A DNA stretch of 64,000 nt from Pecten maximus (taxonomy: Eukaryota), in assembly GCF_902652985.1 (NCBI RefSeq), contig NC_047027.1, positions 12,090,001 through 12,154,000 on the forward strand, in the 5' to 3' direction. The notes beneath the pieces are model-generated. The model had not been told where the DNA came from, searched no databases, and saw only the letters and a program-made list of their open reading frames with translations. The number at the start of each line of letters is the position of its first letter. The first letter of the stretch is position 1. Below are positions 1-64,000 of this stretch, one piece after another. Made by a program: the position numbers and the translations under genes.

Positions 1-1149
1 GTAATGTCTGTCTGACGTTTGACCAATATTTGGTTACTGTAATATCTGTCTCACGTCTGCCCAATGTTTGGTTATTGTAATATCTGTCTGACGTCTGACA
101 AATGTTTGGTTACTGTAATGTCTGTCTGACGTTTGACCAATGTTTGGTTACTGTAATGTCTGTCTCACGTCTGACCAATGTTTGGTTACTGTAATGTCTG
201 TCTCACGTCTGACCAATGTTTGGTTACTGTAATGTCTGTCTGACTTCTGACCAATGTTTGGTTACTGTAATGTCTGTCTGACTTCTGACCAATGTTTGGT
301 TACTGTAATGCCTGTCTGACGTCTGACAAATGTTTGGTTATTGTAATGTCTGTCTCACGTCTGACCAATGTTTGGTTATTGTAATGTCTGTCTGACGTCT
401 GACTAACGTTTGGTTACTGTAATGTCTGTCTCACGTCTGACCAATGTTTGGTTACTGTAATGTCTGTCGGACGTTTGACCAATGTTTGGTTAATCTAATG
501 TCTGTCTGACTTCTGACCAATGTTTGGTTACTGTAATGTCTGTCTGACGTCTGACAAATGTTTGGTTACTGTAATGCCTGTCTGACGTCTGCCCAATGTT
601 TGGTTACTGTAATGTCTGTCTGACGTCTGACCAATGTTTGGTTACTGTAATGTCTGTCTCACGTCTGACAAATGTTTGGTTACTGTAATGTCTGTCTGAC
701 GTCTGACCAATGTGTGGTTACTGTAATGTCTGTCTGACGTCTAACCAATGTTTGGTTACTGTAATGTCTGTCTGACGTTTGACCAATATTTGGTAATGGT
801 AATGTCTGTCTCACGTCTGACCAATGTTTGGTTACTGTTATGTCTGTCTCACGTCTGACCAATGTTTGGTTACTGTAATGTCTGTCTGACGGCTGACCAA
901 TGTTTGGTTAATGTAATGTCTGTCTCACGTCTGGCCAATGTTTGGTTACTGTAATGTCTGTCTGACGTCTGAAAAATGTTTGGTTACTGTAATGCCTGTC
1001 TGACGTCTGCCCAATGTTTGGTTATTGTAATGTCTGTCTGACGTCTGAACAATGTTTGGTTACTGTAATGTCTGTCTGACGTCCGACCAATGTTTAGTTG
1101 ATGTAATGTCTGTCTGACGTCTCACCAATGTTTGGTTACTGTAATGTCG
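1..1149. repeat. 38-bp tandem minisatellite, about 30 copies, running off the window start
   Basis: Unit gtaatgtctgtctgacgtctgaccaatgtttggttact repeats with period 38 and few substitutions. Confidence 0.97.
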
Positions 1150-2540
1150 ATTAGACAACAATCACTGGTCATTACTGTTAATCTTTGTTTTCGATTTACG
1201 TATTTTATGATTTTGTTACCAATCGCTTCTAATGTGTTGTATTATCAGTCATATATATTTTTGTTTCAGCTAATTGTAAGTTGGCATGGGGAACTTTTAT
1301 GTGTGATACAGAGAAAATGTTACTGATTACCGTGGTAGAGAGTATGTACACTTTCGTTTAATCATTTTGGATGTTAACTGAACCATGTCCAAAATATTGT
1401 CATCAGTACAATTTTGCAAATATATATTTGTATGTATTTTCTAAATATGGATGATCTTTTGATTCACTGAATAAACTTATTAACATAGCTAAATTATTTT
1501 AGTTTTATATCTTTCTGATGAAACTTACAGAAAGAACCTATTATATGTAAGAAGTGATGCCTCTGACTCTTTATCATTGATCTATTAATAAAATAAAAGT
1601 GACGTAATAACAATCGAGACATTGCTACATTGTATTAACCCAGTGTCAAGGACATGTGTGTGATAATGATATGGGGCAGTTTGGCCTTGTATTGTTCATC
1701 GATCTATCACCATCAATGACGGTCTCCTTTGTATGCAAGATGCATTAAATAAATAATAATCGGGAAACGAACAGGGATACCATATTTGACGAGACTACGA
1801 GTCGCGAACATAACCAGAAATGTTCAATAAAGAGCAATACAAAATGGCCTGCTGTTAAACACAGCAAGAGTATACATAAACCAGTATACGAAATAAGAAT
1901 TATCCCGCCAACAGAAAACGCGGGGAGACTGTGAAATGTCATTGTTTGTGTTCAGGCCATATATCCACGATCTGATAATCCAGATTTGTTTACAGTCCCC
2001 ATTGTTTCGAGTCTACACTTACGGAAGTGCCGGAAAGGCTGTTTCATGTGAAGGAAGTACACCGGAGATAACATGTCAAGGTCAAGGTCAGTGTGTTTAA
2101 TTGGTTACTACCTCTGGTGTAATACGCGCACGCGCATTGTAGGCTTACTCATTGTAGTAACGTCACGCGATAATGTATAGTTTCCCGGACATCTATCACT
2201 TAAATGATAATGACTAGGAAGTAGATTGTGTCGTTATCATTAAATCAGGTGATCATGAAAGTTCACTCTGTCGCGGTAATCATCACTAAAATAATATCTA
2301 TATACACGTCTGTGTTCAGTAGAGTTCGCAATGGTAAATATCGTTAAAACCTAATGAAAATAGACGACTTGGCCCTGGTTCAGTTCGGTTTACCGTGATG
2401 AACCATTAAAACCTAATTAAATTAACTAGACTTAGCTCTAGTTCAGTAGTTTGTTCTGTCTGTTATCAAAACCACCGTTAGAATAGCATACTTCGAATTA
2501 GAGTAAAGTCATTTCTAATTCAGTTCAATTTGCGCGCAGT

Positions 2541-2811
2541 CATATCCTAATAGTAAGTCTCGTCCTAGTTAGGATTTATTATACCATGTCCTAATAGTAA
2601 ATCTCGTCCTAGTTAGGATTTACTATACCATATCCTAATAGTAAATCTCTTCCTAAATAGGAATTATAAGACCATGTCCTCATAGTAAATCTTGTCCTAG
2701 GTAGGAATAATTAGACCATGTCCTAATAGTAAGTCTCGTCCTAGTTAGGATTTATTGGTCCATATCCTAATAGTAAATCTCTTCCTAAGTAGGATTTATA
2801 AGACCATGTCC
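2541..2811. repeat. 44-bp tandem repeat, about 6 copies, with an internal tccta-nn-tagga palindrome
   Basis: Unit catRtcctaatagtaaRtctcgtcctagttaggatttattatac. Confidence 0.9.
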
Positions 2812-3209
2812 AGTTCTAATACTTTATGCTGTCATATTGCTAATGCCTGGTAATACTTTAATATTTTACTATTGGTCCTAGTTTACATTGTTCTCACCAT
2901 AGTGATTCCACTCTGTCTATTTGCTGGCGATTTTATCATTACTCCGTTTACATTTACATAAAATTATGGCACACAAGAACTTTCGAATAGAATAAAACAA
3001 AATAAATAAATGAATAAACATTTTTCCCACAGTATACTTTACTTATTGATATTTTCATGTATTTATTTATTTTTTTATTTATTATTTTATTATTTTATGT
3101 TTTTGTTTGTGTGAATATTGCTGGTCGACCTAATGAATTGTTTGCGGAGGAACATAGAATAAAAGGTATACTAGTATAATACAAACAAAAAAGTCTTGAC
3201 CTCAATGAT

Positions 3210-3674
3210 AAAGAGACCAACCAACCAATTGTTTTCCCATAGACTTTAGTGTTAACGTTTTGGATTATTTCATTCAAATTCTTGAATTGGATATGACGAT
3301 TATGGTTTATAACAAAAGTTTAGGGTCTGATATAACACCTAATCAAAAAATAAAGTTGGGTCCTTCAGCTCAAATTTTCTCCAGGGTAGCCATTTTGAAA
3401 ATAGGTGAATTTCGCAGTAAAAATTCTCAAAAATCTTAAATGTTTACCTGTTTACTATTATTACGTGAACTTTTGGGGAAAAAACCAATCGGACTTACGA
3501 AATTTATATCAACATTTCTTATTGATAGTTACCTATCAGGCTACATATCTATTTTCCCACTTCAGAACATACTGGCCAATCAGTGACTGCCAGACATTTT
3601 ATCCTTGGCTCAACGTTCTATACACAGGGGCTGTTTCAAAAATATATTTTTTCAATTGGTTGGTTGTTCCCTAA
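3210..3674. mobile_element. Degenerate MITE with terminal inverted repeats
   Basis: Left end (t)aaagagaccaaccaaccaattg versus right end caattggttggttgttccctaa (reverse complement ttagggaacaaccaaccaattg). Confidence 0.5.
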
Positions 3675-5527
3675 AGAACGTGTGTAGTAGTCAGCCACTG
3701 CTACTGTCGGGAAATAACCCTTGTGTACTAGTTATGTTTTCAAATTGGAGAAGGCTTGTTTGACGAGAGCTCTGAAGACTGCCTCACTTTGAAAAATATA
3801 GTTATAAAACTAAATATTATGATTTATATAGTACATTAGCTAATTGCTTTTGTAGATATGTGTATACCATGTCCAGTTTTAGTAGTTAATATCCTATCGA
3901 TGATTAAATCTTTTCCTTTTCATAATTTCTATTACCGTACCTATGTATTAAGATATGACTTTATATGATAGATACCTGTATTATTTGGTATATTCTGTCT
4001 TTAATTCCTCTTTATCTTCAACTCGCTTATCTTCTGCCCTTTTTATCCTGTAAACATTTTACCTTCCTTTATGATAGGTATATTTATTATTTGTATATTT
4101 ATTCATATAGAAATAAGCAATATAAATATCTTATAGACATATCGATATATATTTCAGAAAAGCACAACGCAGTCATATTCAACGACATTTTTAATTCTTT
4201 GATTCAACGAGACATTTAAATTGAATGTAAAGATGTCGTTTGTACATATAAAGAAATTGTCTTACAAAAATATATCAAATAGTTCGCTGTACAATGTGAA
4301 GCCGAGAGAAAAGAAATATGATGGAATATCGAATTCCGTAACAGTGACGGTTGCCTGGTCCCTGTATGATATAACTTCTATACACCACACATATATAATT
4401 CGTGATCTTTCTGGCAATTCCTCACGTGCTAATCCGAAGCAGATCACTAGCTGTATTTGATACCCTTAAATATATCTATGTTAACACGCCATCTCTACTA
4501 AGTACGATAAGTAACATGTTATGTAATCCATAACGGTGAGAATACTTGGCCACTTTAACTTTTAACAGGTCGTTGTGTTTTCGTTGTTTATATTGCGGCA
4601 ATTATGTGCAAGTGTTTTCTTAATTCTCCAACATAAGTCAGTTTATTGTAGCACGTGTCAAGAAGCAAAACACGCGACAAAAGTAGGTGTCCCAATAGAT
4701 GAAAGTTTTTGTTGTTGAGTTTTTTACCGTTGCTGACAATATATCAAATATTCTTCAACATTTGCGATGCGTGAAGTGTGTGAACATGAATGTTATGATA
4801 TCGCCCATCACTTTCCAGTCTTGACGAAAACTACGTTTTCCACGTCATATTGACATTAGATATATTTACTCGAAAATGATGTGCTACAAATAGAACACTC
4901 CATGTGTGGTTGTCATGTTGACTGATACCCAAATCTTTATCGTTATAGTTCTGTTTCGAAACTATCTTCAGATTTTCTTCATTGACTGGTGAACACCAAA
5001 TGACTTTCTGTGGCCATAGTGATGGCGAGATCTCTGTAACCATGGTGATTTGGTGACTTGGTCATGAGTCGCCAGTCGCTGATCTAAGATGTGAGTCGGC
5101 GCTGTTGGACGGTTCGGAGGATTGGACAGGAATGAATCTGAAGAGATAAAAATATCAAAACACAATAAATGGAAAATATGGATAACATATCGATTTCTAT
5201 AAAGGCTCTTGGAACAAAAAATTATATCTTTGCTATTACATTGTAAAAAAAATATCAATTTTGTTAAGATATACAAAATCAATAATAATCTGGGTTTTAA
5301 AAAATGACATACAAAAAAGAAGAAAAAGGAAATATTTAATCGAAGTTCAAGTATCAAATGGTAACTAACACACTGGAAAGTGATGAATACCAATCAAGTT
5401 CAGGAACATTTTAACACTCGTTTACTCATATCTGATGTTATTAAATTACAATTTGTTATTAACTTGTCGCCAATAGTAACTCAAAGCTGACAGGAAAATA
5501 ATGACCAATGACAGAACTTATATAAAC

Positions 5528-6613
5528 TTACACTTTCCCCACTCTTCTGCCGATTTTTCCCAGTTCGGTCCTGAATCGCTTATTGGTGGCTGTGTAGAAG
5601 TAAAAGTTGCTCGCGAAATGTGTGAATTGGATCAGATATACAATGGCCCAGGCGAGGTCTAGTGATTGTTCGACGTCCGAACTGGCATCTGGACGAACAT
5701 ACGAATCCACGATATAGTAGATGCATATCGGCAAACTGGCGGCGACAAAGTAAAACGTTGTAAACACCAACATTTTTGTCATTTTGGAGACAGACTGTTG
5801 TCCTTTCTGCGACATTCGGTTGCTGCCGTCTGATCCTGTTGATAGTCTTTTGTTACACCTCAGCTTTTGAATCTGTCGTATGATTAATATATTCAAAACA
5901 ATCATGATTACCCCAGGTATAATCACCAAAACGACCAGGTCTACATAAGTAAATACGAACTCCTCAAAGGCGTAAATGTCGTCTGCCAAAGAGTTACATT
6001 CGCCATCTAGGATTCCATTTGTGAAGAAATAATGAAAATCCAGGGCCGTTAGACACGCGCTGATAATTACCAGAATGATAATACTGTTTCTAATTGTCAC
6101 CAGCTTCCTTATGGTGGTAAACCGGTTGTCCAGTAGAACAGTTTTGATAAATCTGACACATGTAACTTGGACTAGTATCCATGACGACATATGCATGGAA
6201 AAATAGATCAAGAATAAGTGAAACTTGCAACTGAACCCAGAAACATCTCTTATATCAACATCAAATGTTGACTTTATCCAATACCGAGTAGGTCCAACAC
6301 ACAGCACAGTCATGTCAACAAAGGCCAACACGAATAACAGAATTAGAGTGGCGTTCTCGTAAAATTTTAAACGTTTTAGGACGTACACATTTAAAATGTT
6401 GCCAAAAATTCCGATGAAAAATATGAGAGGTGACAATACTGTCCACAGGCAGCTGTCAGGTGTTCCACAAACTCTGAACGAGTCGGTTTCAACAGATGGA
6501 ACTGTTGTGATATTCCTTTCGAACGACATCAAGCCAGTTGTCGAGATATTTATGTCCATTGAAATGTTCGTTTGTGTGATGACTGTGGAAAAAGTAGCCA
6601 TGCTGGTCGTCAT
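5528..6613 (-). CDS. Intronless rhodopsin-family (class A) GPCR, FMRFamide/peptide-receptor-like orphan
   Basis: 361-aa ORF with 7 hydrophobic segments. TM1 GIFGN, TM2 LAFVD, TM3 CKFHLF...SSWILVQVTCVRF, ECL2 Cys, TM5 IIPG, TM7 NFYFY plus helix 8 NKRFR. N-terminal N-glycosylation sequons (NIS, NIS, NIT). Confidence 0.92.
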   Translation of the reverse strand: MTTSMATFSTVITQTNISMDINISTTGLMSFERNITTVPSVETDSFRVCGTPDSCLWTVLSPLIFFIGIFGNILNVYVLKRLKFYENATLILLFVLAFVDMTVLCVGPTRYWIKSTFDVDIRDVSGFSCKFHLFLIYFSMHMSSWILVQVTCVRFIKTVLLDNRFTTIRKLVTIRNSIIILVIISACLTALDFHYFFTNGILDGECNSLADDIYAFEEFVFTYVDLVVLVIIPGVIMIVLNILIIRQIQKLRCNKRLSTGSDGSNRMSQKGQQSVSKMTKMLVFTTFYFVAASLPICIYYIVDSYVRPDASSDVEQSLDLAWAIVYLIQFTHFASNFYFYTATNKRFRTELGKIGRRVGKV

Positions 6614-6669
6614 TGTGAAAACAATTGCATGCGTTCAGTTGTCCATCTGTGTCACTCACTATAACACCC

Positions 6670-6786
6670 AGAACTGGAGTTACTGGAGCACTCGGTATAC
6701 ACAGGGTCAGAACTGGAGTTACTGGAGCACTTGGTATACACAGGGTCAGAACTGGAGTAACTGGAGCACTCGGCATACACAGGGTT
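6670..6786. repeat. 39-bp tandem repeat x3, just upstream of the GPCR start codon
   Basis: cagaactggagttactggagcactcggtatacacagggt x3. Confidence 0.92.
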
Positions 6787-7687
6787 AGTTAATGTTAGGC
6801 TTAGCACACCACATATAATAGTTTATATGTTTCTGTGTATAAATGGGGAGCGTTTACCGCGTAGGTAGGCTGTAGGCTAAACTGACAGGAAGTGACGTAT
6901 ATCTGTCCTCTCAAAAATACACAGGGCTCACAGGGAAGGATTTAGGTCTTATTTCCGTTAGGGTGGATGGTAGGAAAGGCATCCTAATTGTTCCTCAGAG
7001 AGGACGTGTAAGCCAATCCATACCGTTACTACATCAGAATTGAATACGAATTCCTGTTCCTGTTTTTGTTACACCAGCTTTTTGTCTTTTATTGGACTAT
7101 TCCGTGATATCAGGGGCGAAAACAGCTAAAAAGTATGAAAGTTTACCCACAACAATAGAACTAAAGGTAATTTACTTGGTAGACGGCGCATTTTCCAGAT
7201 ACTTTATGTTCTGTAAAGGGGGGGTTTCCAAAAGCAGTCAACAATAGCAAATATGATATCGTTTCTGCGCGCATGATAGCGTTGGATTATAGGTGGGAAT
7301 ACGTTAAACTCCATGTAAATAAGCGCCAAAGTTTGTGGGGGAAAACAGAACATTTTGCTTTGAGAAAATAGAAATGCTTATTTTATTCCTCTAAGAAGAA
7401 ATCAATATGAAATGTAAACAGTTGATAGCAACATGATAGAGATTGTGTATGCCAAATTAGAGGACTCTGTGTACATAATGGAACTTCTCAAAAAACATAA
7501 AGCGTTGTCAGATCCACGCACAACACATAATCAGGGTCAAGTCAAAACATGTACGGAATTGTTCTGAAAGCTAAAAAATAAAATAAAAAATAAACTTCTC
7601 ACAGCAGTCTATTCAAAAAAATGAATCATATATACTTAAAGCCTTCGATTGTGAAATAGTGAATATGATGTTATCAAATTCAAAGCT

Positions 7688-7832
7688 AGGGTGGTAGGGT
7701 GGCAGAGTGCCAAACACCTTTGCCTTTCACCAAGGCGACCGGGGTATGATTCTCGATCGGACGTAAAAAGGTATTGAGTCACCTGCCCGACCACGCAGGT
7801 TTTTACGGGTTCTCTGGTTTACTCACACACTA
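7688..7832 (+). mobile_element. tRNA-derived SINE (V-domain-like), degenerate
   Basis: A-box-like gtggcagagtg, B-box-like ggtatgattc, and body ggtttttacgggttctctggttt. A second copy lies at 35792-35943. Confidence 0.65.
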
Positions 7833-7993
7833 ATTATATATAAGACCCCCTGCGAGAAACAAACTTGATACATTTAAGTTGATGGAATTTGTTTCGCAAT
7901 GGTTGTACAATAAACACTTTACGTTTCACAACTGCACGCTACCGGTGTATCGAAACATTTTCAGGTCGTACCTGGCTGACAGATTGCAAGATT

Positions 7994-8062
7994 CCAAAGG
8001 TGTATCATCAACCTTCAATGAACACTCCCAAAGGTGTATCATCAACCTTCAATGAACACTCC
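7994..8062. repeat. 33-bp direct duplication
   Basis: tccaaaggtgtatcatcaaccttcaatgaacac x2. Confidence 0.85.
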
Positions 8063-8289
8063 CATGGTTCGAAAGTTGAAACTTAATCTATTATGCAGCA
8101 TGTACAAAATGTATACTGACGACATCTCAGTGAGTGTCAGTGGTGAGACATTTAATGACGTTAGAAGAAAATGAAGTGATTACCCTCAGATATCACGTAA
8201 ATGGATGGCCCGAAATAAAACGAGTCTACATTTAACAAAATCTCGACTCCCTCAATTTTCAGTTTATGATATTATTGAAACTGTCGATA

Positions 8290-8860
8290 TACCAAACTAT
8301 CTATTGAACCAAACTGTCCGTTTTATTAAACTGTTCATTGAACCAAACTGCCCATTGTATCAAACTGTCCGTTATATTAAACTGTCCATTGAACCAAACT
8401 GTCCATTGTACCAAACTGTCCATTGAACCAAACTGCCCATTGTACCAAACTGTCCGTTATATTAAACTGCCCATTGTACCAAACTGTCCGTTTTATTAAA
8501 CTGTTCATTGAACCAAACTGTCCATTGAACCAAACTGCCCATTGTATCAAACTGTCCATTGAACCAAACTGTCCATTGAACCAAACTGTCCATTGTACCA
8601 AACTGTCCGTTATATTAAACTGCCCATTGTACCAAACTGTCCGTTATATTAAACTGTACATTAAACCAAACTGTCCATTGTACCAAACTGTCCGTTATAT
8701 TAAACTGTCCATTGAACCAAACTGTCCATTGAACCAAACTGTCCATTGTACCAAACTATCCGTTATATTAAACTGCCTTTTGTACCAAACTGCCCATTGT
8801 ATCAAATTGCTCATTGTACCAAACTGTCAATTGTACCAAATTATCCGTTATATCAAACTG
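8290..8860. repeat. Compound minisatellite built from 17-bp subunits (ccaaactgtccattgWa / ccaaactgtccgttata variants)
   Basis: aaactg recurs about every 17 bp, with alternating subunit types. Confidence 0.92.
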
Positions 8861-8892
8861 ATCATGAAATTCATAATCTAAAAAGCAATATG

Positions 8893-9495
8893 TAACAAGT
8901 ACTAATTGTAATGGGAAACCATAACAGAAGTCCTCCAAACGCCCTCGCAGTCGTACCATTATGTTCGGCATCCCTCCATATCCCTATATACCAAATTTCA
9001 TTGAAATCGAACGATATCTAAATTTCGACAAATCAGAAGCCTCCATATGGTTGCTATGGCAACGAAACTCATTCAGTTGATTTTGCAGTCCCCTAATACC
9101 CCTATGTACCAAATTTCATCAAAATCGAACAATATCTAGATTTCGACTAATCAGAAGCCTCCATTTCGTTTCCATGGCAACACAGGTTTTCGAAAGTAAT
9201 ACCATTGCGTTCGCCTATCCTCAAACCCCCTTTATACAAATTTTCGCCAAAATCGGACAATATCTAATTTTGAGCCAATCAGAAACCTCACTATGGCGGC
9301 CATTTTGTTTACTCTATTTCTAAAAAAAAGGTTCTTGCATCCCTCCTAACCCACCCTATACTCGTGCAAAGTTTCATTAGAATCCGACAAATGGTTTTTG
9401 AGTAAAGTTCGGACAAAATTCCACGGCGGAAGAAAAAGGAGAAGAGGAAGAAGCGGAGCAAAGCAATAGGTCCCTTAATAATTCGAGGCTCATTA
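8893..9495 (+). mobile_element. HINE/pearl-like non-autonomous element with internal ~120-bp repeats
   Basis: Starts aacaag. Internal repeats taccaaatttcat..aaatcgaac..tatcta..tttcgac.aatcagaagcctcc, followed by a GAA-rich tract. A related sequence lies at about 29490-30030. Confidence 0.55.
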
Positions 9496-9703
9496 CTTCA
9501 AAGTTACTCAATAAAGTGTACAAATTCCTTAAGTACTCGATACACATGAATGAACAAGCTGACAATCTTAGCACAAAAGGGTTCGACTACTCAAAAATGT
9601 CTGCGCGGCAGGTCGTCTGCTCAGACCATATATGGAGGTGTACATGTTTTATGTTTTGCAGGGTTGTTTTTTTGTTGTTTTTTTTACATGTATTGTGTAA
9701 GCA

Positions 9704-9900
9704 GGGGGCCGCGGTGGCCGAGTGCTTAAGGTGTCCCAACACTAGTCCTCCATCTGTTGGTTGCGAGTTCGAAACCCACCTGGGATATTTGCCTGGTACT
9801 GACCGTAGGCCGGGTGTTTTTTCCCTGGTACTCCAGCTTTCCAGGCTTGTCCTTAAACGACCCTAGACGTTAATAGGACGTTAAGAATAAACCAAACCCT
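9704..9900 (+). mobile_element. tRNA-derived SINE (V-domain-like)
   Basis: A box gtggccgagtg, B box gagttcgaaacc, body ccctggtactccagctttcc, tail gaccctagacgttaataggacgttaa followed by aaacc repeats. Confidence 0.8.
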
Positions 9901-11507
9901 TAACCATTGGTCGTGTGATGCTCTTCATTGACAATTAAAGTCCCATTACTAATAGCAGTGTGTTTGATATGTTTTAGTCAAGCTTGACGTCTTGCTACAT
10001 TCTATGACTGGAAAATCCCTGTACTGCCCTGTCTGGGTTGTTTTGTCTCGCTACATTTCCTTGCTTTGTAACATATGCAAACTTTTAAACAGTCTAAAAG
10101 TTATCGGTCTGTACCATAGGGTATAAGTGATATAACTACATTTGTCTATATATATATATTTCTTCTTTAAATATTTTTTTTTATGTTGTTTCGTTTTATT
10201 CCCATTTCTACCCGCCATTTTCGGCCGTAATGACCTTTCAAATGATGATTGGCCGTTCATGATAATATAACTAACCAACCATACAAACGAAAATAATAAC
10301 GGGATTACACAGCAATGTAAAGCGAGCGCAAGAGTCATGAGGCTGTGGTTTGAGTGTGACCGCGAGGACTGGTACACAACTTCCGGTTTCTTAAGCATGT
10401 GTTAATCACGCGCCGTTCTATTATGTTTACCGGTAAACAACACTTGTCCTGTCCCCTAACTGTCACGGAGATACGCTTGCACTCGATTTGATGTTTGAGT
10501 GGGGAAGTGCAAAATCATAACAAGGAAATGAATCAATAACATCGTAGTTTATAACTGAAGCTGTAACAGTCCGAGTTTTCTCTGGACTCAATATCAGAAA
10601 TCAAGCGGACAAAAGTTGTACGACCAGAGCTTACTACTATATAAAAACTTTGATAACTTAAACACCGTATGGTGCAGCTTAGTTGTGGCGTATTTGGAGA
10701 ATTAAACAGTCATTAAATAACACTAGTGTTAAAAGTTCATAGAGGTATGCATTTATTTTCAAACATCTTTAAGTGTTATTATGGAACTAACATGTGCATG
10801 ATGAAATCCACACAAAAGCTTAGGTGCTTGTAGATAAAGTCAGCCTCCCAACTCAGAATAGATGGAACGAGAGAAAATTATGAATAGAAATACTATTTAA
10901 AATAAATGTTCCAGAGAGGAAAATCACGTTCAGTACCTGTAAATATATAGGTCAAATACTTTTTATATGAAGCTCTCCTTAGTAGCCTCTAGGCGAACTA
11001 ACAAGCCTGACTGCCGTCATAATCACACAAGGAAATAGAAAATCAAAACTGATATATGGATCCTAACAGAAGTATTAATCTATCGGCATGTCAGTGTTTT
11101 GAAGTATTTGTGGGAGCAATCAGCCGTGGAAAATGTGACATTCGGAGCAGCTCTTTGAAAGTTATAAAATGTTTAAGTATGTGTATTAAGAACAATAAAA
11201 TAAGAAAACAACATTATCGTCATCAGGAGATCGTTCTTTCTCCTGTGATGGTCAAGGTATGATTTATTTTATGGGAGCCAAATGTTAACATCTAGGAATT
11301 AACATCTAGTCTTTCTCTCCATACATTAACGCATTGCAACATAAACTATACTCTATTCGTCCATAGCATGCTAAAATAGTGTATTTGTCGGAAAACAACA
11401 TGTACTTTGTATTTAAAGTCATTAAATTTTAGTTAGACTAAATGTATTTATTTACATATAAATATCAAAATCTTGTGCATGGACAAAAACCTTTTTGTTC
11501 GTTCCGT

Positions 11508-12128
11508 TATTAGCTCATCTGTCCGAATGACAAGTGCCTTACGACTTGGTGCGACGCAATTCACCCGGCGCCAACATTTGGCTTAGATCACCTTCAAGAG
11601 CACAGATTCATCATAGTGGTCCAGGAGCATGCTGGGATAAAGACCTACAAAATTTGTTAAAGGAAACACGGTGGTCTACTTTCAAGGCAAAATGTGTCAA
11701 ATATGTTAAATCTTTAAACAATTTATTCTTAATAACCAGTAGGCCAAAACGGTCAATATACAATGTAGTGGAACAACATTTTCCTTTGATAAACGGCTCT
11801 ACATATTGTTTAAATGATTTAACTCAACTTCCTTTAAAGATCACATCAGTCAAATGTTGTAAAGTCTTTAAACGACTTCTTCTAAATGACCAAGAGGTTC
11901 AGGGGTCAAGATGAATGATATTGATCCTCTGCCAACAAGATCTCGATAGCAATTGACTTAAATCATAAATTGTTTAAACCTATGACCTGGATATTCAGGA
12001 GTACGCTCGGAGGAAGGTCTACCAAAAGTTGTTTCAGTGTACAATGAAGAGTTAATCACTCAGCTAGCATCTCAATAACTGATCTAGAGAAAGCTACCTT
12101 AGTAGCAGGTGAGTGATTCAGGCCAATT
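11508..12128 (-). mobile_element. HINE-like element in reverse orientation, degenerate
   Basis: ttattagctcatctg at one end and caggtgagtgattcaggcc at the other (subterminal inverted motif). Confidence 0.45.
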
Positions 12129-12169
12129 TTTTGTGCCAACAAAACTATCCTTCATTGAACAGACAAATA

Positions 12170-12335
12170 CATCTAGCAGGAAACCTCGTCTGGTCACCTT
12201 ACACCTTACACTGTCAACGAGCGAACAGACACTGGTACGTTTGGCCAGGGACAGACCCTGAAGTCTGCCTAACAGGGGCGTACTTGTAGTTAAGGGAGAA
12301 AAGTAAAGATATTTAGAGAGCAGGAAAAGATAGTA
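12170..12335 (-). mobile_element. Fragment of the SINE family seen at 48404-48796
   Basis: actggtacgtttggccagggacagaccctgaag...caggggcg matches the reverse complement of cgcccctgtgaggaagg...ctgtcccctggccaagacataccagt. Confidence 0.65.
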
Positions 12336-12919
12336 AAAATTAAACCGATGTATTACACATCAGTACCTGGCTGGTAAACAAATCGTGTATTCTTCCGGTT
12401 ATGACGGTGAAGGTTGATTATTATTGCTCTGGGATAAAGTCACTTCCGATTTATTGCATGGATTTCGGATCGACCATACACTATACACTTATCCTAATAA
12501 GAGCAATATCTGTACGTGGTGTATATTATAATGAAGGGTCATTTTTGTGCGCTAAAGATATTATATAAATCTGGCGTACATAAAGCGTACCAACCTTCGG
12601 GCGTAAATGATTTTTTGTGAAAGTCTAATTAGCCTGTTGGTAGTAGATCAAGTTACGTATAACGTATACAAGTAAATGAATAAAAAAAATGCTGCAATAT
12701 CAGGCTATAAATGAACCTAATAAAATAACCCTGGTTTTCAGTTGAAGAACGTGGCATTATCTGGAAATATCTTTGTTGGTGTCGTTGACGAGAAAAAGAC
12801 TTTTATGATATTTATTTCTTGGCACATTTTGAAGAATCTCCAATTCAATTTTTTTTTTACATCTCGTCCTCGATTAATCGATCGGAGATGCGCTTTTTCT
12901 AAACTTCCTATCCGTCACG

Positions 12920-13145
12920 ATTTGTATTTCTCGGGAAGCTGAGAAATGGGCCAATCTGTGCTGTCGCGGTTGAGTCCTTAAGCAAGAAACTTTAGCTTTA
13001 TAATTCTGAGTGGCATGCGATGGGCCTTTCGTATATTGTTTATATTTATATAAGTTAGTTACCAACACCCTCAAGGAGACACTGCCTCAAAATGACCCTG
13101 GCTATTCACGAGTCGATAAAACCCAGCAAGCAATCAAACAAGCAA
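12920..13145 (+). mobile_element. SINE fragment with a CORE-like domain
   Basis: gagtccttaagcaagaaacttta resembles the CORE motif. Tail aaatgaccctggctattc...aaacaa resembles the other SINE tails in the window. Confidence 0.45.
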
Positions 13146-13380
13146 ATCATCAAAACGGTATTTGACTTTGACTAGCGGTCTCGTTTAAGGTTCACTTTTT
13201 CTTAATTGGCCCAATCATCCATCTAGTCCTTAAGACCTTAGTTCTTGCGTTTATCGCTTAAACCTCCAAACAAACATACAAAATCTTGGAACAAGACACC
13301 GATATATGTAACCTAAAGTTTAATTGTTACTGACAAACCGAGGATTACAATAGCTGCGCATTTATCCCAAACATGGTTAA

Positions 13381-14398
13381 GGGGCATCTAAACAGCAAAT
13401 CCAGCCAAAACAGTTGATATTTTACAAGGCTATACATCCATACTAGGGTGTTATTTAATAGAAATAACTTGATAACATTTTGATATGTATCATGTCAAAC
13501 TGTGGGCCTTTCTGTTGACATTCAATTTGTTCAGTAGTTCGTAAATTTCAACAAAATATGAGAAAAATGCATGTTTCAGGGGGAAATAATTAACTCATTT
13601 GTATCTCATTTATTGTGCAAAACAGTCATGTCGTTTTGCTCACAAGGGTCTAAAGCACAAAATAGGAGCATTGGTTTGACTAGATTGGACTTTATGATAT
13701 GTATTAACACTGATTTTATTTAGACCTTGAAATGCAAATGGCGGTTGTGAATAAGATCAGACAATTATGGCATATAAGAAGGTATTTCAAACGTCAAAAA
13801 TGCTCATATTATCCACTATAGAGAACTCTAGACATGGCAGGAAGACTGTTTTTAGGAAAAAATGTTCATCCGTTGAGTTTGGGGTAAAAGATATATATTT
13901 CTGAAAAAGGCCCAAAACTCACCAGTTTGACAATTTGTCTTAAAATGGTCATTCTTACTATAATCAGATGTCTTAAATGTATTATATAGGAGCATTTTTA
14001 ATGGCTGAAATACCCCCCTTTATGCCATATTTGTGTAATATCATCCACAGCCGCCATTTGCATTTCAAGGTCAAAACTAAATATGTGTTTATACCTACAT
14101 ACAGTCAAATCTGGTCAAACAAATGCTCCTACCCTGTGCTATAGACACCTGTGAGCATGACATCTGGGCTATTTTTCAGGTTTGGTTATTTTTGTGGCTT
14201 AGAATTATTCCATGGTACAACTTACCACAAAGTAACTCTGTAGAAGAAATTGTTAGCATCTACATCAAATTATTTGTGATTTTAAGACACTACATGTCCC
14301 AACAAACATTTTGGTATATTACATGACTATTTTTGTGCAATTTTAAAGCTATTTATTCGTGTTTGAAATTCAACATTATTCTGCTATATAGATGACCC
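13381..14398. mobile_element. Non-autonomous Kolobok-like DNA transposon with a TTAA target duplication
   Basis: TTAA at 13377-13380 and 14399-14402. TIRs ggggcatctaaacagcaaat versus gggtcatctatatagcagaat (reverse complement of the right end). Internal inverted arms at 13638-13810 and 13985-14157. Confidence 0.8.
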
Positions 14399-14989
14399 TT
14401 AAGCAGTAAAACATTTTGTGTAACATACGATCCCTTCATGTTTTGTACAATCTAAGTTAAAATCGCCTGTGTCCCATGAGAACATAGCACACATATTACA
14501 CTCCGAATTAAAGGCATATATGTCACATTTATAAGCGCGGGAACAGTGTCGACCACACGATATTTCATTTTCATTTTTTCTATTGAGAGTGCCACTCAGG
14601 GGAGATAACTTAGTGAAGTTATTATAAGCCACTTGAAATAGCCATACGTTGGTATCTAAACGATCGCGTATGCCGTCCATGCCAACCGAACACTGTTTAG
14701 GAACAATCTTCTTCAATTTGTCTTCGTCGGTATGCTCACGAAGTACGGAAGATGATGTAAACTGGCCACTAGATGAAAGGTTTGTGTTATTCTGTCTCAT
14801 CTCTTTAGAAGAATATTGTGCCTTTCCCTCTGTGACTAATTTATTCGACTCGTCTTTTCCCCGTCTGCTATTTTGCAGAACATGGTCAGTGGCAGAAAGA
14901 AGGATTGAAGAGGGGAATGAAACTTCTAACGATGAGCTTACAGGACTCAAAACTGCATCATACATGGTCTGCCCATTTATCCGTCGGGA
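14399..14989 (-). CDS. C-terminal part of the last exon: end of the stalk and PAN/Apple-like Cys-rich domain (frameshifted relative to upstream)
   Basis: ORF with SCGRHCSRAYKCDIYAFNSECNMCAMF (CxxxC...C...FN...C PAN pattern). Stop TAA at 14399-14401. Confidence 0.75.
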   Translation of the reverse strand, partial: SRRINGQTMYDAVLSPVSSSLEVSFPSSILLSATDHVLQNSRRGKDESNKLVTEGKAQYSSKEMRQNNTNLSSSGQFTSSSVLREHTDEDKLKKIVPKQCSVGMDGIRDRLDTNVWLFQVAYNNFTKLSPLSGTLNRKNENEISCGRHCSRAYKCDIYAFNSECNMCAMFSWDTGDFNLDCTKHEGIVCYTKCFTA

Positions 14990-17900
14990 TCATCTCTTCA
15001 TTTCCGTTTTCCGACCTGTCAGTATAGTCTATATGTGGACGGTGTTTCACAGACGACGGATAGATCCCGTTCCCTGCTGCAGACGTCACTGGTAATGGTG
15101 ACGTAGCAGCATGTATTGAACTTGGAATAGAGTCATATGATGGTCTTATCTGATGAGAATTTGACACTGAGCCCTCATCCATTAGGACTTTAGTGGTACT
15201 TCCCGTCACCTCATTCAGACTTCTCCTGATATCAGAGTTTTGTGATGGAGTATGCTGCTCCGCTTTTATGTCAACAAACGAATCCTGTGTCGACAATCTG
15301 TCTAATCCACTAGATCCACCCATCGGTCCGCCGTCATACCGCACCGACGTAACGACTTCATATCGCAATGTATTCGGGACAGCCTCGTTCGTATAAAAGT
15401 TGTCAATGTAAGGCCCATCAGAATCCGATCGGAAAGAACTAGTCAATGATGTAGTGTACATGTCATAGCGTAAAAGTCTTTGGCTCTCAGATTCTGTTGC
15501 ACTTGTGGCCACTTCCGGTAAGAATGCTTTGAAACTTTCACTGTTTCTTGCAGAAGCTTCAACCACACTATACAACCGTGCGCGTGCAGACACGTCAGTA
15601 GGCAATGGTGATTCAGCTGAAAGTGGGTCCATTTCTGTATCGGATTCAGTCTTTGAAACTAAGTTGGAGGAGAGGTAGGGAAACATGAAATTATTTATTC
15701 CGCTTTGCATTATGTACGCATCGTTAAACATTTCGAATGTTGTTGTTTTCAAAAATGATTCAGGTCCAAAATTAGCTTTAATCAAGACAGGAGAAGTGTA
15801 CGCATCCTTATCTGAGAACTCCGAGAACAAACCACCCTGCGTAGTCTCTTTTGCAACCAAATACCCTAAAGTATCTATATCGTTGACAGTTGTTTTTTTA
15901 TACTCATGCCTGAAGGTTTGTTGGCTCGGTACGCTTGTTACCTGTGAGTAAGTGTTTGGGGTTTCCTCTGACGGCAAGTGTTGTTCGTGGCTGCCTGCTG
16001 TATATTTTGACTCTGTTTCCTTATTGTAGCTTTGTATAGTTTCTACGGAAAGTACATGTTGAGCATTGCTGTGGTGGGTGTATATTACCGATACAGACTG
16101 GTCGTTGCTGTGGAAAACTGTTGTCGATATTTGTTGATCGTTGCTATGGAGGACTGCTGTCGATAATTGTTGATCGTTGCTATGGAGAACTACTGTCGAT
16201 ATTTGTTGATCGTTGCTATGGAGGACTGTTGTCGAAATTTGTTGATCGTTGCTATGGAGGACTGTTGTCGATATTTGTTGATCGTTGCTATGGAGGACTG
16301 TTGTCGATATTTGTTGATCGTTGCTGTGGAGGACTGTTGTCGATGCGGGTTGATCGTTGCTGTGGAGGACGGCTGTCGATACGGGATGATCGTTACTATG
16401 GAATGTGTATACTGTTGATATGGGTTGATCGTTACTATGGAGGACTGTTGTTGATACGGGTAGATCGTTGCTGTGGTATATGTATGCTGACGATAAGATT
16501 TGTTCATTCCTGTTGAGAGTGCTCTCTGTTTGTTGTATGAATTGGTCTGAATCAGAGGGAATGTGTAGATATTTGTCAGACGGGGCAGGGTATCCGATTC
16601 CTACGTCTTGTTCACTTAGTATACTGCCTGTAATTAAATGTACATAATTATGACAAACGGTGGCATGGATTAAAAAGTCTTATGTAGCTTCAAAGCGAGA
16701 GAACCAGTTAATTTATGACATTGGCATCTGATTAAGTTGTTTTGATATTCAATATGTAAGTCATAATATTTGTACATGGTATCTAGATAAAGAAACAACA
16801 TTCGGGATAAAGGTATGATACCGCAAAACGGTATACTCACATTTTGTTGACACCAATTCTATTTCTGAAAATGTAGACAGTACTGATATTTTGTACATAA
16901 ATTTACAAATAATTTCTGAATCATATAACTGAAAGTACAAATTACTTAATAGCTTGTAACAAGAACTTCTATTGGTTTAAAAATCATGCTAGCCCATTAC
17001 GTACAATATGACGTTACCATTTGTAACGTTACCTTTGACTGGATGATACAACGGAGTTATCATGTTTCAGAAAGAAGAATCCATTGAAAAGGGGTATTTT
17101 ATGGGGATTGTATATAGTATATCAAACGAAAAAATATATAAAATTAATCATTAAATATTAAACGATATTAGATATATATTCAGGTTAATCCTTAAATCCA
17201 TAAAGAATTAAATAAATTCAAGTTAATCATTTAATCTATTAAAGAGATATCAAATAATGTTAAATAACTCTGTGATGAAATATTGGGCTTCATTTCTATC
17301 GCTCCCTAAACACATTCTCATTGAGAAGGATTAACAACAAGTTTATACCACGTGACTTTATTTACCGTCGCAGAGATCTACACTGCAGTCTTCCCATTCA
17401 ATTTCTGGATCCAGGGTGAAGCACCAGGGGGTTCCCCTCAATCGATCCGGGTCTCTGCAGTAAGAACCCGTCATATTTTCCCCCGGAAATGACGTAGCTT
17501 TAAGTTCATGCATGTGGGGGAATTGACTCTCCCAAGCCTGACATTGTCTTCCGGAACTGGTACATGACCTATGACCCTTGTATTCATGAGATCGGCCAGC
17601 TTCATAGCATTCGTTTTCTAAAAATAATAAGTATAAAAAGAATTTGATCAACTTTATTACGGCTTCATTGATGAAATCAAGCATACACATCCTCGCGCAC
17701 ATTTATGGAAATCGTATATTGGATGGATGTATTTCAGAATCAAATTAGCATCACACAATGCGTATTTGTTTACAACTGTGTACAATCTTATTTCGTTTTT
17801 AATGTATCAGTGTCAAAAACAAACATAATATCGGATAATAACAGAATCCATGTCATTATCATCTGTTAACTATTGCACGTTAATGGAAATGAAATAACTA

Positions 17901-20900
17901 AATATAATATCATTAACTAAAACATTTTTGCTATGAATTTTCACTGTTATTTTTTCAAATGTTTTCAGTTTTTTTCGCTTTCTTTCTGTCTTTGTTTTAG
18001 TTTTTTGTGGTGGCTTCTTTGGTATCGACTCTTTGGTTGGTCCTTAGCATAATTGACGACTCCTAGAAGGACAATACAGATGTATGGTGCAGTTTTAGCT
18101 CTATGTAACTCTTTTAAATACAGTATATGCTTCTTTGATTGGACTTATCGAAGCCTTTTTATACAATAATATATTGCTACTCTATATGGTATTTAGCTCA
18201 ATCTTAATGTATACGAGTTTCCTATTCTCGCGGTACCTGAAATAAGGCTGTGGAATGCAACATTTTTTGTTGACGCCATTAATAGACAAGTAGTTTCGCT
18301 ACGTCCAATGGTTATTATTATTGTTATTAATATTGATTACATTGTCCATCACCTTTATAATATGCTTAAAACAAAAACGACATGTACCGCGAGAATATAG
18401 TTCTATAATACGTATATGTAGGTATTTGTTATTTGGTGACTAAGGAAACTGACCACCACATGATATAGAGGCCGCTGACCACCTTCCGTTTGTCTGGCAC
18501 ACTTGCACGGGGCAATAGCCGGTCGATGATTGTAAATTGGCCTGTATGTAGCTACACCGGAAGTGTATACTCGATCCGACATCCATGCTATAAATCGGAA
18601 GTGATTTAATCCCAGTGCAGTCATGATCAACCTTCACTGTCATATCCGGTAGATTACACGATTCTACATACTCTATAACACAGACAAAAATAAATATCAG
18701 CTTGAAAACATTACAATGTCTAAAGGTATACCCCAAAGGATTCTACAATTCACAGGCATACGAGTTTAGGTTTATCTATAGTATATACTTATGCCAAACT
18801 GGAGTCGTACCAACCTAGACTTATATAACACAGTAACTTAAACAATAGAAACGTAGGGTTTTAGGCATATAAGTACTTAACCATGGCATGTAGATAGCAG
18901 GGTTGAAACATTAAAAAAAAAAAAAAAAAAAAAAGTTTGATGACTACTGAATGTTTGTCAAGGGTAAAATAAACTAGTCAGCTTGGTATAGGTATGGTTG
19001 GAAATACCGCATTGGTGTCTAAGCTGTCGATTATCGATATACACCACTTTGTATTAGTACTCACGAACTTGTAAACATCAACAACGAATATAAGAAGTCG
19101 TGAGTGCAATCTGATAACAAAGTTCTCATTGTTGTACATTGACACAATGATACAGTATACCTAAGTAGGCATACTTATGTATAAGTGTACAGGAGGATCA
19201 GGCACGGGGCAGCTACCGGAATCTTCAAGAGGCCTCACAGGATCACCGAGAGTATATTGACATAATTGGCCCCTGGAAACCCTGACAGTTGAGATAAGGC
19301 ACTGGCACTTCTTTTTTAATTCATTTACAATTCATAGGAAGAAGGAGAAGGGAAAGACAAACATGCAACATAAGAAGATAGAGAAAGGAAGACAAACATG
19401 CAAAGACAAAGAAATGGACGGACCGATGAATAAAACAATAAACATGTAAAAAATTTAGAAAATTTAGTTACTTATAACATTCTTAACGCTCAATCAACAC
19501 TATCACGGTCATTGCGGCCAAAATGGTGATTAAAATGTGTTTGAAACGGAAAATAACTATCAACAAACGTTATACAGTGTAACTTCGTTAACTCGAAGTC
19601 GACGGGGCCCCACGAAAAAACTTCGAGTTATCCGAGTGTTCGAATTAAGCGAGTTATCATTTTTGGTGAAAATTTCGGTCAATATTTGTCAAGATTATAT
19701 AATCATTATAACTCCGCTCTCAGTCATGATAAAGTTTCTTTCACTTAGTCACTTCAATAACGATCTGATGTGCAAGTCATGTTTGCACAAGGAATAACGA
19801 TATAACGGAATTCGACAGAATAACAATTTATTCTTGTCAAATCAAATAACCGTCTAAGTTTGTATGTTATATCAGGTAGGAGACATAAAAACGCAATGTC
19901 GCGAACGAATCATGAAACACACGGGTCTACTAGCTTTTAATCTAACATCAATGATAATATATTAGATAGCTAGGATAACGACACTTTCTGAGCGTGCAAT
20001 TTGCCCGTGGTTCATGTGCAATTAAAACATACGTTATATAGATGGAAACGTAACCTGCAAAACAACATCTATACAGACAACGAATCAAAATCGATACATA
20101 CAAGATAGGCATTGATTGGTTTGATTTACTAGTGTTTTACGTCCTTTCGAAAAACTATTGTCATTTAAGGACGGCCTCCGTTGTATGCGATATGCATGCG
20201 TGTGGTGACTGTGTTTTGCGGTATGTTCGTGTTTATCTCAATGTGTAATGGCGGAACTGATATCGACTTTGTAGTGCTACATCACTGAAGTATCAAATGA
20301 GGGCGAAATGAAGATAAAAGTAAGATCAGGGAAAACATAAGGACAAGAGTTAAACGAAAATAAAACTTAAACAATGACAAAATAAGGACAAAACTTAGAT
20401 CAGAGATTCATATGGACGAGAGTTAAACGAAAATAAAACTTAAACAATGACAAAATAAGGACAAAACTTGATCAGAGATTCATATGGACGAGAGTTAAAC
20501 GAGAACAAAACTTAAACAATAACAAAATAAGGACAAAACTTAGATCAGAGATTCATATGGACGAGAGAGTTAAACGAAAATAAAACTTAAACAATGACAA
20601 AATAAGGACAAAACTTTGATCAGATTCATATGGACGAGAGAGTTAAACGAAAATAAAACTTAAACAATGACAAAATAAGGACAAAACTTAGATCAGATTC
20701 ATATGGACGAGAGTTAAACGAGAACAAAACTTAAACAATAACAAAATAAGGACAAAACTTAGATCAGAGATTCATATGGACAAGAGTTAAACGAGAACAA
20801 AACTAAAATCGGGGCAAATTAATAAAACAAACTTTAAAAATTTCCCTCCTTACAAAAAGAACAAAGAAACAAGACCATATAAGTAATAGTCTTTTTGTAT

Positions 20901-23900
20901 ATTTAACTCAAACAAATTCGATTACTCGTATGTAGATGGATATTTAATCTCGTGGGTTTTTTTTGTTTTGTTTTTTAAGCTTTAAAACAATTATAACCAA
21001 TATTTAACGAAATAGCTGGTAAAATCTTTATATCATTATTTCCCAAAATCTTGTAGCTGTTAGTAACAAATACGGACTAAACAGTTCATACGGCTATCGC
21101 ACTTTACGTCTGTACGGACATTAACTCAACGGGAATGGTAGGTACATGTAGGAGATGACCTCAATAGATCACAAAGACTTTCTGGGTCACTATCAAAATA
21201 TTATCAAATATGTTAACGAGATCATTATATAAACTGAAAAATATTCATTTACATTACCATTCTACCTAATAAATGATTGGTTATGTATTTGTTTAACGTT
21301 CTTATATGATGAGATGTGAGTTTTGGATGGTTACGTACGGTAGGTCCGTGTTTGACTCCTTGGGATATCACGGACCTGATGTCAACTATGGAGTGATAAT
21401 TTATTACCGAAGACACCCCAAGGGAGGCAATATCGAGGGAGGCACGGAAAATGAAAGGCTAACGTGTTTACAAAGAAAAGGACAAGATCTCAAATCACGA
21501 ATACGGGGTAGAAGGTACAAGTTCAGTGTCTCATCCCTAACAAATACTCACACACACATACATCACACATGTATATCTCGAATGCTAAGTGAGTCAATTA
21601 CCTCATCCCTAACAAATACTCACACACACATACATCACACATGTATATCTCGAATGCTAAGTGAGTCAATTACCTCATCCCTAACAAATACTCACACACA
21701 CATACACCACACATGTATATCTCGAATGCTAAGTGAGTCAATTACCTCATCCCTAACAAATACTCACACACACACATACATCACACATGTATATCTCGAA
21801 TGCTAAGTGAGTCAATTACCTCATCCCTAACAAATACTCACACACACATACACCACACATGTATATCTCGAAAGCTTAGTGTATCAATTACCACATCCCT
21901 TACCAATACTGACACACACATATACACCACACATACATATCTAGCATACAGGAGAAACCGTCCTAAATGACCTCAACTGTTGACAGGTTGTTAAACAATA
22001 CAAAATAAATCTACCAATATATCAGTGTGTTTGCGTTTGTTTGTTTTCTGTCTATTGTTCTTACTTCCTTTATTATAGATCCAGTTTCCGGGAGAAAGAT
22101 TTTAAAAATTTTGTCGTGTGTTGTTTTTCTGTCAACCCGGTGCGCTAAGTACAAATGTAGGCTTATATAGTGATATTTAAAACGTCGTGTCTAAGTCATT
22201 TACGTATGACTATACAATCCAAAGTCCTCTGGTCTAAGTGAAGTGACCCTGGTTACCTCCAACTGATTCACGATATGTGTCAAGGATTGGATTTATTTTT
22301 TTTTCAAATAGAAACTGCATGTTAATCTAGTAACAGATGATATATGAACATCATAAACAGCAGGATAAGTACTGATAATATGACTCATTCAAGTACTGGC
22401 TATAAGTATCTCGACTCCAAATGTTTTTTTCTCTTTTTTCTTCTTCTTCTTTTTCTTGTCGGTAGAGAAATTAACAGTTATGACAAAATATTTTTGAGAC
22501 AAAGTATGTACTTATTCACCATATGCTTACTGTGCTTTGACTTTTACATGTAATAAAACCGTTTAAGAAAGTGTCTTTTTTTACACATCTGTAATATAAC
22601 CGGTAGTGATTGGTTAATTCCGTGTGAAATGTATTCCTGCGCGTGGCCACGTGTGAACGTAAACATTTTGTCTAAAAGGCGAATTACCAAAACAAACCCC
22701 CGAATTACAGGTTGTCGACATTAGCAGCCGTTAAACGACACCAATGTTCACATTTCTTCAACACGCCTGTCGTCACCTGTGTTCTATCAAATTCATTTTT
22801 TATTTCTACGCGCAAAAATCGACTGTTTCTTTCATATATTTCATATAAACGAAAATAAGTAAGGAAAATGAAGAGAATGAAAATGCAGAAGTTGATACAA
22901 AAATATTAAAAGAAGTTTGATATTTTTTCTGGTACTATTTGACTATTTGATTTTAGTGACGAGGTCCAATATGACCCTGGTCAGTTCATAGGTCAACTGG
23001 TTGAATGCTCTTAATGGAGAGCAACGGAAGTAAATATGAGCCATATGACAAATAGAATATGTCAGGAGTTTCCCGTCAGATAAGATTGATGATACTCGTT
23101 TTGAACTCGCGAAAAGGCTTGTAAAATTGCAAAATTCAAAACTTGTATCATTACTACTTTAGTATTATAAAACAAGATTATGTGCCAAAGGATGGAAGGC
23201 ACAACGAAAACATAGTCTCTACCCACATTAATCCGTTCTCCTATCAACCATGTTTCAATATACTCCAAAGCAATCATTTACTTTGAAAAAAAAGTAACCT
23301 TAAAATGACAAGAAATGGAATAAAATGGAAAAGGAACCACAGGGTGAGTGTCTTGGAATGTTCCCAAAATAATTTTAATTTCATCAAATGTCTCCTTACT
23401 ATTTTGATATGATAATTTATATTAGCTTGTTATTTATTAATAGGAATGCGATATATAGTGAAAGGATTTACATACCTTCATCACATGCTGTTTCCAGACG
23501 TTTTTCTGCAAACATAGAGAAACAAAATCATGCAATTCATGCTAAGATAAGGACGAATATTGTAAGTCTAAAAATATCGTAGAAATAGAGAAGAAAAAAA
23601 TCAACGCTCATTAACATTTTCGAGGGACATTTTGTTTCGTCATTGTGTTATTTTCAGTGGGTTTTACTTTTGTAATTGCAATAAGAATTTGGAATAAATG
23701 ATATCCCGTTTCATATCTCTTTGATACCGTCACAAATAGGGACATCACAGAACTCCCACGGGACCGGAACTGACGTGGCTTTTATATGACACCAAGGAGC
23801 ACCCTTCTCTCCTCCCGGGTCCCGGCAGTATCTATGGTCCTGTCCAGAATACCCATGATTCCTCCATATCTCACACGCATGTCCATTGACTGTACACTTC

Positions 23901-26409
23901 CGACGACCTTTGTAAGCCTCGGATTTACCGCGCGGATAACATTCATTCACTGAAAAATCGGTGTGAATACTCAAATATATTTGCTGAATTATTTCGTTCA
24001 ATATTTCATACTATTCCTAAAAGTGCAATGTCAAAATTTATTTTATTGTATCAATTATTCATGCCTTAATATACCCATTCCAATAAAACGCTAAAAACAC
24101 TCGTTCCCGGTAAGAGTAATTGGTGATTTGAAGCATAGCATCAGCGGTGGTCAACTCGCATTTAGTTGACTCATTCCAACATAACACCCGTGAATACTGG
24201 AAAATGAAAATATTGATATGATTCTAAAACTAACCATTTAAAAAAGTACAAAGAAAAATGATGAGTGCACAATCATCTGTCAGAGGGAAATTTGTACCTA
24301 GCGCGTTTAACTAATAGATAAGATGAAAAAAGAGCAACAACACCCAAAGATATGTCTGTGGAAGCTTAAGATGATAACTTTGCCCAGGAACAGAAATAGA
24401 AAAAGTGATAGTGATAAAAAAAATACAGAAGAATGAACATACAGGATTAAATACAGTCGGCATGATTCCATCCATGGTGGTTAAACACGATGGATGACAC
24501 AGGAGGTTCAATAGTCCCCTAGTTCAATTGATTTGATTATTTTCAATATCGGATTTCTAAAGAACGTTAAAACATGTACACGACACATATTTCTAATTTT
24601 ATTGCAGAGAAAAGTCTTTTTAGCCTTGCAGTGATTTGGTCGAGGAAATATCGAGTTTTTTTTGTTTTTCGGGTTTTTTTGTTTTTGTTTTTGTTTTTGT
24701 TTTTTTTTCATGGCTACCCAATCTACCATGAACAATGGTAAACTTGATTTATTTTAGGTCAATTGCGAAACAAGTTATACAATCTATTATCAATCACTGA
24801 CGAAAACACAATGTGCCAAATACAACTAGGACATATTAAGAACACTCCGTGCACGTGATAAAACGTGATTTCGACGTCCCTTCCTGGTTAATATGTGATG
24901 CTTTCTTGGCAGAAAGATCTGAAGAGTTTCTAATTTGAATATAACTATTGTTACGGTTTTCCCAGCCATTGTATTATATCAACGCCCGCTTCCTGCATGT
25001 TATTCTACCAAATGAGGAATATATACTAAAATTTCTTGTTTCCATATAATTATGACCATTAGTATCGATATTTTGCACTAATAAACATCGACATTAATCA
25101 GAATGAAAGTTGAATATGTTACCTGCACAGGACAAAGAAGCAGTCGACCATTTCCCATTGTCCTGACAAATCTCCACGGGACAAAAATCGATCTCCGACT
25201 CCCGGAGACCAGTCAGGAGAGTGGCACAGCTGTACCTAATAATTGACCCGGGGGTACGACTGAACGGCACGAGGGGAGATAAGGTCAAACACGTGTCATC
25301 TGTTGTCACTGTCAGACGGGACTCCCCGCAATCTGTAATAACGCAAACGTGATATATCAAGTATTAAATACTGATACAGATATGTAATAACGGAAACGTG
25401 ACATACATGTATATCAACTATTACATACTGACACAGATCTGTAGTAACGGAAACGTGGCAAATAGTCACCTGGTGTTAGCTATTCATGTACAGATTCTTA
25501 AACGCTTAAATTGCGTAGATCAGTCCTTTTTTTTTTTATAAAAATGGCGCCGTCAAGTTGACGTGGAGTAATCTTACAAAGACACGACGTCATGAATTAG
25601 TTAACTGATTCCCGCGTTTTTTTATCAAAACTATACTGTACTAATTTAAAATGTTTTTAATATTTTGTTGATGAATGCGAAAATTTTCCGTTTGATAAAA
25701 CATATATTTCACTCGTATAACATAATACTTTGATTTTTTCATTGGTGCTTCGCACTCGTGAAAGCATCGATAGTCTGTCATACTTGTGAAATACATATAT
25801 GTTTTATCAAACGGGAAACCATTCAATATCCTCTATATATTCTTGTGCAATCATTTACAATTTTCCTTTTTAAAGTAACAGGGTCTGCGATATTCAGGTG
25901 AAAAATAATTACTTTTGTTATCATATCTCGACCTATAATAGTTATATAACCGAATGAGAAGGCTTTGTGATGTAAACTTACAGATTTGAAAACTTGAAAG
26001 TTAGTTTTGATGCAAAAAAAGTCCTTAACTTGATACAATTTGAAATAATTATAAAATATTACTCAGCTGTAACATCACCTCAAAACATTCACTTGTATAT
26101 AAAATTGTATACTTAATTGGGAGGATGTGGGTGTATGTTTATGGACTTATAAGCCTTCCAAAATTTTTACCCTAAATGCGATAGAAACTTTTATACGTTT
26201 TTTTTCCATATCACACCATATAGTTACAAACACGCATATATACAATGTATATATCTCAGATCTTAGGCGCTTATGGAAACATAGTTAGTTCAGTACAATA
26301 ACTGCATTAATTTATCTCTGTAATAAATTATTAACTTACCGATGCTGCTTACAAGTCTACATATTCCTGATGTAAACATTCCAAAAAGAATCCGAAGATA
26401 CCCGTCCAT
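14399..26409 (-). CDS. Secreted mosaic protein: signal peptide - Sushi-like - Kringle - Sushi-like - Kringle - Ser/Thr-rich stalk - PAN/Apple-like (gene span, 6 coding exons)
   Basis: join(26340-26409, 25123-25332, 23728-23949, 18454-18672, 17366-17617, 14399-16627). All introns are GT-AG and phase 1. A 1-nt frameshift near 14961-14989 gives 880 aa as assembled, or about 1066 aa if corrected. Confidence 0.8.
14958..16627 (-). CDS. Exon 6, Ser/Thr-rich mucin-like stalk
   Basis: Acceptor taattacag at 16628. The frame is open from 16627, continuous with the 339-aa ORF, to TGA at 14958. Confidence 0.8.
16100..16480 (-). repeat. Coding 36-bp tandem repeat (STTVLHSNDQQI)
   Basis: About 10 in-frame copies within exon 6. 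Confidence 0.9.
17366..17617 (-). CDS. Exon 5, Kringle domain 2
   Basis: ECYEAGRSHEYKGHRSCTSSGRQCQAW...YCRDPD..GTPWCFTLDPEIEWEDCSVDLC, bounded by tttttag and gtaaat. Confidence 0.92.
18454..18672 (-). CDS. Exon 4, Sushi/CCP-like domain 2
   Basis: GSSIHFRC...CPVQVCQTNGRWS...SC. Paralogous to exon 2. An alternative in-frame acceptor would start the exon at 18663. Confidence 0.85.
19572..19660 (+). mobile_element. Tc1/mariner-pogo-type MITE terminus (one end only)
   Basis: TA-cagtgtaacttcgttaactcgaagtcg...cttcgagttatccgag...ttcgaattaagcgagtt. Confidence 0.5.
20118..20295 (-). mobile_element. 3' half of the SINE family seen at 48404-48796
   Basis: gtcatttaaggacggcctcc...tgcatgcgtgtggtga...gcggtatgttcgtg...tagtgctacatcactgaag is the reverse complement of the SINE 3' half. 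Confidence 0.75.
20340..20805. repeat. ~73-bp tandem repeat, about 6 copies
   Basis: gagttaaacgaaaataaaacttaaacaatgacaaaataaggacaaaacttagatcagagattcatatggacga. Confidence 0.95.
21530..22010 (+). repeat. 72-bp tandem repeat (about 5.5 copies) ending in a SINE tail
   Basis: Unit ctcatccctaacaaatactcacacacacatacatcacacatgtatatctcgaatgctaagtgagtcaattac. It runs into ccgtcctaaatgacctcaactgttgacaggttgttaaac. Confidence 0.9.
23728..23949 (-). CDS. Exon 3, Kringle domain 1
   Basis: ECYPRGKSEAYKGRRKCTVNGHACEIW...YCRDPGGEKGAPWC...WEFCDVPIC, bounded by ttttcag and gtatca. Confidence 0.92.
25123..25332 (-). CDS. Exon 2, Sushi/CCP-like domain 1
   Basis: DCGES...PGSIIRYSC...FCPVEICQDNGKWSTASLSCA, bounded by ttacag and gtaaca. 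Confidence 0.87.
26340..26409 (-). CDS. Exon 1, signal peptide
   Basis: MDGYLRILFGMFTSGICRLVSSI followed by G|gtaagt. Phase 1 matches exon 2. Confidence 0.7.
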
Positions 26410-27753
26410 ATCTGCAACATATGTTTAATGTGTGCATTGGACTGGAACTGGTTTTGACAACCTTTGCACTACAGGCTTTGACAAGGACGTGTCATAGTTG
26501 GTTGGTTACCTTTGTCATATGGTTCTGGCGAGATCCACCCAGAAACAGTTCTTAAAAGGGAAAGGTTTAATGCTATTGGATTATAACGATCTCTTCAGAA
26601 AAATAAGATTCTAAAAAAGAAAACTCTTCCAAATAGTCTGAAATCATTCTACATCAGCCAAGTCCAATCCGTTGATAATGATTTACAAGCAGTGTAAAGA
26701 GTCGTGTGTATGGTAAGTTTATGTATCACCTGAACAGGTTAATGTTGATTGGTTCCGCTCTCCATATAACACCTGGTCATTACCGTAGTTATAGTGTATC
26801 AAGCCAATCGACATTTCAATTAATTAAATCTTGTATTCTAGCTTTAATTGTTTGATCAAGCGAAATGAGGCGTTAATTAAAGTAATAAATAGATATTACC
26901 CGTCTACTGTAAAACAATATTTACATGTGTACTAAGCAGTCTAGTAAAGTTATATGTTAATTTCCAAGATTACTCACAATCAGTATAAAATTCTGCGCCT
27001 TCAGCACAAGATTGCAGTTTTATTATGATGTATTCGGTAATCACACTAAATTACAATATAAAGACTGGGTAATATCAATCTGACTGACCTGAACGCCGGT
27101 GGTCATGTAACTTGAATGCTTAGAGCGTCGATCTGGAATGCGAAGTCCCGGTCATGATTAGGTCGTTAATTTTTACCTTTCATGTTACACTTAAACATAG
27201 TACGTACATGTAGCATTTATCAATCATGGTTTCAATTCCGAGAAGAGGAACTTAAGCTCCCTCAATCGAGACCAAATTCAAAATAATCAACGAGGTTGAA
27301 AGGGAGACGAGGGCGCTATGTTGATATATACATGTATATGTGCTGTTGGTTCTTGTCACTTTCAACAAAAGGACACGTCGAAATAATCTTAAATGGTATT
27401 TAATGTTAAAGAAGTATCACAATGCACATAGAACAAGCAGGATGCAAACATATACCCTTTTAATGTTGAATTCAAGATGGCTAAACCAAACTCCTTTATG
27501 AATTTCGGACCCAAAGAGATGACTGCTGTAGTTTAATTACATCCGTACCACCCTACGTACCTGGGATTAACTTAGTCTAGATTACGTCGACCTATCCTAG
27601 TGTCTTTAGAATATTTGCAGAAGTTTTTTTTTATAAAAAAATATACCCCTATTGTACATGTGTTATACATCGCGTAGAGGTATTATTTTCATCAAATCTT
27701 CATCTATAGACGTCTTAAACAATTCTAAAGAGACTAGTATTGGTCCAAATATA

Positions 27754-27899
27754 TGAGGACTGTAATTAATCTCCTGGTCCCTTTGTTAATGAGAAGATAA
27801 CTGTGAGGACTGTAATTAATCTCCCGGTTCCTTTGTTAATGAGAAGATAAATGTGAGGAAAAATTAATCTTCAGGTCCCTTTGTTAATGAGAAGATGAA
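27754..27899. repeat. ~50-bp tandem repeat x3
   Basis: tgaggactgtaattaatctcctggtccctttgttaatgagaagata. Confidence 0.88.
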
Positions 27900-27901
27900 T
27901 T

Positions 27902-28350
27902 GTATGGGGCGTCATTTTACTATTTATTCCCATTTGGTGATATCACCTATTCGTTTCATTAAGTGATATCACCCATTCGAATAGGTGATATCACTCATTC
28001 GAATAGGTGATATCATTTATTGAAACGAATAGGTGATATCACCAATTCGAATCGGTGATATCACTCATTCGAATAGGTGATATCACTTAATGAAACGAAT
28101 AAGTGATATCACCAATTCGAATAGGTGATATCACCTATTCGAATAAGTGATATCACTTTAGAATCAATACAAACGACTGCTCCCAAATAAGACATGTTAC
28201 ACATGATGGAATTGGGGAGCATACAGTTTTCCAAATTTCAAAAGTGATATCACCTATTCGAATGGGTGATATCACTTAAGAATATTTTTAAGTGATGTCA
28301 CCTATTCCAATTGGTGATATTACCTATTCGAATGAGTGATATCACCTAGT
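27902..28350. mobile_element. MITE-like element(s) filled with ggtgatatcacc palindromes
   Basis: Starts gtatggggcgtcatttt, with a degenerate inverted end aaacgactgctcccaaata near 28171-28189. About 17 GTGATATCAC-type units. Confidence 0.65.
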
Positions 28351-28493
28351 AGTACAAAAGTACCGGTTCTGGCACAGGGTCATCAGGTGCACTCCCCTAT
28401 ATAATCCTTACCACCTCCCTGTCACCTCCCTGGCACCCCCCTTCGAGAGGGGGTTACCGATGACGTGACAGATGGAGGGTTATCCAGTGCAGT

Positions 28494-28833
28494 GCGGTAT
28501 AATAAAGTTCTCATAGATGCTTTACTATGGACGAATTTCAGAAAATTTCCTAAGAAAGGTTGATGACACTAATTGACACACTGTCATATTGACAAGCTAC
28601 ACAGCAAGATTGGATGGTAAAGACATATTTTATTGTTAATGAATCTTTCTAATGATTTCAAACCTAACAATCTGCATCACTTCTCTCACAATGTAATTAC
28701 AATGTCACATAAACAAATTCTCATATTCATGACCACCTTGGCACCATTGCACCTGTTTTGTACTGATCAATGATTTAATTCAATTTTATCTATATTTTAT
28801 GAGTTTTTGTAATGAAGCCTGATGGAGTTATTA
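28494..28833 (+). repeat. 340-bp direct repeat, copy 1
   Basis: About 97% identical to 30026-30365 (about 9 substitutions by eye). Confidence 0.93.
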
Positions 28834-28841
28834 AAAGAAAA

Positions 28842-29411
28842 TTAGAGATATCTGCAATTACTTTGCAATACAGATATCTCTATTTCAAATACAGATATCA
28901 CTATTTGAATTAAAAATATCTGTATTTGAAATAGCGATATCTGTATTGCAAAGTAATTGCAGATATCTCTATTTAAAATAGAGATATCTTTAATTGAATT
29001 AGAGATATCTGTATTTGAATTAGATATCTGCATTTAAAATGAAGACATCTCTATTTAAACAAAATTAAAGATATCTCTATTTAAAATAGGGATATCTTTA
29101 ATTCAAATAGAGATATCTCTATTTAAAATAAAGATATCTCAATTACAATTAAAGATATATGTAATTCAAATAGAGATATCTGAATTTGAAATAGAGATAT
29201 CTGTAATTTAAAAGAAGATATCTCTATTATCAGTAGAAATAGAGATATCTGTATTTAAATTAGACATATCTTTATTTAAATAGAGATATCTTTATTTAAA
29301 TTACAGATATCTCTAATTGAATAGAGATATCTTCATTTTAAATAGAGATATCTTTAATTAAATAGAGATATCTTCATTTCAATAGGTAAAAACCCAAACG
29401 GCTTGCCATAC
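28842..29411. mobile_element. MITE remnant filled with agatatct palindromes, ending aaacggcttgccata
   Basis: About 25 (g)agatatct(c) units, with a terminus of the ...CCATAC type. Confidence 0.65.
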
Positions 29412-29489
29412 GCTTCACCTCCTGATCTTGCGACCTCGACTTTAGGTCGAGATTGCGAGGTCGCGAGATTGCCCTAACCGGCTACCATA

Positions 29490-30035
29490 CAAAACACATC
29501 CACTACACAGGGGAGATCATCCCTAATTCCCATGTACACCAAATTTGGTCAGAATCGGCCTACGACTGAATTTCGACCAATCAAAGTCAATGTTGAGTCT
29601 TCAATGTGGTTGCCATGACAACACAAGCTAAACATTGTTCTGGATCCCCTTATATCCATGTAGAACAAATTTGTTCGAAATTAGCCAATATCTAGATTGC
29701 CCAGTCAGAAGCTAGGATTGCCTTGCTACGATAAAAGTTTTGGAAATAGCTTTGTTATGTTATACCATATGACCAAGGCTGAATAAAATTTGTGAATGAC
29801 TGCAGCGTTATGGTATAATCTAAAAACCTGGTTATAATGACCAATTACCTCGACAAACAAAATTCATATGAAACAAAAGTCAAATGCACATCTACAAATC
29901 ATTCTTCACATTTGGTTTAAGTTTCATTGAAATTGGTTCACAAGTTCAGTAAGAGTTGTCCGGACAACATTTACGGTCGACATGGAGACAGACAGGGTAC
30001 AGACCCACATCCAGCTTCATTTCGAGCGGTATAAT
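29490..30035 (+). mobile_element. HINE-like element fragment
   Basis: Shares caccaaattt...aatcgg...aatttcgaccaatc with 8893-9495. The 3' end is gacagacagg...gcggtataat. Confidence 0.45.
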
Positions 30036-30365
30036 AAAGTTCTCATAGATGCTTTACTATGGACACATTTCAGAAAATTTCCTAAGAAAGGTTGATGACA
30101 CTAATTGACACACTGCCATATTGACAAGCTACACAGCAAGATTGGATGGTAAATACATATTTTATTGTTAATGAATCTTTCTAATGATTTCAAACCTAAC
30201 AATCTGTATCACTTCTCTCACAATGTAATTACAATGTCACATAAACAAATTCTCATATTCATGACCACCTTGGCACCATTGCACCTGTTTTGTACTGATC
30301 AATGATTTAATTCAATTTTATTTACATTTTATGAGTTTTTGTATTGAAGCCTGATGGGGTTATTA
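30026..30365 (+). repeat. 340-bp direct repeat, copy 2
   Basis: Offset 1532 bp from copy 1. Confidence 0.93.
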
Positions 30366-31011
30366 TAAGCCTTTATCAAAGCTTCATAGAAAGCAACATT
30401 AGAGCACTAGCTTCATATCTACAGATGAACAATTCTGGTCTGAAAGGGGATTGGTTCTGTTTTGTTTTACCATCAACAATAGTTATAGGTACTGCGAGGG
30501 AAGTTAACGTAACACTCATTAACAATACATGTATACTGGTTTTATTAAATTTCTGAAAAATACAGAGATTACACTTACAACAGCCTGAAGTAACTGTCAA
30601 GAATGACCACTACTGGTTTACTATTAACTTCCAGGAGGATTTATACTAATCTTAATGTTGGCAGATTATCATTATTATCATTTGTTTTGTTTATTACATT
30701 GTACAAGATTTACAAATATACATAGTACTGTGTCGGATCAAACAAAGTCTTTCTGAAGCGACCTCTTCCCTACAAAGAGGGAATTCAAATTAAGAATATT
30801 ACTGTTGTACACAAAAACTTTTCATAATCATCATTACAAGTTCCTTTTTCTCCATTGTGAAAAAATTAACCAAAAAGAAAAATACACATATGCATATGAT
30901 GGATAAACATTCGTCGAACTTTTAGAAAATGTTCGATGAAATAAATTGTGACTAGAAATGTGTAGGAGGAGAACTATGTCAGGACCATGTCACTAAATTA
31001 TGGATGGTCAG

Positions 31012-33489
31012 CAACTCTGACTAGGACTAGTTCAGATTCCAGTGTTTGTAGGGCAGATTCAACAACTCTGACTAGGACTGGTTCAGATTCCAGTGTTTGT
31101 AGGTCAGATTCAACAACTCTGACTAGGACTAGTTCAGATTCCAGTGTTTGTAGGTCAGATTCAACAACTCTCACTAGGACTGGTTCAGATTCCAGTGTTT
31201 GTAGGTCAGATTCAACAACTCTGACTAGGACTGGTTCAGATTCCAGTGTTTGTAGGTCAGATTCAACAACTCTGACTAGGACTGGTTCAGATTCCAGTGT
31301 TTGTAGGTCAGATTCAACAACTCTGACTAGGACTGGTTCAGATTCCAGTGTTTGTAGGTCAGATTCAACAACTCTGACTAGGACTGGTTCAGATTCCAGT
31401 GTTTGTAGGGCAGATTCAACAACTCTGACTAGGACTAGTTCAGATTCCAGTGTTTGTAGGTCAGATTCAACAACTCTCACTAGGACTGGTTCAGATTCCA
31501 GTGTTTGTAGGGCAGATTCAACAACTCTGACTAGGACTGGTTCAGATTCCAGTGTTTGTAGGGCAGATTCAACAACTCTGACTAGGACTGGTTCAGATTC
31601 CAGTGTTTGTAGGTCAGATTCAACAACTCTCACTAGGACTGGTTCAGATTCCAGTGTTTGTAGGGCAGATTCAACAACACTGACTAGGACTGGTTCAGAT
31701 TCCAGTGTTTGTAGGTCAGATTCAACAACTCTGACTAGGACTGGTTCAGATTCCAGTGTTTGTAGGGTAGATTCAACAACTCTGACTAGGACTGGTTCAG
31801 ATTCCAGTGTTTGTAGGTCAGATTCAACAACTCTGACTAGGACTGGTTTAGATTCCAGTGTTTGTAGGTCAGATTCAACAACTCTGACTAGGACTAGTTC
31901 AGATTCCAGTGTTTGTAGGTCAGATTCAACAACTCTGTCTAGAACTAGTTCAGATTCCAGTGTTTGTAGGGCAGATTCAACAACTCTGACTAGGACTAGT
32001 TCAGATTCCAGTGTTTGTAGGGAAGATTCAACAACTCTGACTAGGAATAGTTCAGATTCCAGTGTTTGTAGGTCAGATTCAACAACTCTGACTAGGACTA
32101 GTTCAGATTCCAGTGTTTGTAGGGCAGATTCCAGTGTTTGTAGGGCAGATTCAACAACTCTGACTAGGACTAGTTCAGATTCCAGTGTTTGTAGGGCAGA
32201 TTCAACAACTCTAGGACTAGTTCAGATTCCAGTGTTTGTAGGTCAGATTCAACAACTCTGACTAGGACTGGTTCAGATTCCAGTGTTTGTAGGTCAGATT
32301 CAACAACTCTGACTAGGACTAGTTCAGATTCCAGTGTTTGTAGGTCAGATTCAACAACTCTGACTAGGACTGGTTCAGATTCCAGTGTTTGTAGGTCAGA
32401 TTCAACAACTCTCACTAGGACTAGTTCAGATTCCAGTGTTTGTAGGTCAGATTCAACAACTCTGACTAGGACTAGTTCAGATTCCAGTGTTTGTAGGGCA
32501 GATTCAACAACTCTAGGACTGGTTCAGATTCCAGTGTTTGTAGGTCAGATTCAACAACTCTGACTAGGACTGGTTCAGATTCCAGTGTTTGTAGGTCAGA
32601 TTCAACAACTCTGACTAGGACTGGTTCAGATTCCAGTGTTTGTAGGTCAGATTCAACAACTCTAGGACTAGTTCAGATTCCAGTGTTTGTAGGTCAGATT
32701 CAACAACTCTGACTAGGACTGGTTCAGATTCCAGTGTTTGTAGGGCAGATTCAACAACTCTCACTAGGACTGGTTCAGATTCCAGTGTTTGTAGGTCAGA
32801 TTCCAGTGTTTGTAGGGCAGATTCCAGTGTTTGTAGGGCAGATTCAACAACTCTGACTAGGACTGGTTCAGATTCCAGTGTTTGTAGGGCAGATTCAACA
32901 ACTCTGACTAGGACTAGTTCAGATTCCAGTGTTTGTAGGTCAGATTCAACAACACTGACTAGGACTGGTTCAGATTCCAGTGTTTGTAGGGCAGATTCAA
33001 CAACACTGACTAGGACTAGTTCAGATTCCAGTGTTTGTAGGTCAGATTCAACAACTCTGACTAGGACTAGTTCAGATTCCAGTGTTTGTAGGTCAGATTC
33101 AACAACTCTGACTAGGACTGGTTCAGATTCCAGTGTTTGTAGGTCAGATTCAACAACACTGACTAGGACTGGTTCAGATTCCAGTGTTTGTAGGTCAGAT
33201 TCCAGTGTTTGTAGGGCAGATTCAACAACTCTGACTAGGACTAGTTCAGATTCCAGTGTTTGTAGGTCAGATTCAACTCTCACTAGGACTGGTTCAGATT
33301 CCAGTGTTTGTAGGTCAGATTCCAGTGTTTGTAGGTCAGATTCAACAACTCTGACTAGGACTAGTTCAGAATCCAGTGTTTGTAGGTCAGATTCCAGTGT
33401 TTGTAGGTCAGATTCCAGTGTTTGTAGGTCAGATTCAACAACTCTGACTAGGACTGGTTCAGATTCCAGTGTTTGTAGGGCAGATTCAA
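31012..33489. repeat. 51-bp satellite (21-bp + 30-bp subunits), about 48 units
   Basis: cagattccagtgtttgtaggt + cagattcaacaactctgactaggactggtt. Confidence 0.97.
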
Positions 33490-35791
33490 GCTTCAAAATG
33501 ACTGGGTTCAACACTGAACATTGTCACACCCTTACACATTTCTAAACCATGTTTTAGCACCTAAATGACCCTGGTTTCATTCATGCTTCTGAATTTAAAG
33601 AAATCCCTAAACTTAAAATTTCCCACTTGAAAGCATTATTGAACTGAAGGAAAAATTATGAGTTAAAAATAACCTGAAGTTTGATATGTAATGCTTTACC
33701 ATGGAAAATTTAAGTAAAAGATTTTTTATAAAACTGGGGCCTGATGATATTCTGTAGTACATCAAAGGTAAGTTGTTTATTTGTTTCATCAGTTGGTACT
33801 ACTGTTGATGGTAACAAAAGAAACAGTTAATTGAAACAATGTATGCCTCCTGTGATCATATTGTGTATTTCTCTTTAAAAAGGACATTCCTTCGTTTGAA
33901 GTGTGTCACCATAATGAAACTTTAATTAATGGGAAATGTGTATTTTACCCCCCCCCCCCCCCCCAAGTACAAAAAAAAAAATTGTAAAAATTATAATCTT
34001 TGCATTAATATGGCAGATTTACTCTTAAGGGAAACCAAAGTTCTTTAAGTATTAAATCATAAGAATTCTCAATTTGACCCAAGTACATTTTGGGGTTACT
34101 TTCATTTCTGGTAGGCACAAAAACTTTTATAATCCTCATTTGTACATTGATTTTATGAATAGAATTTTGCACATTTCTGATGTCCGAACGAACAAATGCC
34201 CCTTTATCAATAATAGTTCATATCCCCATTGAAATTATGTTATATTTTTTCTGTTCTCAAAAATTGTAAATTGTTCTTAGAAACTTGCTTTCCAATTAAT
34301 CAGTGTCCCATATATGGGACAAAAAAGTCTCCTCGAAAGTTGACTTTTTTTTTTATTAAATCAGGATTTCTTGATATTTATGAAGTACAATGTATTAGAT
34401 TCAGGATTCAAAACAAACAAAACAACATGTATTTCCTCAACATTGCTAGAAAGGACAATTATGTTTTTATTCTGGTTCGTCATGATTTTGTACAGTTTTA
34501 GTAAAACAATCATTCTATCATGGCCACATAACATACAATGTAACTACAAACAGGATGAAAAAGGGAAGAAAAACAGAAAATTAATTGTATATCGCAATGA
34601 TCGAGCTTTATGATACAGTATTTGTAAAGAAATATCTACATCCTGTATTGCTAATAAGATTTTCTCCTAAAATACATGTAGGAATTTAAACACCATACGT
34701 TATAGAGAATCACATCACCATTAACAATATTTCTGTTATATAATTCAAAAGTAAGTAGGAATTCAAAATCTATATTCTGGATATAGTCACACAAAGATCC
34801 CTTCCTACACACACACCCACACACACAAACTCAGGAAGTTTCAACTCTAACAGTAGCTATATACTTTACACCTTAACATTGATATGAAGTCTAAATCTTG
34901 GTACGTTTTTCACTATACTGATGAGCATTGCTTTTTAGGTGATTTTATGATTAATGATGTACAATTACTGAAATATTTTCCAGTTAATCAGACAGTTCAT
35001 TACCTGAGAAGGGGTACTTCTCGATAGCAATGGAAATATCATCATACAAGGTTGATGAAACTGTTTTATTATAACATTTTTATAGACTTTACCATGTGAA
35101 TTACAGAACAGAAAAACACAGATTACTGGATTTCACCTGTGATGTACATACCCAACAGGGTTTTGGACCATTATATTAACCCTGTGTGTATCGACTCTGA
35201 AGATTTCATTGTATCAATGCAATATATTCATAGGGCTATATATATTTCCTAAAAGAAGCTGTCTACCAATATCTGTGGTTGATAATTGGACTTATTGTTA
35301 ACTATGATGTGACTCTTGTTTCCCTCCACCTCATTTATAGTTACTGGTCTAATGGAATTGGAAATACCTGTAATACACATTCACTTTGTTTTGTTTATCT
35401 AAACCTGAAAAACCTCTCCTACAAATAACAAGGATCATTGACAGAGATCATTTCATTACAAACATAATAAACAAATCTGCTTACATTGAAAGAAAGACAT
35501 TTTATTGATTTAAAATCTGCTTATCCAAACGTTTGTTTTTCCCGAATATCTATGAAACAGTAAAAATTAGTGTAATTTAACAAAGAGTTCTTGACAACTT
35601 ATCATTCACCATTCAAAAGGCATTAGGATAATTTTTGAAATGAAAAAAAACCCTTAATTTTCAAGAAAATTTTCACCACTGAAAGACAAATGTACAAGTA
35701 TGTGTGGTGTTCGCCCGACATGAACAATTGTGATAAATGATAGATTAATGAGAACAATAAGCTGGATCTAGTAAAATCATTATCTTGTTTA

Positions 35792-35943
35792 GGTTGGTCA
35801 TGTGACAGAGTGGTAACACACTTGCCTTTCACCTGTAGGTGACCAGGGTTAGATTCCCTAATAGGACATGGAAATGTATGGGATCACCTACCCGACCACG
35901 ACCAGGTGGGTTTTACCAAGGTACTCTGGTTTTCTCCCACAGT
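35792..35943 (+). mobile_element. tRNA-derived SINE (V-domain-like)
   Basis: gtgacagagtggtaacacacttgcctttcacc...gggttagattccc...gtgggttttaccaaggtactctggttttctcccaca. Homologous to 7688-7832. Confidence 0.7.
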
Positions 35944-37442
35944 AATACTTTTGAAAAGCTCACTATTGAAGAAAAACATACAACAATGTTGAAATTAAAT
36001 AGTTTAAATCTTAATAATGTTTCTCCTGAAAAAAATCCACATGCCTTTTAAAATCAACTTTAAAATGAAGTACTATTTTGAAAACCTTTTAATTTGTTTT
36101 TCTCATAAAGCTGATTTAACGTCTGAACCTGAATTATCTCCCTTGTTCCTATTGATATTACAGATAATTATTATTGCATCACATAAAATATGTGATACAA
36201 CTAATTAAAGTGTAACTTAGTAAGCATATCACATAACTATTTGCAATAACAGCCATAACATACAGTACATTTTATTGTACACAAGTAATAACACTTCAAA
36301 TTAAGTGGGTATACATTCCAACTGTTTAAATTCTGATGTAATAACTTCATATCACAAACACCTGCACACTATTATGTCACCAAGGAAGAGGTATGGAGGA
36401 GAAATGTCCATTTCTTTCTCCCTTTTTTGTATTGATGTGATAGTTAAATGCTGCTCTGACAAATGTTTGAAAAAATATCTTAATTTGTGATGAATTGATT
36501 GAGGCTTGCTAAAATAAAACAGAAAATATTTGCGAAACTCATCTGAAGCTGAAATAATGTAAGATTCTCATAGAATTACCTAACCTTCACAAGCATTCAT
36601 TATCTTTCACAATAAGGAAATATCTATGTATAAAGATCACTCTTTTTCACCAGAGAAATTTAGTACATGCATTAATGAAATGTTCATGATATTTCAAAAA
36701 CATTCTTAAATATAATCTTAATCACTAGTAAACAGAAAATCACAATAATTTAAAATAAGATATGAAAAATAATAGGAATCTTCTGTCATAGCATATTGAC
36801 CATAGCACAAAATGGAAGCTCTACAAACAAAAATATCTCTTCTGGAGAATTTGATTTCATTTGAGACAATCCAATCTCACTGTACACACTTTGATTGAGA
36901 TGGAACTAAACCAAACATTTAATTAAAACTAAAACAAAGTCAAAAATGTTTCTTTACTTTTCCAATTTATCTGCAATTCATTGTACAGTCTGAAAGTTTT
37001 TTATGCAAAATCTCAACATTAATGAAATTAATTCAACTTAATGAGTGAATGGCGCAATCTTAAAAACTTCTTACTACACAAAATACGGTATGTGATTGTG
37101 GGACAGTTCTCCTAAGTTCAAAACCTCTCTCTCTATAGCATCTATAAAAAGTCTCATTTTCAAAACCTTTTAGCAAAAAACATAGATGCACAGCTGATAA
37201 AGCCTGCAACATCAGTCAAGAGAACTCCCAGTAAGGATATCAATAGACTTTAACAGAAAATAACCGACAAATTGATGGGCAGAGGAAAGCAGAAAATTAA
37301 TACAATAGATTACATAATTAGACACAATACACAATTCATATCAAAGCCATTTAGGGCTAACTTTCTAGCATTTTTCACAAAAATGTGGACCCTTGAACAA
37401 TTAAAAACGATGAAATTATTACATAATTCTTTATTAAGTCTT

Positions 37443-37617
37443 TCACATCATTGGAGCTCCACCACCAAAACTTGGAAGCTGAATTCCAAAATTTTTCGCC
37501 ACATTGAGCTGTGCCTTTGCAGCTTCTAAGAGAGAAAATAGATGAGCCATTTCTGACTCTGTTCGGGAATATTCTATGGCTTTCTGGAAATGTCCCATGG
37601 CGTTATCCATATGTCCC
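37443..37617 (-). CDS. TOMM70: TOM70 exon 11 (terminal)
   Basis: GHMDNAMGHFQKAIEYSRTESEMAHLFSLLEAAKAQLNVAKNFGIQLPSFGGGAPMM*. Confidence 0.93.
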
Positions 37618-40600
37618 CTGAAACATAATACAGATTCATATTATCAAAGTGATAAGTCGCAGATTCATATCATCAAAGTGATTAGTCACAGATTCATGTC
37701 ATCAAAGTGGCAGATTCATGTCATCAAAGTGATTAGTCACAGATTCATGTCATCAAAGTGATAAGTTGCAGATTCATGTCATCAAAGTGATAAGTTGCAG
37801 ATTCATGTCATCAAACTGATAAGTTGCAGATTATGTCATCAAAGTGATAAGTTGCAGATTCATGTCATCAAAGTGATAAGTTGCAGATTCATATCATCAA
37901 AGTCGCAGATGCATGTCATCAAAGTGATAAGTTGCAGATTCATGTCATCAAAGTGATTAGTCACAGATTCATGTCATCAAAGTGATAAGTTGCAGATTCA
38001 TGTCATCAAAGTGATAAGTTGCAGATTCATGTCATCAAAGTCAGGGATTCATGTCTTCAATGTGATTCGCCACAGATTCATGTCATCAAAGTCAGGGATT
38101 CATGTCATCAAAGTGATTTGTCACAGATTCATGTCATCAAAGTCAGGGATTCATGTCATCAAAGTGATTAGTCGCAGATTCATATCATCAAAGTCAGCGA
38201 TTCGTGTCATTTAAGTCAAGGTAATTTGGAGGATTGTACACAAGTCTTTTGCACTTTTCAATACAAATTGAGAGTAAGAAAGAGTTGCGCCTAAAATGAA
38301 TTAAACATGGTTACATCACACATCTGTTTGGTCCATCTAGGACTCGTCAGTGATGCTAAGGGCCTAAACTGTTACAGGCAAATAATAAGACAACAAGAAA
38401 TGTTAAAGTCTAGATGGGGAGATGTGATAGCCCCACTATTCAATAAATTTTATTACATTAAATATTGCAATTTTAACATTGATTTTATCACAACTGCTGG
38501 ATCCTACCTGGACAACAGCTTCACAAAAAAAGAGAAAATCTTGGCGCTAACTCTGATCTTGTTTAATCATAGCAACAAAAAAGTGCTCTAATTTCAACCT
38601 CCAAACAAACTTGCTATTGGATGTGAACTCCTTGACATTCACCACACAGACAAACCTTGAAGATTGGATGTCAAATCATTGACATTCTCAACACAACCCT
38701 GAAGATTGCATGTCAAATTATTGACATTCACAACAGACAAACCCTGAAGATTGCATGTCAAACACAGACAAACCCTGAAGATTGCATGTCAAACACAGAC
38801 AAACCCTGAAGATTGCATGTCAAACACAGACAAACCCTGAAGATTGCATGTCAACTAATTAGCATTCACCACAAAGACAAACCCTGAAGCAGACACCATT
38901 AACAGTTTCATTAAACAGCCATCCAGGGGTGGTTTATTTCCTAAGTCGCATACTGTTAACAAAATCTGTACTCACTGTTGGACCTCCAGGGTTCCAAGGA
39001 CTTCATATGCATATTCACAACGATTGTCAAGCTCTAGGGCGGTGTTGATAGTACGAGTGGCTTCCTTAATGTCTTTATCAGCCTGCAGCTTCAGCAACCT
39101 GAAACAGACATCACATAGTTTAACACAAGTCTATTGGACATGATTCAAGTCTATTGGTAAATCAATGATGGCTCCTTGAAAATGTTCATTACATGTACCT
39201 TTGTTGACTTATCTTGTGAATATCAACGGTTTCCTATTTCAATTTAACATGATGCAAGTCTATATATATTACAGCAAAACACTACATGTATGTATGTAGA
39301 ATATGTCAATGAATGATCAACTCGGCAAACATCTCTCGCCCTTTGGCAGTTCAGGTTAAAATTGCACGTTCGTCAACCAATAGGTACGTGACACTTTTAA
39401 CCCTCCAGCCTTTGGGCTTATTTACAGAGAATCCTTCTCATCCATCATATCAGAGGTACGCGGATGAGAGGGGGATTTTACCTTGACAATATGGAATACA
39501 AGCTATATGCTAAATATGTTGTGAAGTATCGATCAGTCAATTATTATCATTACCATTATTTAAGGTAACCAAAGTTTTTAAGATTAAGTTTGTCATCAAC
39601 ATAATGAGTGACCTGAAATCATCTATAAAATGTCTTGTAACTAGAAAATGTCTGTAAGACATAAATGCCCCTGCTGCCACTTGACATCTTGAAACAAAGT
39701 TCAGTGAGGATTGCATCAGCAGTTCCTGAGATTAGCTAGTTACATGAATGTACATTGTATTGGGACGGGATAGACATGGCTAACACTATATGCTTCCTCA
39801 TTTAATGGCGGTGGCATAAAAATGTCTCCTATTAGGAAATGAGAGATAAACAGATAGATAGATAAACTATCTTTGACCCGGTAACTGATGCATTGCCGAG
39901 ACGAAACAGGCCATTTGACAGACCAGGCAGGATGGACAGGGACAAACTGGGAGGAACATCCCTGGGAAATAAGGCCTGGTGGGATGGACAGGGACAAACT
40001 GGGAGGGACATCCATCAGTAACATGGCCTGGCATGATGGACAGGGACAAACTGGGAGGGACATCCATGGGTAACATGGCCTGGTGGGATGGACAGGGACA
40101 AACTGGGAGGGACATCCATGGGTAATAAGGCCTGGTGGGATGGACAGGGACAAACCAGGAGGGACATCCATGGGTAACATGGCCTGGTGGGATGGACAGG
40201 GACAAACGAGGAGGGACATCCATGGGTAACATGGCCTGGTGGGATGGACAGGGACAAACTGGGAGGGACATCCATGGGTAATAAGGTCTGGTGGGATGGA
40301 CAGGGACAAACTGGGAGGGACATCCCTGGGTAATAAGGTCTGGTGGGATGGACTGGGACAAACTGGGAGGGACATCCATGGGTAACATGGCCTGGTGGGA
40401 GGGACAGGGACAAACCGGGAGGGACATCCATGGGTAACATGGCCTGGTAGGATGGACAGGGACAAACCGGGAGGGACATCCATGGGTAACATGGCCTGGT
40501 GGGATGGACAGGGACAAACTGGGAGGGACATCCATGGGTAATAAGGCCTGGTGGGATGGACAGGGACAAACTGGGAGGGACATCCATGGGTAACATGGCC

Positions 40601-43600
40601 TGGTGGGATGGACAGGGACAAACTGGGAGGGACATCCATGGGTAATAAGGCCTGGTGGGATGGACAGGGACAAACTGGGAGGGACATCCATGGGTAACAT
40701 GGCCTGGTGGGATGGACTGGGACAAACTGGGAGGGACATCCATGGGTAACATGGCCTGGCGGGGTGGACAGGGACAAACTGGGAGGGACATCCATCAGTA
40801 ACATGGCCTGGCAGGGTGGACAGGGACAAACCAGGAGAGACATCCATGGGTAACATGGCCTGGTGGGATGGACAGGGACAAACTGGGAGGGACATCCATG
40901 GGTAATAAGGTCTGGTGGGATGGACAGGGACAAACTGGGAGGGACATCCCTGGGTAATAAGGTCTGGTGGGATGGACTGGGACAAACTGGTAGGGACATC
41001 CATGGGTAACATGTCCTGGTGGGATGGACAGGGACAAACTGGGAGGGACATCTATGGGTAATAAGGTCTGGTGGGATGGACAGGGACAAACCAGGAGGGA
41101 CATCCATGGGTAACATGCCCTGGCGGGATGGACGGGGACAAACTGGGAGGGACATCTATGGGTAATAAGGTCTGGTGGGATGGACTGGGACAAACTGAGA
41201 GGGACATCCATGGGTAACATGGCCTGGTGGGATGGACAGGGACAAACTGGGAAGGACATCCATGTAACATGGCCTGGTGGGATAGACAGGGACAAACTGG
41301 GAGGGACATCCCTGGGTAATAAGGTCTGGTGGGATGGACAGGGACAAACTGGGAGGGACATCCATCAGTAACATGGCTTGGCACGATGGACAGGGACAAA
41401 CCAGGAGGGACATCTATGGGTAACATGTCCTGGTGGGATGGACAGGGACAAACTGGGAGGGACATCCATGGGTAACATGGCCTGGCGGGATGGACGGGGA
41501 CAAACTGGGAGGGACATCTATGGGTAATAAGGTCTGGTGGGATGGACTGCCTGGTGGGATGGACAGGGACAAACTGGGAGGGACATCCATCAGTAACATG
41601 GCTTGGCACGATGGACAGGGACAAACCAGGAGGGACATCCATGGGTAACATGGCCTGGTGGGATGGACAGGGACAAACCAGGAGGGACATCCATGGGTAA
41701 CATGGCCTGGCGGGATTGACAGGGACAAACTGGGAGGGACATCCATGGGTAACATGGCCTGGTGGGATGGACAGGGACAAACCGGGAGGGACATCCATGG
41801 GTAATAAGGTCTGGTGGGATGGACAGGGACAAACTGGGAGGGACATCCATGGGTAACATGTCCTGGTGGGATGGACAGGGACAAACTGGGAGGGACATCC
41901 ATCAGTAACATGGCCTGGTGGGATGGACAGGGACAAAGTGGGAGGAACATCCATGGGTAATATGGCCTGGCGGGATGGACAGTGACAAACTGGGAGGGAC
42001 ATATATGGGTAACACTGCCCTACTCTCCCCATAAAATAGTCGGGGTATAAAGATTACCTTTTTTTTCAAGTTCAAATAATTGTATTGCTAAAAAAAAAAG
42101 AATAAAACACAATGAGCTGGCCTCATACAGGAGAGGATCAATTTAACTTACCGAACATTCATACTATATTTTAATTTTGATATTAAAATGTATAATCAGT
42201 CTATTACAAGTATCATTAACAAGAGGCCGAAGGGCCTTAAAGGTTATCTGACTCTAAAGACCCTTGTTCTATTGTAGTAAACATACTCAGTAGCAAGTAT
42301 AGTGGTACTGTTGGCCATGGCGAAGTAGCGAACATTGTGGATTTTGACCCGACCAGAAAATAAACAACACTTGGTCAGGACCATCTTCAGGATCATTTCA
42401 GGTAAGTTAGAGCTGAATCCCACTGGTGGAATTTGAGAAGTTTGAAATAGGTGTTGTTCAGGAAAACCATGATTGCGCAATCATGTTACAAAATGGCCGT
42501 CGTGGCTGCCATGTCAAAGTTTTTATGAGGCCGAAAAATAACAACACTTTGCTGGCTCCCCTAAGCCTTCCTTAACATCCTCACCAATTTCCAGTTCAAT
42601 GGCACCTGTGGACCCTTCGGGTCAGATGACCTAAAAGTTACCTCTTATTAAGTGAATGTTAATGGAAACTCCACCTACCCTCTATGTACGAGAGCTGTGG
42701 CATTGTCCGGATCAAGTCGCACAGCTTCTGCAAACTGAACCTCTGCTTCCTCAAATTTCCCAGCGTCCCCAAGGGCCTGAGCATAGAGTGCGCGGGCATC
42801 ACCATTAGTGGGGAACATTTCAACATTTGCCTTATAAGACTGTAACACTGTCTGGGGGAGGGGCAGGTTAGAGCCCATCATCTGCATAGCAGTTCTCTTG
42901 TGTTCTGAAAGTAGACATATCCTACTAACTGAGGCAGTGGAATCCCCGACAACATCATCTCAATTTACACAAAATGTTTTTGTTAAGTTGGAAGTCTTTT
43001 TCCCTAAATAAGTAATAATATATAAATATATATATGAGATAGGGTTTATATGAAGGTCTCCATTCAAACTTTCTGGAAATAATTTTCTGTTTCATGATGT
43101 GCCCCGTTGAAATCCCATGGAATTTTCCTGTGCACAGAATTTCCACGTAGGATATATGTAAACAAATTGTTGTAATTTTTGCTGAATCTTATTTTACAAT
43201 TTATTAGTTTAAACAAGGAAAGAGCCTTTCTCGTCACTCAATGAGATACATTTCAAAAATCCTACAAGGATACTCCAGAATATTTACCTGCAAAAGACTT
43301 CTGTACATGAGAAGCAGCAAATGTTGGATCCTTTGAGATAGCATTCTCTAGATCTCTTAAGGCGTCATCTATCCTCTCCAATTGGATGTTGTGCTGAAAT
43401 TACAGTTTTCTATATTCACCTATCCTCATGGCTAGATGTATTGGCATGAACATAATTAATTATTCAACTAATGAATGTTGGAAATGAAGCTATAAACACA
43501 AAAGTCAACAAGTTCAAAAAACATAAAAAAATTATTTTCTATTTCCAATATGCTGCATATGTGCAAAATACGTTTTGATCTTTGGGAAAAGACAACAATT

Positions 43601-46600
43601 CTTTATATTTGTTCAGTTAAGGGAGACATCAAAGTTAATTACATGTCCTCGGTGATGGTAGATATCGGCGTTTTCTGGATCGATTCGGACTGCGGAGGCA
43701 AAGTCGTCCAAACCTTCTGTCTGTTTCTCCATCTGTATGTATATACTGCCCCTTTTTATCATAGCGTTTACTCGAACCTGTAAGGAAAATATACAGAAAT
43801 TATTTTCAACATGTAACTGATGTATATATAAGGAATGGGTTTGCTTTCTTTACTCTTCTTTTAATATGTTGATTGTAATATATTGATTATAATCTTTCAT
43901 ATTGAAGATCAACTGATATCTTGCATGAAAAATATTTTCAAAATTATTGTCTTTTAAATCAATTTTTTTTCAAATTAATGTTTTGCTAATTGTTTTTATT
44001 TCTATTTCATTTTTTAATTAATATTCCTTTTTACATTATTATATATAAATGTATATTTTATATATTGTTTTAGAATTTTTTTTTTCAATCTTTGTTTTAT
44101 ATACACTTCTTTTAATTGATGGGGTTTTACATTAATATTTTTACTGTGTATTTAATGTATTAAAATTAAATAATGGGATTTTCCCAGAAATTTTTATATT
44201 TTCATGGCTGTGAATGAATACAGTATGCTACTATAGAAATTAATTATTTAGGATGTAAGTGAGACATATGTGACTCTAATTGCCAACTGGAACATGACGC
44301 CTACAATGTATGTCTACAAGACCTCATTTAATCGAAGGGAGGTAACTCCTATGCAAACTTCTTGCAACTTGTTACAATTAAGGCTGTTCCAAAAGGAGTG
44401 GGAGGAATTTTCCCCGATCCCCACCACCAATCAAATATGAAAATATTATAAAAATTATAAAAAAATAGAAAAATACTTGAAAAATGGGGCTTTGCCTCCA
44501 TCCGGCCCCGAACAAACTTTAATAGAAGTGACTCACACCCCTACCACACAGATAATTCTGTAATATATCTGTTACATTTATTAAATGTATACTCCACTAC
44601 TTTATATACATGTACCACTCTCCTTCTTAATGTCATAATGAAACTTGTTTATACTGGACCATGGTAACGGCCTCCTACTCAAGTCCACCCTGACATGTGA
44701 CTCATGATTTGTAAAAGTTATAATTTCTAAGTTGTACCAATAAGCTGACAATCAAAATATCAATAAATTTGAATTGATAATGGAATTGAATTGTATATCC
44801 AAGCATCTGCTTAACCAAACACATCATTTGGGCCGTATATAATTTAGACCTGCACTGCTCAAGCTTCTGTAGTCCAAAGAACTATTTCATTGTGAAGATT
44901 ATTTATTTTTGACACTGAATTATGAACAAATCATTTAATTATATCTGTTGTATCTGATACTCAAACAATTTTACAGCATGGTCTGTTTCATGTGTATATA
45001 TATATAAGTCACTGACATTTTCTATAGAAAATCTGAAAGTAACATGCTTGCTTTAACAAACTAATACTGTTCCTTGTATTAAAGCATAACCACAATAATA
45101 GAATAGGTCATGCATTATTTATCATTCTACCATGTTTGCTATGCAATGCCAGTTTTGATTGGTTTAAAACCATGTATTATTTTCCAATAACCCACGCTCG
45201 TGCCAATAATACACGGTCATGAGTCACGGCTGTTACAATTTTATATATCTAATATTCACCCCTTTTATAAAAGGTTACTATAGCCGAGTGGGCTAATGGG
45301 TTAGTCTTTCAATAATTTTTATCACGACGCGAGTTCGAATCCTACGGAGGCCCCCCCTTTTTTTCTTTTTTTTTTTCTTTTTAATTTTCAAAATCAATGC
45401 CATATGATAGATGCTCTTGATCGTAGTACTCTATTACCTGTATATTTCATCAGCAAATAATGCAATACTCAAGAAATAAATTTCAAGGTTTTCTCTGGGT
45501 TTCTTTGCTGTTTTTCTATTAGAAAGAGGTCGATCTCAGAACTAAACAGTACATGGTAGAATAGAAATAATCAACTTTGAATCCTGTATTGTTGTAGGAT
45601 ATACAACTCGGACTCGGATATTTTGCAATTTTAATTAATAACTCGTTATTAATTTAATTACAAAATATCCTCGTCCTCGTATATCCTGCAACAATACACG
45701 AATCATCGTTAATTATTTCTTAAATAGAGGAAGCCCTCAATGTGAAATTATCAGACAAAACTTTTTTTTCATATAATTTACATAGTTGTGACTATTCAGT
45801 AATTAAATATCAATTTAGGAATTTCATTGGTGACAAACAATTATTTGTCCAAAATGTTTTTCTTTAAATAGCCTTACTCTTTTAGGTAAATCTTCCTCTG
45901 ATAAAACAGCTTTGAGGTCGGTGAGTGCAAGGTCATACTGGTTACATAGTAAGTAGAGAGTTCCCCTTAGTAACTTAGCCTCGGTTTTTGATTCGCTGTT
46001 TGGGAGGTCCAGCTCCTGTGTACACAATGAAACGATATCATCGTAGTCCTCCGCCATGATCTTCCACAGAGCTTGTTGGTAAGGACTGTACAAAGAAATA
46101 AAATCAAATGTATGCCGATTTGTTTTTACATGGAATGTAAGAGATGTTGAGGGATGAAAACATTAGAGACTATATTGTTTTCCTCAACCATTTTAGTCAT
46201 CTGATGAAAATTGGAAAAGTTTCCAAAGTCTAAAATTAAAAAGGAAATTGAGAACATTGGTTACTGAACTGTCCTACAATCAAAAACACCAGATTCAAAG
46301 ACTTCTTGAATTTTTTATGAAATTATTGGAAAAAAATTAACAATATACACCATGGGGCTTAATTCATAACCAAACATACAGGCAAGAAAAACTCTGGAGT
46401 TTTTTTTTCTCCAAAATCATTCCCTCCTAAATCACTATTTCTTACCTGGCATCTTTGTCCCCATTAGCTACTTGATCTTCCTCAGCGGGCTTGGGAGGTG
46501 TAGTTTTCTTAGCAGCATTTAATATAGGATCATTGACAAATGCAGCGAAGTAGGTTCTGATGAAATGTTTGGAGGGCATCGCTGGTTTACGATTCTATTT

Positions 46601-49600
46601 AAAACATAAATAGGAAACATATGTAAGACAGGGCATCAAGTTGACACTTGGTTTTTAGCAATTTCAAAAGTCAACTAACTTTTTCTCAGAAATCTGAATG
46701 GCCAAAACAAGTCTATAGGAAGCAATGGGTGAAATGGCCCCCTAAAACCTTAACTACATCCATATCCCTGCTATATTGATATAAGATTTTTTTTAATTTA
46801 TCAGTTGAAATTATAAATTCTATTCTTTGTATGAAAATTAAGGATAACATCTGTCAATATTTAACTAGATACAAATGCTCCATACAGCATAATCTCACGT
46901 AATCAAAGCAAGCATTTAATAATTTCTTAACAGTTATGGAAAATGTTCTACAAAATTGTAAAGTCTAAGGGAGATAACTCCTCTACACTCACACGGAATG
47001 CTTCTTTGGCCTTGGTTTGTCCAAGATTCTTGAGAACGCGATCAGCTGTCTGAAGAGAATTAGGGTTCTGGAAGCCTTCCAGTATACACAGGGCTGTCAC
47101 ATCTGTCATCAAAACACAGAATTCAGTGAAAAAGATTATTGTAGACAAGTGACAACATCTGCTTGTGGCGACTCTTCTATTTAGCCAACAAGCAGGTGTC
47201 AGATTCTTACTTTAATTGTCTCAATATCAGTAACTGTAGGACTATAATTTGCTAGTCAAATGCATTCATTTAAGAATAAAATAAAATTTGATGATGATTT
47301 TTATACAGTTCTTGTTTTCTTTCAGCTTTACTGACTGGATCAGCTTCATGAATATAATTAGGATCATCTAAATGATTGAATCAAAACTACAACATCTATT
47401 ATCCGAGAAGTGTTGCCTAATATAATTGAATGAGATAATTTATTTCTGGAATAGCCCTTCATTGATTCAGTTATAATATCTGTATATCTAATCACATGTT
47501 CATTAATATTCAATTTCAGTGATTTTTTTTAGCAAAAAATTTGCACATCATACCAAAAATCAAGAATTTCAAATATCAATGTCTAGAAATCAAGACCCTG
47601 GCCATGAGATAATAGTTAAATGTTGATGCGATGTCGCTTATACCTTCCAGAGCCTGTGACAAGTCCTCCAGCTGTTCACATGCTGTGGCCCGCCTTGTCA
47701 ACGCCTTCACATACCGGTTATTCAGCTCCAGGGCGGTCGTACAATCCTCAACGACCATCTTATTGTTTCTCTGTGTAGTAAAACACCAACAGTATAATTG
47801 GAGAACTGGGTTTAATTACTTATACCAGTCTAGGGCTTTTCTTCACTCATTTAGGATGGGGCCTTTCCCTCTCATTTTTGGAAGAAAATTTGTCAATTAG
47901 AAAGGATATTTTCAGGAGTAAACTGTATATTTTTGGAACTGGGTTTGAATATGAAGTAATTTCAATCACTAATGGGGCCCAGCCAAGCCCCATTATCAGC
48001 TGAAAAAAAGTCGTTACAAAAATCATTGTTGTCTCATATACTTATAAGTTATATACATGTTTAATAAAATATCAATTTATTTTTTCATTAACCGTAAGCA
48101 TCTCTATGAAACAAAGTAACAAATCTTTTTTACCGAAATCTTAATTGCATTTGTACAAAAACACAGCTGGCTTTTAAATAATGTTATACAAGTATATAAG
48201 AAATTTACTGTTGAGCCAATAGAACATTTCTGAAATCATGTTTTTTGTCACTTTGAATATTCAAGGACATGTTCAGTCTATCTGTATCATAATTGTGATA
48301 AATTGCATTCAATTTCCAACTTTTGAACATGATATCATTTTATTCAAACTATCAGTTTTTCTAGACTCTTGCCCGTGACACGAACTTAACAGTACTTTTA
48401 GGTCTCCCTTGACAATGCCTCACTTTTGGCCTTTAGTTGAGTGTTCGCCCCTGTGAGGAAGGTTTTGGGTTCTGTCCCCTAGCCGAGACATACCAGAGTC
48501 TTTAAAAATGGTAGTTGCTACTCCTGCTTAGCGCTCAGCATATTTGGAGTGGAACGACTGGTTCGCCTGTTGTCAGTATAATGTGACCGTGTGGGGTGTG
48601 CTGCTGGGTGTCTCGGCAGTATGCTTCAGTGAGGTAGCACTTTAAATCGGCGAAAGTTCCGGCCTATCACAAGGAGACTTAACACAAACATACCGCAGCC
48701 TCCCAAAACACACATACGCACTCACCACACGCATGCATGTCGCACGCACGGGAGGCCGTCCTTAATTGACCTTAGCTGTTAATAGGACGTTAAACAAACA
48801 AGAGATCCCAGAGGGATCTTGGCGCCCACCATTGAATGATCTTTATAGGTTCTATGTCAGATTGATCTTCTCTCTACTTTTCCCTCCATTTTACTAATCT
48901 GTGCAAATTGAGACATCCCTCCAGTACTTTTCAAACAAGGGAATCCTAGCTATATAAGAAATTTGAGATTTAACAATAATGGCTGGTTGTTTGCCAGGCT
49001 GTTTTCAGGACAGACTGGTCCAAAAATGCACTACAAGGGACCAAGGGGAACCTACTTATGAAATTTGAGAAAGATCCATTCAGTACTTTGAGAAATAGAG
49101 ATAACAAACTTCAATTGTCAAAATCCAAGATGGCGGTCTGTCGGCCATATTGTTTTCCAATTGATCTCAAAATGCAATAAGCATAACAAGGCACCAACGG
49201 GAACCTCCATATGAAATTTAAGAAAGATCCCTTCAGTACTTTCTCAGAAATAGCGATAACAAACTTCAATTGTCAAAATCCAAGATGGCTGCCTGTCGGC
49301 CATGTTGTTATCCGATTGGTCTCAAAACGCAATATGCATAACTAGGCACCAAGGGAAACTTACATATGAAATTTGAGAAAGATCCCTTAAACACTTTCTC
49401 AGGAATTTTGATAACAAACTTCAATTGTCAAAATCCAAGATGGCTGCCTGTCGGCCATCTTGTTTTCAGATTGGTCTCAAAACGCAATATGCATAACTAG
49501 GCACCAAGGGAAACCTACATATGAAATTTTAGAAAGATCCATTCAGTACTTTCTCAGAAATAGTGATAACAAACTTCAATTGTCAAAATCCAAGATGGCT

Positions 49601-52600
49601 GCCTGTCGGCCATGTTGTTTTCTGTTTGGTTTCAAAACGCAATATGCATAACTAGGCACCAAGGGAAACCTACATATGAAATTTCAGAAAGATCCATTCA
49701 GTACTTTCTCAGAAATAGTGATAACAAACTTCAATTGTCAAAATCCAAGATGGCTGCCTGTCAGCCATGTTGTTTTCTGATTGGTCTCAAAACGCAATAT
49801 GCATAACAAGGCACCATAGGAAACCTACATATGAAATTTGAGAAAGATCCCTTACATACTTTCTCAGAAATAGTGATAACAAACTTCAATTGTCAAAATT
49901 CAAGATGGCTGCCTGTCGGCCATGTTGTTTTCAGATTGGTCTCAAAACGCAATATGCATAACTAGGCATCAAGGGAAACCTACATATGAAATTTGAGAAA
50001 GATCCCTTCAGTACTTTCTGAGATATAGCGATAACAATCTTCAATTGTCAAAATCCAAGATGGCTGCCTGTCGGCCATCTTGTTTTCAGATTGGTTTCAA
50101 ATCGCAATATGCATAACTAGGCACCAAGGGAAACCTACATATGAAATTTAAGAAAGATCCCTTCAGTACTTTCTCAGAAATAGCGATAACAAACTTCAAT
50201 TGTCAAAATCCAAGATGGCTGCCTGTCGGCCATGTTGTTATCCGATTGGTCTCAAAACGCAATATGCATAACTAAGCACCAAAGGAAACCTTCATATGAA
50301 ATTTGAGAAAGATCCCATCAGTACTTTCTCAGAAATAGCGATAACAAACTTCAATTGTCAAAATCCAAGATGGCTGCCTGTCGGCCATGTTGTTTTCCGA
50401 TTGGTCTCAAAACGCAATATGCATAACTAGACACCAAGGGGAACCTACATATGAAATTTGAGAAAGATCCCTTCAGTACTTTCTCAGAAATAGCGATAAC
50501 AAGAATTGTTTACGGACGGAGGGACGGACGGACGGAGGGACGGACGGACGGACGACGGACCACGGACGCAGGGCGATTTGAATAGCCCACCATCTGATGA
50601 TGGTGGGCTAATAAAACCAAACCTAACTCAATGAAGTCTCAAGTGACCTATTCTAATCGCCTTTTTTTCCGCCATCTGTCTGATAAGTTGACAACATTTA
50701 CATTTTCAACTCCTTCTCAGAAATCCCTAAACCAATCTCAATGAAATTAAAAAAAATCATGGCCAAAGGTAAACCCAAATTGTGAATTAGATGATCCCCA
50801 ATTGCCAGGGGATTGAAGGGCAGGGCAAAAAGAGGTCAAATTGACTGAAATTTCAAAAATCTTCTTTAGCCCTAAATGGTAGAATCAAATACTCTTCAAA
50901 GATGGAAGGGTCTTCATGATACTTTACCAAAATTGTGAATTTGATGACCCTGGGGTCTCATGTTTGCCCCTGGGGAGTGGGTAAACTACTAGAGTTTACC
51001 TGGTATGATTTGTTAAATTGCCATTGGAAATATTACAAACCTCTTAACGTGACTGACCCCCAGAGGTTGATGAATGGGGCCTAAAAGGGTCAAATTACTC
51101 CGAAATGTTTCAGAAATCAGATGACATTTGAGGCGCCTGGGCCTCTCTTGTAACACCAACCCCCAAAACCCCATCAATCTAAACTTCCCCTCCCTCCACC
51201 ATGTACCTGCCAGTTTTTCACACACTCTTGCCCCATATATGCGCGATGCAGTCTTTTGTAGATTCCTACTCCAAATGTGTATTCACCAATTTTTCACACA
51301 CTCTAGATCTTGCCCCATACATAAGTACTTCAGTATCTTGCTCCAACTGTGTACCTACCAGTTTTTCGTAGGCGGCTGCCCGGTTGTGGTAGAAAGTTGC
51401 CAGGTCTGCCTTACTGTCGGGTGGACACATCTGTATGGCCTGAGTGTAGCATGTTATAGCTTGGTCATAGCGTGTAGCCTTAAAGTACTTGTTCCCTTTA
51501 TTTTTCTCTCCTTGAGCCTTTTCCAATGGTGTCTGCTCCTAAAACAAAAACAGAAAAAAAAAAAATTCTTTAATTTATCAAACATACAAGGGATATTTAC
51601 CTATATTAGCTGTTTATATAAATATGAGATAGATATGACAATGTAGTGCTCAGTCTCAATTTCTGACAGAAAATAAATGTGCATATTGAAAAGTTCAAAT
51701 TCTAAAAAGCATGCATTCTGAACTTTTAAATTATAAACTTATACATGTAAAAGACATTAATTATTATTAACAAACTTATACTGGATTCAATAAGTGTAAC
51801 TGGAAATGGAAATTGCAGCAAATTAGGCTGTAATAATTCAATTTGGAATGGGGCCCATTAACAGCCCCAAAAGCCCTTTAAAAATCCCAGACTAAAGATA
51901 TACTTAAATTCTGACATGGTTAATTATAACATTTATTTCAGTGTGACATTCTGCTACCAGGTACATGTATGTACATATTGCCTCTAGCAACTGAGTGTAA
52001 TATTTCTGAAAACTTCAGGAGGAATTCTTTCTCATTTTCATAAAAGAACAAGTACTATATGTGAAAAATTTGGCTGTTCAACAGTATAAACATTTTCTGA
52101 TCTAGGTTCTCTTTTTTAAGCTGCAATCAAATACCAAACAAAGAAGTCAATCGTGATGAATATTTCAGCTCTTTGTTTGAAAATAACGACCCAAACAACA
52201 ATCGGTAACTTATTCAACATTTAAAACATATACCTGGCTCCATTAAGTCATTGTATTTAAACTTAATTGTGTTGCAAAATAATGTTAATCAGATTCTATT
52301 AATAATTGTGTAGGCCAAGATGAAAGCATGTGAGGGGGCCATATATATATACTGTGAGAGAAAATTTGAGTACCCGGAAGAAACCTATGTGTTAATTTAA
52401 GGCACGTGACCACATACCTACTCACATTCAATCGAGGAATCATAGCCACTCAGCTACCATCCATACACATAAACATGCTAAATGCCTTCAAACACTCCTT
52501 TAGTTTTTCATTCAACACCAACCTATATTACATAATTATCATATGGGTGTGAGGGAAATAGCACTTTTGTCTCCCTTGACATTAATTATTTTTCTCTGCT

Positions 52601-55088
52601 TCCCCTCAGGTAATAGTTAATGTCAAGGAGGCAATAAAAGTGCTATTTACAGAAATATACATACAATAACTGTTTTATTATATCCATATTTGAATTACCG
52701 TATTTGACCTAATAAGGGCGCAGGGCGCGGGTAATTGACAGTGGGGGCGCCCTTATTAAGATTAGTTTTTCTGAAGTTTTATGAAACAGACTATACCTTA
52801 TAGCAGAATACCCAAGGTTGTGGAAACGGTAAAATATTCAGTCATAAAAATATTCCAGATGAAGATATCTATTCATTATCATATATTAAGCTTAAACATC
52901 ACTTGAATACTCATGTAAACTTGTAAACCATGCCAGCTGATCTTTAGACCTGCAGAGAACGTGTGTGAATCCACCATTTATGTTCAAATGGAACTCTTTT
53001 GTGTTCTATTTATAGAAACAGGTGATTTCCCAGATCATATCAGACATCGTTTTCTTTGACTTAATAATTGATTTACAATGTCTTTTACTAGCTTTCTGTT
53101 CTGAACAAAAGTTATTTATCAACAAGAATGAAGTCTTTACTTTATCTTCAAATAAAGATGGTAAGTTATTATTTGTATGTGTGTTTAGTTTTGGGTGCTC
53201 TTTGCACTGACATGTCATCTGTAGCCTGTAGGAATACACAAAATGTGGCGAAAACATGTGTTCCAGTTACTTAATTTGCTGAAGAAAATTGAACACATAA
53301 AGTAGCAAAATATTTCACATAAATTATTACTTTTGAACACCATTTTGACACTCAGTCAAAGAGTTATTTCCTTGAAAAAAGGTAGGGGCGCTCTTATTAG
53401 GTCAAATACGGTATTCAATTTCTCCTACCAGTGTTCATATCCCCAAGTCTCCTTAATATTTTTTCTGACTTTATCGTAATGAATATAAGGGATGGCTGCC
53501 CAAAGCTATATGACAAATGCATAGACCAATCAGAGTGAATGGAGCAAAAAAAAAAAAGAGTGAAAATTTAAAGCTCATTCCAGATAATTATTAGCACTTT
53601 TGACAATTCAACCGGTTCATAAAAACTTTTGGAGGATTTGTTTCAAATTTCTAATTTTCTACTTTTTATATAGTGTAAAATAAGGAAAGGTATAATAACA
53701 GACAATATAAATCAGAGAAGATTAATTATTACATTTTTACCGGTGAAAGTATCAAAAATTATTCATTCTATAAAAGTGATATTTTTCATCATATTTTTCA
53801 CTGAAAAATATCACTTTTGCTGATCTGACCAATCAAATTAATTATTAGAAGTACCAAAATAATTGACCAATCAGAAAGCCCGACATATATGTCAGCACCT
53901 GGACAGGGGAAACTACTTTTTTTTGTTTACAAATTACCGCTGTAGTCCTACATTTTTAGTTAGCATAGGGGGTAGGGTTTTCGTTGATAAAAAATGTAAT
54001 AAACAGAATATCTAACAGTGTCTTCAGTAATACCAAATATATTTCACTCGTGTGGCTAATATTTTGATATTTTTCACTTGTGCTGCGAACTCGTGAAAAA
54101 TATCAAAATATTAGCCCCACTCGTGAAATATATTTGGTATTACTGAAGACACTGTTAGATATCCTCTATCTATTTACCCTTAAAATATTCTTAAGCTGGT
54201 GGTAGGATTTTCGACTTGACCTTCTCAATCTCTGACATTTGAAAGCTCAATGGTTAATATTATAGGAGATTGTATCTAATATGCTATTGCCCCTCCTTAT
54301 TCATCCAGTCACAAGCACTTGTTTTAAAAAACACAAACACAGAAACAGGCTCAAGGTTCACATCAGATATAGATAGAGCGCTCTAGACAGACAGAGAAAA
54401 CATAGACCTAACTTAAATCAATGGCCAAATTTTACCCACACATCAAATAGTTGCAACCTTCGTACATATTCAATTCCATTCACCTTTTTACAAAGCGAAA
54501 GTAGACAGTAGCAGAGAAATACACAGACCCAGATTTAATACTAGATTTCGACTAGCTACCATAAGGAAATTACAGATTTATATAGTGAGTTGAAACTGAC
54601 ATCTAATATGTTACTCTGAGATGTTATAAAATCGATTATCTTATTTGTTATATGGATATATAATATCCAGTCTGGAGGTTATCCTTATTTGAAGTTGAAG
54701 GACACGCCATGCTAAACAGGTAAATTGTACATTCTCAAGTCTCCACGCGGTTGTTGCTCATGCACAACACATCTCATTCAAATAACAGTAATGTCAACTA
54801 CAAAGAATTGACTCGACAGTGATGTCAACATACCTCCTCTGTAGCGGACACCGGCTTCGTTGGAGATGGCGTCGAGCGTGTATCTTTGCCGGTACTCGAC
54901 GTCGTGTTATCTTTCACATCTCGTTTTTTAGGGGAAGATTTGGCGTCTTTTCGCTTGCTTCGCCTGTATGCCCACACTCCTCCGATGACGACAGCCAAAG
55001 GAGCTCCGATAGCGAGCGCCACCTGCCATTTTGGCCAAGTATCGGCCGAATTTGTGTCACTAACCACACTTTTACTGGCCGCAGCCAT
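37443..55088 (-). CDS. TOMM70: Mitochondrial import receptor subunit TOM70 (gene span, 11 coding exons, about 597 aa)
   Basis: join(54834-55088, 51359-51538, 47644-47770, 46993-47102, 46446-46594, 45878-46085, 43643-43777, 43288-43393, 42679-42904, 38976-39098, 37443-37617) = 1794 nt, phase-consistent. N-terminal anchor WQVALAIGAPL, TPR clamp KNKGNKYFK...FYHNRAAAYEKL, LEDVTALCILEGFQN, DPENADIYHHRG, C-terminal EMAHLFSL. Confidence 0.96.
37631..38215. repeat. 29/21-bp minisatellite abutting the last TOM70 acceptor site
   Basis: cagattcatgtcatcaaagtgataagttg units and truncated 21-bp units. Confidence 0.93.
38630..38890. repeat. 31/45-bp minisatellite
   Basis: cacagacaaaccctgaagattgcatgtcaaa. 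Confidence 0.88.
38976..39098 (-). CDS. TOMM70: TOM70 exon 10
   Basis: LLKLQADKDIKEATRTINTALELDNRCEYAYEVLGTLEVQ. Confidence 0.93.
39639..39822 (+). mobile_element. Short HINE-like element
   Basis: Starts aactagaaaatgtctgtaagacataaatgcccc and ends taacactatatgc...ggcataaaa. Confidence 0.5.
39920..42015. repeat. 52-bp G-rich satellite, about 40 copies, in TOM70 intron 9
   Basis: gcctggtgggatggacagggacaaactgggagggacatccatgggtaacatg. Confidence 0.97.
42218..42636 (+). mobile_element. HINE-like element
   Basis: 5' aacaagaggccgaagggcc hairpin plus ggttatctgac. 3' gacccttcgggtcagatgacctaaaa (hairpin plus an inverted copy of the 5' subterminal motif). Confidence 0.7.
42679..42904 (-). CDS. TOMM70: TOM70 exon 9
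   Basis: ...ALYAQALGDAGKFEEAEVQFAEAVRLDPDNATALVHRG. Confidence 0.94.
43288..43393 (-). CDS. TOMM70: TOM70 exon 8
   Basis: HNIQLERIDDALRDLENAISKDPTFAASHVQKSFA. Confidence 0.92.
43643..43777 (-). CDS. TOMM70: TOM70 exon 7
   Basis: VRVNAMIKRGSIYIQ...DPENADIYHHRGH. Confidence 0.94.
45115..45722. mobile_element. Non-autonomous element with a terminal long hairpin (Crypton-like architecture) and an internal tRNA-like fragment
   Basis: ttctaccatg (45125) and catggtagaa (45552) are inverted. Imperfect hairpin at 45565-45720. tagccgagtgg...gagttcgaatcc at 45281-45342. Confidence 0.5.
45878..46085 (-). CDS. TOMM70: TOM70 exon 6
   Basis: PYQQALWKIMAEDYDDIVSLCTQEL...AKLLRGTLYLL. Confidence 0.94.
46446..46594 (-). 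CDS. TOMM70: TOM70 exon 5
   Basis: NRKPAMPSKHFIRTYFAAFVNDPI. Confidence 0.93.
46993..47102 (-). CDS. TOMM70: TOM70 exon 4
   Basis: DVTALCILEGFQNPNSLQTADRVLKNLGQTKAKEAFR. Confidence 0.95.
47644..47770 (-). CDS. TOMM70: TOM70 exon 3
   Basis: VVEDCTTALELNNRYVKALTRRATACEQL. Confidence 0.95.
48404..48796 (+). mobile_element. SINE with a Meta-domain-like core, best-preserved copy in the window
   Basis: cataccagagtctttaaaaatggtagttgctactcctgcttagcgctcagcat core and tail gggaggccgtccttaattgaccttagctgttaataggacgttaaac. At least 5 other copies or fragments in the window. Confidence 0.8.
48797..50613 (+). mobile_element. Complete HINE/pearl-type (Helentron-associated) element carrying a 155-bp satellite array
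   Basis: 5' aacaagagatccc-aga-gggatc hairpin plus subTIR gcccaccat. About 9 x 155-bp units (49106-50500). (GACG)n microsatellite at 50513-50570. 3' hairpin tagcccaccatc-tgat-gatggtgggcta. Confidence 0.88.
50625..51152 (-). mobile_element. HINE-like element in reverse orientation
   Basis: caagtgacctattctaatcgcc...atctgtc at one end and tcagatgacatttgaggcgcctgggcctctcttgt at the other. Internal ~170-bp repeats (caaattgtgaatt...aaaagaggtcaaattg). Confidence 0.6.
51359..51538 (-). CDS. TOMM70: TOM70 exon 2
   Basis: EKAQGEKNKGNKYFKATRYDQAITCYTQAI...FYHNRAAAYEKL. Confidence 0.96.
52698..53411. mobile_element. Tc1/mariner-type MITE with a TA target duplication
   Basis: TA|ccgtatttgacctaataag ... 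cttattaggtcaaatacgg|TA, a perfect 19-bp TIR. Confidence 0.9.
53705..54170. mobile_element. Non-autonomous element with a near-perfect 155-nt terminal hairpin (Crypton-like architecture)
   Basis: Arms at 54008-54077 and 54093-54162 are near-perfect reverse complements. Confidence 0.65.
54834..55088 (-). CDS. TOMM70: TOM70 exon 1 (N-terminal signal anchor)
   Basis: MAAASKSVVSDTNSADTWPKWQVALAIGAPLAVVIGGVWAYRR..., donor gtatgt. Confidence 0.93.
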
Positions 55089-55113
55089 ATTGGGAAAAGA
55101 TCGCACGTGACCA
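55078..55113 (-). promoter_or_regulatory. YY1-like motif over the TOM70 ATG and an adjacent E-box (GTCACGTG)
   Basis: Minus strand reads ggtcacgtgcgatcttttcccaatATGgctgcggc. Confidence 0.35.
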
Positions 55114-56132
55114 GTTTCAGTTTGTAGATCAATGTCTGAAAGATGCTTGAAAATAACTTGTTTAAACAAATTAGTTTCATCGGTGTCTCAAAGACGCTTC
55201 AAAATAACTTTTTTAAAAACTGATCTCTCTTGGCCCTATAATCTATAACTTACAGTAGGACATATCACAGAGAAAGATAGAAAGACTATTTGGATAATTC
55301 TATGGAAAGTTTTCTTGTTTTAAGATAGCTATATGTCTCCGAGTAGAAGATTCGATACTTTATATTAACAAACTATATATAAAAATAATATTTTATAACA
55401 ATTCATGAAAAATATACATTTTCTAACGCACACAGTTCACTTTATTTATATAAAAAAATAAATTGATCTAATGACGTACAAAATATGTATGTTCTTAAAA
55501 TTATCAAATGAATGTTTAAATGTACTTATGAAGCTATAACAAAACTCTACAATATCACACTCGTCAACTTCTTGAAATTATGTACATAATGTACATATTT
55601 GTTTCGACCTACATTAAAATCTTGTAAGAACACTATATTTATGGCAAACTATTACCTTACATATTTTACTGTACGTGCTATATACTCTTTCGTGTGCATT
55701 TTTAAAATTCATAACATTGATGAATTTGAAGTTTTGCTGAAAAAAAATTCTGTACATTTTGCGACAAAAAACACAAGTATAGCTATAAATGTAAGGTGAA
55801 GGGCAATAACTCCTACAGCCTCCAGGTCTCATCTCCTGTCGTTAAAATTATGATTGTAGGTACGATATATCGTATAGATACAGCGGCTTGGCACGATTTT
55901 CCATATCATCTTATAGACGACTTCCACGTTGATCATGTCAGGGTATCGGGCCGACCATCACTGCGCCATTGAAACGTTCTTTTTAAGAACAAAAAGTTGA
56001 CTCAGATTATTCTAAAGAGAAATTCCCCTAACGCGGGAATATATATCTACAAAGCAACCGTATAGCCTGTCATTCTCCTATAGGTAGTATACCTGGAGCG
56101 GTCAACAGCACATATTATTCTTGTCCCTCTAC

Positions 56133-59122
56133 ATATCGTAATAAACTAACTGTTAATAGTTCCTCTGAATATCGTAATATACCGACTGTTAATTCTAGTT
56201 CCTCTGTATATCGTAATATACCGACTGTTAATTCTAGTTCCTCTATATATCGTTATATACTAACTGTTAATTCTAGTTCCTCTGTATATCGTAATATACT
56301 AACTGTTAATTCTAGTTCCTCTGTATATCGTAATATATACTAACTGTTAATTCTAGTTCGTCTATATATCGTAATATACTAACTGTTAATTCTAGTTCCT
56401 ATGTATATCGTAATATATACTAACTGTTAATTCTAGTTCCTCTGTATATCGTAATATACTAACTGTTAATTCTAGTTCCTATGTATATCGTAATATATAC
56501 TAACTGTTAATTCTAGTTCCTATGTATATCGTAATATACTAACTGTTAATTCTAGTTCCTCTGTATATCGTAATATACTAACTGTTAATTCTAGTTCCTC
56601 TGTATATCGTACTATATACTAACTGTTAATTCTAGTTCCTATGTATATCGTAATATACTAACTGTTAATTCTAGTTCCTCTGTATATCGTACTATATACT
56701 AACTGTTAATTCTAGTTCCTCTGTATATCGTAATATATACTAACTGTTAATTCTAGTTCCTCTGTATATCGTAATATACTAACGGTAAATTCTAGTTCCT
56801 CTGTATATCGTAATATACTAACTGTTAATTCTAGTTCCTCTGTATATCGTACTATACACTAACTGTTAATTCTAGTTCCTCTGTATATCGTACTATATAC
56901 TAACTGTTAATTCTAGTTTCTCTATATATCGTACTATACACTAACTGTTAATTCTAGTTCCTCTGTATATCGTAATATACTAACTGTTAATTCTAGTTCC
57001 TCTGTATATCGTAATATACTAACTGTTAATTCTAGTTCCTCTGTATATCGTAATATACTAACTGTTAATTCTAGTTCCTCTGTATATCGTACTATATACT
57101 AACTGTTAATTCTAGTTCCTCTGTATATCGTTATATACTAACTGTTAATTCTAGTTCCTCTGTATATCGTAATATACTAACTGTTAATTTTAGTTCCTCT
57201 ATATATCGTAATATACCGACTGTTAATTCTAGTTCCTCTGTATATCGTAATATACTAACTGTTAATTCTAGTTCCTCTGTATATCGTACTATATACTAAC
57301 TGTTAATTCTAGTTCCTCTGTATATCGTAATATACTAACTGTTAATTTTAGTTCCTCTGTATATCGTAATATACTAACTGTTAATTCTAGTTCCTCTATA
57401 TATCGTAATATACTAACTGTTAATTCTAGTTCCTCTGTATATCGTAATATACTAACTGTTAATTCTAGTTCCTCAATATATCGTAATATACTAACTGTTA
57501 ATTCTAGTTCCTCTGTATATCGTAATATACTAACTGTTAATTCTAGTTCCTCTGTATATCGTACTATATACTAACTGTTAATTCTAGTTCCTCTGTATAT
57601 CGTAATATATACTAACTGTTAATTCTAGTTCCTCTATATATCGTAATATACTAACTGTTAATTCTAGTTCCTCTATATATCGTAAAATATACTAACTGTT
57701 AATTCTAGTTCCTCTGTATATCGTAATATACTAACTGTTAATTCTAGTTCCTCTGTATATCGTTATATACCGACTGTTAATTCTAGTTCCTCTGTATATC
57801 GTAATATACTAACTGTTAATTCTAGTTCCTCTGTATATCGTACTATATACTAACTGTTAATTCTAGTTCCTCTATATATCGTACTATATACTAACTGTTA
57901 ATTCTAGTTCCTCTGTATATCGTTATATACCGACTGTTAATTCTAGTTCCTCTGTATATCGTAATATACTAACTGTTAATTCTAGTTCCTCTGTATATCG
58001 TACTATATACTAACTGTTAATTCTAGTTCCTCTATATATCGTACTATATACTAACTGTTAATTCTAGTTCCTCTATATATCGTACTATATACTAACTGTT
58101 AATTCTAGTTCCTCTATATATCGTAATATACTAACTGTTAATTCTAGTTCCTCTGTATATCGTAATATATACTAACTGTTAATTCTAGTTCCTCTGTATA
58201 TCGTAATATACTAACTGTTAATTCTAGTTCCTCTGTATATCGTACTATATACTAACTGTTAATTCTAGTTCCTCTATATATCGTAATATACTAACTGTTA
58301 ATTCTAGTTCCTCTGTATATCGTAATATATACTAACTGTTAATTCTAGTTCCTCTGTATATCGTACTATATACTAACTGTTAATTCTAGTTCCTCTGTAT
58401 ATCGTACTATATACTAACTGTTAATTCTAGTTCCTCTGTATATCGTACTATATACTAACTGTTAATTCTAGTTCCTCTATATATCGTAATATACTAACTG
58501 TTAATTCTAGTTCCTCTGTATATCGTAATATACTAACTGTTAATTCTAGTTCCTCTGTATATCGTAATATACTAACTGTTAATTCTAGTTCCTCTATATA
58601 TCGTTATATACTAACTGTTAATTCTAGTTCCTCTGTATATCGTACTATATACTAACTGTTAATTCTAGTTCCTCTGTATATCGTAATATACTAACTGTTA
58701 ATTCTAGTTCCTCTGTATATCGTAATATACTAACTGTTAATTCTAGTTCCTCTATATATCGTTATATACTAACTGTTAATTCTAGTTCCTCTGTATATCG
58801 TACTATATACTAACTGTTAATTCTAGTTCCTCTGTATATCGTAATATACTAACTGTTAATTCTAGTTCCTCTATATATCGTTATATACTAACTGTTAATT
58901 CTAGTTCCTCTATATATCGTAATACACCGACTGTTAATTCTAGTTCCTCTATATATCGTACTATATACTAACTGTTAATTCTAGTTCCTCTGTATATCGT
59001 AATATACTAACTGTTAATTCTAGTTCCTCTATATATCGTAATATACTAACTGTTAATTCTAGTTCCTCTATATATCGTAATATACTAACTGTTAATTCTA
59101 GTTCCTCTGTTTATCGTTATAC
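56133..59122. repeat. 39/41-bp AT-rich satellite, about 74 copies
   Basis: tactaactgttaattctagttcctctgtatatcgtaata. Confidence 0.97.
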
Positions 59123-59393
59123 ACCGGCTGATCATTCACTTACAATACCAGAACTATAAGTCTTAACAATCAGACGAGAATTCAGTGTGTGTATCAGCAA
59201 GACTCGGTCATGTGAGAAAAGGAAACACCGATCTGGACAGGAAGTCAGTCGGACGTGTCGTGTTTATTCAGACAATACCACAGATCTGGACTAATGTATA
59301 AGAACAATGCTAAATGAAGCACAGCGAGATGGCCAACGTTTTTTGTAGGTAAAGGAATTATAGTTTGTTTGTTTACATCAAAACACGAATATC

Positions 59394-59843
59394 ATGGATT
59401 CCAGAATGGTATTTAATATTCGGGGTTCTAGGTTCGAGACTTTAAAATCGACTTTATCAAAGGCACCAGGAAAACTACTAAAACAATTAGATACAGGTAG
59501 CGAATATTATGATCCAGGTAAACAGGAGTACTTCTTTGACCGCGACCCAGACATCTTTAACAGTGTGTTAAACATGTGTAATACAGGATTACTACACATC
59601 CCAAAACACATCTGTACCAGGCTCTTCAGATCAGAGATGATGTTTTGGGGTGTATCTACCACAAAGATATCCACGTGCTGCTGGGGGACCTACTTCAAAG
59701 AGGACGAAGAGGCGGAGGTTATTGAACATCTACAGGAAACAAATAAACAAGTGAACGAGATGTCACAATCTCTAAAGAAGGACAGTGCTCGATACAAATT
59801 CTGGATTACCATAGAAGACCCCGAGTCTTCACTAATAGCCAAG
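59394..59843 (+). CDS. Voltage-gated K+ channel, Shaw/Kv3-like, exon 1 (T1/BTB domain)
   Basis: FNIRGSRFET...EYFFDRDPDIFNSVLN...LHIPKHIC-x20-CCWGTY (Zn motif HX5CX20CC), donor AAG|gtaggc. Confidence 0.92.
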
Positions 59844-60595
59844 GTAGGCCGATCTGTGACGTAATGTCAACGTCAAACTATTGTCTATGACGTCATAGAT
59901 TTATCAGTTTTAAACGTCACATTCTCCGATATTTAGACATAACGTTAACCTGTTCCTCAAAATTATAATATATCACAACGAATTACTCTTTCTGATCTTG
60001 TTCATTTTCGTCGTGACACCTGAATTCATTGACTTACATGATAAATATTAAAGCGACTATAACTGTAGATTTCATAATCGGTTTCATGTTCATAATATGA
60101 TGACTTCTTATAAATAGTGATATCGGTTATATATAAAGATATACATGTATAGCGATGAACGAGCCTATACCGTTAAAACAATTCTATGAATATATATTTA
60201 AAAGAGTGTTCCGCGGAAAAAGCCGAGTGGAGTCACGTGAGTGCGAATGACTAATCCGCACAGCGTTCAGCTGACGCGCATTAATGTACATTGTTACCGT
60301 TCTACGTATTTCGAAAGGACGGCTGAGAACACTTTTGATGTTCTTAATGAAGAACAAGTCTTATCCTTACGATACTTAATTTTAATGTTACGAATGATAA
60401 CATTTTTACAGTTATAGTCACTTTATGTTACACGAAAGGTAGCCATCGTTATTGTTTTCGCGGTCTTAATGATTAGCGCCTACAAAAGTCATACAACTGA
60501 ATAGTTCCTTCCAATGTGAATTTGTAAATAAATGCAGTGATAGTAGAAACATTATTATATTAATATTAAATTATTAAACTACCTCCCTTAAACAA

Positions 60596-61245
60596 TGTCT
60601 CACTTTTGGCCTTAATTTGGTATTTCACCCCTTTCTGAAAGGATTTAGGTTCAGTCCCTTGGCCTTTGATTGAGCGTTCGTGCCTGTGAGGATTCCCCAG
60701 ACCGTGACATACCAGAGTCTTTTCCGTCAATAGTAGTCTTAAACTAATGGTACCGTATGACGTCAAAGTTCCTGCTTAACTTTTGGGGGTTAGACGACTG
60801 GTTTGACAGTTGTCATTATACAATTATTGCCCTTGTTCAGGGTTGACATGAATATTTGACCACCCGAGTTGGGGCTCACGAGAGGGTGACATAACGATTT
60901 TGGAGGGCTCACGAGAGGGTGACATGATGATATTCAGAGGATGACATGATGTTTCGAAAGCGACAGCAAGTAAATAATGAATTATTTGGAAATTTGTGGT
61001 TGACATAACGAATGTTTTTAATCACGTGACATGGTTTTCACTAATCAGAAGCTGTGATACAAGTCTAATGTATGATACTATATTTTGACAGGGTGGGGTA
61101 TCCTGCTGGATATATTCGGCAGTATCCTTCAACGAGGTAACACTGAAGTCTGCATCAGTTTCGTGCAATCACAATGTGCCTTCCGAACCACTCATGCACA
61201 AACCATCGATGTCTCACACACGGGAGGCCGTCCTTAAAATGTTCA
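60596..61245 (+). mobile_element. SINE (48404 family) split by a ~265-bp insertion
   Basis: 5' half at 60596-60822 and 3' half at 61088-61245 (…gggaggccgtccttaaa). The intervening sequence is unrelated. Confidence 0.7.
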
Positions 61246-61372
61246 TTTAAAAGGATTTTCAGGACAGTGAGCCGATGATGCAAACCCAACAATTGTATAA
61301 ATGCAGGAATATCTTTTTAGTATATTTAAAATAACACCTATGTTTAATCAGCTTTTACTTTATACATTGTAG

Positions 61373-62245
61373 ATGTGGTTCACGTTTTACATGGCCGTCG
61401 TCGTGGTGAGCAGCATCACTCTCTGTCTTTGGACCATGGACGCATTTCGGGCAGATCACTACCTATCGATATATCAACCAGACACTTTCGCCGAATTCCG
61501 AAACTCCTCCGAAAAATGGATGCGTTTGATGCTGACAGACCCGATATTGTCTGTACTTATCATAGACGCGCTATGTATGCTTATATTTACATTCGAATTT
61601 GTCGTCCATGTTTTAATTAGTCCCCGGAAACGACTTTTGCTCAAGCGACCCATCAACATAGTAACAATTCTCGTGATTGTTGTCATGTGGATAGGATTTG
61701 TGCTGGAATTCACCAAAGAAAAAATGGCTGCCAGCTCATCGACACGCCATTTCTTCTTCGCCTGTAAAGCTCTTACTATGGGGAGGCTGCTCTTATTTCT
61801 GAGACTGGGGAACCAATTCCGAGCGCTGCGCGTGTTGATAAAAAGTATCCGAGCAAGTCTGTTTGAACTGTTGCTGATGATCCTAACTTTTGCGATAGCT
61901 GCTCTTATCTTCGGTAACATGATGTTTTTTGTACAACTGGAGGAAATGGATGGCAAAGACAATCTCTTTATTTGGGTGTGGTGGGCTATAATTACAATGA
62001 CAACCGTTGGATATGGCGACTATTTTCCAACTACTTTGCTTGGTTACGTTGTGGGAGTGACTTGTGCAATATGTGGAGTCGTCATTCTGGCAATGCCCAT
62101 AGCAGTCATCTCGTCAAACTTCTCCGCGTATTACACACTTAGCAAAGACAAAGGTAGAATGGCTAAGATACGCAGGCGCGAAATGAAAAGTCTTAAAGAA
62201 AGTCAGGACGATACAAAACTTCTAATCAAGTCAGATTCTAGCTGA
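61373..62245 (+). CDS. Voltage-gated K+ channel, Shaw/Kv3-like, exon 2 (S1-S6, pore)
   Basis: Acceptor ttgtag, phase 0. WWAIITMTTVGYGDYFP pore, S6 GVVILAMPIAVISSNF. Total 440 aa. Confidence 0.93.
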   Translation: MWFTFYMAVVVVSSITLCLWTMDAFRADHYLSIYQPDTFAEFRNSSEKWMRLMLTDPILSVLIIDALCMLIFTFEFVVHVLISPRKRLLLKRPINIVTILVIVVMWIGFVLEFTKEKMAASSSTRHFFFACKALTMGRLLLFLRLGNQFRALRVLIKSIRASLFELLLMILTFAIAALIFGNMMFFVQLEEMDGKDNLFIWVWWAIITMTTVGYGDYFPTTLLGYVVGVTCAICGVVILAMPIAVISSNFSAYYTLSKDKGRMAKIRRREMKSLKESQDDTKLLIKSDSS

Positions 62246-62849
62246 TATGCTTTTGCTCATTGAAATGCTTTGTAATAATAAGTTTAAGTTACTTTGTACC
62301 ACTATAGCACAGCAATATACATTATCAGTCGTTGTTATCGTACCTATAGCAACCAGCAAAGGTTTTCTCAACTTCCCGGATAGCATACAGCCGGTACTGA
62401 CATCTCGGCGCGAACAACTCATACAGGACATTTCATATCACTTTATCATCTATGGCGTGTGGAATGTTGCAATATTCATAGAATTTATGTGTATGTTCTA
62501 AAAATAAATACATATATTTGTTCAAGGTGACTCATACGTTCTTAAATGTTTTCTGACTTTTCTCTCTGACTTCCCTTATTGTATTGCATTGTCAAAGAGA
62601 CTCCAGGCATCTGAGTTTGACATCCGTCCTCATAAGGTAAGGGCGTTAAAATCCTAAAACAAAAAAACAACCAAGTCACACTTTAAAGCTGAACATCAAT
62701 CAAACAGGGCAAGTAGACTGTGTTTACTAACGCAACCATGACTGCGGATACAATTGCTAGGCTCTTTTTAATTTAATTTTTTCAATACTAGTGTAACTCT
62801 GGTAAATATTAGTTTAGCGATATACCGCTCAGCTAGAGATATCTTCTCT

Positions 62850-62891
62850 TTAGCTCGATCGGTAGAGCGTAAGACTAGTAAGCCAGAGGTA
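62850..62891 (+). mobile_element. tRNA-derived SINE head fragment
   Basis: tagctcgatcggtagagcgtaagactagtaagccagaggt has an A box and anticodon-like arm but no T arm. Confidence 0.45.
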
Positions 62892-62987
62892 TAAGATGAT
62901 GTACAAGGATCACATTGTTATTCTATCTTTGCTATTCAATGAGTGAATGACCAATCAATTTTATTGAATTGGTATCTTATCCTTCAG

Positions 62988-63183
62988 ATAGAAATTTTGT
63001 TGTATATTCTCCTTTCAATGCTACAGATCTCAATGCCCCTGCCATACTCCAGTATGCAGCGTTCGGCTGTCATGCCTGTTCAGCTTTTGGCTTCTTTCTC
63101 GCCATCTTGCCAGACACATCCGTATCTCAAAGAAGGATTTTGTTGCAGTTGTGTCCTAAGTTTTGCTTTATACCATATAGGAG
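62988..63183 (+). CDS. Possible isolated internal exon (hydrophobic, Cys-containing), product unknown
   Basis: Strong acceptor tcttatccttcag and donor GAG|gtaagt. Two frames are open, and GC content is higher than the flanks. Confidence 0.3.
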
Positions 63184-63546
63184 GTAAGTATTTTATTATC
63201 AACACTGGCATCAGGGCTAATGAATGGTGGTTAAGTAGGTAAATTTTGGTTTGATTTTGTTTAGTACTCTTCAACGCCCTCTTTACAGCTAATGTCCCAT
63301 CAGGGGGGCGTCCACTGTGTGTGAGACGCATACGTCTCTTAAGTATGTAGTCACGTGTGCATCTGCTCCGCGAACATGTATTCAGTACTGCCCGATGTTA
63401 CTGGACCAACTCAGATTCGAATTGAGTTGTTGTTTGTATCAATAGAAAATTATGCCCAAAGACATATCAACAGTGAACATAAATACATTAACAACAAGAA
63501 CTGACAGTGACTAGAAACAACATCACTAAAATACCTACCGTAGCGG

Positions 63547-63768
63547 TAACAATGGCCGCGTAAACATGACACTCCATCCATAAAAAGTAACCTTGGTGAT
63601 TACAACACAACACACACACACACCCCTAACAATGGCCGCGTAAACATGACACTCCATCCATAAAAAATGACCTTGGAGATTACAACACAACACACACACA
63701 CCCCCTAACAATGGCCGCGTAAATATGACACTCCATCCATAAACAGCAACCTTGGAGATTACAACACC
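63547..63768. repeat. ~79-bp tandem repeat x3 with CA tracts
   Basis: taacaatggccgcgtaaacatgacactccatccataaa...ccttggagattacaacac. Confidence 0.9.
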
Positions 63769-63799
63769 CCATCCCCCCTCCCTCCCCCCCCCCCCCCCC

Positions 63800-64000
63800 T
63801 CTCAGGTAGGGCGAAAGAATTGTACCTGCTGCCCCCATTGCAAGAGGCGACTAAATTTGGGATCTTATCTTTTCTCTTCTTTCTTTACAGCTTTCTTCTT
63901 CCAAATGTCTCCCACTTTTGGCATTTAGTTTAGCGTTCGCCCCTGTGAGGAAGGCTTTGGGTTCTGTCCCCTGGCCAAGACATACCAGTCTTTAAAAATG
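63800..64000 (+). mobile_element. 5' part of the SINE family seen at 48404, running off the window end
   Basis: cacttttggcatttagtttagcgttcgcccctgtgaggaaggctttgggttctgtcccctggccaagacataccagtctttaaaaatg. Confidence 0.75.

Follow-up and report, generated by a model that had tools for sequence, protein, structure and literature searches.

A scallop gene of the Sushi-like/kringle/PAN type, frameshifted before its PAN domain, and its relatives in other bivalves

What is the protein encoded at a Pecten maximus locus that joins kringles to a long Ser/Thr-rich region and a PAN-like domain without a protease, and does the locus still encode it whole? The locus lies in a 64,000-nucleotide stretch of contig NC_047027.1 (the window; coordinates are window positions, and every feature below is on the minus strand). 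Judging from sequence and predicted structure, we see an even chance that its product belongs, as the scallop member, to a bivalve-wide family whose proteins are secreted, bind multivalently without catalysis, and likely act as tethers or adaptors.

A three-exon module with extra cysteines

The locus is a real gene, LOC117340434 (26409–14399, minus strand), and its database protein, P0002 (898 amino acids), was reproduced letter for letter only by joining eight exons, with every intron in phase 1. The initial annotation had six exons joined by phase-1 introns; the GT/AG borders of those six and the phase of all five introns (5/5) stood, but the count did not. Relative to the six-exon join, which stops at codon 878 (TGA 14960-14958), the eight-exon model adds 23505-23476, 16864-16841, and an acceptor at 18672. 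Exon 1 (26340..26409; 23 codons plus 1 nt, residues 1-23 of P0002) carries the ATG and a probable signal peptide. With an 11-residue hydropathy of 1.86 (1.49-3.42 in five relatives), it is among the weaker signals of the family, and it contains an Arg. This hydrophobic N-terminus, in a phase-1 exon of its own, aligns with those of P0006 and P0010, which look more clearly like signal peptides. No transmembrane segment was evident (the best 19-residue hydropathy beyond residue 35 was 0.83), and Pfam gave no trypsin match in the scanned exon ORFs. The proposal of a secreted, protease-free mosaic is supported, with secretion itself a prediction. A candidate extra exon at ~19175-19310, a short Cys-containing ORF, was rejected, as it is absent from P0002 and matches none of the X, kringle, and PAN profiles. 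An Rfam scan of the window returned 0 matches.

The intron phases bear out a mosaic built from symmetric phase-1 exons. The duplicated cassette, however, had been given two exons, Sushi and kringle, and actually has three, with a micro-exon after each kringle. In the first unit, exon 2 (25123..25332; 210 nt, phase 1-1) encodes X1, a six-Cys Sushi-like domain without a Pfam match of its own; exon 3 (23728..23949; 222 nt) encodes kringle 1, which has a seventh Cys and a shortened middle loop (Pfam Kringle E=2.2e-9); and micro-exon 4 (23476..23505; 30 nt; TTTGCAG / GTATGT borders) supplies a linker Cys. In the second, exon 5 (18454..18672; 219 nt, with an alternative in-frame acceptor at 18663) encodes the six-Cys domain X2 (Pfam Sushi E=0.11, below cut-off), exon 6 (17366..17617; 252 nt) encodes kringle 2, with its seventh Cys and no complete lysine-binding motif (Pfam Kringle E=1.5e-20), and micro-exon 7 (16841..16864; 24 nt; TTTTCAG / GTGAGT borders) precedes a linker Cys codon split across the junction with exon 8. 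Both micro-exons are required for P0002. Both units (2/2) thus have a six-Cys X, a seven-Cys kringle, and a linker Cys, with three residues connecting X to kringle. The units are 40% identical; the module tree left them unresolved and did not reject a single clade (p-AU 0.216), so that the duplication is shown neither to be independent nor to be shared.

The two kringles are secure. Pfam PF00051 scored them at 38 and 73.8 bits against a cut-off of 34.3, and kringle 2 matched plasminogen/HGF kringles at E of about 1e-18 per domain. Their six canonical Cys align with those of plasminogen kringles, and the seventh is additional. That seventh Cys is present in 21/21 family kringles and was found at the same position in no vertebrate kringle of the five alignments inspected. 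A linker Cys follows within 14 residues in 18/21; it is missing in two complete kringles (the second of P0010, and that of P0020), and one further kringle is cut short. The seventh Cys most likely bonds to the micro-exon Cys and would thereby clamp the linker onto the kringle. In lysine-binding kringles (plasminogen K1/K4, apo(a) KIV-10), the residues that hold the ligand form an Asp-x-Asp anionic centre and an Arg before a Trp/Tyr-Glu/Asp motif. With positions taken from alignments of plasminogen/HGF-type kringles, neither motif occurred in any family kringle (0/25). ESM Atlas gave feature scores of 0.76, useful as leads only, and structure matches to kringle proteins at TM<=0.39.

Whether X is a Sushi domain is less plain. 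Two related Cys-rich domains (38% identical) are indeed present where Sushi-like domains had been proposed, but their Sushi likeness is weak and falls below every threshold. Against the PF00084 cut-off of 20.7 bits, X2 scored 13.4, X1 gave no Pfam match, and the best relative, P0006, reached 19.9. X has the four-Cys, one-Trp pattern of Sushi domains plus two additional Cys, and its structure model is all-beta (pLDDT 71.8). Among the fold matches listed, CCP chains scored Z 3.7-3.9, an unrelated chain scored 4.1, and none reached 5; DAF superposed at rmsd 3.1 over 53 aligned residues, and 26 of the 50 rows listed were CCP proteins, judged by their titles. Foldseek returned nothing at E<=0.001. 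Finally, complement CCP proteins made up 19 of the 21 weak matches of an X profile to PDB sequences, the best at E=0.057. X may thus be a six-Cys Sushi/CCP variant missed by Pfam.

The spacer and a PAN domain out of frame

Exon 8 in its first frame (14958..16627) encodes 555 residues of Cys-free, acidic, Ser/Thr-rich spacer and ends at the TGA. Ser and Thr make up 25.4% of it (36% in the richest 50-residue window) and Pro 5%, for a Pro/Thr/Ser content of 30.5%; the PTS domains of mucins usually have about half or more. The long Cys-free Ser/Thr-rich stretch behind a proposed ~650-residue "mucin stalk" is thus real, but at 25% Ser/Thr it falls short of a PTS domain and "mucin" is too strong. 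Tandem Repeats Finder located a 36-bp coding repeat of 10.3 copies at 16102..16476, a 12-residue unit whose HSND core recurs ten times in the protein; a Pfam ATR1_WY match to this repeat was below cut-off and was taken as compositional. The remainder of the spacer (14651..14957; 28% identical to P0001, ORF residues 1-94) is out of frame in the assembly. The ~650-residue spacer is the sole unusual feature of the scallop member relative to its family.

Beyond the spacer, and also out of frame, lies an intact PAN/apple domain with a TAA stop (14399..14650), recognized by family profile, fold, and identity to P0001, a 409-residue Mizuhopecten protein. When a profile of the family C-terminus was run against 1124 ORFs of the window, the PAN ORF was the sole significant match (E=1.5e-8). 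Its model (pLDDT 73.1) is predicted to have the beta-beta-alpha-beta fold with a C-x3-C-x5-C hairpin and matched the HGF N domain best, at a Z of 7.5 that lies under the caution level of 8 (rmsd 3.0, 73 aligned). The top 18 rows of that search were all PAN/apple-type chains, some of which we take to be so assigned. Other searches stayed weak (Foldseek best E=0.039; Pfam PAN_1 E=0.15, below cut-off). P0001 is 54-58% identical to the P. maximus PAN (58% in the core), with 8/9 Cys kept.

A single protein ending in PAN had been proposed, and while the PAN-fold domain is present, it has been frameshifted off behind the early TGA. The PAN ORF (14989-14399) and the spacer frame overlap only at 14961..14989, which defines the frameshift interval, and the change is +1 or -2 bases, modulo 3. 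Crossover scores of 425-446 over ten positions lean slightly to the 5' end of the overlap, and homopolymers there are no longer than 3 nt. P0001 matches both sides of the shift in one frame and shares 81 residues with the spacer (42% identity, E=6e-8). It has no N-terminal X-kringle units, and no single scallop record covers the whole chain; the units are linked to PAN in scallops by this spacer overlap and by stalkless relatives. The intact ancestral product was very probably two Sushi-like/kringle units, the spacer, and PAN.

The shift appears recent, because the match to P0001 continues across both frames and the PAN frame itself is undamaged, running 196 codons without a stop or shift. When neutral evolution was simulated at assumed rates, such a frame survived in 4.6% of the runs set to 5% divergence and 0.1 indels per substitution, and in 3.8% of those set to 20% divergence and no indels; any loss is therefore recent. 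How the shift arose may be weighed against the history of the assembly, which we infer to be that of PMC7191990. As that report describes it, the assembly was polished three times with short reads, and a plain consensus error is less likely for that reason. Polishing made homozygous edits only, in a genome with 1.71% heterozygosity (PMC7191990), and a heterozygous null allele would therefore persist. A segregating null allele is quite plausible, if somewhat short of probable, whereas an assembly error and a recently fixed change are each rather unlikely. Evasion by recoding or a splicing bypass is very improbable: the pyrimidine tracts of the 12 frame-compatible acceptors are weak (5-12 of 20), most of the donors are poor, and the homology to P0001 is continuous through both flanks of the shift. 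If PAN were instead translated on its own, starting at an ATG by the early stop, the product would have no signal peptide, and this reading was rejected on that reasoning.

Alternatively, the gene may be decaying, or the 898-residue PAN-less protein may be its sole product and the PAN ORF a dead 3' UTR remnant. The database model P0002 does stop at the early TGA, the polishing disfavors a consensus error, and no strong bypass was found among the frame-compatible acceptors. An AATAAA at 14845-14840, ~110 nt past the early stop, makes a transcript ending upstream of PAN possible; another (14352..14357), a possible polyadenylation signal by motif only, lies ~40 nt past the PAN stop. Exons 1-7 are intact, however, the PAN frame retains its length and cysteines against low neutral survival, and a heterozygous null allele would pass through homozygous-only polishing. 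We regard decay or a PAN-less sole product as decidedly unlikely.

A bivalve family and its possible roles

A profile built from the two X exons matched 39 proteins at E<=0.001, 5 of which were ordinary many-Sushi proteins. Named relatives come from Solemya, Mercenaria, Ruditapes, and Dreissena, all of them bivalves, and thus the protein is not lineage-specific in the narrow sense first proposed. Relatives have from one to five or more units of six-Cys X, seven-Cys kringle, and Cys linker; P0003 has a recent pair 97% identical, and the Mercenaria member alternates two old unit types (79-82% identical within types, 42% between). A PAN-like C-terminus is present in 10 of the 15 proteins with X and kringle, and in all ten, from which the C-terminal profile was built, PAN comes last (Pfam PAN_1 independently passes cut-off in 4). 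The Ruditapes, Dreissena, and Mercenaria members end in PAN, the Solemya model has units and no PAN, and the P. maximus PAN is intact but not in frame. P0006, P0010, and P0043 have two units and PAN without a long spacer, and in P0021, P0033, and P0034 the spacers are short and rich in Thr/Ser. Neither a Pfam trypsin match nor a GDSGG/TAAHC motif was found in 16 family proteins.

These proteins likely work as two-ended tethers or adaptors, whether in haemolymph, in mucus, or in the extracellular matrix. PAN domains are described as taking part in protein-protein or carbohydrate-protein binding (PMC9249922), and the PAN end may bind a glycan or protein while the Sushi-kringle end would bind protein partners other than through a lysine site. 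The scallop spacer, long, flexible, and probably O-glycosylated, would hold the two ends apart, and in the present assembly the PAN end is lost through the recent frameshift.

Perhaps the family instead serves humoral immune recognition or complement-type regulation, in which the CCP-like domains would bind C3-like proteins and PAN would recognize the glycans of microbes. The complement proteins that X retrieved point that way, but such proteins dominate the PDB, and any Sushi-like domain would return them. Variable copy number, common in bivalve immune genes, fits as well; complement regulators use runs of three to four CCPs, whereas X alternates with kringles. In a limpet mucus protein, ApeC and C-type lectin domains do occur alongside Kringle and Sushi (PMC7333891). 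On balance, we consider an immune role unlikely.

A receptor ligand, a protease-free analogue of HGF NK1/NK2 in permuted order that signals through a bivalve receptor, seems slightly more doubtful still. Its domain kinds are those of NK2, the best folds for the PAN model were HGF N, NK1, and NK2 and plasminogen PAN (Z 7.0-7.5), and MET signalling requires the PAN cysteines of HGF (PMC9249922). Parasite apple lectins and MANEC tie on Z, however, and identity is 10-15%. Moreover, with PAN at the C-terminus, and in scallops ~650 residues away from the kringles, the order of the sequence does not allow the compact N-K1 unit; a unit number of 1 to 5 or more would also suit avidity better than a fixed receptor geometry. 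That bivalves independently built a counterpart of NK1/NK2 as a receptor-ligand family is a long shot. If they did, a new disulfide-clamped kringle type would have been fused to a six-Cys CCP variant and PAN moved C-terminal, the number of units (1 to 5 or more) would set valency, the length of the spacer (about 5 to 650 residues) would set reach, and king scallops may hold PAN-bearing and PAN-less forms.

Tether or not, the bivalve [X-kringle-linker]n-PAN family is apparently undescribed. As the initial annotation held, our searches found no characterized protein with this domain order. In the literature searched, no paper on the family was found by title or the start of the abstract, and none named either scallop locus, though subscription papers and supplementary tables may list these loci. 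What emerges is an old bivalve family mislabelled in databases as plasminogen-like or apolipoprotein(a)-like, a kringle subtype defined by a seventh Cys and a Cys micro-exon, and a candidate six-Cys Sushi variant overlooked by Pfam. It is also a clean example of a three-exon module, micro-exon included, that was shuffled and repeatedly multiplied. The scallop reference protein P0002 lacks the conserved C-terminal PAN, and compact members of 270-440 residues make function testable. Since molluscs have many mosaic proteins outside the cell and function here is only predicted, the surprise is moderate.

Comparison with known kringle and PAN proteins

Like the bivalve family, members of the plasminogen/HGF/MSP family and the HGF NK1/NK2 fragments combine PAN with kringles; they are secreted, as is predicted for the bivalve proteins, and NK1/NK2 (PAN plus one or two kringles) have no protease. 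In the plasminogen/HGF family, however, PAN is N-terminal, before the kringles, and a trypsin-like domain is C-terminal, whereas in the bivalve family PAN comes last and no protease or protease-like domain is present. Moreover, each bivalve kringle comes after a Sushi-like domain, has the seventh Cys, and is without the lysine-binding motif. Tandem amplification of kringles to variable copy number is shared with apolipoprotein(a), but apolipoprotein(a) ends in an inactive protease rather than PAN, and the bivalve repeat unit is a Sushi-like domain, a kringle, and a Cys linker. The Mercenaria member was auto-named "apolipoprotein(a)-like", which mirrors kringle similarity only.

Invertebrate mosaics offer further likenesses. 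The amphioxus proteins in Table 2 of PMC6337849 have the order SRCR-Kringle-LDLRA-PAN-trypsin and, like the bivalve family, place PAN after the kringle; unlike it, as tabulated there, they have SRCR, LDLa, and trypsin and no Sushi-like domain. The limpet pedal-mucus protein P-vulgata_14, also molluscan, is secreted, as the bivalve proteins are predicted to be, and contains Kringle and Sushi domains, but it is an astacin peptidase that also has ApeC, CUB, C-type lectin, and ShKT domains, with no PAN among the domains listed for it (PMC7333891); its Sushi domains may or may not be homologous to X. The Ruditapes and Dreissena "plasminogen-like" proteins and the Solemya hypothetical protein, automatically named and without a long spacer, share the X-kringle-linker unit and belong to the same family as the scallop protein.

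Exons and domains of LOC117340434

The gene in this region lies on the minus strand (26409-14399), and the six exons originally proposed are all present, with GT/AG borders and phase-1 introns. Six exons are too few, however. Querying with the second Cys-rich exon gave one match from two candidates, P0002, the 898-aa Pecten maximus protein of LOC117340434, which is identical across the query, and a letter-for-letter match to P0002 requires eight exons. The additional exons are 30 nt (23505-23476, minus strand) and 24 nt (16864-16841, minus strand), are symmetric phase 1, encode one Cys each, and immediately follow the kringle exons. A short Cys-containing ORF inside intron 4 (19175-19310, minus strand) is absent from P0002 and gave no match to the family profiles. 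Some 2 kb beyond the 3' end of the gene is a 102-bp inverted copy of the first half of exon 5 (12381-12482, plus strand; 86% identical). The copy begins precisely at the inner acceptor of exon 5 (18663), has no clear intron or upstream-exon sequence in common with the gene, and is probably a dead fragment.

Each of the two kringles scores above the Pfam cut-off. The domain preceding each kringle, here called X (exons 2 and 5), has six Cys and a G-x-W motif but falls below the cut-off for Pfam Sushi. Against PDB sequences, the best match to X was E=0.057, with CCP proteins contributing 19 of the 21 matches; among fold matches (Z<=4.1), CCP chains recur without standing clear of others. X is likely, rather than provenly, a diverged CCP carrying an additional disulfide. 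The Ser/Thr-rich spacer of exon 8 had been called a mucin stalk. It is indeed rich in Ser and Thr (25.4%), with 5% Pro, 12.3% D+E, and no Cys, and is probably disordered, but it falls short of a typical mucin domain. It also holds a 12-residue His-containing repeat: a 36-bp coding unit (16102-16476, minus strand) encodes a regular His-Ser-Asn-Asp motif ten times. The motif could possibly bind metal or mineral, and the 36-bp repeat is likely a length polymorphism.

The window also contains an intronless rhodopsin-family GPCR ORF (5528-6634, minus strand) that runs 368 aa between stops and matches 7tm_1 (E=1.6e-13) and Srw (E=1.3e-10), a voltage-gated potassium channel gene (59364-62245, plus strand; BTB_2 E=5.6e-21, Ion_trans E=8.1e-24), and a multi-exon gene (42675-55187, minus strand) with TPR matches and an N-terminal hydrophobic anchor, which we take to resemble mitochondrial Tom70. 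Large minisatellite arrays with periods of 38, 51, 52, 155, and 39 occupy 1-1148, 31008-33489, 39930-42014, 49036-50502, and 56117-59121, respectively, and two more lie inside intron 4 (20336-20808 and 21530-21942; periods 73 and 72). The arrays give rise to long spurious ORFs.

A frameshift before the PAN domain

The proposed exon join closes at a TGA (14960-14958), where P0002 likewise terminates without PAN, and the PAN-like sequence lies in a different frame (ORF 14989-14399). Thus, the chain of 650 spacer residues plus PAN in the initial annotation holds only when the shift is disregarded. Pfam alone left the out-of-frame ORF below cut-off. A profile made from the C-terminal ends of ten relatives, with the window and P0001 (the 409-aa Mizuhopecten LOC110458988 protein) left out, matched it at E=1.5e-8, and none of the remaining window ORFs (1124 in total) fell below E=0.68. 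The best fold matches of its model (pLDDT 73) were HGF N, plasminogen PAN, parasite apple, and MANEC domains (Z up to 7.5); Foldseek returned nothing at E<=0.001. We conclude from profile and model that the ORF is a PAN domain.

P0001 was the one match among 858 candidates. Its residues 121-201 align to the upstream frame (42%, E=6e-8) and residues 212-407 to the downstream frame (42%, E=2e-43), and because it aligns to both, the ancestral last exon was continuous across the shift. Selection has acted on the downstream frame: its identity to P0001 is 28% in the spacer part versus 54-58% in PAN, and 8 of 9 Cys are shared with that protein. The frameshift is young, because neutral simulation rarely leaves the downstream frame open at higher divergence: under assumed rates, it stayed open in 53%, 4.6%, and 0.2% of runs at 1%, 5%, and 10% divergence with indels and in 15% and 3.8% at 10% and 20% without. 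We found no convincing splice bypass at the locus. The early TGA is immediately preceded by an adjoining ATG that belongs to the PAN frame (14965-14958, minus strand), probably by coincidence, as its product would be without a signal peptide.

The genome report describes a PacBio assembly polished with short reads in three rounds, in which only homozygous edits were applied, and gives heterozygosity as 1.71% (PMC7191990). If the window derives from that assembly, as we infer, a heterozygous null allele fits best; an assembly error or a fixed loss might also produce the shift. That the gene is decaying in Pecten maximus, as the missing PAN of P0002 could be read, seems improbable.

A bivalve family built from a three-exon cassette

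Searching 1.84 billion representatives with a profile made from both X exons gave 39 proteins; five ordinary many-Sushi proteins were dropped from later counts, and many of the rest are fragments of a single exon. With a wider profile, six of the 7999 candidates scored were matches. Named members come from Mercenaria, Solemya, Ruditapes, and Dreissena besides Pecten, genera that span protobranch, pteriomorph, and heterodont bivalves, so the lineage specificity first suggested was overstated. A seventh kringle Cys (R-x-C), which the search pattern did not demand, occurs in 21 of 21 kringles and is absent from that site in the vertebrate kringles of the alignments examined. In 18 of 21, another Cys follows within the next 14 residues, the place occupied by the scallop micro-exons. 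Since the odd Cys of one exon has a counterpart in an odd Cys of the exon after it, the two would most simply form a fourth disulfide. The repeated cassette would then be three exons long, not two, and the six-exon model would have unpaired cysteines.

Layouts vary. Of the 15 proteins that combine X with a kringle, 10 have a PAN-like end; the other five are P0002, a Solemya model, and three apparently partial proteins. In three members (P0006, P0010, and P0043), exactly two units and PAN occur without the long spacer, several combine a single unit with a short Thr-rich spacer, and a Mercenaria protein has a partial kringle and then five complete units. The source of P0006 is a 2002-base contig containing its entire 444-codon frame, which suggests a spliced transcript. 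Trees indicate a recent duplication in P0003 and alternation of old unit types in Mercenaria, and leave the scallop unit pair without resolution. In P0004, two ordinary Sushi domains are inserted ahead of PAN, and in the Solemya model (P0042), two consecutive kringles follow the first X; both layouts are further shuffling in the family.

Function and comparison with known mosaic proteins

The protein is most likely a soluble adaptor or tether, with PAN at one end and Sushi-kringle units at the other, a reading about evenly balanced against all others and based on a probable signal peptide, disulfide-rich binding modules only, and the lack of a catalytic domain or anchor. The valency and spacing of the binding modules would vary among species. 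As initially claimed, no protease is present: the motif is absent from every family member checked, and those members lack a transmembrane-like stretch, bar one borderline value (1.61). One account describes PAN domains as binders of protein or carbohydrate (PMC9249922). An immune recognition or complement-type role, which the CCP-like X domains might invite, is unlikely, and a receptor ligand resembling HGF NK2 is slightly more doubtful still. Lysine-binding motifs were found in 0 of 25 family kringles.

The literature covered, mostly titles and abstract openings of open-access papers, yielded no description of the family. Kringle-then-PAN order is reported for amphioxus proteases (PMC6337849) and Kringle together with Sushi for a limpet mucus peptidase (PMC7333891), yet neither architecture is that of the bivalve family. 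The initial annotation had the ancestral domain order right but missed two exons and the frameshift. The bivalve family is real, apparently undescribed, and a variant of known mosaic proteins. Compared with plasminogen/HGF-type mosaics, the scallop protein falls outside the group in domain order, protease, and lysine site, and it would work like their non-catalytic part.
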